This document shows positions 1-64,000 of a DNA stretch of 64,000 bases, in pieces (the stretch's first letter is position 1; each line of letters opens with the position of its first letter). The position numbers and the translations under genes were made by a program. The notes beneath the pieces were generated by a model. That model searched no databases. It was not told the origin of the DNA and saw nothing but the letters and a program-made list of their open reading frames with translations. Source of the DNA: an uncultured Acidobacteriaceae bacterium (GTDB lineage Bacteria; Acidobacteriota; Terriglobia; Terriglobales; Acidobacteriaceae); assembly GCA_963812865.1 (NCBI GenBank), contig CAWEWV010000011.1, forward strand, positions 354,910 to 418,909, given 5' to 3'.

Positions 1-242
1 TTGCGGCGGGCGAGTTCCTCGCTGAGGGTGACGATGTCGACGACGTGATTGCGGTCGATCAACTCGCCCATCCGTGCGAACACGCGCTGATGAGCCGTGA
101 GAGCGAAATCCTCGGAGCGGAGCGTGGTGGCGGCTTCGCTGTACGCGTGATTGTCGAGGAGAACCGCGCCGAGAATCGTTCGTTCGGCGTCGAGGGACGC
201 GGGCAGGCCGCGCTCGAATTCGATGTCGGGGGTGGTGGCCAT
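1..242 (-). CDS. dnaB: replicative DNA helicase DnaB, N-terminal fragment (gene runs off the window start)
   Basis: Reverse-strand ATG at 242..240 translates to MATTPDIEFERGLPASLDAERTILGAVLLDNHAYSEAATTLRSEDFALTAHQRVFARMGELIDRNHVVDIVTLSEEL, which fits the DnaB N-terminal domain pattern. It is absent from the ORF track because no stop lies in the window. Confidence 0.75.
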   Translation of the reverse strand, partial: MATTPDIEFERGLPASLDAERTILGAVLLDNHAYSEAATTLRSEDFALTAHQRVFARMGELIDRNHVVDIVTLSEELARR

Positions 243-408
243 GACCTTCAACGAGTGTAGGACGGAATCAGGTCGATCACCCGGGTGTGAATATTTCTAA
301 CAACCGGTAGGGAGTGTTGAAAACATGGATGAAAATCCCCATCGATGGCCTTCGGAGCGGGCAAACGTCTATCATGAAGGGGAAGCCTCCCCGGAAGTGG
401 ATTGGTAT

Positions 409-1020
409 ATGCGTCATAAGGAATTTTGGTTTGCAGTTGTTGTGAGCATGCTGTGCGGAGCGGGGTTAGCATCCGCGCAGCAGGCGGAATCGGCCGCGCC
501 TGGCCAGACGCAGCCCCCTGAGATCAAGGAGTTTCAGGGGCTCGAGGACCAGTGGTCCAGCGCGCTGGTGAAGGACGATCAGTACACGATGGAGTTTCTG
601 CTCTCGCCGCTGTATGTGGACATTTCGTCGACCGGCGACGTGACCACGCGGAACCAGCAGATCGCAGGGCTGTTCGACAAGGGTGGCGCTCAACCCCTGA
701 GTCTGCAGCAGCGCGTCGTGACCGTTCGCACCTTTGGCGATACGGCAGTGGTGAGCGGGACGTATATCGAGAAGTGGCGGACCGGCAGCGGCGTCAAGGA
801 GGAGCGCGGGATCTTCACCCACGTGTACAACCGGTCGCGGATGCACTGGGCGTGCGTAAACGCGCAGCGGACCGCGGTGGTGGATCTGACCCCTGGCAAG
901 CAGAAGGCCTCGAAGAAGAGTGACGCTCCCGAACCGTTCCACATCCCGCTGCTCTACCAGGGAGCGCAGCCTTCGCAGTCGGCAGCCGGGCAGAACCCGA
1001 ACACGCCGCCTCCGAATTAA
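409..1020 (+). CDS. secreted NTF2-fold protein (DUF4440/SnoaL-like)
   Basis: Internal ATG at 409 of ORF 325..1020 gives the signal peptide MRHKEFWFAVVVSMLCGAGLASAQQ. The core (DQWSSALVKDD...TAVVSGTYIEKW...FTHVYNRSRMHWACVNAQ) resembles DUF4440/SnoaL-like domains. The tail is Pro/Gln-rich. Confidence 0.55.
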   Translation: MRHKEFWFAVVVSMLCGAGLASAQQAESAAPGQTQPPEIKEFQGLEDQWSSALVKDDQYTMEFLLSPLYVDISSTGDVTTRNQQIAGLFDKGGAQPLSLQQRVVTVRTFGDTAVVSGTYIEKWRTGSGVKEERGIFTHVYNRSRMHWACVNAQRTAVVDLTPGKQKASKKSDAPEPFHIPLLYQGAQPSQSAAGQNPNTPPPN

Positions 1021-1092
1021 ATCAATGATCCTTGGTCAGTGACCAGTGATCAGAGGGTCGAGACGGATAGCTTTCCCATCAGCTCGGAGAAG

Positions 1093-2292
1093 ATGACGAC
1101 CACGAGACCCACCTGGGCTGAGGTTTCCCGCAGCAGGCTCATTCACAATCACGATGTCCTGCGCCGTCTGGCGGGCTCGGCGACGGAGTTGCTGACCGTC
1201 GTCAAGGCCAATGCTTACGGACATGGGCTGGCGGAGTGCGCGCGGGTGCTCGAGGGCAATGGCGCGCACTGGTTCGGCGTGACTTGTGTCGACGAGGCGA
1301 TGGAGCTGCTGCGTGTTACCGCGCGGGCGCGCATCCTGATCATGTCGGGGATTTTTCCGGGCGAGGCAGAGGCTGCGATCGAACACAATCTGACGCCGGT
1401 GGTGTGGGAGCCTCAGCATCTGGATTGGCTGGAAGAGGCTGCGCGCCGCAAGGGCAAAGGGGCGGGACAGATTCCTGTGCATGTGGAGATCGACACCGGG
1501 ATGTCTCGGCAGGGTGTGGACCGCAGCAGGCTGGAAGCGCTGTTGGAACGGATGACGCCGGAGTCGCCGCTGCGGCTGGAAGCCCTGATGACGCACTTTC
1601 ATTCGCCCGACGATGGGCGCAATACGCACGACCAGCTGAATGAGTTTTTCGCAGCGATCGCCGTTCTTCTTGCCCGGCGCGGCCTGCGGTGCGACTTTGT
1701 GAGCGCGGGAAGCTCCGCGAACCTCCTGTTGATCGATGAGACATCCGCTCTCCATCCCCTCGCGATGCAGATGGGAGGGCGGCGCATGGAGCGCGCCGGC
1801 ATTGCCCTCTACGGCTACTCGCCGCTTCCGGCTAACCCAAACGCGGCGTGGGGAACGATGGGCGAACCCACTCCGGTTAAGGATCCTGATCTCAGGCCGG
1901 TGCTGAGCTGGAAGACGCGTGTGACGGCGCTCCGCGATATCGGGCAGGGAACAAGAGCGGGGTACAGTGCGAAGTTTAGCGCTCGCCGGCCGACCCGGCT
2001 GGCGCTGCTGCCGGTTGGATACGCCGATGGACTGAACTGGCTCCTGTGGGATCGAGCTTCGGTGCTGGTGCGCGGGCAGAGAGCGCCGCTGGCCGGCCGG
2101 ATCTCGATGGACCAGACCCTGGTGGATGTGACCGATGTTCCCGGAGTCACCCTGGGCGACGAGGTCGTGCTGATCGGGGAGCAGGGCACGGAAAAGATAA
2201 CCGCCGATGAGATGGCTGGTTTGAGGAAGACCATTGCGTATGAGGTGCTGTGCAACATTGCGGCGCGGGTGCCCAGGGTAATGGTGGACTGA
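1093..2292 (+). CDS. alr: alanine racemase
   Basis: RPTWAEVSRSRLIHNHDVL and the PLP-lysine motif VVKANAYGHG. ATG at 1093 is preceded by GGAGA. The ORF track starts it upstream at 1039. Confidence 0.9.
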   Translation: MTTTRPTWAEVSRSRLIHNHDVLRRLAGSATELLTVVKANAYGHGLAECARVLEGNGAHWFGVTCVDEAMELLRVTARARILIMSGIFPGEAEAAIEHNLTPVVWEPQHLDWLEEAARRKGKGAGQIPVHVEIDTGMSRQGVDRSRLEALLERMTPESPLRLEALMTHFHSPDDGRNTHDQLNEFFAAIAVLLARRGLRCDFVSAGSSANLLLIDETSALHPLAMQMGGRRMERAGIALYGYSPLPANPNAAWGTMGEPTPVKDPDLRPVLSWKTRVTALRDIGQGTRAGYSAKFSARRPTRLALLPVGYADGLNWLLWDRASVLVRGQRAPLAGRISMDQTLVDVTDVPGVTLGDEVVLIGEQGTEKITADEMAGLRKTIAYEVLCNIAARVPRVMVD

Positions 2293-3543
2293 ATGTTTGG
2301 GAAGCTCTACAGCCGATGGATGTACGCGTGGGAGACCGCGCTGACGACGCGGGACGAGAATCGCGTGGTGCGGCCGCTGGAGTGGGGGTTCGAATGGCTG
2401 CATGACTTTGTGAATCGTGCGGGACTGTGGGGATCCGTGGGGCGCGCGGAACGCGATCCGGAAGCCGAGGCGGCGATGCTGGAACTGAATGAAGCAATCG
2501 TCGCCGGCAGTGAAGAATTTTTCGACTACGAGCGGCCGGGAGATTTTCGCCTGGAAGAGCGGGCTCCGCAGCTATTCCCGACGAATGTGCGGCCGGAAAC
2601 GCTGCGGCGCGATGCGCATTTGAAGCGCATGATGGCGGAAGGAAAGCTGAAGAAGGCGCCGTTCCTGCGCTTCACTTCGCCGGTGCGGACGCCCTATCCG
2701 GAAAACGACCTGGTCAATGCGCGGTGGTATCCGGCGACCGAGGAGCAAAGGAAGGGGAAGCCGCGCCGAGCCATGATCGTGATGCCGCAATGGAATGCAG
2801 ACGCATTCAGCCACAATGTGCTTTGCTCGCTGTTTAATCGGTTCGGAATTTCGGCGCTGCGGTTGAGCAAACCCTTTCACGATATCCGCAGGCCGGCTGA
2901 GATCGAGCGATCCGACTACGCGGTGAGCGCCAATATCGGCAGAACGATTGCGGCGGCGCGGCAGGCGGTGGTCGATGTGCGCTGCTGCCTCGACTGGCTG
3001 GAATCGCAGGGCTACGAGGAGTTCGGGATCCTGGCAACGAGTCTGGGGTCGTGCTATGCCTTTATCGCCAGCGCACACGACGCGCGGCTGCGTGTGAACG
3101 CTTTCAACCACGCATCGATGGCGTTTGGCGATGTCGTGTGGACAGGCCAGAGCACCCGGCACATCCGCAAGGGCTTCGAAGACGCCGGATTAACGCAGGA
3201 GCGGCTCTATCGGCTGTGGGGCGGAATCAGTCCGTTCTCCTATATGGAGCGATTCAGTGCGCTGGACAAGAGGGTGCTGACGATTTACGCGCGGTACGAT
3301 CTGACGTTCCTGCCGCAGTATTCCGAGCAGGTGGTGGAGAATTTCGCGCGGCATGGCGTGGATTTCGTTGCGAAAGTATTGCCGTGCGGGCACTATACGA
3401 CCGGAGAATTTCCGTACAAATTCATAGACGGCTGGTATCTGGGATCGTTCGTGTACTCGGCCTTTCGCGATCTGCCGCCGCATCCGCCAAAAAGAGCCGC
3501 GAGCGAGGCTGAATCCGAAAAGGCGGAGGCGGTGGAGCGGTGA
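2293..3543 (+). CDS. alpha/beta-fold hydrolase
   Basis: 416-aa ORF starting immediately after the alr stop. It has a nucleophile-elbow-like ILATSLGSCYAF and a C-terminal His region (LPCGHY). Confidence 0.65.
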   Translation: MFGKLYSRWMYAWETALTTRDENRVVRPLEWGFEWLHDFVNRAGLWGSVGRAERDPEAEAAMLELNEAIVAGSEEFFDYERPGDFRLEERAPQLFPTNVRPETLRRDAHLKRMMAEGKLKKAPFLRFTSPVRTPYPENDLVNARWYPATEEQRKGKPRRAMIVMPQWNADAFSHNVLCSLFNRFGISALRLSKPFHDIRRPAEIERSDYAVSANIGRTIAAARQAVVDVRCCLDWLESQGYEEFGILATSLGSCYAFIASAHDARLRVNAFNHASMAFGDVVWTGQSTRHIRKGFEDAGLTQERLYRLWGGISPFSYMERFSALDKRVLTIYARYDLTFLPQYSEQVVENFARHGVDFVAKVLPCGHYTTGEFPYKFIDGWYLGSFVYSAFRDLPPHPPKRAASEAESEKAEAVER

Positions 3544-3544
3544 C

Positions 3545-3922
3545 TCAGGCCTCGAGATGAACCGTTGCGACTGCGAGCGACGCCGTGTGCGTGAGCGAAA
3601 GTGAGACACGGGTCACGCCGAGTTGTCCGGCAATGGCACGCGCACGGCCGCTGAGAAACAGAGTGGGCCGGCTGCCCGGAGCGCGCCGCACCTCAAGTTC
3701 TTTCCACGAAACGCCATGCTGGATGCCGGTGCCCAGGGCTTTGGCCCCCGCTTCCTTCGCGGCGAAGCGAGCCGCAAAACTCTCCGCTGCGCTGGCTCTG
3801 GCGCGGCAATACGCTATTTCATCGTCAGTGAATATGCGCTGGAGGAAGCGCTCGCCGTAACGTTCGATGGAGCGCGCGATGCGCGGGACTTCGATCAGAT
3901 CGATTCCCGTACCGGCCAGCAT
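3545..3922 (-). CDS. acpS: holo-[acyl-carrier-protein] synthase
   Basis: MLAGTGIDLIEVPRIARSIERYGERFLQRIFTDDEIAYC...FAAKEAGAKALGTG is the classic AcpS pattern. The real start is the internal ATG at 3922 of the run-on ORF 3545..4465. Confidence 0.9.
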   Translation of the reverse strand: MLAGTGIDLIEVPRIARSIERYGERFLQRIFTDDEIAYCRARASAAESFAARFAAKEAGAKALGTGIQHGVSWKELEVRRAPGSRPTLFLSGRARAIAGQLGVTRVSLSLTHTASLAVATVHLEA

Positions 3923-3965
3923 GACGCAACAGTAGCACACTAGGAAAACCTTTAGCCTCCGCCCA

Positions 3966-4418
3966 GTGCAAATCGCATTCAAGACTTTCCGCCGGGAGTC
4001 CGATGCAGACAGTGTGCCCAATATCGCTGAACAGGAAAGAACGCAACCGGGTTGGGAGCTGAACCTCACAGCCGTGTGCGCCGAGGACTCGGCGCGAACG
4101 GTGCGCTTTCTTACCGGAGCGGTGATGGCGTGCGGTGGGTTGGTGCTGTCAAGGCGTTTCGATGCAGGTGAGGCCGCTGCGATCGAGTTTGAGTTTGTGC
4201 GGGCGACTTGTGTCGAAATGTACAGTGTGCTGATAGCGGCAGGGTTGGAGTTGACGGCGCAATCGCATCTGATTATGTCCACCCTCTGCCAGTGCACGCG
4301 GGAAACGCTGGAGCTGACGGCCGGCGATCCGGTACGTGTGGAACTGATCATTCGCAGGGCGGGAGTCCTGCCGCGTTTTGAGCCCGGAGGGTCAGCAGTT
4401 CCGCCGCGGATGGCGTAG
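3966..4418 (+). CDS. hypothetical protein
   Basis: 150-aa ORF with a GTG start, divergent from acpS. I recognise no family. The composition is plausible for coding sequence but support is weak. Confidence 0.35.
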   Translation: MQIAFKTFRRESDADSVPNIAEQERTQPGWELNLTAVCAEDSARTVRFLTGAVMACGGLVLSRRFDAGEAAAIEFEFVRATCVEMYSVLIAAGLELTAQSHLIMSTLCQCTRETLELTAGDPVRVELIIRRAGVLPRFEPGGSAVPPRMA

Positions 4419-4488
4419 CGGGCGCTGCGCGCAGTTGACGGAGCAATTATTCCTGAAAGCCGCATTTCCCGGTCATACTATTTCCCTG

Positions 4489-5616
4489 ATGGAACGATGG
4501 GACGCCATCATCGTCGGGGCGGGGCCGGCTGGATGCGCGGCTGCCTTCGATCTGGCGACCGCGGGGCGGTCGGTGCTGTTGCTGGATCGGGCCGACTTTC
4601 CACGCCACAAGGCGTGTGCGGGAGGGCTCACCCGGAAATCCCTGCGCGCCCTGCGGTATTCGGTCGCGCCGGTGGTGCGCGAGACGGTCTCGGCGATTGT
4701 GGTGGAGCGTCGCAGCGGGATGGCGGCAAGGCTGGCCAGCCGCAACGCGGTGTGTGCCATGACGGTCCGGCAGGAGCTGGATCACTTTTGCTGGAAGCAG
4801 ACGCTGGGAGCGGGCGCACGGTTTGCGCGCATCGGAGCAATCACGGGGCTCGACGTGAGCAGCGATAGCGTCACGGTCCGAACCGCAGAGCAGGATTATC
4901 GTGGACGGTTTCTGATCGGAGCCGACGGAGTTCACAGCCGGGTCCGCCAGCTGATGTACGGCGATCATCCCCAATGGTTACGGCGTGGATTTGCCCTCGA
5001 AGCGAAGGTGTATCCCGAAAACAGGCACGGCTCAGATCTGGTCTTCGATTTTGCTCCGGTAGGGCAGGGCTATGGGTGGGTGTTTCCCAAGGGCGATCAC
5101 CTGAATGTGGGGCTGGGGGTTTACAACGATTCATCGCAGGAAAACCTGAATCGGCCGCGGCTGGAGTCGTACATTCGGGAGCGCTTCGGAGAGGCGCGCG
5201 CGGAGCACGTGACTGGACAATTCCTGGGCTTCGGCGCCGAGGTGGCGCCGCGCGCCGAAGCGCGGGTTTTTCTGGCTGGGGATGCTGGTGGGTTTGCTGA
5301 TGCATTGACCGGCGAAGGAATTTACGGCGCGATCGCGAGCGGCCAGGCCGCAGCGGCTGCAGTGGATGGCGATCTGCGCGGTAAGGTTGAGGCGCAAACC
5401 GCCTTCAATGAGTTGACGGCGCAACTGCGCCAGGATCTGCTGCTGTCCACCGCGGGAGCGCGGTGGTTCTACCGCAATCTCGATCTCGGATATCGGGCAC
5501 TGACCGCGCCGGTATTTCGCGGAGCGGTGATTAACGCGTATGCAAACGGAACGAAGATTGCGGCACTGGCAAATGCGGTGCGGCGCTTCGCAAGGGCGTT
5601 TGCGACAACGGCGTAA
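4489..5616 (+). CDS. FAD-dependent oxidoreductase, geranylgeranyl reductase family
   Basis: N-terminal Rossmann motif WDAIIVGAGPAGCAAAFDLATAGRSVLLLDR and the later GDAGGFADALTGEGI motif. ATG at 4489 lies within ORF 4378..5616. Confidence 0.8.
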   Translation: MERWDAIIVGAGPAGCAAAFDLATAGRSVLLLDRADFPRHKACAGGLTRKSLRALRYSVAPVVRETVSAIVVERRSGMAARLASRNAVCAMTVRQELDHFCWKQTLGAGARFARIGAITGLDVSSDSVTVRTAEQDYRGRFLIGADGVHSRVRQLMYGDHPQWLRRGFALEAKVYPENRHGSDLVFDFAPVGQGYGWVFPKGDHLNVGLGVYNDSSQENLNRPRLESYIRERFGEARAEHVTGQFLGFGAEVAPRAEARVFLAGDAGGFADALTGEGIYGAIASGQAAAAAVDGDLRGKVEAQTAFNELTAQLRQDLLLSTAGARWFYRNLDLGYRALTAPVFRGAVINAYANGTKIAALANAVRRFARAFATTA

Positions 5617-5838
5617 ATCGAAAGAAGTAATTTTTCCTGCTCACGCACGGTGAGAAATCCTGCCTGCGTTTGCTGCTAAGATTGATTTCCAGGCGGTCGA
5701 GGCCCTCATCCGATCTGCGCGAGGAATGCCGCCGAAGGGCGCACAAACAGGCGGCGTCCCCAGGCCAAGTTTTCTCCGACCCTACTGAAACCGACCCCGC
5801 GGCAACAGCATCATTACCTTACGTCTGGCCTCAGCAAT

Positions 5839-6897
5839 ATGCGATCCACGAACCGTGAGCACGGCGCGCGAGCGATTCGCCTGAGTTCCTGGCTGGCCTT
5901 GTGCCTTTTGGTATTTTGCCGTCCCATCGCATGGGCGGATGGCCCGCTCGGCACACCCAGCATCTTCTCGCCCGCGTCGACGCCGGCCAAAACCATTTTG
6001 GATTTGTCGTGGTTCGTGCTGACGATCACGGGCGGAATATTTGTGACCGTCGGCGGCCTGCTGTTGTGGGCGATCATTCGATATCGCGCGCGCAGCACGG
6101 ACGATGACACCGAGCCTCCGCAGATTTACGGAAGCACCCAGGTGGAGCTGGCATGGACGGTGATTCCTGTCCTGATCGTAGTGGTGCTCTTTCTGACCAC
6201 GGCGCGGATTATTTTCGCGATCCAGGATGCGCCGGAGCCAAAGGCGGCGCTGGATGTGACCGTGGTGGGCCACCAGTTCTGGTGGGAATTCCGCTACCCG
6301 AAGCTGGGCATCGTGACCGCGAACGAGCTGCATGTTCCGCTCAGCAGCAAGCAGGATCCGAAGCCGACCTTTCTGCATTTGCTGTCGGCCGATACAGACC
6401 ACAGTTTTTGGGTGCCCCAGTTGGCGGGAAAGACGGATCTGATTCCGAATCATCCGAACGATATGTGGATCGACCCGCTACAGCCGGGTTTGTATGTGGG
6501 GCAGTGCGCGCAGTTCTGCGGCGTCGAACACGCCAAGATGCTGCTCCGGGTTTATGTGGATACGCCGGAGCAATTCGATGCGTGGGTGAAGCAGCAACAG
6601 CAGCCGGGCGTGCAGGATGCAAGCGCGGCAGCCGGACGGCGGATTTTCGAAACCCAGGCCTGCACGAATTGTCATCGCGTTGCGGGGACCGCGGCGGCGG
6701 GAACATTCGGCCCGGATCTGACACATCTGGCAAGCCGCGCGACGATCGCCTCCGGCGCCGCGCTGAATACGCCGGAGAATTTGCATGCGTGGATTCAGGA
6801 TCCCAACAACTTTAAGCCGGGATCCCTGATGCCCGCGATGCAGCTCAACGGAGAGCAGATCGACGAACTAGTGGCGTACCTGAACACTCTTCATTAG
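5839..6897 (+). CDS. ctaC: cytochrome c oxidase subunit II with C-terminal cytochrome c domain (caa3-type)
   Basis: CuA motif HSFWVPQLAGKTD...GQCAQFCGVEHAKM plus a C-terminal haem c site CTNCH and MPAM. Confidence 0.9.
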   Translation: MRSTNREHGARAIRLSSWLALCLLVFCRPIAWADGPLGTPSIFSPASTPAKTILDLSWFVLTITGGIFVTVGGLLLWAIIRYRARSTDDDTEPPQIYGSTQVELAWTVIPVLIVVVLFLTTARIIFAIQDAPEPKAALDVTVVGHQFWWEFRYPKLGIVTANELHVPLSSKQDPKPTFLHLLSADTDHSFWVPQLAGKTDLIPNHPNDMWIDPLQPGLYVGQCAQFCGVEHAKMLLRVYVDTPEQFDAWVKQQQQPGVQDASAAAGRRIFETQACTNCHRVAGTAAAGTFGPDLTHLASRATIASGAALNTPENLHAWIQDPNNFKPGSLMPAMQLNGEQIDELVAYLNTLH

Positions 6898-6906
6898 GAC
6901 GGCGAG

Positions 6907-8601
6907 ATGGCGGACCAGACTTTACCGATTGCGGGAACCCTTGACGTAACGCCACCGCGGCGGTCGACAGCGATGCTGCTGGAATGGCTGCACGGGTGGG
7001 TGGTGACGGTCGACCACAAGCGGCTGGGGATCCTGTACATGGTCTACGGGATTTTCTTTTTGCTGGTGGGCGGTGCGGAGGCCATTGCGATTCGGATCCA
7101 GCTGGCGTGGCCGGGCATGCATTTTTTATCACCCGAACTGTACAACGAGATGTTCACCATGCATGGCACCACGATGGTGTTTCTGGTGGGCATGACGATT
7201 TTGTTCGGCTTCGCGAATTATCTGGTGCCGCTGATGATCGGGGCGCGCGATATGGCGTTTCCGCGGCTGAATGCTTTCAGCTTCTGGATGACGGCTTTCG
7301 GCGGCCTGCTGCTGTACTACAGCTTTATTGGCGGCTTCGGGCTCTACGGCATGGGCGCCGCGCCCGATGTGGGCTGGTGGGCGTATGCGCCACTGACGGC
7401 GAGGGCATTTTCTCCCGGGCACGCGACCGACTACTGGGCGCTGGCGCTGATCGTGGCGGGATTCGGAACTCTGGGAACGGCGATCAACATCATCGCAACG
7501 GCAGCTTCCATGCGGTGCCGTGGCATGAGCCTGCTGCGCATGCCTCTTTTCGTCTGGCTGATGGTAGTCACCAGCGGACTCACGCTGATCACGATTACGC
7601 CGCTCACAGCAGCGCAGGTCATGCTGCTGATCGATCGGTATCTGGGTGGGCATTTTTTCGATACGCAGGCGGGTGGATCGGCTGTGGTGTGGATGCACTT
7701 CTTCTGGATCTTCGGACACCCCGAAGTCTATGTCCTGGTGCTGCCGGCGTTTGGGGTCGCGAGCGAAGTGATTCCGGTGTTCTCGCGGAAGGCCATCTTC
7801 GGCTACCCGGCGATGGTGGCGGCGTCGGTGGGGATTGCCTTCGTGAGCCTTGGCGTTTGGGCGCACCACATGTTCACGGTGGGGATGACCTCGGTGGGCA
7901 ATACCTTCTTCGTCCTGTCGACGGGGCTGGTCGGGGTTCCGACCGGGATCAAGATCTTTAACTGGCTGGCCACGCTGTGGGGTGGGAAGATCCGCTTTCG
8001 CGTGCCGATGTTGTTCTGCCTGGCATTTGTGATTCAGTTTCTCTGTGCGGGGCTCACCGGGATCATGCTGTCAGTTGCACCGTGGAACTGGCAACTGCAC
8101 AATTCGTATTTTGTGATCGCACATTTTCACTATGTCCTGGTGGGCGCGATCGTCTTCAATATTTTTGCGGCGATTTACTACTGGTATCCAAAGATGACGG
8201 GCCGCCTGCTCGATGAGACTCTCGGTAAGTGGCACTTCTGGCTCTTCTTCATCGGCTTCCATCTCACCTTCGACACGATGCACTTTGTCGGGTTCCTCGG
8301 AATGCCGCGGTCAATCTACACCTACGAGCCCGATCGGGGATGGAACACTCTGAATTTATGGATTTCGATCGGCGGCCTGATCCAGGGGATTGCGGTTCTC
8401 CTCTTCGCATGGAACCTGGTGCATTCGTATTTCAAGGGCAAAGAGGCGGGAAACGACCCATGGGATGCCTGGACGCTGGAGTGGGCGGTGCCGTCACCGC
8501 CGCCTCCCTATAACTTCGCGGCCGATCCGGTGGTGCACAGCCGGCGGCCGCTGTGGGATCTGAAACATCCGGAAGATCCGGACTGGAAGTACGAACCATG
8601 A
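6907..8601 (+). CDS. ctaD: cytochrome c oxidase subunit I
   Basis: 564 aa with canonical haem-copper oxidase motifs (WFFGHPEVY-like WIFGHPEVYVLVLPAFG, VWAHHMFTVG, HFHYVLV). Confidence 0.95.
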   Translation: MADQTLPIAGTLDVTPPRRSTAMLLEWLHGWVVTVDHKRLGILYMVYGIFFLLVGGAEAIAIRIQLAWPGMHFLSPELYNEMFTMHGTTMVFLVGMTILFGFANYLVPLMIGARDMAFPRLNAFSFWMTAFGGLLLYYSFIGGFGLYGMGAAPDVGWWAYAPLTARAFSPGHATDYWALALIVAGFGTLGTAINIIATAASMRCRGMSLLRMPLFVWLMVVTSGLTLITITPLTAAQVMLLIDRYLGGHFFDTQAGGSAVVWMHFFWIFGHPEVYVLVLPAFGVASEVIPVFSRKAIFGYPAMVAASVGIAFVSLGVWAHHMFTVGMTSVGNTFFVLSTGLVGVPTGIKIFNWLATLWGGKIRFRVPMLFCLAFVIQFLCAGLTGIMLSVAPWNWQLHNSYFVIAHFHYVLVGAIVFNIFAAIYYWYPKMTGRLLDETLGKWHFWLFFIGFHLTFDTMHFVGFLGMPRSIYTYEPDRGWNTLNLWISIGGLIQGIAVLLFAWNLVHSYFKGKEAGNDPWDAWTLEWAVPSPPPPYNFAADPVVHSRRPLWDLKHPEDPDWKYEP

Positions 8602-9188
8602 GCGCGATTCCTGTCACTCCGGTTGCGGGACCGTGGAGCCTGCCCTCGCGCGGGCGCGTCGCCATGCTGTCGCTCATTACGGGCGAGAGCGCGATCTTCA
8701 CGATTTTTGTGGTCGCGTACGTCTTCTACATCGGCAAGAGTCTCACCCCGCCGTATCCCCAGCAGGTGCTCGATATTCCCATCTTCAACACCGTTTGCCT
8801 GCTGTCGAGCAGCGTGACGATCTGGCTCGCCGAGCGCCAGATCGACCGCGGAAAGATACGCTTGTTCGCGGCGTGGTGGGCGCTGACCATTGCTCTGGGA
8901 ATGATTTTCATGATCGGCACAGCGATTGAGTGGCACAAGCTGATCTACATCGATGGCCTCACCATCCGCACCAACCTGTTTGGCACCACGTTCTACTCGC
9001 TGGTGGGACTGCACGCGACGCACGTAGTCGTGGGCCTCATCGGCCTCTCGCTGATCCTGCTGTTCACCCTGACCGGGCACGTGACGGAAGAGCATTCCGA
9101 GCGCATTCAGGTCTTCGCGCTCTACTGGCACTTTGTCGATGCGGTTTGGGTGGTGGTTTTTACCGTGGTCTACATCGTGGGCAGATAG
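8598..9188 (+). CDS. ctaE: cytochrome c oxidase subunit III
   Basis: ATG at 8598 overlaps the ctaD stop (ATGA). The product is polytopic, with TFYSLVGLHATHVVVGL and ALYWHFVDAVWVVVF motifs. Confidence 0.85.
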   Translation: MSAIPVTPVAGPWSLPSRGRVAMLSLITGESAIFTIFVVAYVFYIGKSLTPPYPQQVLDIPIFNTVCLLSSSVTIWLAERQIDRGKIRLFAAWWALTIALGMIFMIGTAIEWHKLIYIDGLTIRTNLFGTTFYSLVGLHATHVVVGLIGLSLILLFTLTGHVTEEHSERIQVFALYWHFVDAVWVVVFTVVYIVGR

Positions 9189-9190
9189 TC

Positions 9191-10072
9191 ATGGCAGAGA
9201 AGGTGCAGCACAAAGCGGGACCAGCGCACGGCGACACGATCCACCTGCCGGCGCCGACAGCGTGGCCCATTGTGCTGGCACTGGGGTGCATGCTGGCGGC
9301 GGCCGGGCTGGTGACGAGCTTGTGGGTAACGGTGTTCGGCGCCGTGCTGATGTTGGCGGGATGCGTCGGGTGGTTCCGGCAGGTGTTGCCGCACGAGGCC
9401 CATGAGGATGTGCGGGTGGTAGTGCAGCCGGTGACCATCACGACGACGCGCCGAGTCGTGCGGCGGCTGGAAATCGGGCCGGACAACCGCGCACATCTCC
9501 CGGTGGAAACGTATCCGGTCACGAGCGGAATCAAGGGCGGAATCGCGGGCGGGGTCGCGATGATCGTTCCCGCGCTGGCTTACGGGCTGATCGCGCAGCA
9601 CAGTATCTGGTATCCGGTGAACCTGCTGGGCGGTGCCGGCGTCGGTCCATCGACGCATATCACCACCGCGCAGATTGCAGCCTTCCACTGGAGCTGGCTG
9701 CTGGTCGCAATTGTGATCCATGTAGTTACCTGTTTGCTGGTGGGGTTGCTGTACGGCGCGATGCTCCCCATGCTGCCAACCCGCCCGGTGCTGCTGGGCG
9801 GGATTCTTGCGCCACTGTTGTGGACCGGCCTTCTGCATTCCGCCATGGGTGTCATCAACCCGGCGCTCGATGCGCGCATCCAGTGGGGATGGTTTGTGGT
9901 TTCGCAGGTGACGTTTGGCGTGGTGGCAGGACTGGTAGTGGCGCGCGAAGGCAAAATTCGCACCAGTCGCGGGCTGCCGTTCTTCGCGCGCATGGGGTTT
10001 GAGGCGCCTGGCCTCATGGAGTCCAACCCCAACGCGGGCCCACCCGAGTATCGCGACGAGGAGAAGCACTGA
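9191..10072 (+). CDS. polytopic membrane protein of unknown function embedded in the oxidase/bc operon
   Basis: ATG at 9191 lies 2 nt after the ctaE stop. The 293-aa product has several predicted TM helices (e.g. WPIVLALGCMLAAAGLV, GGVAMIVPALAYGLI, WLLVAIVIHVVTCLLVGLLYG). I cannot name a family. Confidence 0.6.
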   Translation: MAEKVQHKAGPAHGDTIHLPAPTAWPIVLALGCMLAAAGLVTSLWVTVFGAVLMLAGCVGWFRQVLPHEAHEDVRVVVQPVTITTTRRVVRRLEIGPDNRAHLPVETYPVTSGIKGGIAGGVAMIVPALAYGLIAQHSIWYPVNLLGGAGVGPSTHITTAQIAAFHWSWLLVAIVIHVVTCLLVGLLYGAMLPMLPTRPVLLGGILAPLLWTGLLHSAMGVINPALDARIQWGWFVVSQVTFGVVAGLVVAREGKIRTSRGLPFFARMGFEAPGLMESNPNAGPPEYRDEEKH

Positions 10073-10791
10073 TGCGGCGGGTCGCCATGGCCGTGGCGCT
10101 TCCGCTCGTTCTGGCGCTTGCAGGGTGCGCGCGGATGCCGGGTGCAACAGCGGAGGAAACTCCGCCGCGTCCCGATCAGGTTTTGGACTTTCATACGCTG
10201 TACACCACCAATTGCCAGGCGTGCCATGGGGCGGACGGTCACGGTGGGCCGGCGATGGAGTTGGGGAATCCTGAATATCAGGCGCTGGTCGACGACGCAA
10301 CGCTGCGGAAATGGATTTCCGGAGGAATGCCGGGGACCGAGATGCCGGCGTTTGCGCAGTCCGCGGGCGGGATGCTGACGGATCGGCAGGTCGACGCGAT
10401 TATCGCGGGAATGCGACAGGAGTGGGCGAAGCCCAATGCGTTTGCGGGCGCCACGCCGCCGCCTTACGCACAGGACCAGGCTGGCGATGCGAAGCGCGGA
10501 CAAGTGACGTATCAGGCGCGATGCGCTTCCTGCCATCGGACGCCGAGCCGGGAGCAGATCACAAGTACGGCGTATCTCTCGCTGGTTAGCGATCAGGTCC
10601 TGCGGACCATCATCATTGCCGGACGCGCGGACATCGGGCAGCCGGACTGGCGCCTGACGCCCGCAGGTGGAGCAGCGCGGCCGCTTTCCGGACAGGATGT
10701 AAGCGACATTGTTACGTATTTGGGAACGCTGCGGAATCCGGCAGCGGTTTCTGCAGCACCTATACCCGTTGCGCCAGGAGGCAGGCCGTGA
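10072..10791 (+). CDS. dihaem c-type cytochrome, lipoprotein
   Basis: Lipobox LVLALAGC and two CxxCH sites (CQACH, CASCH). The start overlaps the upstream stop (TGATG). Confidence 0.8.
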   Translation: MRRVAMAVALPLVLALAGCARMPGATAEETPPRPDQVLDFHTLYTTNCQACHGADGHGGPAMELGNPEYQALVDDATLRKWISGGMPGTEMPAFAQSAGGMLTDRQVDAIIAGMRQEWAKPNAFAGATPPPYAQDQAGDAKRGQVTYQARCASCHRTPSREQITSTAYLSLVSDQVLRTIIIAGRADIGQPDWRLTPAGGAARPLSGQDVSDIVTYLGTLRNPAAVSAAPIPVAPGGRP

Positions 10792-11426
10792 GCGACGTGA
10801 GCGACAGCCCCAACGAGCAGAGCCCCGGACCCGACATCGGGACGGCAAGCGAACAGGCGAGCGATCGCGAAGGGCCCGCGGTGGTCTCGCGGCGATGGAT
10901 GCTGATGAAGGCGGGCATGGCGCTGAATGGGTTGGTGGGACTGGCTCTGGCGGTGCCGATCGTGCGGTATTTGCTCGCGCCGGTACAGAAGGATTCGTCC
11001 TACAAGTCGTGGATTTCGCTGGGTGCGGCCGACGGTTTCCCCGTAGGCGAGACGCGGCTCGTGTCATTCAAAAATCCATGGACCCGGCCGTGGGACGGCG
11101 CAACCGACAATGTCGCAGCCTATGTGCGCCGCGAGGGTACCAGCCAGTTCACGGTATTCGCGATCAACTGCGCTCATCTGGGGTGCCCGGTGCGGTGGTT
11201 CCCGCAATCGCAGCTCTTTATGTGTCCATGTCACGGCGGCGTCTATTATGCCGATGGATCGCGGGCTTCCGGGCCTCCGGAGCGCGGTCTGTTTACCTAC
11301 GACTACAAAATAGCAGGCGGACAGTTACAAATTGACGCCGGCCAGATGCCTAGCTTGTCGAACACAGCCAAATTGGTGAACATCGCCACTCCGGCGAAAG
11401 ATGGGGACTGCCCATGCCAGGGATGA
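10788..11426 (+). CDS. Rieske [2Fe-2S] subunit of a cytochrome bc-type complex
   Basis: Rieske boxes CAHLGCPV and CPCHGGVY. The GTG start overlaps the upstream stop (GTGA). Confidence 0.9.
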   Translation: MSDVSDSPNEQSPGPDIGTASEQASDREGPAVVSRRWMLMKAGMALNGLVGLALAVPIVRYLLAPVQKDSSYKSWISLGAADGFPVGETRLVSFKNPWTRPWDGATDNVAAYVRREGTSQFTVFAINCAHLGCPVRWFPQSQLFMCPCHGGVYYADGSRASGPPERGLFTYDYKIAGGQLQIDAGQMPSLSNTAKLVNIATPAKDGDCPCQG

Positions 11427-12916
11427 AGCAAACGGCGAAGCAGGTCTACGACTGGTTCGAGCGCCGGCTCCAGATCGAAGGGCCGGTCAAGGACGCGGTC
11501 CTGCACAAAGTGCCGCGCAACACCGCGAGCTGGTGGTACGTCTTTGGCAGCGCCGCATTCACGCTGCTGTTCCTGCAGATATTCACGGGCATTTTGCTCG
11601 CGCTGGTGTACGTGCCGTCGGGAGCCGAAGCGTGGAACAGCCTCAACATCCTCAATCATCAGGTGCCGCTGGGGTGGTTTCTACGCGCCATGCACGCGTG
11701 GGGATCCAGTTTCATGGTCGCCGTGGTCTTCATCCACATGGCGCAGGTATTTTTGTTTGGCGCGTATAAGTTTCCCCGCGAACTCACCTGGGTCGTCGGC
11801 GTTTTTCTGCTCCTTATGACCCTGGGCATGGCCTTCACCGGGCAGGTACTGCGCTTCGATCAGGACGCGTACTGGGGCCTCGGCATCGGCGTCTTCATCA
11901 TGAGCCGCGTGCCCATCGCGGGCGGCTCGCTCGTGCATCTGCTGTTGGGCGGACCCACCATCGCGGGCGCCACCCTCTCGCGCTTCTTCGCGCTGCATGT
12001 CTTCGTGATTCCAGGGACGCTCCTGTTTCTGGTCGCCATCCACGTGTGGATGGTCCTGAAGCTGGGCGTCAACGAATGGCCGATGCCCGGCCGGCTCGTA
12101 CGTAAGGCAACCTACACCGCGGAATACAACAAGCTCGCGCACGAGGATGGAATTCCGTTTATACCAGGGGCGTTCTGGAAGGACCTGATTTTTTCCGGCG
12201 CAATCCTGGCCGCTGTCGCTGTATGCGCGGCCGTGTTAGGGCCATCGGGGCCGGGCGGGCAGCCGGATCCGTCCATCATCCAGACGGTGCCGAAGCCCGA
12301 CTTCCCCTTCCTGTGGATTTACGCGGTCCTGTCCTACCTGCCGCCGTCGATGGAGACGCCCTTCATCCTTATCGCGCCGATCCTGATGATCGCAGGACTC
12401 CTTGCCGTGCCGTTTGTAGCCAGCGAGGGTGAGAAGAGCTGGCACCGGCGGCCGGTGGCTGTGCTCGCGCTGAGCATGGTCGCGGTCAGCTGGGCAACGT
12501 TCACCCATCTGGCGGAGTCGACCCCGTGGAGCCCGCACATGAGTGCGTGGAGCGGCGACACGATCCCGGTGAAGTATCTGCAGGAGGCGACACCCCTCGT
12601 GCGTCAGGGCGCTGTGATTTTCCAGGCGAAGCAGTGTCGCAACTGCCACTCCGTTGGCGGGCAGGGCGGCGAGCGCGGCCCGACGCTCGATTCGGTCGCA
12701 ACGCGCATGACGATGGACCAGATGCGCTACAAAGTCGTTACCGGCGGCGGCAACATGCCGGCGTATGGCAAGAATCTTTCGCCCCCGGAGATTGAGGCGC
12801 TCGTGAACTTCCTTGAGACGCTGCATCCGAAAAACGAGCCGCCCGCCGTCAACGCGGCGCAGCAAGCGACGCAGCAGGCATCCGCGCCGGCGCCGGCCGG
12901 AAGCCCCGGGCCATGA
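11414..12916 (+). CDS. cytochrome b (b6 plus subunit IV-type) fused to a C-terminal monohaem cytochrome c
   Basis: The N-terminus WWYVFGSAAFTLLFLQIFTGILLALVY... is typical of cytochrome b. The C-terminus carries CRNCHSVGG...GGNMPAYG. Confidence 0.9.
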   Translation: MPGMKQTAKQVYDWFERRLQIEGPVKDAVLHKVPRNTASWWYVFGSAAFTLLFLQIFTGILLALVYVPSGAEAWNSLNILNHQVPLGWFLRAMHAWGSSFMVAVVFIHMAQVFLFGAYKFPRELTWVVGVFLLLMTLGMAFTGQVLRFDQDAYWGLGIGVFIMSRVPIAGGSLVHLLLGGPTIAGATLSRFFALHVFVIPGTLLFLVAIHVWMVLKLGVNEWPMPGRLVRKATYTAEYNKLAHEDGIPFIPGAFWKDLIFSGAILAAVAVCAAVLGPSGPGGQPDPSIIQTVPKPDFPFLWIYAVLSYLPPSMETPFILIAPILMIAGLLAVPFVASEGEKSWHRRPVAVLALSMVAVSWATFTHLAESTPWSPHMSAWSGDTIPVKYLQEATPLVRQGAVIFQAKQCRNCHSVGGQGGERGPTLDSVATRMTMDQMRYKVVTGGGNMPAYGKNLSPPEIEALVNFLETLHPKNEPPAVNAAQQATQQASAPAPAGSPGP

Positions 12917-12923
12917 GCACACG

Positions 12924-13768
12924 ATGAACGCAGACGCGCTGGTTACCCAGTGGGAGATTCCGTGGGGAGTGACGGCGGCGCTCGCCGTGACAGCGGCGAT
13001 TTATGTTCGCGGATGGGACCAAATTCGCAGAACCCGTCTGGAGCTGTTCCCGCGCTGGCGGCTGCTGGCGTTTCTGGCGGAGTGCTGGCAATTTTCGTTG
13101 CTGTGGCCTCGCCACTCGATACCTTCAGCGAAACCCTGCTCTTCATGCACATGGCGCAGCATTTTGTGCTCATGTCGATTGCTCCGCCACTCATGGTGCT
13201 CGGTGCGCCGGTGGTTCCTATGCTGCGCGGATTGCCGCGCGGTGTGATCCGCTGGTTGCGGCCGCTGTTTCGCACCAGACTGCTCCCGCGCATCGGAGCC
13301 TTTCTCACCCGGCCGAAAGTCGCCTGGCTCGCCATGAATGCCGCTTATCTCGCATGGCACGTTCCAAAGGCGTATGAGTTTGCGCTGGCGTCGGAGAACT
13401 GGCACAACTTCGAGCATGCGTGCTTCTTCTTTACCAGTCTCATGTTCTGGTGGCCCGTGATCGCCCCGTGGCCGTACCGGCAATCGTGGTCGCGCTGGAT
13501 CCTGCTTCCCTACCTCGTGCTGGCGGATCTGGTGAACACGGGACTGTCCGCGTTCCTCTGTTTTTCCGGGCGTCTGCTCTATCCCAGCTACGCCGCCGTG
13601 CCGCGGCTCTTCGGCCTCAGCGCGCTCAACGATCAGATTGCCGCAGGCGCGTTTATGTGGGTGATGGGGTCCACGGTCTTTCTCATACCCGCCATGGGGA
13701 TCACGCTGCAGCTGCTCTCGCCGCGCAAGCGGAGAGTCGGAGCGCAAATGGTGACGGTGCACCGGTAA
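12924..13768 (+). CDS. ctaG: cytochrome c oxidase assembly factor CtaG (caa3_CtaG family), with an apparent 1-nt frameshift near 13076-13082
   Basis: The N-terminal helix MNADALVTQWEIPWGVTAALAVTAAIYVRGW...RWRLLAFLA is in the frame of ORF 12813..13247. The rest (GVLAIFVAVASPLDTFSETLLFMHMAQHFVLMSIAPPL...) is in the frame of ORF 12950..13768. Total length is not a multiple of 3. Confidence 0.7.
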
Positions 13769-13847
13769 AGTTCGCCGGATCGCAATCAACCATGAAGTTC
13801 CTTCACGGCGCGCGCATGCGCGCCGCAAAGGATCGCAGTTTCTCACC

Positions 13848-14873
13848 CTACGGCTTTGTGGCGAGGATGATGGGCGACGGGCCGGGCGATTCGAGGAGGC
13901 GCGGCTTCGTGAATCCAGCTTCTTCCAGCCACGCGCCGATTTCTTCAAAGGACCAGGTGTTGCCCTCCTCGGTGTTCACCAGCATGTTGACCGCGAAGAA
14001 GAGGCCGTTGATGGGTCCGGTTCTTTCCTTGTTGACCAGGAATTCCTGCACGGCGATCGTGCCTCCACTCGCCAGAGCGCCAAAAGTCTTCGCAAGCAGC
14101 TTCCGGCTGCGCTTCTCGCCCTCGCTGTGCAGGATGTGGCCAAGAGTCGCGACCGAATAGCCTGAGCCAAAGTCGGCTTCGAGCAGATCGCCTGCGACAA
14201 AGGAGAAGCGGTCGGCGAATCCAAAGCTCGCGGACGTTTTCTTTGTTAGGTCGATGACCTCGGGCCAGTCGACGGCGGTGACCTGCACGCGCGGTGAGCT
14301 TTGCGCCTGCGCGATGCCCCAGACACCGGAGCCGGCCGCGAGATCGAGCACCCTGACCGGCGCGCCTGCGCTGCCATAGTTCATGTGGGCTGCCAGCGCG
14401 GACGCGGCGGGATAGCTCATCGGGAAAATGTCGAGCACGAAGTTGTGGAAGAACTCGCCGCCGGACTTCTCCTCATTGACCGCGCTGACAGGTTTGCCCG
14501 TGCCGACGACTTCATTCAGGTGCAGCCAGCGCGGGATCAGCTGTTCGCTGCAGTGTTTGATCATGCCGCCCTGAAAAGACGGCTTGGTGCTGACCAGGAA
14601 GGTGTCGCTCTCGGGGGTGAGCGCGAAGCGGCCCTGCTCATCTTTGGAGAGGAAGTTGAGGCCCACCAGCACATCCATGATCGCCGTCAGGCCGCGCGCG
14701 GAAGCGCCGGTGGCTTTCTCGACTTCCCAGATATTTTTCGGGCCGCTCGCGAGCACATCGAAAACCCGATGGCGAATAGCGGCCTCGAGCACGAGCGGCG
14801 GGACGTAGCCCCAGGCCATCTGCATGATGCGTTCAGGCGTAACCTGGGCGTGAGTATGGGTGGTGGTAGCCAT
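13848..14873 (-). CDS. SAM-dependent O-methyltransferase (family 2 type with N-terminal dimerisation domain)
   Basis: SAM-binding motif VLDLAAGSGVWGIAQA and an overall plant/bacterial OMT2-like layout. Confidence 0.8.
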   Translation of the reverse strand: MATTTHTHAQVTPERIMQMAWGYVPPLVLEAAIRHRVFDVLASGPKNIWEVEKATGASARGLTAIMDVLVGLNFLSKDEQGRFALTPESDTFLVSTKPSFQGGMIKHCSEQLIPRWLHLNEVVGTGKPVSAVNEEKSGGEFFHNFVLDIFPMSYPAASALAAHMNYGSAGAPVRVLDLAAGSGVWGIAQAQSSPRVQVTAVDWPEVIDLTKKTSASFGFADRFSFVAGDLLEADFGSGYSVATLGHILHSEGEKRSRKLLAKTFGALASGGTIAVQEFLVNKERTGPINGLFFAVNMLVNTEEGNTWSFEEIGAWLEEAGFTKPRLLESPGPSPIILATKP

Positions 14874-15352
14874 GGATGTTCCTCATTTCCGGGGGATCCG
14901 GGGAATTTTTGGTGCTCAGTTGTGGAGAGCGGGGGACGCGGAGGAGTGTAGCAGCTTTGCCGGTGATTGCGAGGTAAATCGGGTGAGGGCTCGCAGGCAA
15001 AAAGTTGGGCTGGCGCCAGGGGCCAGCCCGTGAGGGGAGTAAATGGTTAAACGCCTGTCCCAGGTGAGGGTCAGGTGGTGGTTAGACGGGGGAACCTGTG
15101 GGGGGTAAGCCTGTCCAGGGGGAGGAGGGGAGGGCTCCGCTGCTCTCAGTACGCAGTCCAGGTAGAATCGGATTGGTCGAAAGAGATGGCGATACGGGCG
15201 GCGCGGATTTCGGGGAGCGCGGGGTTCGGCAGGGTCGAATCCGGGGCCGGAGACTGCCTTGCGAGCCGGTTCGTCCATGCCGGATGCAATCCGCCAGGCC
15301 ATGCATTTGCGTACCCCCTGCAGAGACTTATGCGTAGCCGAGGCGAGGCGCT

Positions 15353-15940
15353 ATGAGTGCGCCGGCGCAGCAGGTTCCGGATGCAGCGATGGTCGAGCGA
15401 ATCATGGCGGGAGACGAAGGCGCGCTGGCCGCACTCTATGATCGCTACGCCGGCATGTTGTTTGCCATGCTCGTCCGGATCCTGAAAGATACGAGTGCCG
15501 CCGAAGAGGTGCTGCAGGACTTGTTCCTCCAGCTGTGGCGCGGCGCCGCGCGCTTCGACGCAAGTCGCGGCTCGCTGCCGGCGTGGCTCCTGGTGATCGG
15601 TCGCAATCGCGCTCTATCGCGGCTGCGCGGCAAAGATCGGCGCGAGTACTTCCCCGATCCGGAGGAGTTTTCGATCGAGGCGGTTCCCTCCGCCGGCAAC
15701 CTGGAGGACGACGCGGCCCGCGCGCAGTTGATGGAGAGGCTCACCGGCGCTTTGGCTGCGCTGCCGCCCGAACAACGGGAGGCCGTGGAGCTGGCCTATT
15801 TTGAAGGGATGACACAAACGGAGATTGCCGCGCGGACCGGGAGTCCGCTGGGAACGGTGAAGTCCAGAGTACGGGCCGCGATGCAGACGCTGAAGCAAGT
15901 TTTTGACCATGAATCGACACGTCAACCCGGAAGATCCTGA
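15353..15940 (+). CDS. ECF-type sigma-70 family RNA polymerase sigma factor
   Basis: Region 2 (LYDRYAGMLFAMLVRILKD...AEEVLQDLFLQLW) and region 4 (ELAYFEGMTQTEIAARTGSPLGTVKSRVR). Confidence 0.85.
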   Translation: MSAPAQQVPDAAMVERIMAGDEGALAALYDRYAGMLFAMLVRILKDTSAAEEVLQDLFLQLWRGAARFDASRGSLPAWLLVIGRNRALSRLRGKDRREYFPDPEEFSIEAVPSAGNLEDDAARAQLMERLTGALAALPPEQREAVELAYFEGMTQTEIAARTGSPLGTVKSRVRAAMQTLKQVFDHESTRQPGRS

Positions 15941-16697
15941 CCTGTACGCCCTCGGGGCGCTTGACGGGGAGGAGAAGCAGGAGTTCGAAGCCCACGTGCG
16001 TGCCTGCGAGGCGTGTGCGCAGGCCGTCGAGGCGGCGCGCCGGCGCGTGGCGCTGCTGGCCCTGGCCGCGCCCGCCGCGGCTCCTCCTGCCCGGGTCAAA
16101 GACGCGCTCCTGTCGAAGGTGCGTTCGGAGCAGGTTCCGGAGACACGACGAGGGAAGGCGGAAGCGCGCGAGCGGCGTCCCTGGATCGTCTGGCTGACAC
16201 CGGTGTTTGGCGTGGCGGCGGTGGTGTTTGCAGCGCTCGCCGCGGCGATCTGGATGAAGGATGTGCGCGATAACCAGCGGATCCATCAGCTGGAGGGTCA
16301 ACTGGCGCTGGCGCAGACGCACTCCCAGGAGATTGCCAGGGCCTCGGAGGCAACGGACAAGCTGCTGGAGATGCCGGAGACCAAGCGCGTGGCGCTGATG
16401 CCGATGCCGGGGATGAAGGGGCGCGGCGGCGTGCTCTACAACCAGGAAATGGGAATGGTGGCCTGTGCCGGGTGGTTGCCGGCTGCGCCTGCGGGCAAGA
16501 GCTATCAGCTGTGGCTGGTTCCGATGGAGGGCAAGCCGATGCCGTTGCATGTTTTCAGCAGCGGCGAGTGGACCACGCCGATGTCGATGCACATCACTCC
16601 GGGGATGGGGGCGAAGGCCTTCGCCGTGACCGAAGAGCCGGCGGGCGGGATGCCGTGGCCGACGGGCCCGAAGGTCCTGGCGGGCGCGGGCGAATAG
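15909..16697 (+). CDS. anti-sigma factor (zf-HC2 N-terminus, one TM helix, RskA-like C-terminal domain)
   Basis: HVRACEACAQAV zinc-finger motif, TM helix WLTPVFGVAAVVFAALAAAIW, and C-terminal KSYQLWLVP...FAVTEEPAGG. It overlaps the 3' end of the sigma gene. Confidence 0.75.
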   Translation: MNRHVNPEDPDLYALGALDGEEKQEFEAHVRACEACAQAVEAARRRVALLALAAPAAAPPARVKDALLSKVRSEQVPETRRGKAEARERRPWIVWLTPVFGVAAVVFAALAAAIWMKDVRDNQRIHQLEGQLALAQTHSQEIARASEATDKLLEMPETKRVALMPMPGMKGRGGVLYNQEMGMVACAGWLPAAPAGKSYQLWLVPMEGKPMPLHVFSSGEWTTPMSMHITPGMGAKAFAVTEEPAGGMPWPTGPKVLAGAGE

Positions 16698-16794
16698 GGC
16701 GCGCCCGCGACGGGTCTGGAGCCGGCTGCCCTGGCCCCCCGCAAAAAAAATTGTAGAGGCCGTCGCTATTTCTCTGATTTCACAACAGATCCCG

Positions 16795-16825
16795 GGTAAT
16801 ACCGTTTGGGTATTACCTTCTTTGT
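16795..16825 (+). terminator. candidate intrinsic terminator after the sigma/anti-sigma operon
   Basis: Perfect 9-bp stem GGTAATACC/GGTATTACC with a 5-nt loop, followed by TTCTTTGT. Confidence 0.45.
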
Positions 16826-17162
16826 ATCGCCTTCCGAGACAGGTGTCGACGGCCGGGACTGAAGAAGCTGCGCTCGACCACGGGTCCAATCGCCCAGAAC
16901 AGGCGAAGAGCCGAAGACGGCAATGGGGATCTCCACCTGGGCGGACGATCCCACTCTTCACAGTGTGTAACCGGGAAGAGACGAGGGCAAGGAAAATCCG
17001 CGGGTGCGACGGTACGCAGGTAACGGGTGCGACCGGATCGCAGACAGCGAGTAGCGGACAGCGTATCGCGGTCAGGGATTAGCGATTGGGGAGTAGTTCC
17101 AGCACAGGAGACTGGCCTCTGTTCAGGAATCGGCCTTTGCCGCTCCAGTAAACTCGGGATGT

Positions 17163-20072
17163 ATGCCTACAGGGAAGAATTGGAGCGGGTCGGCGATCCG
17201 CGCGATGTTTTTGAAGTTTTTTGAGACGAAGGGGCACCGCTGCGTGCACTCGTCGTCGCTGGTGCCTGCCAACGATCCCACCCTGCTGTTCACCAACGCG
17301 GGGATGAACCAGTTCAAGGACGTGTTTCTCGGCATCGAGAAGCGCGACTACTCGCGCGCGACGACCTCCCAGAAATGTGTGCGCGCCGGGGGCAAGCATA
17401 ACGACCTCGAAAATGTCGGCTTCACGCGCCGCCACCACACCTTCTTCGAGATGCTGGGAAACTTCAGCTTCGGCGACTACTTCAAGAAGGATGCGATCGC
17501 CTACGCGTGGGAGCTGGTGACCTCGCCCGAGTGGTACGGACTCTCCAAAGACCGCCTCTACGTCACCATCTTCGAAGGGGACGCCGAGGTCCCGCGCGAC
17601 GACGAAGCCGAACGCCTGTGGAGGGATGTCGGCGTTCCAAAGGAGCGCATTTTCACGTACGGGCGGAAGGACAACTTCTGGCAGATGGGCGAAACCGGCC
17701 CCTGCGGTCCCTGCTCGGAGATTTTTTACGACATGGGGTTGGAAGCCGCGGACACTCCGGGGGTGGACCGGCCGTTTGGGGAGGATGAAGCGCGGTATGT
17801 GGAGATTTGGAATTTAGTTTTTATGCAGTTCGACCGCGCCGCGGTGACCGATGCGAAGGGCACGGTGACGGACTACACGCTGACGCCGCTGCCGAAGCCT
17901 TCGATTGATACGGGGATGGGTTTGGAGCGGGTGGCTGCTGTTTTGCAGGGCGTGGTTTCGAATTTTGAGACCGATTTATTCACCCCGCTGATCGCGAAAG
18001 CTGCTGAACTGACGGGCGTGAAGAGCGATGTGGGCAATGCCAGCCTGCGGATTATTGCCGATCATGCTCGGGCTTCGACGTTCCTTATTAATGACGGCGT
18101 GCAGCCTTCGAATGAGGGTCGCGGGTATGTGCTCAGGAAAATTCTGCGGCGTGGGATCCGGCATGGGCGGTTGCTGGGGCAGGACAAGCCGTTCATGTAT
18201 CAGATGGTCTACGCGGTTCGGGACGAAATGCAGGATGCGTATCCGGAATTGAAGGAGAGCGCGGATCGCGTAGCGAAAGTCGTCGAGGCGGAAGAGCGGC
18301 AGTTTGCGCGCGTCCTGGAAATGGGCTCAGCACAGCTTGACCGTGAACTTAAGCAAGCTAAAGAAGCGCCAGGCAATGCTTGCCTGAAATTCGCTTCAGA
18401 TTGGTTAGTGCTGAACCAGGTTACTGAGCCAGTCTCGCCGGTCTTGAGCCACATCGACTTCAGTGCAGTAGAGAAACACCTGAACAATTTACCGGAACCG
18501 CTACTGCAGGGTCGAAATAGGCAAGACCTTATTACGCAATGGCGCGAACTTAGAAAGGCACCTTCGAAGCTCGACGGCAAGGCTGCCTTCCACCTCTACG
18601 AGACCTACGGTCTCCCCCTCGATTTCATGATGGACGCCGCCCGTGACGCCGGCATTCATTTCGATCTCGAGGGCTTCGAAGCCGCCCGCTCCGAAGAGCA
18701 GGCGCGGGCTCGTGCGTCCTGGAAAGGCGGCAGCCAAAAATCCGCCAGCCCCGTCTTTCGCGATCTGCCGAAGACCACCTTCGAGGGCTACCGGCAGCTG
18801 CGCGTCGATGGCGCGGAAGTCCTGGCCATTGTGAAGGACGGCCAGGGCGTTCCGGCCGCGAGCGCCGGCGATGCGGTCGAAATCGTCCTCGACCGGACGA
18901 GCTTCTACGCCGATTCCGGCGGCCAGATTGGCGACACCGGCTGGCTGATGAGCGACGATCACAACTCCGTCGTGGCCGACGTGAGCGGGTGCACGAAGCC
19001 GGTGCAGGGCGTCTTCGCCCATCGCGCGATTCTGCGGCAACCGATCAGGCTCGGCGACAAAGTCGACACGGTCGTCGATGCCAATTTCCGCAACGCGACA
19101 CGGCGGAATCACACCGCGACGCACCTGCTGCATGCGGCGCTGCGCGAGGTGCTGGGCACGCACGTGAAGCAGGCAGGCTCGCTGGTCGAGCCCAACCGCT
19201 TGCGCTTCGATTTTTCGCACTTCACCGCCATTGCCGATGAAGAGCTGCAGGACATCGAAGACATCATGAACAAGGAGACGCTCGGCAACACAAAAGTGGA
19301 GACGCTCGAGGACGTTCCCATCGATGTCGCGGTGAATGAATATCACGCGATGGCCCTGTTCGGCGAGAAGTACGGCGAGCGAGTGCGCGTGGTGCGCATC
19401 GGCGACTTTTCGACGGAGCTGTGCGGCGGTACGCACACCGGAGCGACGGGCGAAATTGGTGTGGTCAAGCTCCTCGGCGAAGGATCGGTGTCCTCGGGCG
19501 TCCGGCGCGTGGAAGCCGTGACCGGGCTCGGCGCGCTGAACGAGTTCCGCAAGGATTTCCAGGTGGCGCAGATTGCGGCGCAGCTGGGAGGCGCGGATGT
19601 AGCTCCGGCAGAAGCGTTGCGCCAGCGGCTCGCCGCGCAGGAAGACGAGCTGAAGAAGCTGCGTCGCGAGCTGGATGAGGCGCGAATGAAGTCCGCAGCG
19701 TCACGCGTGTCGGGCGCGACGGATCAGGCCGTCGATGTGGCCGGTATCAAAGTGCTGGCGCAACGAGTGGACGCGCTCGACCGCGGACAGATGCGGACCC
19801 TCGTTGATAATCTCCGCAACAAGCTCGGCTCCGGCGTGGTCGTGCTGGGCGGCGCGCAGGACGAGGGCAAAGTCGCGCTCATCGTCGGCGTGACCAAAGA
19901 CCTGACCGGCAAAATCCAGGCCGGCAAAGTCATCGCGCCCATCGCCAAGATGGTCGGCGGGTCGGGGGGCGGTCGTCCCGACATGGCCGAAGCGGGAGGC
20001 AAAGATGCGGAGCATCTCGACGCGGCGCTGAAGAGCGCGGCGGACGTGGTGAAGGGGCTCGTCAGCGGTTAG
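17163..20072 (+). CDS. alaS: alanine--tRNA ligase (carries an extra roughly 67-codon insertion, see findings)
   Basis: 969 aa with class II AlaRS motifs ([38 protein letters not shown]), the editing domain HTATHLLH, and a C-terminal DHHA1-like GGGGRPDMA. Confidence 0.95.
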
Positions 20073-20089
20073 CGTTCAGTGGACAGCGA

Positions 20090-21640
20090 TCAGTCGGCGG
20101 GCCAGGTTTCCGAAGTGAATGTGGAAGCGGGCAGGCCCGCGACGTTGAACAGGTTGTTGGGCACCACGCCCATCCACCCGTAGCGAACATAGACCGGGCG
20201 CGGCACCGCAGCCGCGGAGACGAGGACTGTCTCGCCGTCGATGCGAGCCTGCGCGGGAACGAAGTGACGGTCTTCGCCGGCGACCTCAAATGCATCGATG
20301 GGCTGACCACGCGCCGTCAGTCCATGAGCGTGATCGAACCAGACTCGAAGCGCGCTGCTCCCGTCGGGCTGCAATTCCGAGGTCGCCTGACGAAAGAGCG
20401 GCGAAGCCCACGGCACGTCTTCGCCATAAGTGATGTGCCGCGCAGCGAGCGCAAGCCGGTGGCCGACCGTCTGCTTGTCGGGCGGGTGAACGTTGTCCGG
20501 CGTGCCGATGTCGAGGGTGACGGCCATGGCGGTATTCGTCAGCTGCAGCGTACGGCGCTGCGCGTCGCGCACTTTGCCCCAGTCTTCGCCGGGTGAGTGG
20601 AAGCTGGAAATCTGCACGAAGAAGAAGGGCAGATTACCCTGCGCAAACTGCATCCGCCAGTCGCGGATCAGCGCTGAGAACAGCGTTGCGTAAAACGGCG
20701 CGCGGTCAAGCGCGGAGTTGGTTTCGCCCTGGTACCAAAGGAAGCCGCGCAGCGACATCGGCGTGAAGGGCGCGATCATGCCGTTGTAGAGGCCGGCCGG
20801 CAACCACGAGCTTTCGTCGGGATGCCAGGGATGCTGCGGCAGTGGCTTGCCTGCGGCGCGCGCCGCATCGTCCTCGGCCTTCTCGGCGGCGATTTGGGCC
20901 TTCAGATCTGTTTGCTCGTCGGCGAATCGCGCGCGGCTCGCGAACGCCGGCAGCAGGTCGGGATGATTGCCGAGGGTGTCCATCGACACCCAGGAATCGG
21001 CGGGCGTGCCGCCCCACGTGGAGTCGATGAGCCCGACGGGCACGTTTTCCTTCGCGGCGATCTCGCGGCCGAAGAAATAAGCAACGGCGGAAAAGGTCGC
21101 CGCGGTGGCCGGCGTGCAGACGGTCCAGGTGTCGGGCACATCGTTCATGGGAGAGTCCGCGCTCTTGTGGTCCACCAGCAACAGCCGCAATTTTGGATTC
21201 GTAGCGGCCGCGATTTCCCTCTCGCCATCTTTCAGGACAGCGTTGCCAGGAAAACCCTGCAGAGGCATCTCCATATTGGACTGGCCCGACGCGAACCAGA
21301 CATCGCCAACCAGCAAATCGGAAAGCGTGACGTCGGGACCGTCGCCGCTGAAGGTGAGCGTGTAGGGTCCGCCAGCCGTTTCGGGAGCAAGCCACAGGCT
21401 GAAGGCGCCGAGAGCGTCAGTCTGGGCGGGCACGGTTTGCGCGTGAAAGCGCGCGGTGAGGTGAGCACCGGGCGTGGCCCAACCCCAGAGATGGATGGGG
21501 CGATCGCGCTGCAGAACGGCGTGATCACTGAGCACATGCGGCAGACGCACATCGGCACGAAGAAGCCGACAAGGCAGGAGACACCAACAAAAAAGGAACG
21601 CGATACGCAGAGATTTCACGACGAACCTCGGGGCGCGCAC
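20090..21640 (-). CDS. sialate O-acetylesterase family (SASA/DUF303) carbohydrate esterase, secreted
   Basis: Signal peptide plus GDVWFASGQSNMEMPL and the later WGGTPADSW and LRGFLWYQGE motifs typical of this family. Confidence 0.8.
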   Translation of the reverse strand: MRAPRFVVKSLRIAFLFCWCLLPCRLLRADVRLPHVLSDHAVLQRDRPIHLWGWATPGAHLTARFHAQTVPAQTDALGAFSLWLAPETAGGPYTLTFSGDGPDVTLSDLLVGDVWFASGQSNMEMPLQGFPGNAVLKDGEREIAAATNPKLRLLLVDHKSADSPMNDVPDTWTVCTPATAATFSAVAYFFGREIAAKENVPVGLIDSTWGGTPADSWVSMDTLGNHPDLLPAFASRARFADEQTDLKAQIAAEKAEDDAARAAGKPLPQHPWHPDESSWLPAGLYNGMIAPFTPMSLRGFLWYQGETNSALDRAPFYATLFSALIRDWRMQFAQGNLPFFFVQISSFHSPGEDWGKVRDAQRRTLQLTNTAMAVTLDIGTPDNVHPPDKQTVGHRLALAARHITYGEDVPWASPLFRQATSELQPDGSSALRVWFDHAHGLTARGQPIDAFEVAGEDRHFVPAQARIDGETVLVSAAAVPRPVYVRYGWMGVVPNNLFNVAGLPASTFTSETWPAD

Positions 21641-21730
21641 AGGCAGCCGCGCACGAACACAAATTTTTTGCGTATCGAGTGTACAGGCGGAAGACGAGCC
21701 GCGAAGCGGAATCGATGATTGGAGCCGGCC

Positions 21731-22345
21731 CTACTGCCCGAGGAACCTGTAGCTCACGCCGAGGCTGAATCCGTTCGGTGTCAGACCGTCCTGGTGCTGA
21801 ATCAGTGCTCCGGAGCTGCTGTAGCTGGGCGGGCCGGCAAAGGAGGGCCAAATCTCATACTCATAGTCGCCGCGGAGGGAGATTCTATGTGTCAGACGAT
21901 ACTGAAGCGTTCCCCCTGGAACGTAGGCAAAGTAGCTGCCCTTCAGACTGCCAGGTTCCGGGTAGTTGGGGGTGGTGATCAGGCCGGCTCCGAACAGCAT
22001 CTTGACCCACGCATCGAGGCGACCATAACGGATCGCCCGGTAGCGGCCGCCGCCCAGGTAGTTGGACTCGATCTGCTTGTCTGGGCCGTTCCAGTGCAGC
22101 CAACGCGCCTCGCCTTCGACTCCCCACTTGGGGGCAACGTCGAGATCGAAAAGCGCGGTTGGGCCCACCAGTTGGTTGGGGCAGCCAAAGGGCTTGCTGC
22201 TCGAGCAGGAGAAGTCGGGATTGAAGGACGATATCTCGCCTCCGGCCCAAAAAGTCGAGTTTCCGCCGACCGTGGATTCCGGAGCCTGGGCGCGCATCGC
22301 CACAGGCGCTAACAGCAGAACAAAGATTCCAGCCCACTTGAGCAT
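21731..22345 (-). CDS. outer-membrane beta-barrel protein
   Basis: Signal peptide MLKWAGIFVLLLAPVAMRAQA, alternating amphipathic strands, and a C-terminal aromatic end (...GVSYRFLGQ). Confidence 0.6.
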   Translation of the reverse strand: MLKWAGIFVLLLAPVAMRAQAPESTVGGNSTFWAGGEISSFNPDFSCSSSKPFGCPNQLVGPTALFDLDVAPKWGVEGEARWLHWNGPDKQIESNYLGGGRYRAIRYGRLDAWVKMLFGAGLITTPNYPEPGSLKGSYFAYVPGGTLQYRLTHRISLRGDYEYEIWPSFAGPPSYSSSGALIQHQDGLTPNGFSLGVSYRFLGQ

Positions 22346-22523
22346 GCCGCAGCTCTCCTCTGATGTGGAGGTTCAACACCACCGGGGTTATTTCCTGGTT
22401 AAGAGGCGAATTCTCCCGCAAAGGATGTGCGGGTATCGTCCTGTTCGTTTCCGCAATTCGTCAGGTTGTCCCGGATCATAGAGAATTCGCGAGGCTTAGA
22501 TGGAGGGAAGGCCTCCGCGAGAC

Positions 22524-22599
22524 TGGAGCCGACGACCGGACTTGAACCGGTGACCTGCCGATTACGAATCGGCTGCTCTACCAACTGAGCTACGTCGGC
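22524..22599 (-). tRNA. tRNA-Thr (anticodon CGT), CCA encoded
   Basis: The reverse complement GCCGACGTAGCTCAGTTGGTAGAGCAGCCGATTCGTAATCGGCAGGTCACCGGTTCAAGTCCGGTCGTCGGCTCCA folds by hand into a 7/4/5/5 cloverleaf with anticodon loop TTCGTAA. Confidence 0.9.
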
Positions 22600-22702
22600 T
22601 TAGGAACGCCCGCAACAGGCAAGATCGGCGGGCTGAGGCTGACCTTGATTTTATCGTCACGGTCAGAGAGCGTAAAGCACCGCGAGGTCTATACTGCACC
22701 CG

Positions 22703-23332
22703 ATGCAAAACGATCCGGGAGCGGAGTGGCAACGGCTCACGCGCGTCTACCATGAGAAGAGCGATGAGGAACTGCTCGAGCTGGCCGAGGATTTTGGGAA
22801 TCTGACGGAAACTGCGCAGCAGGTGCTGCGGGATGAGATGAGGAAGCGAAGCCTGGCGGAACCGAAGCCAGCGCCGGTTGCTGATAGCAAGCGAAGCTTT
22901 GGCGAGTGGAACCCGGCCGCCGAGCAGGAATCGAATCTTTCAGCAGCCGCCGATTCCGCAGACGATGACGTCGCCTCCCGCGCTTATCTCTGCGAATGCG
23001 AAGACTCCGATCAGGTGAATCAGCTGGGCGAGGCGCTGCGTTGCGCGGGAATCGAGTCCTGGGCTGAGAACCTGCACGCACCCTTCGCAGACAGAGGATT
23101 GCAAACCTGTCGGATCTTTGTTCGCGCCGATCAACTTGCGATGGCGCGGGAAATCGCAGCGCGTCCGATTCCACAGGACATCAGGGACGAAACCACAGCG
23201 CCGGTTGGAGATTTTGATCCGCCGATATGTCCACGATGCGGTGCCGCGGATCCGTTGCTCGAGTCGATTGAGCCATCGAACGGGTGGGCCTGTGAGAACT
23301 GCGGCGCGCGATGGAGCGATCCTGTGGGGTAG
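22703..23332 (+). CDS. hypothetical protein with C-terminal CxxC...CxxC zinc ribbon
   Basis: 209-aa ORF ending in CPRCGAADP...CENCGARW. The middle region resembles small DUF2007-like domains, but that assignment is uncertain. Confidence 0.5.
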   Translation: MQNDPGAEWQRLTRVYHEKSDEELLELAEDFGNLTETAQQVLRDEMRKRSLAEPKPAPVADSKRSFGEWNPAAEQESNLSAAADSADDDVASRAYLCECEDSDQVNQLGEALRCAGIESWAENLHAPFADRGLQTCRIFVRADQLAMAREIAARPIPQDIRDETTAPVGDFDPPICPRCGAADPLLESIEPSNGWACENCGARWSDPVG

Positions 23333-23535
23333 GAAAACGAGGGACAAAATGCAGCGGAGACGGCCGGTTCCTAACGAGAAAAGGCCGCCCGGCAACAGGG
23401 CAGCCTTTCCTTCAGGGAGAATAGTTCCAACGGAGGCAAGCCATCAGAACTTTCTGGCGCAATACTATGGGCGCCTGGAAAGGGTGTCAAGGCAAAATCC
23501 AGGAAGATTGCAACTTGCTGAACAGTAATAAGTTA

Positions 23536-23556
23536 CAAAAAACGACCGCTGCGGTC
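23536..23556 (-). terminator. weak candidate intrinsic terminator downstream of the 23704..24741 gene
   Basis: On the minus strand, GACCG-CAG-CGGTC is followed by GTTTTTTG. The stem is only 5 bp. Confidence 0.3.
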
Positions 23557-23703
23557 CGAGGGGTGCTGGGGAGATCGCATTTTCCCCTTTATGTTCGCTC
23601 AGACAAGCCTCTCGCGAAAAATAATCCCTTTCGATTCTGGAAAATAGGTTCGGTTCCAAAGGGCTCTCAGGGTCCTCGGCCGGTTCGCAGCCGCCGCGGC
23701 GGT

Positions 23704-24741
23704 CTACCGGCTCAGGTGCAGGGAGATGAATTCCTCCTCGGTGACCGCGGAGACTGGCTTACCCCGGAGAATGCGAATCAGTGCGCGCCCACCGCCGAGG
23801 AAAAATCCGAGGAGAAGAGCGGCGCACACCAGGATGACGACCATCATCGTGATGCCCATCAGCAGGCGATAGAGTTTCGCGGTTTCCGGAACGTAGCCTT
23901 CGGGATGATTGATGGTGACGTAGTCGTTGAAGTGAACGCCGCTGAGGAGTTGCTGTGCTTTTTGCAACGAGGAGCTGCCGCTGACGACAGCGACCAGCGG
24001 TCCGGAGCGCTTCGTCGTGAAGCCCGACGATTTTGCGAGCGCATCGAGTGCTTTGAGATGAGCGCCGGCGATCTGCGGCGTTGGATAAAGCAACAAGGTC
24101 AGAGTTCCCTGCGGGCCATACTGCGCGGTGACGACTTCAGTGTCCTGGCTGAAGTCGATCGCGGCAACGGGCAGCAATCTGCTGATGCGCGCGTAGGCGG
24201 CGGGGCCGATAGCGTATTTCACGCTCGATGCATCGAGCAGCGCAGTGGGCAGATAGTGCGGAAGTGAGGGCGGAATCCCAGCGGCGCCGCCGGCCCTGGG
24301 GATCTGCGCGGCCAGTGCATTCAGTGCGGCTTTTTCATCGGTGGAGGGATGCGCGAAGGTCGCATCGACGACCGTGGTACCGGTCCAGAACAGGTGGTGA
24401 TCGGCAGAGGAGGCGCCATCGTGGCCGATCGCCTCAACATGCATGCCGGGTTGCCGGAAGAAGGTGAAGGCTCCGTAGGCGCCGGTAGCATCGGCGAAGT
24501 GGTAGGCGCGAACAGAGAGGCGTTGTGCGCCAGCCGAGTAGGTGGCGCCTGTGGATTGTGCGAGGCCGTATTCCTGCAGGACAGCGGCGTCAGAGGAGTC
24601 GGCGTTGCCGGACGCTGCGGCGGTTTCGGTCCAGCCGTCGAAGGATTGCGGAAGCACGGGGGCGGCGGGCAGCGCCGGCGCGGCGAAGGCCAGCGCAGAG
24701 GTGAAGAAGACGGAACAGCTGAGAATTCTGGCGAGGGGCAT
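23704..24741 (-). CDS. exported hypothetical protein with a C-terminal membrane anchor
   Basis: Signal peptide MPLARILSCSVFFTSALAFAAPA and a C-terminal TM helix LLMGITMMVVILVCAALLLGFFLGG. Confidence 0.55.
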   Translation of the reverse strand: MPLARILSCSVFFTSALAFAAPALPAAPVLPQSFDGWTETAAASGNADSSDAAVLQEYGLAQSTGATYSAGAQRLSVRAYHFADATGAYGAFTFFRQPGMHVEAIGHDGASSADHHLFWTGTTVVDATFAHPSTDEKAALNALAAQIPRAGGAAGIPPSLPHYLPTALLDASSVKYAIGPAAYARISRLLPVAAIDFSQDTEVVTAQYGPQGTLTLLLYPTPQIAGAHLKALDALAKSSGFTTKRSGPLVAVVSGSSSLQKAQQLLSGVHFNDYVTINHPEGYVPETAKLYRLLMGITMMVVILVCAALLLGFFLGGGRALIRILRGKPVSAVTEEEFISLHLSR

Positions 24742-24829
24742 TTATCGACGTCCAGGGCGTCGCTCTCTATCGATGATAGTTGGACTGACACCGCCTCCGA
24801 AAGAAAGGTTTCCGGCGGGAAGGTTTGTT

Positions 24830-27205
24830 CTATTCGGTCGTGGAGGGGTGCGACGGGGCCTGGGCGACGCGCATGCCGTTCAGGCTGGAGACGTAGCGGG
24901 AGACGCCGCGGTAGAGGGACTCGGCAATGCGCTGGCGGTATTGCGGGTCGCGCAGCTCCGCCGCATCGTCGGGATTGGTGAGGAAGGAGATTTCGGCGAG
25001 GATCGATGGCATGTTGGCTCCGATGAGGACGACAAAGGGAGCTTTCTTGACGCCGCGGTCTTTGAGGCCGGGATTGCCCTGATCGAGGCCGGCGTAGAGG
25101 CTTTGATCGACGTCGGAGGCGAACGCGCGCGACTCGTTGATCTTGTCCTGCAACGCGATCTTCTTCACCAGATCGGAGAGCTGGTGGATGGATTGATCGG
25201 AGGAGGCATTTTCACGAGCGGCGACCTCGAGGGCATCGGCGGAGGAGGTGAAGTTGAGGTAGTAGACTTCGACGCCGCGCGCGCTGGTGTCGACGCTGGA
25301 GTTGGCGTGGATGGAGATGAAGAGATCGGCCTGCGCCTGATTGGCAATGGCGGTGCGGGTCTCGAGCGGGATAAAGGTGTCGTCGCTGCGGGTGTAGATG
25401 ACGTCGGCGCCGAGGCGCTGCTTGAGGAGGCGACCGAGGCGGAGGGCGACATCGAGCACGACGTCTTTCTCTTCGAGCCCGCCAGGGCCGAGGGTGCCGG
25501 AGTCGTGCCCGCCATGGCCGGCGTCAATCACGATGCGGTTGATCTTCAGGCCGAGAGCACGAACCATCGAATTGGGAACGTGCTGCCCGGTGGGCGCAGG
25601 TTCGGGCGCGGGGATGCCGGGAGCGCCGGCCTCCGCCGGTGGCACGTCATCGGTGGAGCGCGTGGGTGTGGGTTTTGCGGATCGCGTTGTGGTGCGCGAT
25701 GGAGTGTAGGGAGTCAATCCAGGAACCGAAGCCACGACGGGCGCTGTGGTGGGATGGCGCTTGGCGCGGACCTGATCGGGTTGCGTGCTGAGTTTCGGCA
25801 CATCGGTGAGCGCGGCGCCACTGTCCGTGTCGGCGGGAGGAACCGGGCGCAGAGTCGCGCTTGCACTGGGGCGAGGAGCCGGCAAGGTTCGCTCGGACAC
25901 TGATGGAACCGGATTTACCAGCGGCGCAGCGCCGGCGATCTGACGCGGAGGAACAGGATTCGGATTGCCGTGCACGTCGATGATCAGGCGTGGTGGATTT
26001 TGCAGGAAGAAGGCGGAGTAGTCGGTGAGGTTGTTGACGTCGAGCACGATGCGCGTGGTGCTGGCTGAGGTTTGCGCGGCACGGACGCGGGTGAGAAAGC
26101 CGTCGGCGACTTCGACGGGGCGTCCGGAAAGCTCGGGCGAGAGCCGCGTTCCAATCAGGTCGAAGAAGATGCGGTCAGGATTGGAAACGCGCGCCGCCTG
26201 GTAGCGGACCTCCTGCTGCAGGTCGATAGCGACACGGGTGTAGCTCTGCGTGGACCAGTGGCGGATGCCGGTGATCAGAGGCAACTGATTGCGGCGCGGC
26301 GGTGGTGGCGCGTTCATCGTGCGCGCGTCATCGGTGTCGGCCGCCGGCTCTTCGACGAGGCCTGCGCTTGCCCCATCCGCGGAGGATTGAGAGGGGATGT
26401 TGCTCTCGTCGATCGCCGGCGCAGGAGTGATGGGGGCCTGGTTCCTGGGCCTTGCGGCCGGAACCGGCGCGGACGCTTGCGGCTGGGATGACTTTGCAAC
26501 CGTGGAATTGCGCCAGGTATCCGAGCGCGAGCTTTGGCGGGCCGGCAATCCCCTCGCGCCGGCATTCTCGTCGCGGCGGATGTTCTTCAGCTCGGCACGA
26601 GCCTCAACGCCCAGCGGGCTCTGCGGATAGAGGCGAAGAAAATCCTGGTAGGCGGCTTTCGCCTGCGGCAGATCGCCGAGGTCCCGCTGGTAGATTTCGC
26701 CCTCGGTCAGCAGCGCGCTGATGCGGTAGCGGCTACCGGGATACTGATGGCGGAGAAATTCGTACTGGCCGATCGCGTCGTGGAGTGCCTTGTCGTCCTG
26801 AAAGACCCGGCCCTCCTCGGCAAGCAGATCGGCGACCGCCGCAATGGAAGCGTCGGCTTTGGGTGAGCCGGGATCGCCGTGGTAGATCGCGCGATAGGCG
26901 TCGAGGACGCGGTCGTACTGCAGGCGCGTGCGCTGCTGCTCCGGCCGCCCCTCCAGGGCTTCGCGTAAACGCTCTGCGTGCCCGAAGGCAGAACTCCGCG
27001 CGGCAGTATATTGCGCAGCGGCGAGGGCCGTGGGTGGCAAGCCCGCGAAGGAAAGAAGGGCGAAACAGAGAACGCAGGCGCACGCCGCATTCGCCTCGGG
27101 GGACAGCATCGGGGATCGGACAGCGCGCTGCATAGGCGGCCGGGTCGGCCGAGTTCCACCGGCCTGCTTTCCACACGGGGGAGAGAGCGACTCTGCCGAA
27201 GACAC
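24830..27205 (-). CDS. N-acetylmuramoyl-L-alanine amidase (Amidase_3) with TPR-like and AMIN-like N-terminal regions and a long Pro-rich linker
   Basis: C-terminal IVIDAGHGGHDSG...ADLFISIHANSS...FVVLIGANMPSILAEISFLTNP. The N-terminus has a YbgF/TPR-like segment. The true start may be an internal Met (MQRAV... or MLSPE...). Confidence 0.85.
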   Translation of the reverse strand: MSSAESLSPPCGKQAGGTRPTRPPMQRAVRSPMLSPEANAACACVLCFALLSFAGLPPTALAAAQYTAARSSAFGHAERLREALEGRPEQQRTRLQYDRVLDAYRAIYHGDPGSPKADASIAAVADLLAEEGRVFQDDKALHDAIGQYEFLRHQYPGSRYRISALLTEGEIYQRDLGDLPQAKAAYQDFLRLYPQSPLGVEARAELKNIRRDENAGARGLPARQSSRSDTWRNSTVAKSSQPQASAPVPAARPRNQAPITPAPAIDESNIPSQSSADGASAGLVEEPAADTDDARTMNAPPPPRRNQLPLITGIRHWSTQSYTRVAIDLQQEVRYQAARVSNPDRIFFDLIGTRLSPELSGRPVEVADGFLTRVRAAQTSASTTRIVLDVNNLTDYSAFFLQNPPRLIIDVHGNPNPVPPRQIAGAAPLVNPVPSVSERTLPAPRPSASATLRPVPPADTDSGAALTDVPKLSTQPDQVRAKRHPTTAPVVASVPGLTPYTPSRTTTRSAKPTPTRSTDDVPPAEAGAPGIPAPEPAPTGQHVPNSMVRALGLKINRIVIDAGHGGHDSGTLGPGGLEEKDVVLDVALRLGRLLKQRLGADVIYTRSDDTFIPLETRTAIANQAQADLFISIHANSSVDTSARGVEVYYLNFTSSADALEVAARENASSDQSIHQLSDLVKKIALQDKINESRAFASDVDQSLYAGLDQGNPGLKDRGVKKAPFVVLIGANMPSILAEISFLTNPDDAAELRDPQYRQRIAESLYRGVSRYVSSLNGMRVAQAPSHPSTTE

Positions 27206-27405
27206 TCTCGATTATAGGTGCGGGACAAATACGGAGTCGCGCATCGATGGACCGGTCACTCGACCGAACCCGGATCGTAACGCGTGGTTGCGGGGATTAC
27301 GCGTCCCGCCGGACCCCTTCGCACGGCGACTGCAAAGGATGGACGGAGCGCGGGTCGTGTCTCAGGTTGAATTTCTAAGCGCAGTCCGCCGGGCGAGTCG
27401 CGCGA

Positions 27406-27939
27406 TTAAGCAGGAACGTACGTCAACCGAATCAGGTCATCGGCGATTAAATCGCTGGACACCAGGTGGAGCGGGGGCCGGGGGCCCGCGAAGAATGGCT
27501 GACCACCACCAAACACGACGGGGCGGAAGTAGAGTCGATACTCATCGATCAGACCGGCCTCGGTCAGGCTTTGCGCCAGGACGGGTCCGGCAACGTGAAT
27601 CTCGCCAGCCAGCTCGGCCTTCAGCCCGCGTATCCCCTTCTCGAAGTCATCCGCGACCAGCGTCGCGTTGGGGCCAAGGGGCTTGAGGGAGCGCGACACG
27701 ACCCACTTCGGCTGGCTCCGCCACACCTCCGCGAACTCGTGATCCTCCGCGTCCCAGTCAGGAAGATCTTCGTCCCAGTAACGCATGATCTCGTACGTGC
27801 GGCGACCGTAAATGAGGCCCGTCGCGCCGCGCACCAACCCGATGAAGTGACGGAAGGCCGCGGGTGCAGGCGGCCCAAGCTTCATGTGGTCGACGTAGCC
27901 ATCAAGGGACTGGCTCATTCCGTAGACAAGTTTTGCCAC
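27406..27939 (-). CDS. dihydrofolate reductase family protein (RibD C-terminal-like)
   Basis: VAKLVYGMSQSLDGYVD...IHVAGPVLAQSLTEAGLIDEYRLYFRPVVFGGG. A GTG at 27939 is preceded by GGGAGGGAG. The rest of ORF 27406..29028 is an antisense run-on. Confidence 0.75.
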   Translation of the reverse strand: MAKLVYGMSQSLDGYVDHMKLGPPAPAAFRHFIGLVRGATGLIYGRRTYEIMRYWDEDLPDWDAEDHEFAEVWRSQPKWVVSRSLKPLGPNATLVADDFEKGIRGLKAELAGEIHVAGPVLAQSLTEAGLIDEYRLYFRPVVFGGGQPFFAGPRPPLHLVSSDLIADDLIRLTYVPA

Positions 27940-28149
27940 GCGGTCAATCTCCCTCCCACGTTCTTCAGAATAGCGTGAACCAGCGTCACGCTGAGGTGAG
28001 GCTGAACACTCCCTTTGCGCCCCATCGTCGATGGGACCAGTAACCACAGGTACCCTTCCCCATCCCGAGATGCAAACTGCGACACGACGTGGGCGCGCGT
28101 TATCTTGCGCTGGCGCGGTGCTATCTGAAACACTGACCCTGCTTTCCTT

Positions 28150-28431
28150 ATGGTTCGCCACTACCTTGTGAAAGGCCGCGTGCAGGGCGTGGGGTTCCGC
28201 TGGTTTGTCCACCGCGAAGCCGCCACTCTGGAGCTGAACGGCTGGGTGCGCAATACAGAAGACGGCCACGTGGAAGTTCTGGCCGCTGGAGACGCGGAGT
28301 CGCTGGCGGATCTGGCTCGGATGCTGCGCAAAGGATCGCGGGGCAGCCGGGTGGATGCGGTGATTGAACACGAACTGGATGCGAAGGAAGCCGAAAGCCT
28401 CGGTCCGTTTCGCATTGAAGGAGCCTGGTAG
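28150..28431 (+). CDS. acyP: acylphosphatase
   Basis: VKGRVQGVGFRWFV...GWVRNTEDGHVEV signature, 93 aa. Confidence 0.9.
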   Translation: MVRHYLVKGRVQGVGFRWFVHREAATLELNGWVRNTEDGHVEVLAAGDAESLADLARMLRKGSRGSRVDAVIEHELDAKEAESLGPFRIEGAW

Positions 28432-28437
28432 AGAGTT

Positions 28438-28980
28438 ATGACCCCTTGTGCCACCGATTGCGAGCCGTTGAAGGCGCTGGTCCGGACGGTTCCGGATTTC
28501 CCCAAGCCAGGGATCTTGTTCTACGACATCACGACCCTGCTGAAGGATCCGAAGGGATTCGCGACGCTGATCGATGCGCTGGCGCAGTACTACATCGATA
28601 AGGAAATCGATCTGGTGCTGGGGATCGAGGCGCGCGGATTTATTTTCGGGCCGGCGCTGGCGTATCGGCTCAACGCGGGGTTCGTGCCGGTGCGCAAGCC
28701 GAAAAAGCTCCCCGGACCGACGGCGCGCGTGACCTACGACCTCGAATATGGATCGGACACGCTGGAGATTCACCTCGGCGCGATTGAGCCGGGGCAGCGC
28801 GTGGTGCTGGTCGACGATCTGCTGGCGACCGGCGGCACCATGGAAGCGACCATCAAGCTGGTCCGTCAGCTCGGCGGCGAAATCGCCGGCCTGGGCTTCG
28901 CGATCGAGCTGGATTTTCTGAAGGGCCGCGACCGGTTTAAGGAGTACGACGTGTTTAGTCTGCTCCACTACGACGAGTAG
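28438..28980 (+). CDS. apt: adenine phosphoribosyltransferase
   Basis: [15 protein letters not shown]...[10 protein letters not shown]...[17 protein letters not shown]-binding motif. Confidence 0.95.
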
Positions 28981-29226
28981 GCGCGTTCGTCCACAGCGTG
29001 CTGGTGCCATGATGAACAGGAGAACCAAACACCGACGGGCAAGGAAGAGAGCTCTTGCCCGGCTGAAACGTGGCTTTGATCTCCAGTGTAAGCCGCGCCC
29101 CCGGGATGAGTTGCATCAGCGCTAAGGCCGCGACATTTACCGAAACTCAAACACCTGCCACCAAACCCAGGGTTGGCATGGGCCGCTGCGCTTATACTGC
29201 GTCTTGCTTTTCTGAGGAGGGGTGCG

Positions 29227-31076
29227 ATGCGGCGTAGGGAGTTCGTCAAGCTGGTGGCAGCAGCAGCGGCGGGCACGGCAGTGGGTCCGGCCGCAAGTGC
29301 GGCGGAGGCGCCTGCGCAGGAGCTGGCTGCGCCAAAACCAGAGACGATGGCGCCGGCCTCCGCCGATGCCGCCGGTTTCGGCGCGGTCACGCAGAGCTAT
29401 GCCGAGTACTGCAATACGCCCGCGAGGGAGCGCGTCTTCTATGCGCTCGAAGGCGGCAAAATCATCAGCGAAAAACTCGACGAGGCGACGTGGAAGCCGA
29501 CAGGATGGATTCAGCCGCCGGATCTGCCCATCCCCGGAGGTTCGTGGGATGGCGTGCCGATGGATTCGCCGATCCCCAATCTCGCCGGCACGGGGCCCTT
29601 CAAGCCCACATGGGATTCGCTGCTCCACTACGAGGCGCCGGAGTGGTATCGCGACGCGAAGTTCGGCATCTGGGCGCACTGGAGTCCGCAATGTGTGCCC
29701 GAAGCCGGCGACTGGTACGCGCGCAACATGTATATCGAAGGCGAACGCCAGTACAAATACCAACTCGACCACTACGGTCCGCAGTCGCGCTTCGGCTTCA
29801 TGGATATTGCCGCGCAGTGGACGCTGCTGAACTGGGAGCCGGAGGAGCTGATCGCGCGCTACAAGAAGGCCGGCGCGAAAATTTTCGTCACACTCGCGAA
29901 TCATCATGACGGGATGGATTGCTGGAACTCGCAGCACCAGCCGTGGAACGCGGTGAACGTCGGGCCGCATCGCGACGTGGTGGGCACATGGGCGAAGGCG
30001 GCGCGCGACGCAGGCCTGCGCCTGGGTGTGACAGTGCATCAGGCGCGGAACTGGTGGTGGTTCCAAACGTCGCACGGCGCCGACACGAAAGGCCAGTTCG
30101 CCGGAGTTCCCTACGACGGCGCCAGGACGCTCGCAGATGGCAAGGGCCGCTGGTGGGAGGGATACGACCCGCAGCGCGTGTATGCGCCGAAGCATCCCTA
30201 CAACGCGCTGCCGGATGCGTCGTTCGTGAAGAATTTCTACGACCGCACGCAAGGACCTGATCGATCAGCACGATCCTGACCTGCTCTACTTCGACAATCC
30301 GCGTTTCCCGCTGGGCTGGGCGGGGATGAACATCGGCGCCTACTACTACAACCGCATCCATGCGCGCGCATGGCGGCACGGTGCAGGGCGTGATCACCAT
30401 CAAGGAAGTGCCCGACCCATGGGTCAAGGCCGCGGTGGTCGACTCCGAGCGCGGGCTCACGAACAAAATTATGGAGTACGCATGGCAGTCGGAGACGTGC
30501 CTCGGCGACTGGCACTACGATCGCGCCCTCTACAACAAGCCGGGTGAATACGGCGGCTATCTGCCACCGCGCGACGTCATCCACTGGCTCATCGACACCG
30601 TCAGCAAGAACGGGACGTTCATCCTCAACGTGCCGGGGAAGCCGGACGGGACGATCGACGCGAAGGAAATGACGATTGTCGACCGGATCACGGACTGGAT
30701 GAGCGTGAACGGCGAGGCCATCTACGAGACGCGGCCGTGGAAGGTCTATGGCGAAGGGCCGAATGCCATCAAGGCGGGATCGTTCCAGGGGAACAGCGTG
30801 AGCGCGCTCAGCGAGAAGGATATTCGCTTCACGCGGAGCAAGGATTCAAAGACGGTCTACGCGATTGCGCTGGGCTGGCCGGCGGGTGAGTTTGTGATCG
30901 CATCGCTGGGAACGGCGAGTACGACGGCGCCGGGGAAGATTCTTCGTGTGGAACTGCTGGGGACCGGCGAGAAGCCGCGCTGGCGACAGGCCGCGGAAGG
31001 ATTGCGCGTGACACTGCCATCGCAGTACAAGCCCGCGGTGGACTATGCGGCGGCGTTGAAGGTGACGCTGGCTTGA
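29227..31076 (+). pseudogene. alpha-L-fucosidase (GH29) with TAT signal, interrupted by two frameshifts (about 30249-30252 and 30355-30372)
   Basis: MRRREFVKLVAAAAAGTAV TAT-like signal. GH29 core FGIWAHWSPQCVPE...KKAGAKIFVTLANHHDGMDCWNS in frame 1, DLIDQHDPDLLYFDNPRFPLGWAGMNIGAYYYN in frame 2, and HGGTVQGVITIKEV...ETCLGDWHY... in frame 3. Confidence 0.8.
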
Positions 31077-31077
31077 G

Positions 31078-31458
31078 ATGAAAAGCGCTGAAGAGCCGCG
31101 GCTGACACGCGTGGCGGGGATTTGTCTCGCGCTGCCGGAGGCCGTGCGCACGGATCATGGCGATCATGCGGCCTTCACGGTGCGCGGGAAGAAATTCGCG
31201 TATTTCCTGAATGATCATCACGGCGATGGGATTGTCTCGGTGTGCGCGCGGGCGTTTCCGGGAGAGAACAAGCGGCTGATCGAGGCGCATCCGAGCAAGT
31301 TTTATTTGCCCGCGTACGTTGGCCCGCGCGGCTGGGTCGGGCTGCGTCTCGATCGCGGCAAGGTGGACTGGGATGAGGTGCGCGACCTGGTGACGGCGAG
31401 TTATCTGCAGGCGGCGCCGAAGAAGCTGGCGGCGGTGGTGGAGGCGGCCATCGAGTAA
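31078..31458 (+). CDS. MmcQ/YjbR family DNA-binding protein
   Basis: 126 aa with LALPEAVRTDHGDHAAFTVRGKKFAYF...YLPAYVGPRGWVGLRLD, the typical YjbR-like pattern. Confidence 0.7.
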   Translation: MKSAEEPRLTRVAGICLALPEAVRTDHGDHAAFTVRGKKFAYFLNDHHGDGIVSVCARAFPGENKRLIEAHPSKFYLPAYVGPRGWVGLRLDRGKVDWDEVRDLVTASYLQAAPKKLAAVVEAAIE

Positions 31459-31603
31459 GCAGGTTCGGATTACCGTTAACCAGGCGGCTTCGGTTCCGGC
31501 GATGGGGTCGGCCAACCGGAAGGTCGACCGCGTGTAAATCCAGTCAGGCAAGGCGCTTTTGCGCCATTTTTGAAGACACGAAAATGGCCGATTCCGATTT
31601 TGC

Positions 31604-31648
31604 TTGACTCTATTGCAGATTGCGATAGAGTGATTGCGATCTGCAATA
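31604..31648 (+). promoter_or_regulatory. candidate sigma70-type promoter overlapped by a composite operator in front of the HTH-NfeD-flotillin-PspA operon
   Basis: TTGACT (31604-31609), a 16-nt spacer, then TAGAGT (31626-31631). The outer inverted repeat TATTGCAG...CTGCAATA encloses two direct copies of ATTGCGAT. The ATG of the HTH gene lies 7 nt downstream. Confidence 0.4.
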
Positions 31649-31654
31649 ACGACT

Positions 31655-32209
31655 ATGAAACTTGGGGAAAAACTGAAGTATCTGCGGGAGACCGAAGGCG
31701 AACTCCGCGGGCTGGGGCGAGCGATCTCGCAACAGGAGATGGTGCGGGCGCTCAAGTCTGAGACCGGCGCGGCTCTGAGCCAGAGTTACCTGTCGCAGAT
31801 CGAGAGCGGGGCGCGGCCGCACCTGACCAACACCACCCGCCAGGTGCTGGCGAAGTTCTTCAAGGTCCACCCAGGCTATCTGGTCGATGACCCGGAGGGC
31901 TATCACGCGGAGCTGATGAGCGACGCGCGCTCCCTCGAGGACAAGCTCGATCTCTGGCTGGTGAGCGGGGCGGAGCGGTTCCGGCGCGATCCCGAGCTGA
32001 AGCAGGCGCTGCTGGCCGTCGCGCGGCACGCGGACTCGCGGCGGTGTTTGCTGCTGCTCAACGCCGTGATCGAAACGCCGGGCCTGGTCAACCGGTTGTT
32101 TGAAGTGCTGGGCGGGCGCGAGCCCGAACTGGTTCGCGCAGAACCGTCGCGTCTCGTTCGCAAGGCTGGGCTGGCCCGCAAAGAGGGCAGCCGGGAGGCC
32201 ACGCAATGA
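31655..32209 (+). CDS. XRE-family helix-turn-helix transcriptional regulator with an extended C-terminal domain
   Basis: MKLGEKLKYLRETEG...ISQQEMVRALKSETGAALSQSYLSQIESGARPHLT is a Cro/C1-type HTH. Its stop overlaps the start of the next gene (ATGA). Confidence 0.75.
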   Translation: MKLGEKLKYLRETEGELRGLGRAISQQEMVRALKSETGAALSQSYLSQIESGARPHLTNTTRQVLAKFFKVHPGYLVDDPEGYHAELMSDARSLEDKLDLWLVSGAERFRRDPELKQALLAVARHADSRRCLLLLNAVIETPGLVNRLFEVLGGREPELVRAEPSRLVRKAGLARKEGSREATQ

Positions 32210-32862
32210 CGACGTTCTATCTGATTTGTTTCACGCTGGGACTTTCGCTGACGGTTTTGTCCGGTCTGGGGGCGTTCACGCACCTTCATTTCGGGCATGT
32301 GCATCTGCACCTGGGGCACGGAGGGCACGGGCACGTTCATGTACCGAATGCCCGTGGCTCGGTGACGAAATCGAGCGTTAGTCCGGTCAATGGATTCACG
32401 CTGGCGGCGTTTCTCTGCTGGTTCGGGGGATGCGGCTATCTGCTTTCCCGCAGTCACGATTTCGGAATGTTCGTGGTGCTGGCGTTGGCCACCATCACCG
32501 GTCTCGCCGGCGGAGCGATTCTGTTCTGGTTTCTCGTAAAGGTCCTGCTGCCGCACGAGCATGAGCTGACCGCGGCGGACACGGACATCGTGGGAATCCT
32601 CGGAGTGGTGACGGGGCTGGTGCGCGAAGGAGGCGTTGGTGAGATTCAGTTTTCGCAGAACGGCAGCCGCCGTTTTGCACCCGCGCGCAGTGAAGCAGGC
32701 GTAGCGCTTGCGCGCGGCACAGAAGTGGTGGTCATGCGCTATGAACAGGGCATCGCGTACGTGCGCCCATGGGACGAGTTGTCGGGCGACCTATCAAGAG
32801 CACAGGGCGATGCCTCCGGCGATGTCTCCTCAGTCGCCGGGAACCACAACCCAAAGATGTAA
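32206..32862 (+). CDS. NfeD-family membrane protein
   Basis: N-terminal TM helices plus a C-terminal OB-like segment GVGEIQFSQNGSRRFAPARSEAGVALARGTEVVVMRYEQGIAYVRPW. It sits directly upstream of a flotillin gene. Confidence 0.7.
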   Translation: MTTFYLICFTLGLSLTVLSGLGAFTHLHFGHVHLHLGHGGHGHVHVPNARGSVTKSSVSPVNGFTLAAFLCWFGGCGYLLSRSHDFGMFVVLALATITGLAGGAILFWFLVKVLLPHEHELTAADTDIVGILGVVTGLVREGGVGEIQFSQNGSRRFAPARSEAGVALARGTEVVVMRYEQGIAYVRPWDELSGDLSRAQGDASGDVSSVAGNHNPKM

Positions 32863-32889
32863 CGCACCCGATGGAAAGGATCGGGCGTT

Positions 32890-34335
32890 ATGACGAACAC
32901 AGTGATTGTGATTGTTGGATTGAGCCTGCTGGCGTTGATCATTCTGACGGGCATGTTGGCCAGGATGTTTCGCAAAGCGGGCCCGAATGAGGCGCTTATC
33001 GTGTATGGATTCCGCGGGCCGCGCGTCATCAAGGGGCATGGGACCATCATCTTCCCCATGGTGGAGAATTGCCGGGAGCTGTCGCTCGAACTGATGTCGT
33101 TCGACGTGGCGCCGCAGCAGGATCTCTACACCAAGCAGGGCGTCGCCGTGACCGTCGAGGCCGTCGCGCAGATCAAAGTGCGCAGCGATCAGGAATCGAT
33201 CCTGACGGCGGCGGAGCAGTTCCTGACCAAAACGCCGCCACAGCGGGAAGGCCTGATCCGGCTGGTCATGGAAGGCCATCTGCGCGGCATCATCGGGCAG
33301 CTCACGGTCGAGCAGATTGTGAAGGAGCCCGAAATGGTCGCCGATCGGATGCGTGGAACATGCGCCGACGATATGAGCAAGATGGGCCTCGAAGTCGTGT
33401 CGTTCACCATCAAGGAAGTGCGCGACAAGAACGAGTACATCACCAACATGGGCAGGCCCGACATCGTGCGCATCAAGCGGGATGCGGAAATTGCCACCGC
33501 AGAAGCGGAGAGAGACACGGCGATCCGGCGGGCGAATGCGACGCGGGAGGCAGCGGTGGCGAAGGCGGCCGCCGATCAGGAACGGGTGCTCGCGGAAACG
33601 CAGTCGCTGTCGAAGCAGGCGCAGGCGCAGCGCGATCTCGACATTTCGAAAGCCCAATATGCCGAGCAGAGCCGCAAACAACAGGCTTCGGCGGACAAAG
33701 CTTACGAACTGCAGACCAACATCACGCAGCAACAGGTGATCGCGGAGCAGGTGAAGGTGCAGCAGATTGAGAAAGAGCAGCAGATCAAGGTGCAGGAGGC
33801 GGAGATTCTGCGCCATGAGAAGGAGTTGATCGCGACCGTGCTCAAGGAGGCCGAGGTCAACCGGCAGCGCGTCGAGGTTCTGGCGGCAGCGGAGAAGGCT
33901 CGTCTGACGATGGAAGCCGAAGGCCGCGCCTCAGCGATCAAGACGCAGGGCGAAGCCGAGGCTTCGATCATCTTCCAGAAAGGCGAGGCGGAAGCGAAGG
34001 CGATGAACGTGAAGGCCGAAGCCTATCAGGAATGGACGCAGGCCGCGGTCGTTGACCGGTTGATTTCGAACCTGCCGGAAGTCGTCCGCGCCATGTCGGA
34101 GCCATTGTCGAAGGTGGATCGCGTCACCATTGTCTCCACGGGAGGCGATTCGGCGGGCACGAGCAAGCTCACCGGCGATATGGCGAAGATCGCGGCGCAG
34201 GTGCCGGCTCTCTTCGAAGCGCTCTCCGGCATGGATATGCGCGAGCTCATGTCGAACATCACCAGCATGCGTCCGCGCGGGAACGGAAAGGGCAACGGTT
34301 CGTCGGCGGACGGGCCAGTGGTCGACGGCAAGTAA
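32890..34335 (+). CDS. flotillin-like SPFH/Band-7 protein
   Basis: N-terminal anchor, an SPFH domain (ELSLELMSFDVAPQQDLYTKQGVAVTVEAVAQIKV), and a long Ala/Glu/Gln-rich flotillin coiled-coil region. Confidence 0.9.
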   Translation: MTNTVIVIVGLSLLALIILTGMLARMFRKAGPNEALIVYGFRGPRVIKGHGTIIFPMVENCRELSLELMSFDVAPQQDLYTKQGVAVTVEAVAQIKVRSDQESILTAAEQFLTKTPPQREGLIRLVMEGHLRGIIGQLTVEQIVKEPEMVADRMRGTCADDMSKMGLEVVSFTIKEVRDKNEYITNMGRPDIVRIKRDAEIATAEAERDTAIRRANATREAAVAKAAADQERVLAETQSLSKQAQAQRDLDISKAQYAEQSRKQQASADKAYELQTNITQQQVIAEQVKVQQIEKEQQIKVQEAEILRHEKELIATVLKEAEVNRQRVEVLAAAEKARLTMEAEGRASAIKTQGEAEASIIFQKGEAEAKAMNVKAEAYQEWTQAAVVDRLISNLPEVVRAMSEPLSKVDRVTIVSTGGDSAGTSKLTGDMAKIAAQVPALFEALSGMDMRELMSNITSMRPRGNGKGNGSSADGPVVDGK

Positions 34336-34393
34336 CAAATCGGGGCGGGGCGTCGATCCGCTCCGTCCCCATTTCCTAAAGGAGGGAAAGGGT

Positions 34394-35062
34394 ATGGCAC
34401 TCCTCGAACGGGTCAGCACATTGCTTCGGGCCAATCTGAACGATCTGATTGACAAGGCCGAAGATCCGGAGAAGCTGCTGAAACAGCTTGTCCTCGACAT
34501 GGAGAATCAACTCATGCAGGTGAAGACACAGGTTGCCATCGCGCTGGCGGATGAGCATCTGCTCGAGAAGAAGCGCAAAGAGCACGAAGACGGCGAAGCC
34601 GAGTGGAAGCGCAAGGCGGAGCTCGCAGTCCGCAAAGGTGACGACGGCCTCGCGCGCGCTGCACTGGAGCGGTCGCTGAGTGCGAAAGGAATGGCTGCGG
34701 GGTTCGCGCAGCAGCTGGAGGATCAGAAGACCGAAGTGGAGACGCTGAAGACGGCGCTGCGGAATCTCGACCAAAAGCTCGCCGAAACGCGCAGCCGCTG
34801 CGAACTGATGATCGCGGAGAGCCGCCGGGCTCGCGTGGTGGGACGTGCGCAGAAGGCTCGGGAAGTGATCGCGAAGAAGGAAGGAGACTCGAGCATCGCA
34901 AGGATGAAGTCGAAGATTGCGGGCGATGAGGCAAGGAACGCCGCTTCGCGCGAGATGATGGATGGCGATGCGGTTGAAGCCAGGTTCGCGAAACTGGAGC
35001 GCGAGGAGCAGATCGACGCGCTCCTGCAGAATCTGAAGGAGCAGCACGCGAAGAGTGCGTAA
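34394..35062 (+). CDS. pspA: PspA/IM30 family protein
   Basis: MALLERVSTLLRANLNDLIDKAEDPEKLLKQLVLDMENQL is the canonical PspA N-terminus. A strong SD (AAAGGAGGGAAAGGGT) precedes the ATG at 34394. Confidence 0.9.
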   Translation: MALLERVSTLLRANLNDLIDKAEDPEKLLKQLVLDMENQLMQVKTQVAIALADEHLLEKKRKEHEDGEAEWKRKAELAVRKGDDGLARAALERSLSAKGMAAGFAQQLEDQKTEVETLKTALRNLDQKLAETRSRCELMIAESRRARVVGRAQKAREVIAKKEGDSSIARMKSKIAGDEARNAASREMMDGDAVEARFAKLEREEQIDALLQNLKEQHAKSA

Positions 35063-35166
35063 ACACGCGCGCTCGGCACCGCCTTCCCTCAACTCAGGAA
35101 AAAGTTCGACGGCGAGTGCCAGTGCCGGAAGGAGCGAGGAGCAGGAGCGACCCGAAACCGCAGCGA

Positions 35167-35442
35167 TCAGGCTGCGGCGCGGGATTTCTCCTGCTCCCAC
35201 ATCCAGCGCGCGTAGTCTTCGTTGACCACGCCCAGGTGGTAGAGGCTGTTGTGGGTTTCAACGAGGCGGTTACCCCAGTCAACGCTCAGGATGGCAGAGG
35301 TATAGATGGAGCCGTTGCGGAGGTTGGTGTGACCCATGACGTCGCCGGTAAGGCGCTGGCCCGGCTCCAGCGTGCGAAAGCCGTGGTAGACCACGCTCCC
35401 GACAACGGACCAATTCTCGATTCTGACGATCGGCTTGTCCAT
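35167..35442 (-). CDS. small conserved protein of unknown function, paralogue A
   Basis: MDKPIVRIENWSVVGSVVYHGFRTLEPGQRLTGDVMGHTNLRNGSIYTSAILSVD...LVETHNSLYHLGVVNEDY. It is clearly homologous to 38103..38453. Confidence 0.6.
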   Translation of the reverse strand: MDKPIVRIENWSVVGSVVYHGFRTLEPGQRLTGDVMGHTNLRNGSIYTSAILSVDWGNRLVETHNSLYHLGVVNEDYARWMWEQEKSRAAA

Positions 35443-35809
35443 AGTTGTGTGACCTGACGTTTCCGCCACCGGTCGCAAACGACTATCCAAGCCCGTGGCT
35501 GGCCCTTCCTGGAGTAAATATTTGCAATTTTAGGGCCAGTCATAACTTATGAGTAAATAGGGCCTTCCAGGGTTTGGGAGAGAAAAGCAGGGAAGTTTTT
35601 ACCGGAACGTTACATCTTTGTTGCTTAGTGCCTGAGGTAATTCGGCGGTCCAGGAAGAGACGGCAACGCGTCGAGGCGGCTTGGCGACCGGCCGCGCTTC
35701 GCGCCCAGCGCTGAGAGTGGGAAGCGTCAGTCAACGCAGGGAACTCTTCGGCTCGCGTGGCGCCGGTTTCGCGCGCTGGCCGAAAACCCTGGCCGACGCA
35801 CGGCGGAGA

Positions 35810-38008
35810 ATGACATCGGCATGCAGTTTTATATACTTGCGCATGCTTTCATTGCGCGTTCGACTCCCACTCTGCGCCTGGGTTGCGCTTGCTCTGCCTC
35901 TGCTTCTCTCTGGATATTGGGTTCAGCCCTCTGCCGCCCAGGCCACGCCTCCTTCGGCTCCCACCCCAACTGCAGGAACGGGGCCGCACACCATGACCCT
36001 GGACGATCTCTTCCGCTTTCACGATGTGGGCGGCCCGGTGGTGTCACCGGATGGACAGTGGGTCGCCTACACGGTGTCGACCGTCGAGACCAAAGCGGAC
36101 AAGCGGATCACCGATCTGTGGATGGTTTCCTGGGACGGCAAACAGGATGTGCGCCTGACCTGGGCTGGCGATGTGGATGAGGATTCCGACGATCTCAGCT
36201 CATCGGGTGCGCCGCGATGGAGTCCGGACGGGCAGTATCTGTCGTTCACGGCAGGGCGCACCGGAACGGCGAAGGGCTCGCAGGTGTGGGTGCTGGATCG
36301 CCGCGGCGGCGAGGCGCATCAGCTGACCGACGTGAAGGGCCATCTCTCGGCTTACTCGTGGGCGCCGGATGCGAAGCGGCTGCTGCTCTCGATTACGCCG
36401 GAGGATGAAGCGGAGGCCGCGGCAGAGAAGGCAAAGGGCACGGGGGAGAAAGAGAAACCGAAACCGATCGTCGTGGACCGCTACCACTTCAAAGAAGACG
36501 TCGAAGGCTATCTGAAGGACAACGAGCACACCCAGCTGTTTCTCTGGGACGTGACGACGAAGAAGCTGGAGAAGCTGACGACGGACACGAAGTTCGACGA
36601 GAGCAATGCGGTGTGGTCGCCGGATGGAACGCACATCGCGTACGTGAGCAATCACGATCCCGATCCGGATCGCTCCATCAACACCGATGTGTGGGTCGTG
36701 GACGCGAACCCACATTCCACGCCGAAGCAGCTGACGACCTTCAGCGGACCCGACGGCGGCCGCATCGCGTGGAGCCCGGACAGCAAATGGATTGCGTTCA
36801 CCGAAGGCGACGTGCTGAAGCTGTGGCAATACAGCCAGGAAAAGCTGGGCATCGTCGCCGCCGATGGCAGCGCGGCTCCGCGGATTCTGACCACTGCGCT
36901 GGACCGCTCCGTGTCCTCGCCGTTTTTCTCCGCAGACGGCAAATCGATCGACGTGATTGTCGAGGACGATCGCAATGAGTATCCGGCCAGCGTCGACGTT
37001 GCGACAGGCCAGGTGCACCGCATGGTCAGCGATCCAGGCTCGACGACAGGGATGAACGAGGTGAACGGGCGCACGGCCGTGATCTGGACTACGGACTCCC
37101 AGCCTGGCGAGGTCTATGCGCTCGAAGACGGCAGTCTGCGACGGCTGACGCACCACAACGACGATGTGGTCGCGAGTCTGAAGCTCGCGGAGACGCGCGA
37201 CGTGAAGACGGTCACAAAGGACGGTACTGAAGTCCACGGGTTGCTGACCTTGCCGCCCAACGCGCAGCCGGGCACAAAATATCCGATGCTGCTCTTCATT
37301 CACGGCGGGCCCAATGGACAGGACAATCACGGCTTCAATCTGCACCGGCAGCTCTTTGCTGCGCACGGCTATGCCGAGCTGAATGTGAATTACCGCGGCA
37401 GCTCAGGACGCGGCAACGCCTATCAGAAGATCATTGCGGCGGACTGGGGCGATCACGAAATCCAGGATCTGCTCGCCTCCGTCGATGAAGTGGTGAAGGA
37501 AGGCTTCGTCGATCCGGATCGGATGGGCGTGGGAGGCTGGAGCTACGGCGGCATCCTCACTGACTTCACCATCGCCAGCACGACGCGGTTCAAAGCCGCC
37601 AGCAGCGGCGCGGGCATGGGCAATCCCCTGGGCCTCTACGGCATCGACGAGTACATCCTGCAATACGATTACGAACTGGGGCCACCGTGGAAGGATCCGC
37701 AGAAGTACATCCAGATCGGCTATCCGTTCTTCCACGCCGACCGCATCCATACCCCGACGCTCTTCATGGGCGGCACCTCGGACTTCAACGTGCCCCTCAA
37801 CGGCGGCGAGCAGATGTATCAGGCGCTCAAGAGCCTCAACGTTCCGGCAGAGCTGATCGTCTATCCGGGCCAGTTCCACGGCTTCACCCGGCCCAGCTTC
37901 ATCAAGGACCGGTATCAGCGGTGGTTTGACTGGTACGACCAGTGGGTGCTGGGCAGAAAGCCCGCCCCCGCAGCGCCGGTGGCTGCAGGAACGACGGTGA
38001 AGAACTAA
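35810..38008 (+). CDS. S9 family serine peptidase (prolyl oligopeptidase/dipeptidyl aminopeptidase-like), secreted
   Basis: Signal peptide, a beta-propeller region (WSPDG repeats), and a catalytic domain with GGWSYGG plus a C-terminal GQFHGF. The start could instead be 35843. Confidence 0.9.
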   Translation: MTSACSFIYLRMLSLRVRLPLCAWVALALPLLLSGYWVQPSAAQATPPSAPTPTAGTGPHTMTLDDLFRFHDVGGPVVSPDGQWVAYTVSTVETKADKRITDLWMVSWDGKQDVRLTWAGDVDEDSDDLSSSGAPRWSPDGQYLSFTAGRTGTAKGSQVWVLDRRGGEAHQLTDVKGHLSAYSWAPDAKRLLLSITPEDEAEAAAEKAKGTGEKEKPKPIVVDRYHFKEDVEGYLKDNEHTQLFLWDVTTKKLEKLTTDTKFDESNAVWSPDGTHIAYVSNHDPDPDRSINTDVWVVDANPHSTPKQLTTFSGPDGGRIAWSPDSKWIAFTEGDVLKLWQYSQEKLGIVAADGSAAPRILTTALDRSVSSPFFSADGKSIDVIVEDDRNEYPASVDVATGQVHRMVSDPGSTTGMNEVNGRTAVIWTTDSQPGEVYALEDGSLRRLTHHNDDVVASLKLAETRDVKTVTKDGTEVHGLLTLPPNAQPGTKYPMLLFIHGGPNGQDNHGFNLHRQLFAAHGYAELNVNYRGSSGRGNAYQKIIAADWGDHEIQDLLASVDEVVKEGFVDPDRMGVGGWSYGGILTDFTIASTTRFKAASSGAGMGNPLGLYGIDEYILQYDYELGPPWKDPQKYIQIGYPFFHADRIHTPTLFMGGTSDFNVPLNGGEQMYQALKSLNVPAELIVYPGQFHGFTRPSFIKDRYQRWFDWYDQWVLGRKPAPAAPVAAGTTVKN

Positions 38009-38102
38009 GCCGGACGAGCCCGAACTTCCGCGAAATCAAGGGGGGAAGGGGAGGGCTGCTCTATCGGGGGAGTACGCAGGGGAGGGACGAAGCAGGGCTG
38101 AT

Positions 38103-38453
38103 TCAGCCCTGCCGGAATGCAGGGACCGAAACCGGGTAAGCCGTAACCGGCTTGCGGGGATCGGGCACAAAGGCGGGGACGCAGCTCTGTTGAGAAGCGT
38201 GAGCACTCTCCGCCCAGTTTTCGTACTGCTCATTGATCTGGCCGAGCTGGTAGACGGTATTGCCGGTTTCGACCAGGCCCTTCGCCTTGTCGATGCTCTT
38301 AATGACAGAGGTATAGATAACGCCGTTCGGGAGGTCGGTATGCCCCATGAGGTAGCCGGTCAGGCGCTGTCCGGGTTCCAGATCCCGGAAGCCGTTGAAG
38401 ATCAGGTTGTCCACTACCGACCAGTTCTCAATCTTGGCTGTGAGCTTCTCCAT
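38103..38453 (-). CDS. small conserved protein of unknown function, paralogue B
   Basis: MEKLTAKIENWSVVDNLIFNGFRDLEPGQRLTGYLMGHTDLPNGVIYTSVIKSID...LVETGNTVYQLGQINEQY. About half the positions are identical to paralogue A over the first 80 or so residues. Confidence 0.6.
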   Translation of the reverse strand: MEKLTAKIENWSVVDNLIFNGFRDLEPGQRLTGYLMGHTDLPNGVIYTSVIKSIDKAKGLVETGNTVYQLGQINEQYENWAESAHASQQSCVPAFVPDPRKPVTAYPVSVPAFRQG

Positions 38454-38773
38454 GCCTGGGGTGGCCCTGAGCTTTCCGCCGGAACCGCTGTTGCGGCTAT
38501 CCGGCTATTACCTTCTTTGGCAGATTAGGGGCAATCGGATGACCAACCTGTAAACAGTTGAATTGGGGCGCTTTAATTTGTTACATCCATCGGCTGGGAG
38601 AAATTTTTACGTCCTGCCGCGTCGATTCTTCGCAATTCACTTGCCATTTTCGGGGCCTGGGCGGTCGAAATCTACCACCTTTGTGGCAGTGAGAGGCAGG
38701 CAACCCAAAGCTCTCACGGAAACTCCAAAGACGGTTTTCGCCCCGAGAGACGGGCAAGACTGGACCCTCCCCT

Positions 38774-40156
38774 CTACTCCGGCTTGCCCGGATTCCTGGG
38801 CTTCGGCGGCGTCTTCTCCGGTGGCGGCGGACTGCCGGGAAGCAGTCCTGGCGTCGGGCGCTTGTTGTCGTGGACCCATGCGAGCAGCTCATCGAAGGCC
38901 AGCCCCGTCTGATCTGCCGTCACGTTGCAGTGGCCGTCGCGATCGACATACTGCTCGGCGAAATTCTCGCCATTGCCCACCCGCTCCGTCAGCTCGTCGT
39001 ACCAGGCCGTCGTCGAGGCCGGCACCAGCGGATCGTAGATGGTGTGCACCTCCAGCAGCTTGCGATGCAGATTGCCGCTGGGTGAATACCAGTTGGCGAG
39101 GAATCGATACGCGTTGGGATCGGCCGAGTACCGATGCACCCTCTGGTTCAGCAGCGCATCGTTGGCTGTTCCGTTATAAACGAGGTCGAGATTGTCGAAG
39201 GGATTCCCTCCCGACTTGAGCCGCAGATCCTCAATCACGAAAGTATTGAAGACAAGCACATCCGCCAGGCCGCGGTTGGTATGGATATTCGCGAGCTCGC
39301 GCACTAGGGCAGCCTGCTCCGGATTGGCGTCGAGGCTCTTCTGCACATTCGTGATGGTCGGGATGTCGTTCATCATGAAGGTCGGCGGAATGTGCTCGAC
39401 GTCGGGCAGCACACCGGGGAAGAATGCGTCGAAGGCCACGCGGTCGGCGAAGGCGCGCTGCATGACGAAGTCGGCCGGAGCCAGCACGCCGCAGACTGCA
39501 AGACCGCCCGCGTAGTCCTTCGGGTTCTGTTCCAGCCCCATCACCGTCAGCAGCCCGCCCATCGAATGGCCCATGAGAAACGTCTCGCGCGGCGCGCCGT
39601 ATTTCTTCCGGAAATAGCGGCGGAGCGCCTCGGTTTCGGCGGCGGCCTGCGGCACGGCCCATCCGCCCACGGCGTACCCCGAGCGCGCGACCGCGTAGCC
39701 GCGATTGAGAATCTCCTGCAGGATGCGCGTGGGCGGGTATTTCGGATCGAAGACCTGGGGCGTCGGCTCGTAGCCATGGAAGTACAGCACCAGACCGTGG
39801 TTCCAGTTTTTGGGAACGTCGATGCGGAACGACGCGCCATTGATCTTGCCGGCTTCGGTTTTAACCGGCACCGGCGGCGGTCCGGCGGGCACGGCCGATG
39901 CCGCCGTGGGGACCGGGGCCGGATTGGACGCGGCCGTGTGAGTGGCCGGCGCGGGCGTGGCGGGTGAGGAGGCGTGCGCGGAGGGTGCTGTCTGGGTCGC
40001 GGGACCCGGAGTCGGGGAAGAACCCGCAGCGTGTCCGGAGGGCGTCGGGGCTGGCTGGCCGGTTTGCGCCTCGGGCGCCGTCTGCGCGCGCGATCCCGCC
40101 GCCGCGAGCGGAAGAAGCAAAAGCCACAAAGCGACGCGGCGCAGAGGTCCCGTCAA
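38774..40156 (-). CDS. secreted alpha/beta hydrolase (esterase/lipase-like) with a Pro/Ala/Thr-rich linker
   Basis: A TTG at 40156 lies 5 nt after AAAGGAG and gives the signal peptide LTGPLRRVALWLLLLPLAAAGSRAQ. GHSMGG is the nucleophile elbow. The upstream part of ORF 38774..40405 is not credible. Confidence 0.7.
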   Translation of the reverse strand: MTGPLRRVALWLLLLPLAAAGSRAQTAPEAQTGQPAPTPSGHAAGSSPTPGPATQTAPSAHASSPATPAPATHTAASNPAPVPTAASAVPAGPPPVPVKTEAGKINGASFRIDVPKNWNHGLVLYFHGYEPTPQVFDPKYPPTRILQEILNRGYAVARSGYAVGGWAVPQAAAETEALRRYFRKKYGAPRETFLMGHSMGGLLTVMGLEQNPKDYAGGLAVCGVLAPADFVMQRAFADRVAFDAFFPGVLPDVEHIPPTFMMNDIPTITNVQKSLDANPEQAALVRELANIHTNRGLADVLVFNTFVIEDLRLKSGGNPFDNLDLVYNGTANDALLNQRVHRYSADPNAYRFLANWYSPSGNLHRKLLEVHTIYDPLVPASTTAWYDELTERVGNGENFAEQYVDRDGHCNVTADQTGLAFDELLAWVHDNKRPTPGLLPGSPPPPEKTPPKPRNPGKPE

Positions 40157-40238
40157 GTACGCTCCTTTCCGCTGTGCGAAGATGAGTGTTTGCCCGTGAC
40201 CCTTGTGCCGAGCCCGGGAAGCCGCCTTTTGGAATTCG

Positions 40239-41619
40239 ATGCCAACCCCGCCCAAACGCGAGTCGCCCCGAAAGAAACAAGCTAACCCAAAAGCTCCTCC
40301 GGCGGGTTCACCGAAGCGCCCTGGGACAAAGCCGGCTGCGTCTCGCCGCGTGGACGCGCCTCCGATCGCCCCTCCCGCCCCTGCGATTCCCGGAGCCATC
40401 CGCATCGCCCGCCGGGCCGCCGACCGTCTGCGCGCCGGCCATGTGTGGGTCTATCGGTCCGATGTCGAAGAATGGCCTGCCGGTGCGGATCGCCTCCCAG
40501 CCGGTCTGGTTCCGGTGACCGATCGCCGCGGCGCGCTGCTGGGCACGGGCCTCTATAGCCCAGCCTCCGAAATTGCGTTGCGGCTGGTCTCGCAGGAGCT
40601 TCTGTCCGACGAAAGCGCATGGCTCGCCATCCTGCGGGAACGGCTGCGCGCTGCGATCGACCGCCGTGCACGCCTCCTCGACCGGGACAACAATGCCTGC
40701 CGGCTCGTCTTCAGCGAGGCCGACGAGCTGCCGGGCATCACGGTGGACCAATACGCGGGCCTCGTCGTGGTGCAGCTGCGCCACAAGGCCCTCGACAACG
40801 ATGCGACCCGCGCGGCGGTGACGGAGACGATCCGCGCAGCCGTCAACACCGAACGAGGTGGGCCCGATACGATCCTCGAGCGCGAAGATCCGCGCATCCG
40901 GGAGCTGGAGCAGCTCAGCGTTCCCGCTTCGGCAACGTTGTTCGCGCGGGACCCGGAAACGCCCGTCACGAGCACCGGCTTCCGCCTGAACGGGCTCGAG
41001 TTCCATTTCGACGCGACCAGCGGCCAGAAGACCGGCGCGTTTCTCGACCAGCGGGAGAACTATGTCGCGGCTGCGCGCTACGCTGCCGGCGAAGCTCTCG
41101 ACGTCTGCACCTACCAAGGGGGATTCGCGCTGCATCTGGCCCGCGTCTGCCCGCGCGTCACCGGGATTGACGTCTCCCGGACGGCGCTGGAAGTGGCCGA
41201 CCAGAACCTGGCAGCCAATCGCGCGGCTCTCGGCGCCTCCGATGTCGATTGGGTCGAAGCCGACGCGTTCGCTCTGCTGCGCGACTGGAGCGATGCGGGC
41301 ACGGTTTACGACACCATCGTTCTCGATCCGCCGGCCTTTGCGAAGAGCAAACGCGCGGTGGAAGGGGCGCTGCGCGGCTACCGCGAACTGAACCTGCGCG
41401 CTCTGAAGATGCTGCGCCCGGGCGGGCGGCTGATCACCTGCTCCTGCTCGCACCACGTCTCGCTCGATGCGTTCATGGAGACGCTCCGCGCCGCTGCCGG
41501 CGATGCGCGCCGCCGCGTGCGCCTGCTCGAAATCCGCGGCGCGTCGGCCGGATCATCCCGTGGTGCTGAATATTCCGGAGACGGAGTATCTGAAGTGCGT
41601 GGTGGTGGAGGCAGAATAA
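40239..41619 (+). CDS. rlmI: class I SAM-dependent 23S rRNA (cytosine-C5) methyltransferase RlmI-like, with an apparent frameshift near 41546-41552
   Basis: PUA-like RLRAGHVWVYRSDV and the MTase motifs DVCTYQGGFALHLA and LDPPAFAKSK. The conserved C-terminus DHPVVLNIPETEYLKCVVVEAE-stop (TAA 41617-41619) is in a different frame from the body of the gene. Confidence 0.8.
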
Positions 41620-41834
41620 GTTGCAGCGCCAGGGCGGCGGCCAGCATTCCTCCATCCCTCCTCTTCAGCCAAAGTTGGGCAGCCCTTGGGCACCAAAAAA
41701 CTTTTGTGTGGGCGAGGTTGGGTAAACACCTGCATCGGCGAACTTTGCGGGGTAATACCCTGAGGGTGTTACCCCCTTGCCGCGTCCCCACGCTCGCCGA
41801 CAGCAGGCCGCCCGCCTTTGCCCTTCAGGGATAG

Positions 41835-41868
41835 AAAAGCCGCCTAACGAGGCGGCTTTTTCTTTTTT
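41835..41868. terminator. strong bidirectional-looking intrinsic terminator at the edge of the AT-rich island
   Basis: AAAAGCCGCC-TAACGA-GGCGGCTTTT followed by TCTTTTTT. This is a 10-bp stem with an A-tract 5' and a T-tract 3'. Confidence 0.6.
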
Positions 41869-41963
41869 ACTCCCTATTATTAGAATACCAAGTTCAGCGA
41901 GTAAGTACGCCAAATATTATTGGGTCGGCTGGCGTGTAAGTCCTTGTAAGTCAGCGGTCATTA

Positions 41964-42000
41964 CTTTGGATTTTTCCACATCCCCTTGACAAATTTTGGA
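41964..42000 (+). repeat. 37-nt promoter-like repeat, copy 1
   Basis: CTTTGGATTTTTCCACATCCCCTTGACAAATTTTGGA. It matches copy 2 at 32 of 37 positions and contains TTGACA. Confidence 0.7.
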
Positions 42001-42326
42001 GAAGGAGCGAGGGAACGGAATTTGGTGGGCAACTTAACTGCAGAACGGCTAACGGGCATTGTTTGTTTCTCTGCTCGATCAGGCTGTGGTTAAGGTGGAA
42101 TGGCGTGGCTCACAGCCTTTCAAATATTTCAACCGAAACGGGCTTCATCAACTCCCTGAAATCCCTTTCGAGGGGAATCGGGGGTTTTCTTTTTCCAGCG
42201 CGCTTCTCTCTTTTTAGTGACCTTTGAGGACCGCCGCGTACCAAGGATGCCTGTTACGATTGTCGCATAAACCGCCGCGTTTAAACGCCCTTTCCCCACT
42301 TCCCCCTGTACCGCACGACGCGGGCC

Positions 42327-43244
42327 ATGAACGTTAACAGGAGCGCGAATGTGACGATGATAAATCTAACGATACTGCCAGACTGGAACTCGCTCGATTC
42401 AATGAGACGCGCCCACAGCGACTTGGAGGCTGCTGGTCTCTTATTTTTCGCTCTGCTCGTCCTGATGGAAGCATTAGCCCATACCTCCAAAGACGATAAG
42501 AGGAAGCATCTATTAGACACAATCGGTATCTGGTTCTTCGCAATAGCTATTGTTTGCGAGATAGCCGGATACAAGTACGGCCAAAGGAACGACGATCTGT
42601 CGGGAGAGAAGATCAAATCTCTGGATACCGAAGCTGGTGATGCCCTTAAGAAAGCCTCTGATGCCCACACGCTCGCGCAGAGCGCGTCCGACATCGCCAA
42701 ACCAGCAAAGGAAACTGCCGACACGGCGAAGGGCGAGGCAGACGCAGCTTTAACTAAACTGGGGATTGTCCAAATAGGTGTAGATACTGCGAACGCCACA
42801 CTGGCTGACATCCAATCCAGAATTGCATGGCGATCAATTTCAGATGAGCAAAAGAAAACGCTGGAATATTGGCTCCGGGATTCCCGGGGAGAAAGCATCA
42901 CCGTAACGTGGGAAGAAAAGGACCCCGAGGTAAACATATTTGCTCTGTCGCTTGTATCCGCATTGCAAGATGCCGGACTGACTGTCCACCCAGCCCCTGT
43001 TTCTTTGGAGGCAGTGGGCTCAGCAAGAGCCTCCATTCTCTACGTATTAATTGAGGGAGACCCCACAATTAATACGTTTGTCAATCGTTTGGCAACGGCT
43101 CTCGTCTGTTCCTCTTTGGCGCGGGCGCCCATACAAACATTGCGGTCTACGGGCAGGATCGTGACCTTAGAAGTCAGACCTCGGAATCCGACCCCGCTAC
43201 CTCCGTTTCCGCTCGGATGTACCAGCGTTAGCGCCAGCCAATAG
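42327..43244 (+). CDS. hypothetical 2TM plus coiled-coil membrane protein (AT-rich island)
   Basis: Two TM helices (AAGLLFFALLVLMEAL and IGIWFFAIAIVCEIAGY), an Ala/Asp/Lys-rich helical segment (TEAGDALKKASDAHTLAQSASDIAKPAKETADTAKGEADAAL), and a C-terminal globular part. The start could be the internal Met at MINL or MRRA. Confidence 0.55.
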   Translation: MNVNRSANVTMINLTILPDWNSLDSMRRAHSDLEAAGLLFFALLVLMEALAHTSKDDKRKHLLDTIGIWFFAIAIVCEIAGYKYGQRNDDLSGEKIKSLDTEAGDALKKASDAHTLAQSASDIAKPAKETADTAKGEADAALTKLGIVQIGVDTANATLADIQSRIAWRSISDEQKKTLEYWLRDSRGESITVTWEEKDPEVNIFALSLVSALQDAGLTVHPAPVSLEAVGSARASILYVLIEGDPTINTFVNRLATALVCSSLARAPIQTLRSTGRIVTLEVRPRNPTPLPPFPLGCTSVSASQ

Positions 43245-43300
43245 ACAACAAGCCCTGTCACGGCCTGCACAGTAGACCTTAACGTGCGAGGACATTTTCT

Positions 43301-43337
43301 CTTTGGATTTTTCCACAAAGGCTTGACAAGTTTTGGA
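43301..43337 (+). repeat. 37-nt promoter-like repeat, copy 2
   Basis: CTTTGGATTTTTCCACAAAGGCTTGACAAGTTTTGGA, in the same orientation as copy 1. It lies in the convergent spacer between the two island genes. Confidence 0.7.
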
Positions 43338-43621
43338 TGTCGGGCCGGTTGGGTAAAAGGAGGACGGTATCGCATGCGGATCGCCCATTCGGGATCGCAT
43401 TCAAGGACGAGGCGAGAGGGCAATGTGAGCTGCGTCTGTTCCAAAGTGGGAGGCCCAAAGTTACTTCGGAACTGAGGCAGGGATATTTATCTGGACGATC
43501 CGACGACAGGAAGCTTTAGCTTCTTGCTGTGGGGTGAACCTGGCCGCTGAGCATCGGCTTGCTCTGAGCCGAATGCGCTTCGTGCAAGGAGAAGCGACCG
43601 TAGGTGTCATAGTGGCCGGAA

Positions 43622-44430
43622 TTATACGACTTGCGGTGGTGTTCCCTCTATTAAGCGCAGCATAAAGATTCTGACTGCGCCAATGATGTGTTCGGCGATA
43701 TCGGGCGTAAAGTCTGTATTCGGAACAATGGCGAGATGATTCGCTGCGTGGTCAACCTTGTGACGCCATGCCAGCACCAAGCTGTCGATTTCACGGTGCA
43801 TTTGTTCTAAGAATGGGAACTGCCCCGTTAAGTCGCTTGGCAAGCCAGCATGGCCGCCGTTTACCAGGAGTTTCAGGCGCTTCTCGGTTGCCCCCCATCC
43901 TTTGCGGGGATCGGTCACCCCAATGTCGTTTCCAGCTTGATTGCTCCCCATTCTGCTACCTGCATGGAGTGAAATATTGCAGCGGTATATCTTGCCAGAG
44001 AAAAGCATTTATTCATCTCTTCAACGTCCCGGATAATCTCCGGGCATCGGTCAAGTATCGCCCCCCAGCCTTTTTGCCAATTCTCGTAGCGATCAGCTTC
44101 GGCTGGAGAAAGCGCCAGAAAGAATTCGAATTGCAATTCGTCAACTATCCTGGAGCATAACGCATCCAGGAGGGTAGTTTGTGTACCGATAGTGCAGTCA
44201 TCTCGTTTCAAAGCGTCAAGCAGTCTGTCGGCAGTAGCAATGGGTGTTCGCAGCCCGAGATAGACGCACTCCTGACGCGCACTTTGAATCACTTCGATTC
44301 CCTCCAGACGGAGATGTTCTGGTATCACGTCGCTTTTATCGTCGTGACGCCACATCCCGGCAATGTCGGCGAAAGCGCTGGTTAGGGATGTCACGAACTC
44401 TGCATGGAATCTCTTCATGATTTCCGCCAA
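43622..44430 (-). CDS. hypothetical all-helical protein with a HEPN-like R-x4-H motif, with an apparent 1-nt frameshift near 43928-43934
   Basis: ORFs 43915..44430 and 43622..44008 overlap in different frames and join sensibly (...FHSMQVAEWGAIKL / NDIGVTDPRKGWGATEKRLKLLV...). The C-terminal half contains LVLAWRHKVDHAANH. Confidence 0.5.
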
Positions 44431-44559
44431 GGCAACGAGTTGACTTCGCGCACACGATCTCCTACCTTCTCTCTAGCTTGGTAGAGGAGTGTGCAAATCT
44501 AACTTCAGTAAAGTATATTATTGCGACTTACGACTCCGGGGTATCCAGACCGGCGTTCC

Positions 44560-45745
44560 TCAGGGGATGTCGGCGTATTCCGGCGAGAGGTCGCGGAGTT
44601 TCGGACGACCTCGATGAGCCGCTCGGCAACGTAGTCGATTTCTTCTTCGGTATTGAAGCGGCCGATGCCGAAGCGGATGGAGAGTGCGCGGCCTCTTCGC
44701 TGAGGCCGAGGGCGCGCAGCACATGCGACGGCTCAATCTCGGCCGAGGTGCAGGCCGAGCCGCTCGACAGCGCGACATCCTTCAGGCCCATCATCAGCGA
44801 TCTCGCTGTCCACGTGCTCGAAGGTGATGTTGAGATTGCCGGGCAGGCGATGTTCCTGCGAGCCGTTGACCCGGATCCGCTCGAGCCCCGCCTCGATCTT
44901 TGCCTGAGGCGATCGCGCAGCGCCGTCAGGCGCGCGGCTTCCGACTGCCATCTCTGCGGCGGCGATCTCGCAGGCTGTGCCCAGTCCCACAATGCCGGGA
45001 ACGTTGAGCGTGCCGGAGCGCATGCCGCGCTCGTGGCCGCCGCCGTGCATCTGCTCCGCGAGCGGTGACTGCGGGTTGCGTCGCCGGACGTAGAGCGCGC
45101 CCACGCCCTTGGGTCCGTAAATCTTGTGCCCGGAGATGCGAGAGCAGATCGATGTTCTGCGGTTGACGTCAACCGGAAGCTTGCCGGCTGCCTGAGCCGC
45201 GTCGGTGTGGAAGAGGACGCCACGCTCGCGGCACAGCGCGCCGATCTCGTCGATCGGCTGAAGCGTCGCCGATTTCGTTGTTCGCAAACAGGATGGAGAC
45301 GAGCATCGGCTTCTCGTCGTCGATCGCGCGGCGCAGATCGTCGAGGCGGATGCGACCGTCTCCATCGACGGGCAGGACCGTGACGCGGCAGCCCTGTTGT
45401 TCCAGCCAGCGGCAGGGGTCGAGGACGGCCTTATGCTCGGTAGCCTGGGTGACCACGTGACCGTGGGGATCGGCGGCGCTGGCAGCCTCCACGACGCCTT
45501 TGAGCGCGAGGTTGTTGCTCTCCGTGGCGCCGGAGGTGAAGACGATCTCTTTGCGGCGTGGCGCCGATGAGCGCCGCCATCTGCGCGCGCGCGTCTTCGA
45601 CGGCTTGTTCGGCCGCCCAGCCAAAGGCGTGGCTGCGGCTGGCGGCGTTGCCGTAGCGCTCGGTGAGGAAGGGCATCATCGCCTCGAGCACCCGCGGGTC
45701 GAGCCGCGTGGTGGCGTGATTGTCGAGATAGATGGGGAGGTTCAT
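44560..45745 (-). pseudogene. iscS: cysteine desulfurase IscS/NifS-type, reading frame broken at least eight times
   Basis: Highly conserved pieces occur in all three minus frames: [13 protein letters not shown]..., [17 protein letters not shown]...TEHKAVL, ...[35 protein letters not shown]...[66 protein letters not shown], and [14 protein letters not shown]-stop. The length of 1186 nt is not a multiple of 3. Confidence 0.85.
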
Positions 45746-45769
45746 CGAGGCCTGATTCCAGGCCGTCCG

Positions 45770-46240
45770 CTACAACTGCTTGATGGTATAGCTGAGGTCG
45801 CACAGTTCCGGCCGGCGTCGCTGACGGCAAATCGGCTGCCGGCTCCGCCAGGTCGGCGATGCTGATGCTGCGGAGCAGGCCGGAGATCAGTCGTTGACAC
45901 GCGCCAGCGGTTCTTTGATGGTGCAGCTGGCGGTCAGGTCGCAGACCGCTGTGGCTGGGTCCGCAGGAGGTGATGAAGAGGGGCCCGTCGATGGCGTGGA
46001 TGACCTCGAAGGCGGAGATTTCGCGCGCTTCTTGAGCAGCGAATAGCCGCCGTTCATGCCGGCGTGGGAGCGCAGGATGCCCACCTTCGCCAGCCGCTGC
46101 AGGATCTTCGCCAGCAGCTGCGGCGGGATGTGGTAGGCCTCCGCGATGTCCTTGGCGCTGAGCGAGGCCTGATTCGCGTGCTCGGCCAGGAACTTGAGCG
46201 CCATGAGGCCGTAGTCGGCTTTTTTGGTGAGCCTGAGCAT
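45770..46240 (-). pseudogene. iscR: Rrf2-family regulator IscR-like, four alternating frameshifts
   Basis: MLRLTKKADYGLMALKFLAEH...GMNGGYSLL (frame A), AREISAFEVIHAIDGPLFITSC (frame B), CDLTASCTIKEPLARVN (A), LISGLLRSISIADLAEP (B), then ...LSYTIKQL-stop (A). Confidence 0.75.
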
Positions 46241-46395
46241 AGTTCGCCCGTATAGCAAGTTTACGGGGAAGAGGAAGCGAATTCAATTGGAATGCGGGAT
46301 TCAGCTGGTCCAGTGGATTTTCGGGCGCTCGGCCGCGAGACGAACGGGGCCGCGCCGCGTCTGTTGCATCAGCCATTTCTCGAGGGAAGGTGACG

Positions 46396-46865
46396 ATGAT
46401 ACGACGCAGTTTCCTGCCGGCGGTCCTCTGTGTTTTGGTGTGCCTGTCCACGGGCGTCCAGGTGGGGTCTGCCGCGGCGTCCTCTCCCCCGGATCTGGCC
46501 CATACCTGTCTCATCACCGAGGATGTGGATCGGCTGGTCGCGTTCTACGAGCCGGTTCTCCAGCGCAAGGCGCAGCGCAGCGGGCAGGATTACGCAGAGT
46601 TCCGCACCGGCTCCGGCGTGCTGGCGATTTTCTCCGCCCAGGCGCAGGAGAAGTACATCCCCGGCTCGGCAACGGCGGCGAGCAATCGCAGCATGATCCT
46701 CGAATTCAGGGTGAGCGATGTCGATGGCGAGTACGCGAGGCTGCGGAGTCTGGTCAAAGTCTGGGTCAAGCCCCCACCACGCAGCCCTGGGGGACGCGGT
46801 CGGTTTACTTTCGGGATCCGGACGGGAACCTCGTCGATTTCTTCACGCCCGCACGAAAGCCGTAG
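46396..46865 (+). CDS. secreted VOC (glyoxalase/bleomycin-resistance fold) family protein, with an apparent frameshift in the C5 run at 46771-46775
   Basis: Signal peptide MIRRSFLPAVLCVLVCLSTG, then HTCLITEDVDRLVAFYEPVL...ILEFRVSDVDGEYARL in one frame. The typical end TTQPWGTRSVYFRDPDGNLVDFF is in another frame. Confidence 0.7.
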
Positions 46866-46882
46866 CGGGCTGGGGCGGGGTT

Positions 46883-47770
46883 TCAGCGCGTACGTGCAGC
46901 GTCGTAGACCGCCTGGGCAATCTCCGCGATCACGTGTTCGCGCACCGCGGGGGGCGCGGCCGCATCGGCCACCAGGATCGCGATGGCCAACTTTCGTCCG
47001 TCCGGCAACGTGATCAGCCCCACATCGTTGGTCGCATTGGTGAAGTTGCGGGCCGAACCGGAGGTCCCCGTTTTGTCGGCGACCACGGTTCCGGGCGGCA
47101 GCAGCGCTCTGATTCTGTGGTCGCCGGTGTGGGAGGCGGTCATCCAGCCGAGGAGCAACTGCGTGTGCTGCGGCGAGAGCGGCGAGCGGTCGGCGAGGAG
47201 ACGGAGCAGCGCCACGAGGGCGCGCGGCTCGGCGGAGTTTCGATCCTCGAGCTTCACCTCACGGCCGAGGGCCTGCTCCGTGTCGACGATGTGGATGCCG
47301 CTGATGCCGAGGCTGCGAACGTACGCGTCGGGCGCCGATGGGCCGCCCAGGCTGCGGACGAGCATGTCGGACGCTACCCCATCGCTGTTCGAAACCGCGA
47401 GGCGCAGCAGGTCTTCGATGGGTACGTCGGCGTTGCCGTGGGGATGCTCCTGTTGCAACTGGCTGAACTGGTCGGGGGCGATCCGGTCGGAGGGGAGAAA
47501 GCGGATTTTCTGGTCCAGGGTGAAGCGGCCCTGCTCGACGGCGTGCAGCATCGCCATGGCGATCGGCAGCTTGTATACCGACTGCATCGGAAATGCGTCG
47601 GCCGCATGAACATTGCAGTCCAGCGTCTTCCCCGGCAGGGAGCACGCGACGCCAACGCGGCCGTGGGCCTGCGCCGCGATGCGGGCGATATCAGCGCTGC
47701 GTTGAGCGTGGGCGGAAAGCGCGAGACCCAACGAAGCCAGAAGAGAAGCCAGAAGAGAAGCGCGGGGCAT
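46883..47770 (-). CDS. class A beta-lactamase-like serine hydrolase, secreted
   Basis: Signal peptide plus the SVYK (SxxK), SNSD (SDN-like) and KTGT (KTG) motifs in the canonical order and spacing. Confidence 0.8.
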   Translation of the reverse strand: MPRASLLASLLASLGLALSAHAQRSADIARIAAQAHGRVGVACSLPGKTLDCNVHAADAFPMQSVYKLPIAMAMLHAVEQGRFTLDQKIRFLPSDRIAPDQFSQLQQEHPHGNADVPIEDLLRLAVSNSDGVASDMLVRSLGGPSAPDAYVRSLGISGIHIVDTEQALGREVKLEDRNSAEPRALVALLRLLADRSPLSPQHTQLLLGWMTASHTGDHRIRALLPPGTVVADKTGTSGSARNFTNATNDVGLITLPDGRKLAIAILVADAAAPPAVREHVIAEIAQAVYDAARTR

Positions 47771-47806
47771 TCAGCCGATTGTATCGGCAATCCTCAGGAC
47801 GGAGGG

Positions 47807-48583
47807 TTACACCCAACCGCCATCGATGACGTAGCTCTGGTTCGTGATGGAACTGCTGTCGTCGGCGGCGAGGAAGAGGATCAGGCGCGCCACCTCTTCC
47901 GGCAGGATCAGGCGCTTGAGGGCCTGGGCGGCGAGGATTTCGGCTTCGTACTCCGGGGTGAGCCAGAGACGGCGCTGGCGTTCGGTGACGATGGCGCCCG
48001 GCATCACGCAGTTGACGCGGATGTTGTCGGCGCCCAGCTCGTGGGCCAGGGTGCGCGTCATGCCGACGATGCCGGCTTTCGCCGTGACGTAGACGGGCAC
48101 GTTCGTCGACGGAATGACCCACGCAATCGAGCTGACATTGATGATCGAGCCGCGTCTCGCCTGCCGCATACGGGGAATGACGGCCTGCGCCATGAAGAAC
48201 TGCTGTTTGAGGTTGATCGCGATGGTGCGATCCCAGAATTCCGAGGTGACTTCTTCGATGGAGTGACGCGCGTCGTTGCCGGCATTATTGACCAGCACAT
48301 CGACGGTTCCGCAGCGGTCGAGGATGGTCAGCACCGCGGTCTGGAGGGCCGCAACGTCGGTAAGATCGCAGGCGACGAAGGTCGGCGCATGGGCGCTGAC
48401 CGGTTGCAAGCGCTCGATCAGTCTTCCCGCAGCGTCGGCTTGCACGTCCAGGAAAACCACGCGCGCGCCGTTCGCGGCAAAGGCCTCGACGATGGCTTCC
48501 CCAATGCCGCTGGCTCCGCCCGTTACCAGGACGACGCGATCCTGCAGGCTTGGATAGGTGGCGAACGCAGAGGCGGGCGGCAT
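47807..48583 (-). CDS. SDR family oxidoreductase
   Basis: VVLVTGGASGIGEAI cofactor motif, NNAG, and the catalytic YVTAKAG (YxxxK). Confidence 0.85.
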   Translation of the reverse strand: MPPASAFATYPSLQDRVVLVTGGASGIGEAIVEAFAANGARVVFLDVQADAAGRLIERLQPVSAHAPTFVACDLTDVAALQTAVLTILDRCGTVDVLVNNAGNDARHSIEEVTSEFWDRTIAINLKQQFFMAQAVIPRMRQARRGSIINVSSIAWVIPSTNVPVYVTAKAGIVGMTRTLAHELGADNIRVNCVMPGAIVTERQRRLWLTPEYEAEILAAQALKRLILPEEVARLILFLAADDSSSITNQSYVIDGGWV

Positions 48584-48618
48584 CGGTATCGATGATAGCC
48601 GCAGTCCGGATGCGAACC

Positions 48619-49896
48619 TTATTGCGGACGCACCACCGCCAGCGAAATCGGCGACTGCGGCAGGGTCACCGCGCCGCCCGCAATCTCCGACAGCTCCCCC
48701 GTGGCCGGATTGACCTTGTAGGCGACGATGGTATCGCTGGAGGCGTCATCCCCCGCTCCCCGGTTCGGGACCAGATACACGTATTTCACTGCCGGATCCA
48801 CCACCACCCAGGATCCGTAGCTCGCGCTGTAGGTGGCGATCAGGCTCAACGCGCCCGTGTCCTCGTTGATCTCGTAGTCGTACATCGCCCTGTTCCCGAG
48901 CGCATAGAGAAAGCTGCCATTGGGCGCCATCAGGATGGCGAACGGAGCGGTCTCCGGTGTTACTCGGGCCAGCCACTGAAGCGTGGTGAAGGTGCCGTCC
49001 ACACCCATGCTGTATGGCACGATCTCGTATTGCCCGACGCCCTCGTTCGGATAAACGGGCTCCGCTGCATACAGATACTTCGCCGAAGGAGTGACTGCTG
49101 GCGCGACGCCCACCTGTGCGCCGCCGAGGGCGATGTTGGTGGTGAGGGAACCATTCGAGGGACTGATGTGGAAAGCCGCGATGCTGGAAACCGACTGGTA
49201 GGTGAGGTTCACAAAAACGTCGGTGCTCGACAGGGCGGGCGGCTCAGGGACAGCGCTGCCGGCAGCTAGCGCGCTGCCCAGAGCATAGGGCGATCCGGGC
49301 ACCTCGGAGAGATGACCATTGGCGGCGACATAGTATCCATATAAGTGGATGGCGCCGCCGATGGTCAGCGCGGGTGGCGTGCCGTACAGGTACTGCCCCG
49401 TCGGATCGACGGCGATGGCCCCCGCGGGGATCGGGAGGTTGGCGATATTGGTCAGGGTGCCCGTCGTCGCATCGACCCCGAGCGAATCGACTCCATCGCC
49501 GATCAGGTTGTAGGCGAGGAAGAGGAACCGGCCCAGCGGATCGGCGGCGAGATTCGTCGAGCATGCCGCCGTGCACGGCCGCGAATTTTCGGTTCCGACA
49601 TTCGCCAGGAACGGCTCGCCGCTCACAGGAGTCAGCACTCCCGTTGATGCGTCGATTTGCCAGGCGTAGACCGTACCGCCGCCGCCGGACGCGGTGGCAT
49701 AGAGGAACTCGTTCCCGCTGCTCGTGCTGCTTCCCGACGACCCGCTGCCGCCGGTGGTGCCGGAACCGCCGCTTCCGGTACCCTCGCTTCCACCCGAGCC
49801 TCCGCCCGGCGAACTGCTGGTCATGTTGATGCTATTGCCGCAGCCGGTGAGGACCAGCGCGATCGTCCAAGAGAGGGCCAGGCGAAGAGCTTTCAT
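48619..49896 (-). CDS. lipoprotein with beta-propeller (lactonase-like) repeats and a Gly/Ser-rich N-terminal linker
   Basis: Lipobox LVLTGCGNS, a long GSG-rich tract, and repeated ...G.(Y/F)L(Y/F)... blade motifs (GRFLFLAYN, GQYLYGTP, AKYLYAAEP, GSFLYALGN, VKYVYLVPN). Confidence 0.7.
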   Translation of the reverse strand: MKALRLALSWTIALVLTGCGNSINMTSSSPGGGSGGSEGTGSGGSGTTGGSGSSGSSTSSGNEFLYATASGGGGTVYAWQIDASTGVLTPVSGEPFLANVGTENSRPCTAACSTNLAADPLGRFLFLAYNLIGDGVDSLGVDATTGTLTNIANLPIPAGAIAVDPTGQYLYGTPPALTIGGAIHLYGYYVAANGHLSEVPGSPYALGSALAAGSAVPEPPALSSTDVFVNLTYQSVSSIAAFHISPSNGSLTTNIALGGAQVGVAPAVTPSAKYLYAAEPVYPNEGVGQYEIVPYSMGVDGTFTTLQWLARVTPETAPFAILMAPNGSFLYALGNRAMYDYEINEDTGALSLIATYSASYGSWVVVDPAVKYVYLVPNRGAGDDASSDTIVAYKVNPATGELSEIAGGAVTLPQSPISLAVVRPQ

Positions 49897-50075
49897 GGCA
49901 CACCTGCATCCACTTGGATTCCCGCCGTCGCACTTTGTTGTCCGGTCATTGGCGAAAAGATGACCCTTGCGTCGGGCGGTTCCCGGGCGTCATGGATTCG
50001 GTTCCGGCAAAGTCCGGCAAAAACAATTATGTTGGCAGGGGCAATCATTTCCGGGACCCAGGGGGATCAGCGCAG

Positions 50076-51448
50076 GTGAATCGCAGAAGCTTTCTGAAAG
50101 TGGCAGGAACCGCGTCGACACAGGCATTCATGGCAACGAGGCTTCACGCGATGGCGGAGCCGGACCAGCCAGGCACGCTGCTCCGTCCGCAGCAGAGCGA
50201 GCCCGAAAAGCCCGTCGCGGCGAACGACCACATCCAGATCGCGCTCATCGGCGCCGGCGGACAAGGCCAGTATGACACCAAAGTCGCCGCCTCCATCCCC
50301 GGGATTAAAGTCGTCGCCGCCGCCGACTGCTACAACAACCGCCTCGACCACGCGAAGGAGCTGTGGGGCGGCGACATCCTGACCACGCGCGACTACCGCG
50401 AGATCCTCGACCGCAAAGACATCGACGCGGTCATCATCGGCACCCCGATCACTGGCACAAGCAGGCTTCCATCGATGCGATGAAGGCGGGCAAAGACGTT
50501 TACTGCGAGAAGCCGATGATCCATCTGTACTCGGATGGACCGGAGATGATCGAGACCAGCCGCGCGACGAAGCGCATCCTGCAAATCGGCAGCCAGCGCG
50601 TCAGCTCCATCGTCTATGTCAAAGCGAAGGAGCTGTTGGCCGCGGGGGCGATCGGCCAGCTCAACATGGTCCAGGCGTTTTGGGATCGTAACTCGTCGAT
50701 CGGCGCGTGGAACTACACCGTTCCCCCGGACGCGTCGCCGGAAACCTGCGACTGGCCGCGCTTCCTCGGCACCGCGCCAAAGATTCCCTTCAACGGCGAG
50801 CACTTTTTCCAGTGGCGTAAGTGGAAGGCCTACGGCAGCGGCGTGGCCGGGGACCTGTTTGTGCACCTTTTCAGCGGCACGCATTTCATCACCGGCGCGC
50901 ATGGGCCGACGCGCGCCATGGCCACCGGAGGGTTGCGCTTCTGGAAGGACGGCCGCGATGTGCCCGACGTGTTGCTCGGACTTTTTGACTATCCGGAAGG
51001 GTTCAATCTGAGCCTGCGCGTCAACTTCGTCGACGGCGGCGCCGAAGGCGAGGGCTTTCTCTTCGCCGGCTCCGAAGGCCAGATGGAGATTGCCGGCAAC
51101 ACCCTGACCGTGAGCCGCGTGCCCCGCGAAAAAGAGCCCGGGCTGATGATCGGCAGCTTCACCGACGCGATGCAGAAGCAGATTACGGCCACCTATCGGG
51201 AGAAATATCCGCTGGTTGAGCCGACGGAACCCACGCGCGTCGGGTTCGACAAGTACGTCGCGCCGCGCGACTACAGCGACAGCTACGACCACTTCAAGAA
51301 TTTCTTTGCCTCAGTGCGGTCGCGGCAGCCGGTGGTCGAAGACGCCGTCTTCGGCTATCGGGCCGCCGGCGCAGCTCTGTTGAGCAACCTCAGCTATGAG
51401 AAGGATGCCATTGTGAAGTGGGATCCTGAGGCGATGAAGCTGGTGTAG
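50076..51448 (+). CDS. Gfo/Idh/MocA family oxidoreductase with TAT signal, with an apparent frameshift in the C4 run at 50443-50446
   Basis: VNRRSFLKVAGTASTQAF TAT signal from a GTG at 50076, and the Rossmann IQIALIGAGGQGQ. DAVIIGTP in one frame continues as DHWHKQASIDAMKAGKDVYCEKPM in the frame of ORF 50363..51448. Confidence 0.8.
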
Positions 51449-51505
51449 GAACGGCGTTCAGCGGATAGCCTACTGAACGTTCATCCCTGTCCGCTCTACG
51501 TTTTC

Positions 51506-52315
51506 TCACGGAATCTCCCGCACCCAGATATTCCTGAAGCTGATGGGCTCGCTCTTGTCGCCATGCGCCTGCAGCTTGATCGGTGCGCGATCGTACGCCT
51601 TATAAAACGGCTGCCCGATGTACAGCGTCTGCCCCTTCAGCTGGAAATGATCCTCGACCAGCACGCCATTCCAAAAGACGGTTGCATACGCGGGCGTCTT
51701 CAGCGAACCATCGGCATTAAACGTGGGCGCGGTCCACACCACGTCATACGTCTGCCACTCGCCGGGCTTGCGCGCGGCGTTGACGAGCGGAATCGACTGC
51801 TTGTACAAGCTCCCCGCCATGCCGTTCACATACGTCGCATTGTTGTACGCGTCGAGCACCTGCAGCTCGTATCCCGCATCGCCTGGTCCGAGCGACGCGA
51901 GAAAGACGCCGCTGTTCCCGCGCGCCTGCCCGCTGCCCGTAATGTTCGAGGGGATCTTCCACTCGATGTGCAGCTGATAATCCTTAAAGCTGCGCTTCGT
52001 CTCGATATTCCCCGTACCCTTGGCCACCGTGAGCACGCCGTCGCCCACGACCCACCGCGCCGGCGTGTGATCCTGCGCTGAGACCCACGCATCTTCATTC
52101 GTTCCATCGAACAGCACGATCGCGTCCGATGGCGGAGCCGCATCCGTCGCCCCCGGCGTCACCACCGCAGGCACCGGTGTCCATGCCTCTGTCTCCTCCG
52201 GCTTCGGTTTTGGCTGGTCCTGCTGCGCGAAAGCGGGCGCGGCCAGCATGCTTCCGACCGCGAAAACAATCAACTTCAAAATAGGTCTGCACATAACGCA
52301 AGGAGGATAACTCAA
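51506..52315 (-). CDS. DUF1080 / 3-keto-disaccharide hydrolase family protein, secreted
   Basis: Signal peptide, then GNIETKRSFKDYQLHIEWKIP...SGVFL...FRNIWVREIP. The start may be the internal Met at 52294. Confidence 0.8.
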   Translation of the reverse strand: MSYPPCVMCRPILKLIVFAVGSMLAAPAFAQQDQPKPKPEETEAWTPVPAVVTPGATDAAPPSDAIVLFDGTNEDAWVSAQDHTPARWVVGDGVLTVAKGTGNIETKRSFKDYQLHIEWKIPSNITGSGQARGNSGVFLASLGPGDAGYELQVLDAYNNATYVNGMAGSLYKQSIPLVNAARKPGEWQTYDVVWTAPTFNADGSLKTPAYATVFWNGVLVEDHFQLKGQTLYIGQPFYKAYDRAPIKLQAHGDKSEPISFRNIWVREIP

Positions 52316-52333
52316 TCGCGCTCGCTGCGCGCG

Positions 52334-54034
52334 TCAGGGGACGTATCCAGGCCCGCGCAGCACCTTGCCCGGCAGCGCGCCGGTCATCTTGCCCTCGGCG
52401 ATCACCGGCACGCCGTTCACCAGCACGTATTCCATTCCCTGCGCAAGCTGGTTGGGCTGCTCGAAGGTGGCCAGGTCGTCGGATGGTTGCCGGGTCGAAG
52501 ACCACGACATCGGCCCACATCCCCTGCTTCAGCACGCCGCGATCCGTCAGCCGCATGCGCTGCGCCGGCAGCGCCGCTGAATTTGCGGATCGCATCCGGC
52601 AGCGTCAGCGCGTGCTCCTCGCGCACATACTTGCGCAGGATGCGGGGAAACGTGCCGTACGCGCGCGGGTGCGGATGCTCCTGGCCCAGCAGGCCGTCGG
52701 GCGAGGTGCCCTGCGAATCGTTGTCGATGGAAACCCACGGCTGCTGGAGCGCCAGCACCACGTCCGGCTCGCTCATGCCGAAGACCGCGACCTCGGTGAA
52801 CGCCTTGTCCTTGATCAGCAGATCGCACAGCGCGTCGATGGGGTCCTCGTGCCACAGGGCCGCGACTTCCGACAGCCGCTTGCCCTGCAGCGGCACCAGC
52901 TCCGGGATTTTGCACCACCGCAATCAGGATCGCCTCCGGGCCCAGGAATCTCCTGCCACTCGTTGTCCCAGTCGCCATGCGGACGTCGAGCATGTCTTTG
53001 CGGATGCGCGCGCGCGTGGCCGGGTCCTTGAGCCGCTCGATCAGCTTGGCATCGCCGCCATCGTGCGCCCACGGCGGAATGAACGCGGAAAAGGTGTTGA
53101 ACCACGCCGTGTAGGCGTAGGTGTTGGCGCTGATGTCGACGCCCGACGCCGCGCGCGGCATCGATCTGCGCGACAATCTGCGGCATCTTGCCCCAGTTCG
53201 CTTTGCCGGCCGCCTTCAGATGCCAGATCTCCACCGGAATGTGCGCCTCGCGGCCGATGCGCATCGCTTCGTCGATGGCCTGCAGGCTCGGCGTCGCCCT
53301 CGCTGCGCATGTGCGTCGCGTAGATGCCGCCGTATTGCGCCGCCTCCGTCGCCAGCGCGATCAGCTCCTCGGTCTTCGCATACGGCGCCGGCGCATATTG
53401 CAGCGCCGTCGACAGGCCCACCGCGCCGTCGCTGCATCGCCTGCCGCACCAGCGCCTGCATCTGGCGTCGAGCTGCGCGGCCGTGGGCTGCACGTCCGCA
53501 TCGCCCAGCACCATGCGCCGCACGCTGGTCGCGCCCACATAGCTGGCCAGATTGATGCCCATGCCCTGGCGTTCCAGCCGCGCAAAGTATTCGCGCAACG
53601 TCCGTCCAGTCGGGCGTGATCTTCAGGTGCTCGTAGCCGGCGCGGTCGGCTGCGATGATGCGCGCGTTGAGCGGCGCCACCGAACCGCCTTCGCCCGTGA
53701 TCTCCGTCGTGATGCCCTGGTAGATCTTCGAGGGCAGGCGCGGATCGACCAGGATCGTCATCTCCGACTGCCCCAGCATGTCGATGAATCCCGGCGCCAC
53801 CACCATCGCCCGTGCGCATCGATGGTCTGCCTGCGCGCGGCGCTCGGCGAGATTGCCGATCGCCGCGATGCGGCCGCCGCGAATGCCCACGTCGCCCGAG
53901 TACCACGGCGAACCCGTGCCATCGATAATGTGTCCGTGCACGATGACGACGTCGAAGGGCTGCGCCACCTGCGCCTCGGCGAGCCGCACACACGACAAAA
54001 TCAATAAGCCAAATACGACGAAGCAATTTCTCAT
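52334..54034 (-). pseudogene. N-acyl-D-amino-acid deacylase (D-aminoacylase, amidohydrolase superfamily), reading frame broken at least ten times
   Basis: Signal peptide MRNCFVVFGLLILSCVRLAEAQ plus FDVVIVHGHIIDGTGSPWYSGDVGIRGGRIAAIG, VVAPGFIDMLGQSE, YFARLERQGMGINLASYVG, GLSTALQYAPAPYAKTEELIALA...GGIYATHMRSEGD, IPVEIWHLKAAGKANWGKM, VDISANTYAYTAWFN, PHPRAYGTFPRILRKYVRE, RLTDRGVLKQGMWADVVVFDP, and GALPGKVLRGPGYVP-stop. These pieces are scattered over all three minus frames. Confidence 0.8.
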
Positions 54035-54102
54035 CGGAAGAAAAACGCGGGCCTGCCCGGCGTGCCCGCATCCTATCACGCGCTCTGTTTTAATCAAGAC
54101 AG

Positions 54103-56944
<2,842 letters not shown>

Positions 56945-57086
56945 GGGTGCGACGGAAGTGCGGGTCCCAAAATGGAAAATCCTCCCTGACCTCATTACCA
57001 ATTCCGGATTGGTCTGAGAATCCCCTTATCTTTCCCGCGCACTTCTCGTTCCATCCCTTTACGCTCGGTTCAGGGAGGAACCGCCC

Positions 57087-58493
57087 ATGCAGCCCGGCAC
57101 CAATCCCGAGGACATCAATGCCATTCTGAACCGCTTCCATACCTGGGCCGACAAACATCCGGCCGAAGGAAATGGAAACGGCCATAGCAACGGCGCAGGT
57201 CTCGATGAGGTTCGAGAGTTTTCCTACGAAGAGGCCATCCGCGAGCATCGCAATCGCGGCGCTGCGCGAACCCCGCGGCCCAAGGCTGCGCCGCCCGCAA
57301 AAAACGCAGCCCCAACCCAGCAGAAATCCACGGTAAAAGCTGTTCCACCGGCGCCGGAAGTCGCCCCCGAACCGCAGCGGCGGTTTATCTCGAGCCTTGA
57401 AATTCTCGCCGCCCTCAACAATGTTGCGCCAGCGCCGCCCCTGCAGGATGCCCCGAAACCCGTCGCGTATGCCGCCCCAAAGCCTGCATCGAACGCCGCG
57501 CCAGCCGCAGCGCAGACTGCCGGGAAGGCTGCATCCGAGGACGCGCCCCGGTTCCAGAGTCAATCGACGCCGAAGGCTGCCGTGCAACCCACCCGGAAGC
57601 CCGCACCCTACGACCCACCCTTTAAGGTCCAACAGGAAGACGTTCAGCCCGCAGTCGAAGTGCGCCTCAAAGCAGCCGCGCCCACACCCACTGACCGGCC
57701 GTCGCCAGCCCGGCGACCCGTGGCTGCAAAGAGCGCGATCGCCCGAGCGCCGAAGCCCAAACCGGCGGACGCCTTTCGCCAGATGCTCGCCGACGCTGTC
57801 ACCCAATCCACACCGGACGCCCAGCTTCCCGCAAAGCGGCCGGGGGCAAGGCAGGTTCGATCTTCCTGCGCGAAGACAGCGACTCCGATGAAAACAGCGG
57901 CGGCCGTGCGCCATCCAGCCTTCGCCACAGCAAAAAGGGCATCTGTCAATGCCAAACCAGAGCCAAAAGCTGCGCTCGCCGCCATCCGCTCCTCCCTCAT
58001 CCGGCCGCAGACAGCCATGGCGATGGAATCCGTCGCGCAGAATCCGGCGCCGCGTAGAAGTGCCGCACCAGCCGTCGGAAAAATCGGCAAATCGAAGCCG
58101 GTGCCCTCTCATCAGGTCATGGTTGGCAGGGCGCAGCAGCCAAAAGCCCAGGCTGCGTCCAAAAGGAAGCCCGATCCGGACCGCACGCGCCGCATCACGA
58201 CGCGGTTTTCTGCCGCCGAGGAGCGCCGCATCGAAAAACAGGCAGCCGACCTCGGCCTGAACGTCTCCGCCTACCTCCGGCAATGCGCCCTGGGAGCAGC
58301 CGCTGCGCAAAACACGCTTGCCCGCGAGCCCCTTAACGCCAGGGCGAACCAACGGGCGGGCAAATCCACCGCGCAGACCATGCCCAATTTCAACAACTAT
58401 TCCGCGTCAGCCCCATCGGTTTTAGGAGGGTGGCTCGCGCTGCTGCGCAACCGCTTCCTTGGGCCGCCCGTCCGATTCTCCAACCAGGCCTGA
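57087..58493 (+). CDS. Pro/Ala-rich protein with a C-terminal MobC-like ribbon-helix-helix segment
   Basis: A good SD (GGGAGGAA) precedes the ATG. About 350 aa of low-complexity P/A/K-rich sequence is followed by RRITTRFSAAEERRIEKQAADLGLNVSAYLRQCALG, which matches the MobC/RHH consensus shape. Confidence 0.6.
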   Translation: MQPGTNPEDINAILNRFHTWADKHPAEGNGNGHSNGAGLDEVREFSYEEAIREHRNRGAARTPRPKAAPPAKNAAPTQQKSTVKAVPPAPEVAPEPQRRFISSLEILAALNNVAPAPPLQDAPKPVAYAAPKPASNAAPAAAQTAGKAASEDAPRFQSQSTPKAAVQPTRKPAPYDPPFKVQQEDVQPAVEVRLKAAAPTPTDRPSPARRPVAAKSAIARAPKPKPADAFRQMLADAVTQSTPDAQLPAKRPGARQVRSSCAKTATPMKTAAAVRHPAFATAKRASVNAKPEPKAALAAIRSSLIRPQTAMAMESVAQNPAPRRSAAPAVGKIGKSKPVPSHQVMVGRAQQPKAQAASKRKPDPDRTRRITTRFSAAEERRIEKQAADLGLNVSAYLRQCALGAAAAQNTLAREPLNARANQRAGKSTAQTMPNFNNYSASAPSVLGGWLALLRNRFLGPPVRFSNQA

Positions 58494-58504
58494 CCAGCGA
58501 ACAG

Positions 58505-59236
58505 CTAGTCCTTCGTCACCTGCGTAGCCTTGTCATTCTCAAACGTCACCGACCAGCGGGTCCCGCCGGCGTTGTATTGCACAGTGCGATTCCCATAGTT
58601 CGATGAGTCCGACTGCTGCATCACGCCGAGCGCCATCGCCGTCTCCAGTTCGGTCATGCCCTGCTTGGGCTGATGTTGATCGATCGCCTGCCACAGGTCC
58701 GGTGGCCAGAATTTGTACATCTGGTGCGGATCGTCGTAGTAGAAAACGTTGTCGCAGTAGTACGTCGAATCGGCTCCCTGCATTGTGCCGATCGCAGTTG
58801 CATATTCCTTCGTATCGCCCGGCATGGTGAACACGGCGAACGCGGTCGCCGTTCCGTGTGGGATCCGCATCTCCACGCTGGCCGGAACCTTCTCCGTCAC
58901 GATGTCTTTGATATCCAGCCGCTGCACGCTGGGCAGAACACCGGCTTTGTGCGCGAAGTTCACATGGTGCGCAGCAAACGGATAATAATCCAGCTCATAA
59001 CCGGCCTGGATCCACACTGGCTTGCCGATCAGATCTTTCGCTGATTTCAGGTCGTCGATGTAGAGTTTGCGCGGCTGCACCATCTCTTCATCGCTCAGGT
59101 GGCGCTCCTCGACAGGGTGTGGCACGACGCCGGGCTGGCTGCGCGCAACGTTGATCCGCCAGATGCCGATGGCGGCGATGAGGACAGCGGGCACGACGAT
59201 CAGTATGAGCTTTTGCCAGGTCTTCATGGTTCTCAA
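58505..59236 (-). CDS. membrane-anchored hypothetical protein
   Basis: N-terminal anchor WQKLILIVVPAVLIAAIGIW followed by a globular domain with normal composition. It lies downstream of hemH on the same strand. Confidence 0.6.
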   Translation of the reverse strand: MRTMKTWQKLILIVVPAVLIAAIGIWRINVARSQPGVVPHPVEERHLSDEEMVQPRKLYIDDLKSAKDLIGKPVWIQAGYELDYYPFAAHHVNFAHKAGVLPSVQRLDIKDIVTEKVPASVEMRIPHGTATAFAVFTMPGDTKEYATAIGTMQGADSTYYCDNVFYYDDPHQMYKFWPPDLWQAIDQHQPKQGMTELETAMALGVMQQSDSSNYGNRTVQYNAGGTRWSVTFENDKATQVTKD

Positions 59237-59302
59237 CTTATTCTGATGCGCGCCGCGGTCGCACGATGCGCGAAGGGCCCGCGCGCAGGGCGAATCATCG
59301 GG

Positions 59303-60229
59303 TTATTCCGCCAGGCCCTTTCGTGCCAGATCGGCCAGAGCCAGGGTCAACAGGCGAGAATTGTTGAGCGATTCGGGCCGCCGCACCGTCATCCCCAACC
59401 CCGCCGCGAATTGCCTGAAGCCGACGTCGATGTCGTAGAGAATCTCGACGTGATCGCACAGAAACCCAATCGGCTGGATGACCAGGCTGGTCACTCCCTG
59501 CGCGTGCAGTGCGGTCAGCGTGTCCTCGACGGTCGGCCCCAGCCACGGCCCTCCCGACATGCCCTGGCTTTGAAATGCGAAGAACCACCGGTCCGGTGTG
59601 AGCCCGGCTATCCGGCCGGCGACCAGCCTCGCGGTCGTCTTCGCTTCGACCGGATAGGGATCCGGCGGCTCCGGCTTGGCGTTCGCATCGGTCTGCGGAG
59701 CCGAAATCACCGTCCGGCACGGCACGCTGTGCGCGGTGAAGAGCACCGTCGCTCGCGATGCACCATCGTCGCGCAGCGCCGCGCGCATCCGTTCCGCAAA
59801 AGCATCGATCAGCTGCGGATGGTCCGCCCAGTCGTCGATGAACCGCAGCTCCAGAGCTCCTTCCGCCGCTGCAAACACTGCCCGGCGATACAGTCCCACG
59901 CTCGTTCGCGAATTCTGCGGCGCGAGGCAAATGACCACTGCGCGCGTCACGCCATCGTCGCGCATCTGGTGCACGACATCGGCGATGTACGGCTTCCAGT
60001 TGCGCATGCCGACGTAGACCGGCTTGCCCAGTTCCTCTGCGAGCAGCCGGCCCTGCTCCAGGGTCAGCCGCGTGAGCGGGCTGCCGCCGATCACCGAGAA
60101 GCGGTGCTTCACTTCGTCGATCGCGGCTTCCGGAAGCGGCCGCCCTCCGGTGACGCGCAGCAGATAATCGGGAATCTCCTCCACCGCATCCGGCGTGCCA
60201 TGTGCCAGCAGCAGAACCGCGTCACCCAC
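59303..60229 (-). CDS. hemH: ferrochelatase
   Basis: [10 protein letters not shown]...IGGSPL...[11 protein letters not shown]...FTAHSVP...FQSQG...[18 protein letters not shown]. The GTG start overlaps the hemE stop. Confidence 0.9.
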
Positions 60230-61284
60230 GGCGCACCTCCGGAATATATTCCCGCACGAACTTCACCACCGCCTGCACATTCTCCACCGGCGTGCCTGGA
60301 ACAATGCCGTGACCAAGATTGAAAATGTGTCCTGGCCTGCCTGCGGCCTGATCGAGAATTTGCCAGACCCGGCACGCGAATCAGCTCCGGCTCGGCGAAC
60401 AGAGTGATCGGGTCCAGATTGCCCTGCACCGCGCATGCATAGTCCAGTTCGCGCCATGCTTTGTCGAGCGGGGTCCGCCAGTCCAGCCCCAGCACATCCG
60501 CCCCCGCCTCGCGCATCGCGGGCAGCAGGCTTGCCGTGTCGACGCCGAAATAAATCACCGGCACACCGAGCGCCTGCACCTCGCGCACCAGCGTCTTCGT
60601 CGCCGGCAACACAAACTCCCGGTAATCGGGGATCGCCAGCGCGCCCGCCCAGCTGTCGAAAATCTGGATGACGTCTGCTCCTGCTGCCACCTGCTGCGCC
60701 GCAAATTCCCGCAGCACGAACACCAGCTTGTCCAGCAGCCTGCGCCACGCGTCGGGCTGCCGGTACATCAGCTTCTTGGTCTCGATGTAATTGCGCGACC
60801 CGCCGCCCTCGATCATGTAGCTGGCCAGGGTGAAGGGCGCGCCGCAGAAGCCAATCATCCCCAGCCGCCCTTTGAAGTGCGCCACTACGCGCTGGATCGC
60901 CTCGCCGACGTACGCCAGTTCGCTGGCTCGCGTGGTCACCAGCGCGTCGATCGCCGCGGCATTGCGCAGCGGCTGGTGAATCACCGGGCCTTCACCGGCC
61001 TGGAATTCGAAGTCCAGTCCCATGCATTCGAGCGGCAGCAACAGATCGGCAAAAATGATGGCCGCATCCACGTCGAGCTTTTCCGCCGCGGTGATTGTGA
61101 CTTCGGCCGCCAGCTCCGGCCGCCTGCAAATCTCCAGCAGGGAGTGGTACCGCCGCACCTCCATGTATTCGGGCATGTAGCGGCCGGCCTGGCGCAGGAA
61201 CCACACCGGCGTGCGGTCGACGGGCTGGCGCAGACAGGCGCGAACGAATCTGTGCGAGGAGAGAACGGGGGCGTGCTGGGTCAT
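60222..61284 (-). CDS. hemE: uroporphyrinogen decarboxylase, with an apparent frameshift near 60362-60380
   Basis: [40 protein letters not shown]... down to [15 protein letters not shown] is in one frame. The conserved end [45 protein letters not shown]-stop is in another. The length of 1063 nt is not a multiple of 3. Confidence 0.85.
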
Positions 61285-61420
61285 GAGGCGTACGAATTGA
61301 AGGTAGCAGGAAGAGGCGCCGCGCGAAAACCGCGGCCCGGAACCTGAGGGAGATTCCGGGCCTTGAAAGAGTCCTGAAATTTTGAGCCGCGGCGGTGTTC
61401 CATCGAAGCCGCGCCATCGG

Positions 61421-61645
61421 CTATTTTTTTTCGACGACTTCTTTGCTGATTTTTTCTTTGGGACCTTACCGCCCGCCTTGCGTGCCTCCGACAGCCCGAT
61501 CGCGATGGCCTGTTTGCGGCTTGTGACTTTCTTTCCGCTGCGACCGCTCTTCAGCGTGCCACGCTTCTTTTCCTCCATCGCCCTCTTAACTTTGTCGCCG
61601 GCTTTAGGGCTGTATTTCTGCCTAGGACTTTTTCTTCGTTGGCAT
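61421..61645 (-). CDS. small lysine-rich protein (KQAIAIGLSEARKAG family; I recall this as DUF6496, name unverified), flanked by two homopolymer frame problems
   Basis: The SD GGGAGAA precedes an ATG at 61645, which gives MPTKKKS-stop. The body SPRQKYSPKAGDKVKRAMEEKKRGTLKSGRSGKKVTSRKQAIAIGLSEARKAGGKVPKKK is shifted by one nt. The TAG at 61421-61423 is back in the ATG frame. An alternative start is MEEKK at 61578. Confidence 0.5.
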
Positions 61646-63240
61646 GCAACGTTCTCCCTTCTCTTGTATGGGAAGCGCGCAGGGAGCGGAGGTTGCGCGA
61701 AGAAGATCTCGCGCGGACGTGAGGACGCGAAATGTACAGGAGACAGGTCGACTGCGGGCAGGATGTCTTCGACGTCGACCCACTGCGTCGGATAGTCGCC
61801 GGTATAGCAGGCGACGCAGAACTTGTTGCCTTCGCCGCCGTCGCAGGCATTACGCAATCCGTCCAGGGACAAATAGGCGAGCGAGTCGGCCTCGATGAAC
61901 TGCCGTATCTCTTCAATGGAGTTGTTAGCCGCGATCAGTTCGGATTTGCGCGGCGTGTCCACGCCGTAATAACACGGCGAAATGGTCGGTGGGCAGCTGA
62001 TGCGCAGATGGACTTCCGTGGCGCCCGCCTGCCGCACCATGCGAACAATCTTGCGGCTCGTCGTCCCGCGGATGATCGAGTCGTCGATCAGGATGATGCG
62101 CCGGCCTTCGAGCAAATTCCGCACCGGATTCAGCTTCAGCTTCACGCCAAAGTCGCGCACCCGCTGTTCCGGCTCGATGAACGTGCGCCCGACATAATGG
62201 TTGCGGATCAGTCCGAAGCGAAACGGGATGCCGCTCTCGGCCGCGTAGCCAATGGCCGCCGTCACGCCGGAGTCGGGCACCGGCACGACGAGGTCGGCGG
62301 GCACCCCCGATTCGCGCGCCAGCTGCCGGCCCATTTCCTCGCGGCTCTCCTGCACCCAGCGGTTGAAGATCATGCTGTCGGGCCGGGCAAAGTAAACATG
62401 CTCGAAGATGCAGCTCGTCTGGTTGGGCGGTGCGTACTGCCGCGAGGTCACGCCATCGCCGGTTACCATGACCAGCTCGCCGGGCAGCACGTCGCGCTCG
62501 AACTTCGCCCGCAGCAGGTCGAACGCGCAGGTCTCCGAGGCAAAGACGACGGTGTCGGGGCCATCGGGATTGTGGACGCGGCCCATCGACAGCGGCCGGA
62601 ACCCATGCGGATCGCGCGCGGCAAAGACGCGGTCGCGCGTCATCATCACAATCGAGAACGCCCCCTCCAGCTGGCGCAGCGAATCCGCTATCGCATCCAC
62701 CAGAGTCGTGGCCTGCGAATGCGCGATGAGCTGAACGATGATCTCCGAATCCGACGTGGTCTGGAAGAACGCACCCTGGCGCTCCAGATGCACGCGCAGA
62801 TTCCCGAGGTTCACCAGGTTCCCGTTGTGCGCAATCGCAATCAGTCCCTTCGTCGATTCGACGCGAATGGGCTGCGCATTCAGCAGCGCCGAGTCGCCGG
62901 TCGTCGAGTAGCGCGTGTGCCCAATGGCCATATCGCCCTTGAGCCGCGCCAGCACGTCGTCGGTGAAAATCTCCGACACCAGTCCCATGCCCTTGATGTT
63001 CGACAGGTGGGTGCCGTCGGCCGTCGCAATCCCCGCCGACTCCTGCCCGCGATGCTGCAGCGCATAGAGCGCGAGATAAGCCTGGCGCGCCGCATCCGGG
63101 TGCCCGTGAATCGCAACCACGCCGCACTCTTCGTGCAGCTCGTCTTCGCTGCGTGCCGTACGGCGCAGGGCTTCGTCGAAATCTCCCGAGAACGAGGGCT
63201 GGGTCTGACCCGGAAAGCCTTCGCTGAGGAGGCGGTTCAC
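61646..63240 (-). CDS. purF: amidophosphoribosyltransferase (3' end undefined: no stop codon in any frame before the next gene)
   Basis: Propeptide then CGVVAIHG (N-terminal nucleophile Cys), RGQESAGI, the PRPP loop IILIDDSIIRGTTS, and the Fe-S cysteines CYYGVDTP...FCVACYTGDYP. The GTG start overlaps the purL stop (GTGA). Confidence 0.9.
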
Positions 63241-64000
63241 GCCACCACCTCATCCGCCAGCTGTGATTCCAGCGCGCTCGACCAAATCGAATTCAGTTCC
63301 GCAATCGACGCCGACACAACCTTCACTGTATCGATGTTCACCTCGAGTGAATCTCCGCCGACTGCGCCAATCTCCATCACAAACAGTCCATGCCGCTCCG
63401 CAGCCGCTTTCACTGGCGCGATTTTGTCCGGCCCGCAGCTGACAAGCACCGCACTCGCAGGCTCAGCGAACAGCATCTCCCACGGCACCGCGGCCCCGCG
63501 CGGATTCGGAGTATCGCCAATGCGAATCGTCGCTCCCCGCTTCGCGCCCAGGCACGCCTTTGCCAGCGACACCGCAAACCCTCCGCTGCCGACATCCCGT
63601 GCGGACGAGACCACGCCAGCCTCGGCCAGTTCGGCAAGAGCCTTCAGCAGCCGCGATTCTGCATCGAGACTCAGCTCTGGTGGCAATCCCCACAGGCTTC
63701 CCAGGCACGTCTTCGCGAATTCCGAGCTTCCCAGCCGGCGTAAATCGTCAGCGCGCGATTCCGCATCGGCCTCGCGAATGTCCCCGCCACGTCCCGACAG
63801 GAAGAAAATCACGTCGCCGTCGCGCCGCCAGTCTGCCGGCACGGCCTTCGTCACATCGTCCAGCAGCCCGACAATCCCGATCACCGGCGTGGGGTAAATC
63901 CCCTCACCGCGCGTCTCGTTGTAGAGAGAAACATTGCCGCCCGTGATCGGCGTCTCGAGCTTCGTGCACGCTTCAGCGATGCCATCAATCGCGGCCGACA
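63237..64000 (-). CDS. purL: phosphoribosylformylglycinamidine synthase subunit PurL, C-terminal part (5' end beyond the window)
   Basis: The reverse frame reads ...AAIDGIAEACTKLETPITGGNVSLYNETRGEGIYPTPVIGIVGLLDD...VSSARDVGSGGFAVSLAKA..., typical of the PurL C-terminal AIRS domain. Confidence 0.85.
   Translation of the reverse strand, partial: SAAIDGIAEACTKLETPITGGNVSLYNETRGEGIYPTPVIGIVGLLDDVTKAVPADWRRDGDVIFFLSGRGGDIREADAESRADDLRRLGSSEFAKTCLGSLWGLPPELSLDAESRLLKALAELAEAGVVSSARDVGSGGFAVSLAKACLGAKRGATIRIGDTPNPRGAAVPWEMLFAEPASAVLVSCGPDKIAPVKAAAERHGLFVMEIGAVGGDSLEVNIDTVKVVSASIAELNSIWSSALESQLADEVVA

Follow-up and report, generated by a model that had tools for sequence, protein, structure and literature searches.

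What occupies the low-GC stretch between the conserved genes rlmI and iscS in this uncultured member of the Acidobacteriaceae, and do the two genes that it carries belong together? The preliminary description of the window (the whole stretch of 64,000 nucleotides that was analysed) took it for a candidate defence module, in which a protein with two transmembrane helices (2TM; gene A) is partnered by a HEPN-like nuclease (gene B). Comparison with related loci leads us to a different answer. The locus as a whole is very probably best explained as an insertion hotspot that holds the remains of two transporter insertion sequences (tIS) of the IS1595 family, each with a single cargo gene.

The anomaly in composition is unambiguous. 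By 400-nt windows, GC content drops from 0.65-0.70 to 0.48-0.55 over approximately positions 41700-44500 and climbs again at iscS, and this is the sole run of 500-nt windows below 0.56 GC within the 64 kb. GC at third codon positions (GC3) is 0.55 in gene A and 0.52-0.57 in gene B, versus 0.80-0.83 in four flanking genes; GC content is 0.516 for the island and 0.521 for the region delimited below, versus 0.65-0.70 in the flanks. Windowed GC and GC3 both bear out the suspected deviation, and the open reading frames include the two sizeable genes that had been noticed, A with its 2TM and coiled-coil architecture and the all-helical B. Alignment to two relatives sets the borders of the variable DNA: a contig of the same species (L120) is collinear with the window up to 41640 and again from 44558, and a relative that lacks the insertion (L123) is alignable until 41615 and from 44570 on. 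The overall features are as follows.

41641..44557, no strand: strain-variable low-GC filling between rlmI and iscS (the whole island), from the alignments with L120 and L123
41834..41868, plus strand: terminator-like hairpin and T-run (hairpin 41834-41861, 12-bp stem), inside variable DNA
43338..43621, no strand: spacer between the A cassette and the 3' end of gene B

The change in composition had been placed immediately after a terminator at 41835-41868. The low-GC patch and the hairpin with its T-run are real; however, because the variable region starts at 41641 in the comparisons with L120 and the empty site, the hairpin lies inside variable DNA and is not rlmI's own. It is kept in the L120 cassette with its orientation inverted. 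A search of the spacer at 43338-43621 with IS1595 transposases (tblastn and HMM) found no transposase remnant, and an Rfam scan of the island, including the gap between A and B, gave nothing above threshold.

Synteny in relatives shows that the filling is an insertion polymorphism. In L123, whose RlmI is 87% identical to that of the window, only 311 bp separate rlmI from iscS, leaving an empty site. In L120 and L121, the flanks are 98% and 92.7% identical to the window and the filling is different, consisting of 1.9 kb with a 321-aa A-like gene and no B. The island is therefore real and horizontally acquired, in agreement with the early view of it as cargo between conserved genes, and the rlmI-iscS intergenic space is a strain-variable insertion hotspot. 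Between the window and L120, which represent two near-identical strains, the A cassette occurs in either orientation and with differing cargo.

The nature of the inserted DNA is best read from its relatives elsewhere. An IS1595-family transposase (PF12762, E=1e-38, and PF12760) adjoins B in nine of the 11 genomic B loci, and terminal inverted repeats (IRs) bracket B and transposase in seven loci. The layout of these two genes is fixed and convergent, with B inside the IRs and an inward-facing TTGAC box in each IR. Direct repeats of 8 bp abut the element ends in L006 (GAAAAAAG) and L011 (CCAAGCCT); with the ends shifted by 1 nt by eye, 8-bp duplications are likewise seen in L027 (GATAGAGC) and L012 (CACAAACG), and L024 matches at 7/8. 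Intact elements occupy positions 106-3320 of L006, 9885-12206 of L011 and 330-2727 of L027. Even B homologues with 37% (L011) and ~28% identity (P0455 in L124) still have the transposase beside them. Gene A has a counterpart to this arrangement, as its closest homologues (L012, L024, L025 and L027) lie downstream of a transposase in a transposase->A layout inside IRs. The IR of the A element in L027 is nearly identical to that of the B element in L006, and the transposases of these two elements are 61% identical. Full IS1595 DDE transposases were found not only in the nine B loci but also in L012, L024, L027, L089, L092, L095 and L124. Across the A family, only 8 of 92 loci carry an IS1595 transposase; A is thus an occasional IS passenger, and most A-family members are solitary.

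These elements belong to a known class. tIS elements have been described as limited to the IS1595 and IS66 families (10.1101/2021.05.26.445724), and the A and B elements of the relatives share with IS1595 tIS a single DDE transposase (zinc ribbon plus PF12762), a passenger between the IRs, terminal IRs of 25-30 bp and 8-bp duplications. The copies in the window differ in being dead, with no transposase and with one-ended or degenerate ends: whereas IR pairs are complete around cargo and transposase in the relatives, the window holds one IR for B and one right-end repeat (IRR) for A, with the partner ends missing or degenerate. Of the zinc-ribbon DDE transposase (PF12760 plus PF12762), a stub of only ~20 codons is left. 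The preliminary description reported an island with neither integrase nor transposase, and indeed the window has no intact copy of either; tblastn and a purpose-built HMM found no transposase there. These searches missed even the short stub, which was revealed only by DNA alignment to L024; yet this 3' stub and the terminal repeats are IS remnants. An IS origin of the window's own sequences is thus suggested jointly by remnants and by comparison with relatives. The cargo families, A and B, carry no annotation, and our literature search found no paper describing the HEPN-like B or the 2TM A as cargo families.

The remnants of the A-carrying unit are as follows.

41939..41963, plus strand: IRR', a degenerate second copy of the right end of the A element, from gapped alignment
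41964..42000, plus strand: D1 repeat, copy 1 (37 nt), ~12 nt left of the transposase stub
42013..42103, plus strand: 3' stub of an IS1595-family transposase, ~20-25 codons, itself frameshifted
42327..43244, plus strand: gene A, intact, 305 aa; cargo of an IS1595-family transporter IS, its closest homologues lying inside IS elements
43272..43299, plus strand: IRR, right terminal inverted repeat of the A-carrying element, ACCTTAACGTGCGAGGACATTTTCTC, which aligns to the IRRs of L012, L024 and L025
43301..43337, plus strand: D1 repeat, copy 2, directly abutting the IRR

The stub reads ...TAERLTG / FVSLLDQAVVKVE, as against ...NRRAANEPMFVSLLDQVVTRAE followed by the stop codon in L024, and the segment from 42036 to 42267, comprising the stub and the spacer upstream of A, aligns to positions 1237-1466 of L024 with 73.5% identity over 234 nt (E=5e-29). 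This first unit (~41939-43337) would descend from an IRL-transposase-A-IRR element that lost its transposase gene except for the last ~20 codons and kept gene A and the right end intact. Mobile insertion cassettes (MICs), in ISfinder nomenclature, are IR-flanked cargo cassettes that have no transposase. The A cassette resembles them in lacking a transposase, in keeping an IS end, in occurring in either orientation and in carrying different cargo in near-identical strains, but differs in lacking both a recognisable matching IR at its left end and a visible target duplication. The remaining stub shows, moreover, that the cassette came about through loss of its transposase gene and was not a cassette by design.

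The two D1 copies are 86% identical, and a gapped alignment pairs 41939-42000 with 43274-43337, an arrangement that L120 shows as well. Could these 37-nt direct repeats be left IRs belonging to two cassettes in tandem? We rejected this possibility as unproven, since the likeness to known IRLs is confined to the inner ATCCC(C)TTGAC part, the terminal GGCAA tip is absent, and the repeat extends into the IRR copy. Since it runs on in this way, what was duplicated is the junction of the IS end with its flank. Simple transposition does not explain this duplicated IRR-D1 junction, nor the inverted orientation in L120, and any order given to these rearrangements would be a reconstruction.

In the product of gene A, a 2TM module at the N terminus is conserved (LPDWNSLDS.R...YGQRND); it is followed by an Ala-zipper coiled coil and by a C-terminal domain that varies. 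The two N-terminal transmembrane helices and the coiled coil had been correctly recognised, with hydrophobic segments at residues ~33-53 and ~62-82 and a match to Alanine_zipper over residues 96-143 (E=6e-5). Alanine_zipper is also the only Pfam family that the A family matched, to the exclusion of SLATT and any other effector domain. The coiled-coil protein would be anchored in the membrane and have a C-terminal domain that diversifies rapidly, and our best guess for its role is a surface, exclusion or defence-type function.

The second unit comprises three features.

43622..44418, minus strand: gene B, 265 aa after repair (alternative TTG start at 44430; 1-nt deletion at 43932-43933); cargo or accessory gene of IS1595-family elements
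43748..43765, minus strand: codons of the R-H-K-V-D-H (R-x4-H) motif (WRHKVDH at 43748-43768), at the C-terminal end of predicted helix 3
44507..44525, minus strand: terminal inverted repeat of the B-carrying IS, (C)GCAATAATATACTTTACT, 17/18 identical to the end of L006

As sequenced, gene B is broken into two open reading frames where a G-run lacks one G (plus-strand CC at 43932-43933), which pins down the 1-nt frameshift suspected at about 43930. With the G added, the gene encodes a 265-aa protein that is 99% identical to the intact homologue P0001. Because the housekeeping gene rlmI carries a similar G-run frameshift at 41546, the lesion in B is probably an assembly error, and a reading of B as a pseudogene is not supported. 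The terminal repeat at 44507-44525 is placed 77 nt upstream of the TTG start of B, with the iscS stop 35 nt away. The window holds no other match, and 0 of 100 shuffles reached this one. No second IR of the B element was found in 41000-45500 or in the whole window. The second unit (~43338-44525) would descend from an IR-B-> <-transposase-IR element that has been reduced to B and the terminal repeat on the B side. Unless a related transposase acts on them in trans, both units would now be immobile.

What kind of protein is B? Scans of A and B with Pfam, NCBIfam, PADLOC and PHROGs gave nothing useful, and Pfam, NCBIfam and PADLOC name neither protein, consistent with the first impression that neither is housekeeping or part of a named system. 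The B family numbers ~3,200 representatives at 50% clustering and has no Pfam model or annotation. B combines a variable helical N-terminal part of 100-140 aa with a highly conserved C-terminal HEPN-like domain of ~160 aa, in which the mean column identity is 74% (alignment A3). The R-x4-H motif singled out in the preliminary description is conserved: R and H are invariant in 40 close homologues (A1), in the 26 sequences of A3 and in 66 distant homologues at 24-39% identity (A4), where they are among just four invariant columns. The motif takes the form WR[HN]K[VI].H, so that the residue after R is N or H.

HEPN domains are characterised by an Rx4-6H motif with a polar residue (N, D or H) after the R (PMC3710099). 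Their four helices form an up-down bundle, helix 3 ends with the motif ahead of the loop to helix 4, and an insert separating helices 2 and 3 as well as an acidic residue within helix 2 are often present (PMC3710099). An AF2 model of the C-terminal domain of B (pLDDT 84.8, pTM 0.81) has helices at residues 27-41, 45-67, 102-128 and 140-160, with an insert helix at 76-89; R120 and H125 lie at the end of helix 102-128, and an invariant glutamate, E57, lies in helix 45-67. This predicted topology fits HEPN as described. PF05168 is the sole recurrent Pfam family, matched by 2 of the 40 close and 15 of the 66 distant homologues (best E 0.003), in the right register, with all matches below the gathering score and covering helices 1-2 only. 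B resembles described HEPN RNases, above all the single-gene Abi-type proteins (Abi2/AbiD, AbiV, AbiJ-C) and the HepT toxin: its conserved R-[NH]-x3-H closes helix 3 of a predicted up-down helical bundle, an insert separates helices 2 and 3, helix 2 carries an acidic residue, and the genes are associated with mobile DNA and conflict-type neighbourhoods. B differs from them in that no described HEPN family gives a significant match in sequence or structure, no Pfam model covers it, it lacks a minimal nucleotidyltransferase (MNT) partner, and it has an extra variable helical N-terminal domain of 100-140 aa.

Alternatively, the C-terminal domain might be an unrelated bundle of four or five helices, with R-x4-H conserved for binding a ligand or nucleic acid, for example. 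Foldseek searches against the PDB returned only noise for the full-length model and, with either the full-length model or the C-terminal domain, no match below E=0.09. For the C-terminal domain, HepT 6m6w (E=0.27) and sacsin 3o10 (E=0.33) appeared with TM-scores of at most 0.41, the best match was a de novo designed helical bundle, and a profile search against PDB sequences found no relative. Two further invariant residues, W118 and H150, are not at classical HEPN positions. Nevertheless, we consider an unrelated bundle rather unlikely, as so few columns besides R and H are invariant across the divergent homologues, the residue after R is the N or H seen in HEPN, the position of the motif, the helix 2-3 insert and the helix 2 glutamate all agree with the published topology, and the one recurrent Pfam family falls in the right register. 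Thus, of the early assignment of B as a HEPN RNase, the motif and the predicted topology stand and the Foldseek and Pfam matches stay below significance. B probably represents a new HEPN family, judging from its conserved sequence and modelled fold, and most likely acts as a metal-independent HEPN-type RNase with the Arg and His at the end of helix 3 (R219 and H224 in repaired B) as catalytic residues, while the variable N-terminal domain would serve as a regulatory or sensor part.

How such a protein would benefit the element is more speculative. B may be a selfish, toxin-like or abortive-infection-like cargo that favours retention of the element, the toxin role being a conjecture. Distant B homologues on plasmids are found in conflict-type surroundings, with genes for HipA and VapC, IS elements and an HNH gene as neighbours. 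No B homologue was present in the phage collection, and a phage origin was rejected. No antitoxin or partner gene for B is evident: the island contains only A and B, neither with a nucleotidyltransferase domain, so an adjacent MNT antitoxin is absent, and the typical spacing of 150-170 nt between B and transposase in L002, L007 and L124 leaves no room for a partner gene. Toxin-antitoxin (TA) modules are embedded in Tn3-family transposons, and one of them, in TnSod9, is a HEPN-MNT pair (Lima-Mendez et al. 2020, PMC7157771). B is likewise predicted to encode an RNase of toxin type and is carried within a transposable element, to whose stability it plausibly contributes; it differs in residing, as a solo gene with no recognisable antitoxin, in a small IS1595-type DDE element. 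That the B family is an undescribed HEPN-type RNase family that co-evolved with the IS1595 lineage as a solo transposon-encoded nuclease is an idea that we put forward only tentatively. If true, it would mean that an IS brings along an RNase of its own that serves maintenance, regulation or manipulation of the host, and would extend to IS1595 the notion of transposon-integral toxins and nucleases exemplified by Tn3 TA genes and IS605 TnpB. Gene A and the 321-aa protein of L120 would then be alternative, exchangeable cargo in the same cassette frame.

Instead of a defence or addiction cargo that benefits the host, B might be an integral accessory factor of the IS1595 lineage with a part in the life cycle of the element, for instance an RNase that tunes transposase expression or processes the element transcript. 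It would then be comparable to the TA modules of Tn3 or to accessory genes in other IS families. Consistent with this, the linkage of B to the transposase is kept from 65% down to ~28% B identity, the convergent layout inside the TTGAC-bearing IRs is fixed, the C-terminal domain is more conserved (74% mean column identity in A3) than the transposases (~60% identical), and a precedent exists in the TA modules of the Tn3 transposition module, one of them a HEPN-MNT pair (PMC7157771). We nonetheless judge an integral factor improbable, given that B homologues occur without a transposase in the L001 and P0113 loci and on four alphaproteobacterial plasmids, that the same IS subgroup carries the unrelated cargo A in place of B, and that the spacing between B and transposase ranges from 150 to 1300 nt, with extra genes between them in some elements. 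If the link to the transposase, which persists to ~28% identity, is functional, it would offer a simple and testable case of an IS with its own nuclease.

The view that A, as a 2TM effector, and B, as a HEPN nuclease, were acquired together as one abortive-infection or toxin-type defence module is largely refuted, and we hold it to be very improbable. In its favour, A and B lie side by side in convergent orientation within one low-GC island, B is HEPN-like, and pairings of a 2TM protein with a HEPN protein occur in conflict systems. However, none of the 11 B loci has an A homologue within 10 kb and none of the 92 A-family loci has a B homologue, L120 of the same species has an A-like cassette without B, and an IS right end (43272-43299) stands between the two genes. 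Likeness to SLATT-type and other pairs of a 2TM effector and a nuclease is superficial, consisting of a two-TM protein beside a HEPN-like one; A and B differ from such pairs in that no effector domain, SLATT included, is matched, their adjacency is not conserved, and the PADLOC check of both proteins gave no meaningful match. A and B belong to two different IS1595-family cargo units and are not a two-gene defence system. They would have arrived separately and would not form a functional pair.

Finally, we give hardly any credence to the low-GC stretch and its broken genes being an assembly artefact (a chimeric join or a poor long-read consensus), since, despite the homopolymer-type frameshifts in both rlmI and B and ~40 indels relative to L120 in iscS-iscR to the right of the island, gene A is intact, B is 99% identical to the independently assembled P0001, L120 and L121, two independent contigs from JGI, show the same cassette ends for the left part, and the junctions fall exactly at the ends of rlmI and iscS.

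The reading as two decayed tIS units changes the annotation of the locus from a mystery defence island to decayed IS1595 transporter-IS units, and the case of A and B cautions against taking two adjacent hypothetical genes for one system. The locus is also a clean natural case of cargo replacement and inversion at one intergenic hotspot in strains with 98% identical flanks. More broadly, two sizeable unannotated protein families of soil Acidobacteriota travel as IS cargo. One A homologue has a conflict-type context, with a PycTM-like gene, a resolvase and a restriction-modification system of XhoI type as its neighbours.

We propose, from comparison of homologous loci, that the low-GC island between rlmI and iscS comprises two decayed transporter-IS units (tIS, IS1595-type insertion sequences carrying a passenger gene) that occupy neighbouring positions in an intergenic hotspot. 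Measured in 400-nt windows, the GC content of 0.65-0.70 drops to 0.48-0.55 from about 41700 to about 44500 and rises again over iscS, and GC3 is 0.55 in gene A and 0.52-0.57 in gene B versus 0.80-0.83 in four flanking genes, so the composition switch noted in the preliminary description is real and sharp. No other extended stretch of the 64-kb window has a GC below 0.56; three isolated 500-nt windows with a GC of 0.54-0.56 occur at about 8001-8500, 18001-18500 and 38251-38750. Collinearity with L120, a contig of the same species, stops 22 nt past the true rlmI stop and restarts at the iscS stop, which delimits the variable region as 41641-44557. Its features, and the related cassette of L120, are as follows.

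41834-41861: terminator-like hairpin, followed by a T-run, inside the variable DNA
41964-42000 and 43301-43337: the two copies of D1, a 37-nt direct repeat flanking gene A, 86% identical
42036-42267: region with the transposase stub, whose translation reads ...FVSLLDQAVVKVE where that of L024, an A-family locus, finishes with ...MFVSLLDQVVTRAE and stop
43272-43299: right end of the A element, after the gene A stop codon, aligning to the right inverted repeats of the A-family loci L012, L024 and L025
44507-44525, minus strand: terminal repeat of the B element, (C)GCAATAATATACTTTACT, 17/18 identical to an element end in L006, a B-carrying locus
L120 6761-8663 (also in L121): cassette inverted relative to the window, with the same ends, the same transposase stub and a different cargo gene

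The strong terminator previously proposed to precede the island is thus present as a hairpin with a T-run, but it lies within variable DNA.

Neighbourhoods were inspected around RlmI homologues found by search. In L123, an 853-kb contig whose RlmI is 87% identical, rlmI is followed by 311 bp and then by iscS and iscR, an empty site. L120 and L121, both of the same species as the window, match window 36000-41640 and 44558-48773 in their flanks at 98.1% and 92.7% identity; they hold a different filling of 1.9 kb, whose 321-aa gene is encoded on the other strand and which lacks gene B. The rlmI-iscR synteny therefore identifies the island as an insertion polymorphism. The reverse complement of the L120 filling shows the order of the window: hairpin, terminator, a degenerate copy (IRR') of the right terminal inverted repeat (IRR) with D1, stub (MFVSLLNQTVAEAEW), cargo gene, and IRR with D1. 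Its 321-aa cargo protein has 2TM, a coiled coil and a C-terminal domain, and is homologous to family A over the C-terminal domain only (hhalign probability 93%, E=2.5e-7). Because the parts share this order, the transposase-less cassette would predate the split of the two strains, which differ in its orientation and cargo.

Gene A (42327..43244, plus strand) is much as it had been described: an intact ORF of 305 aa with hydrophobic segments at about 33-53 and 62-82 and an Ala-zipper coiled coil (PF11839, E=6e-5). Its 119 homologues share a highly conserved 2TM module, about 100 aa at the N-terminus (LPDWNSLDSVR...YGQRND), followed by a variable Ala-rich coiled coil and a hypervariable C-terminal domain, and no Pfam domain beyond the Ala zipper was found in the family. 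The closest full-length relative, P0122 (47% identical), immediately follows an IS1595 transposase in L012, and inverted repeats enclose both genes, as they do in L024, L025 and L027. The repeats of L027 are perfect over 29 bp (CGGCAATAAATGACTTGACTAACCCAACC) and nearly match the ends of the B-carrying L006 element, and the L027 and L006 transposases are 61% identical, so one IS subgroup carries either A-type or B-type cargo. A transposase is present in only 8 of the 92 A-family loci; other homologues are solitary, between housekeeping genes.

Gene B has 175 homologues in a word-indexed search, all annotated as hypothetical and none with a Pfam domain. With each species represented by a single genome, a scan yielded 11 loci, all in Acidobacteriota MAGs, and in every one gene B is low in GC (0.45-0.52) against a background of 0.56-0.68. 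An ORF of about 310-340 aa, usually convergent, adjoins it in nine of the 11 and encodes an IS1595-family transposase (PF12762, E=1e-38; PF12760 zinc ribbon). Since inverted repeats with the consensus GG(G/C)AATAATATACTTGAC.AA.CA bracket B and transposase in seven loci, and perfect 8-bp direct repeats abut both element ends in L006 and L011, gene B sits inside the transposable unit, as cargo of IS1595-family elements. The association extends to distant relatives: the complete L011 element with its target duplication carries a B 37% identical to that of the window, and P0455, at about 28% identity, is likewise convergent with a transposase of the IS1595 family. It does not hold everywhere: the L001, L009 and P0113 loci lack a transposase, and two further genes separate B from the transposase in the P0110 loci. 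There (L112-L119, about 4001-7071), a 234-aa ORF without a Pfam domain follows B with a 4-nt overlap, and a DUF2513 gene separates this ORF from the transposase; B-carrying IS1595 cargo can thus be multigene. IS-in-IS nesting is common at B loci: in L002 (10950-12786) the adjoining transposase gene is broken by an insertion of about 830 bp resembling L006 3318-3788, and in L004 (11635-14916) two tandem transposase copies lie downstream of B. Four alphaproteobacterial plasmids carry distant homologues in the company of HipA and VapC genes, IS elements and an HNH gene; an IS1595 transposase is absent there. On two plasmids, from Rhizobium and Komagataeibacter (L127 3403-4408; L128 3352-4456), a small ORF of 92-121 aa precedes the B-family protein, overlapping it in L128; the L127 protein is shorter, at 207 aa. 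This arrangement hints that the variable N-terminal part of B may be a separate partner protein in some lineages.

Remnants of both elements can be recognized in the window. Bases 42036-42267 match L024 1237-1466 (73.5% over 234 nt, E=5e-29), a part that takes in the final ~70 nt of the L024 transposase gene and the spacer preceding A. The D1 similarity runs on, with gaps, to 41939-42000 and 43274-43337, reaching into the IRR copy, so the duplication comprises the right IS end together with 37 nt of flank. This junction stands on both sides of gene A, likewise in L120, and either a tandem duplication or abutted IS ends could have produced it. The B-element repeat at 44507-44525 lies exactly at the GC boundary, 77 nt upstream of the TTG start of B and 35 nt from the iscS stop; the window has no other match of this kind, and 100 shuffled sequences contain none. 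No transposase gene or second matching repeat for the B element was found in the window.

The observation made in the preliminary description is confirmed, and its reading of a conflict-type acquired island is supported in part, as to horizontal acquisition and a HEPN-like gene B. Its pairing of A and B in one 2TM-plus-HEPN module is not supported: no A homologue lies within 10 kb of B in any of the 11 B loci, and gene B is absent from all 92 A-family loci. The B loci also have no rlmI or isc gene within 10 kb. IS elements with passenger genes are a recognized class, the tIS, restricted according to TnCentral to the IS1595 and IS66 families (10.1101/2021.05.26.445724), and RNase-type toxin genes, including one HEPN-MNT pair, are known inside Tn3-family transposons (PMC7157771). 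A search of the literature found no paper linking HEPN proteins to IS1595 elements or describing either cargo family. The element type is known, and neither the cargo families nor the deep B-transposase linkage seems to have been described; any functions that we infer for the proteins of genes A and B are to be read as putative.

We consider it quite probable that gene B belongs to HEPN. The R and H of its R-x4-H motif, whose conservation had been in question, are invariant in 40 close homologues and again in 66 at 24-39% identity, where W118, H150, R219 and H224 are the only invariant columns and the motif is mostly RNKISH or RHKISH, with a polar N or H after R. For the C-terminal domain, AF2 gives a confident model (pLDDT 84.8, pTM 0.81), with predicted helices at 27-41, 45-67, 76-89, 102-128 and 140-160; the motif ends the 102-128 helix and is followed by a flexible loop to the last helix. 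The model also has an additional helix between helices 2 and 3 and an invariant Glu in helix 2. Motif position, helix 2-3 insert, helix-2 Glu and a polar residue after R are HEPN-domain features (Anantharaman et al. 2013, PMC3710099). PF05168, the Pfam HEPN family, is the only recurrent match (2 of 40 close and 15 of 66 distant members, best E 0.003); its matches, all below the gathering score, put helices 1-2 on model positions 8-42. Foldseek gave no significant match for the full-length or domain model, the best overall being a de novo bundle, with HepT 6m6w (E=0.27) and sacsin HEPN 3o10 (E=0.33) among the weak top matches, and a PDB profile search found nothing. A profile search places 3,248 representatives (E<=1e-3) in the family, which has no Pfam model.

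Gene B is split into two minus-strand ORFs (43915..44430 and 43622..44008) by one missing G in a G-run (plus-strand CC at 43932-43933), the repairable 1-nt frameshift anticipated at about 43930. With the G restored, its 265-aa product is 99% identical to the intact database protein P0001. Relative to a same-species contig (RlmI 99% identical), an extra G in a G-run at 41546 likewise frameshifts the rlmI 3' end, moving the true stop to 41619 from the 41834 suggested by the long ORF. Since a housekeeping gene has the same kind of error, the frameshift in B is probably an assembly error, and a pseudogene reading of B is unsupported.

At iscS/iscR (44599-46028, 1.5 kb), the window has about 40 scattered non-homopolymer indels and higher divergence against L120, compared with three indels in the 5.6-kb left flank and one in the 2.7 kb further right. 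IscS (391 aa) and IscR (153 aa) are intact in L120 and L123, so the window copies are either pseudogenes or locally very poor consensus starting exactly at the right edge of the island.

Other repeats and neighbourhoods deserve mention. The coding region of gene A contains a near-perfect 16-nt inverted repeat with a 4-nt loop at 43042-43077 (ACGTATTAATTGAGGG / CCCACAATTAATACGT). The A homologue P0176 (L013-L018, about 500-7600) is part of a conserved island of mobile or defence-like character, recovered in >20 metagenome contigs, with an XhoI restriction enzyme, an N6/N4 methylase, a DUF5677 gene, a weak PycTM match and a resolvase. In the variable region at 41693-41775, the motif AAAA(A/G)CTTTTGTGT(G/C)(G/A)GG is followed by the hairpin GGGTAATACCCTGAGGGTGTTACCC and is kept in L120; it may be a REP-like intergenic repeat, and two copies of the motif without the hairpin occur in the empty-site spacer of L123 (9290-9370).
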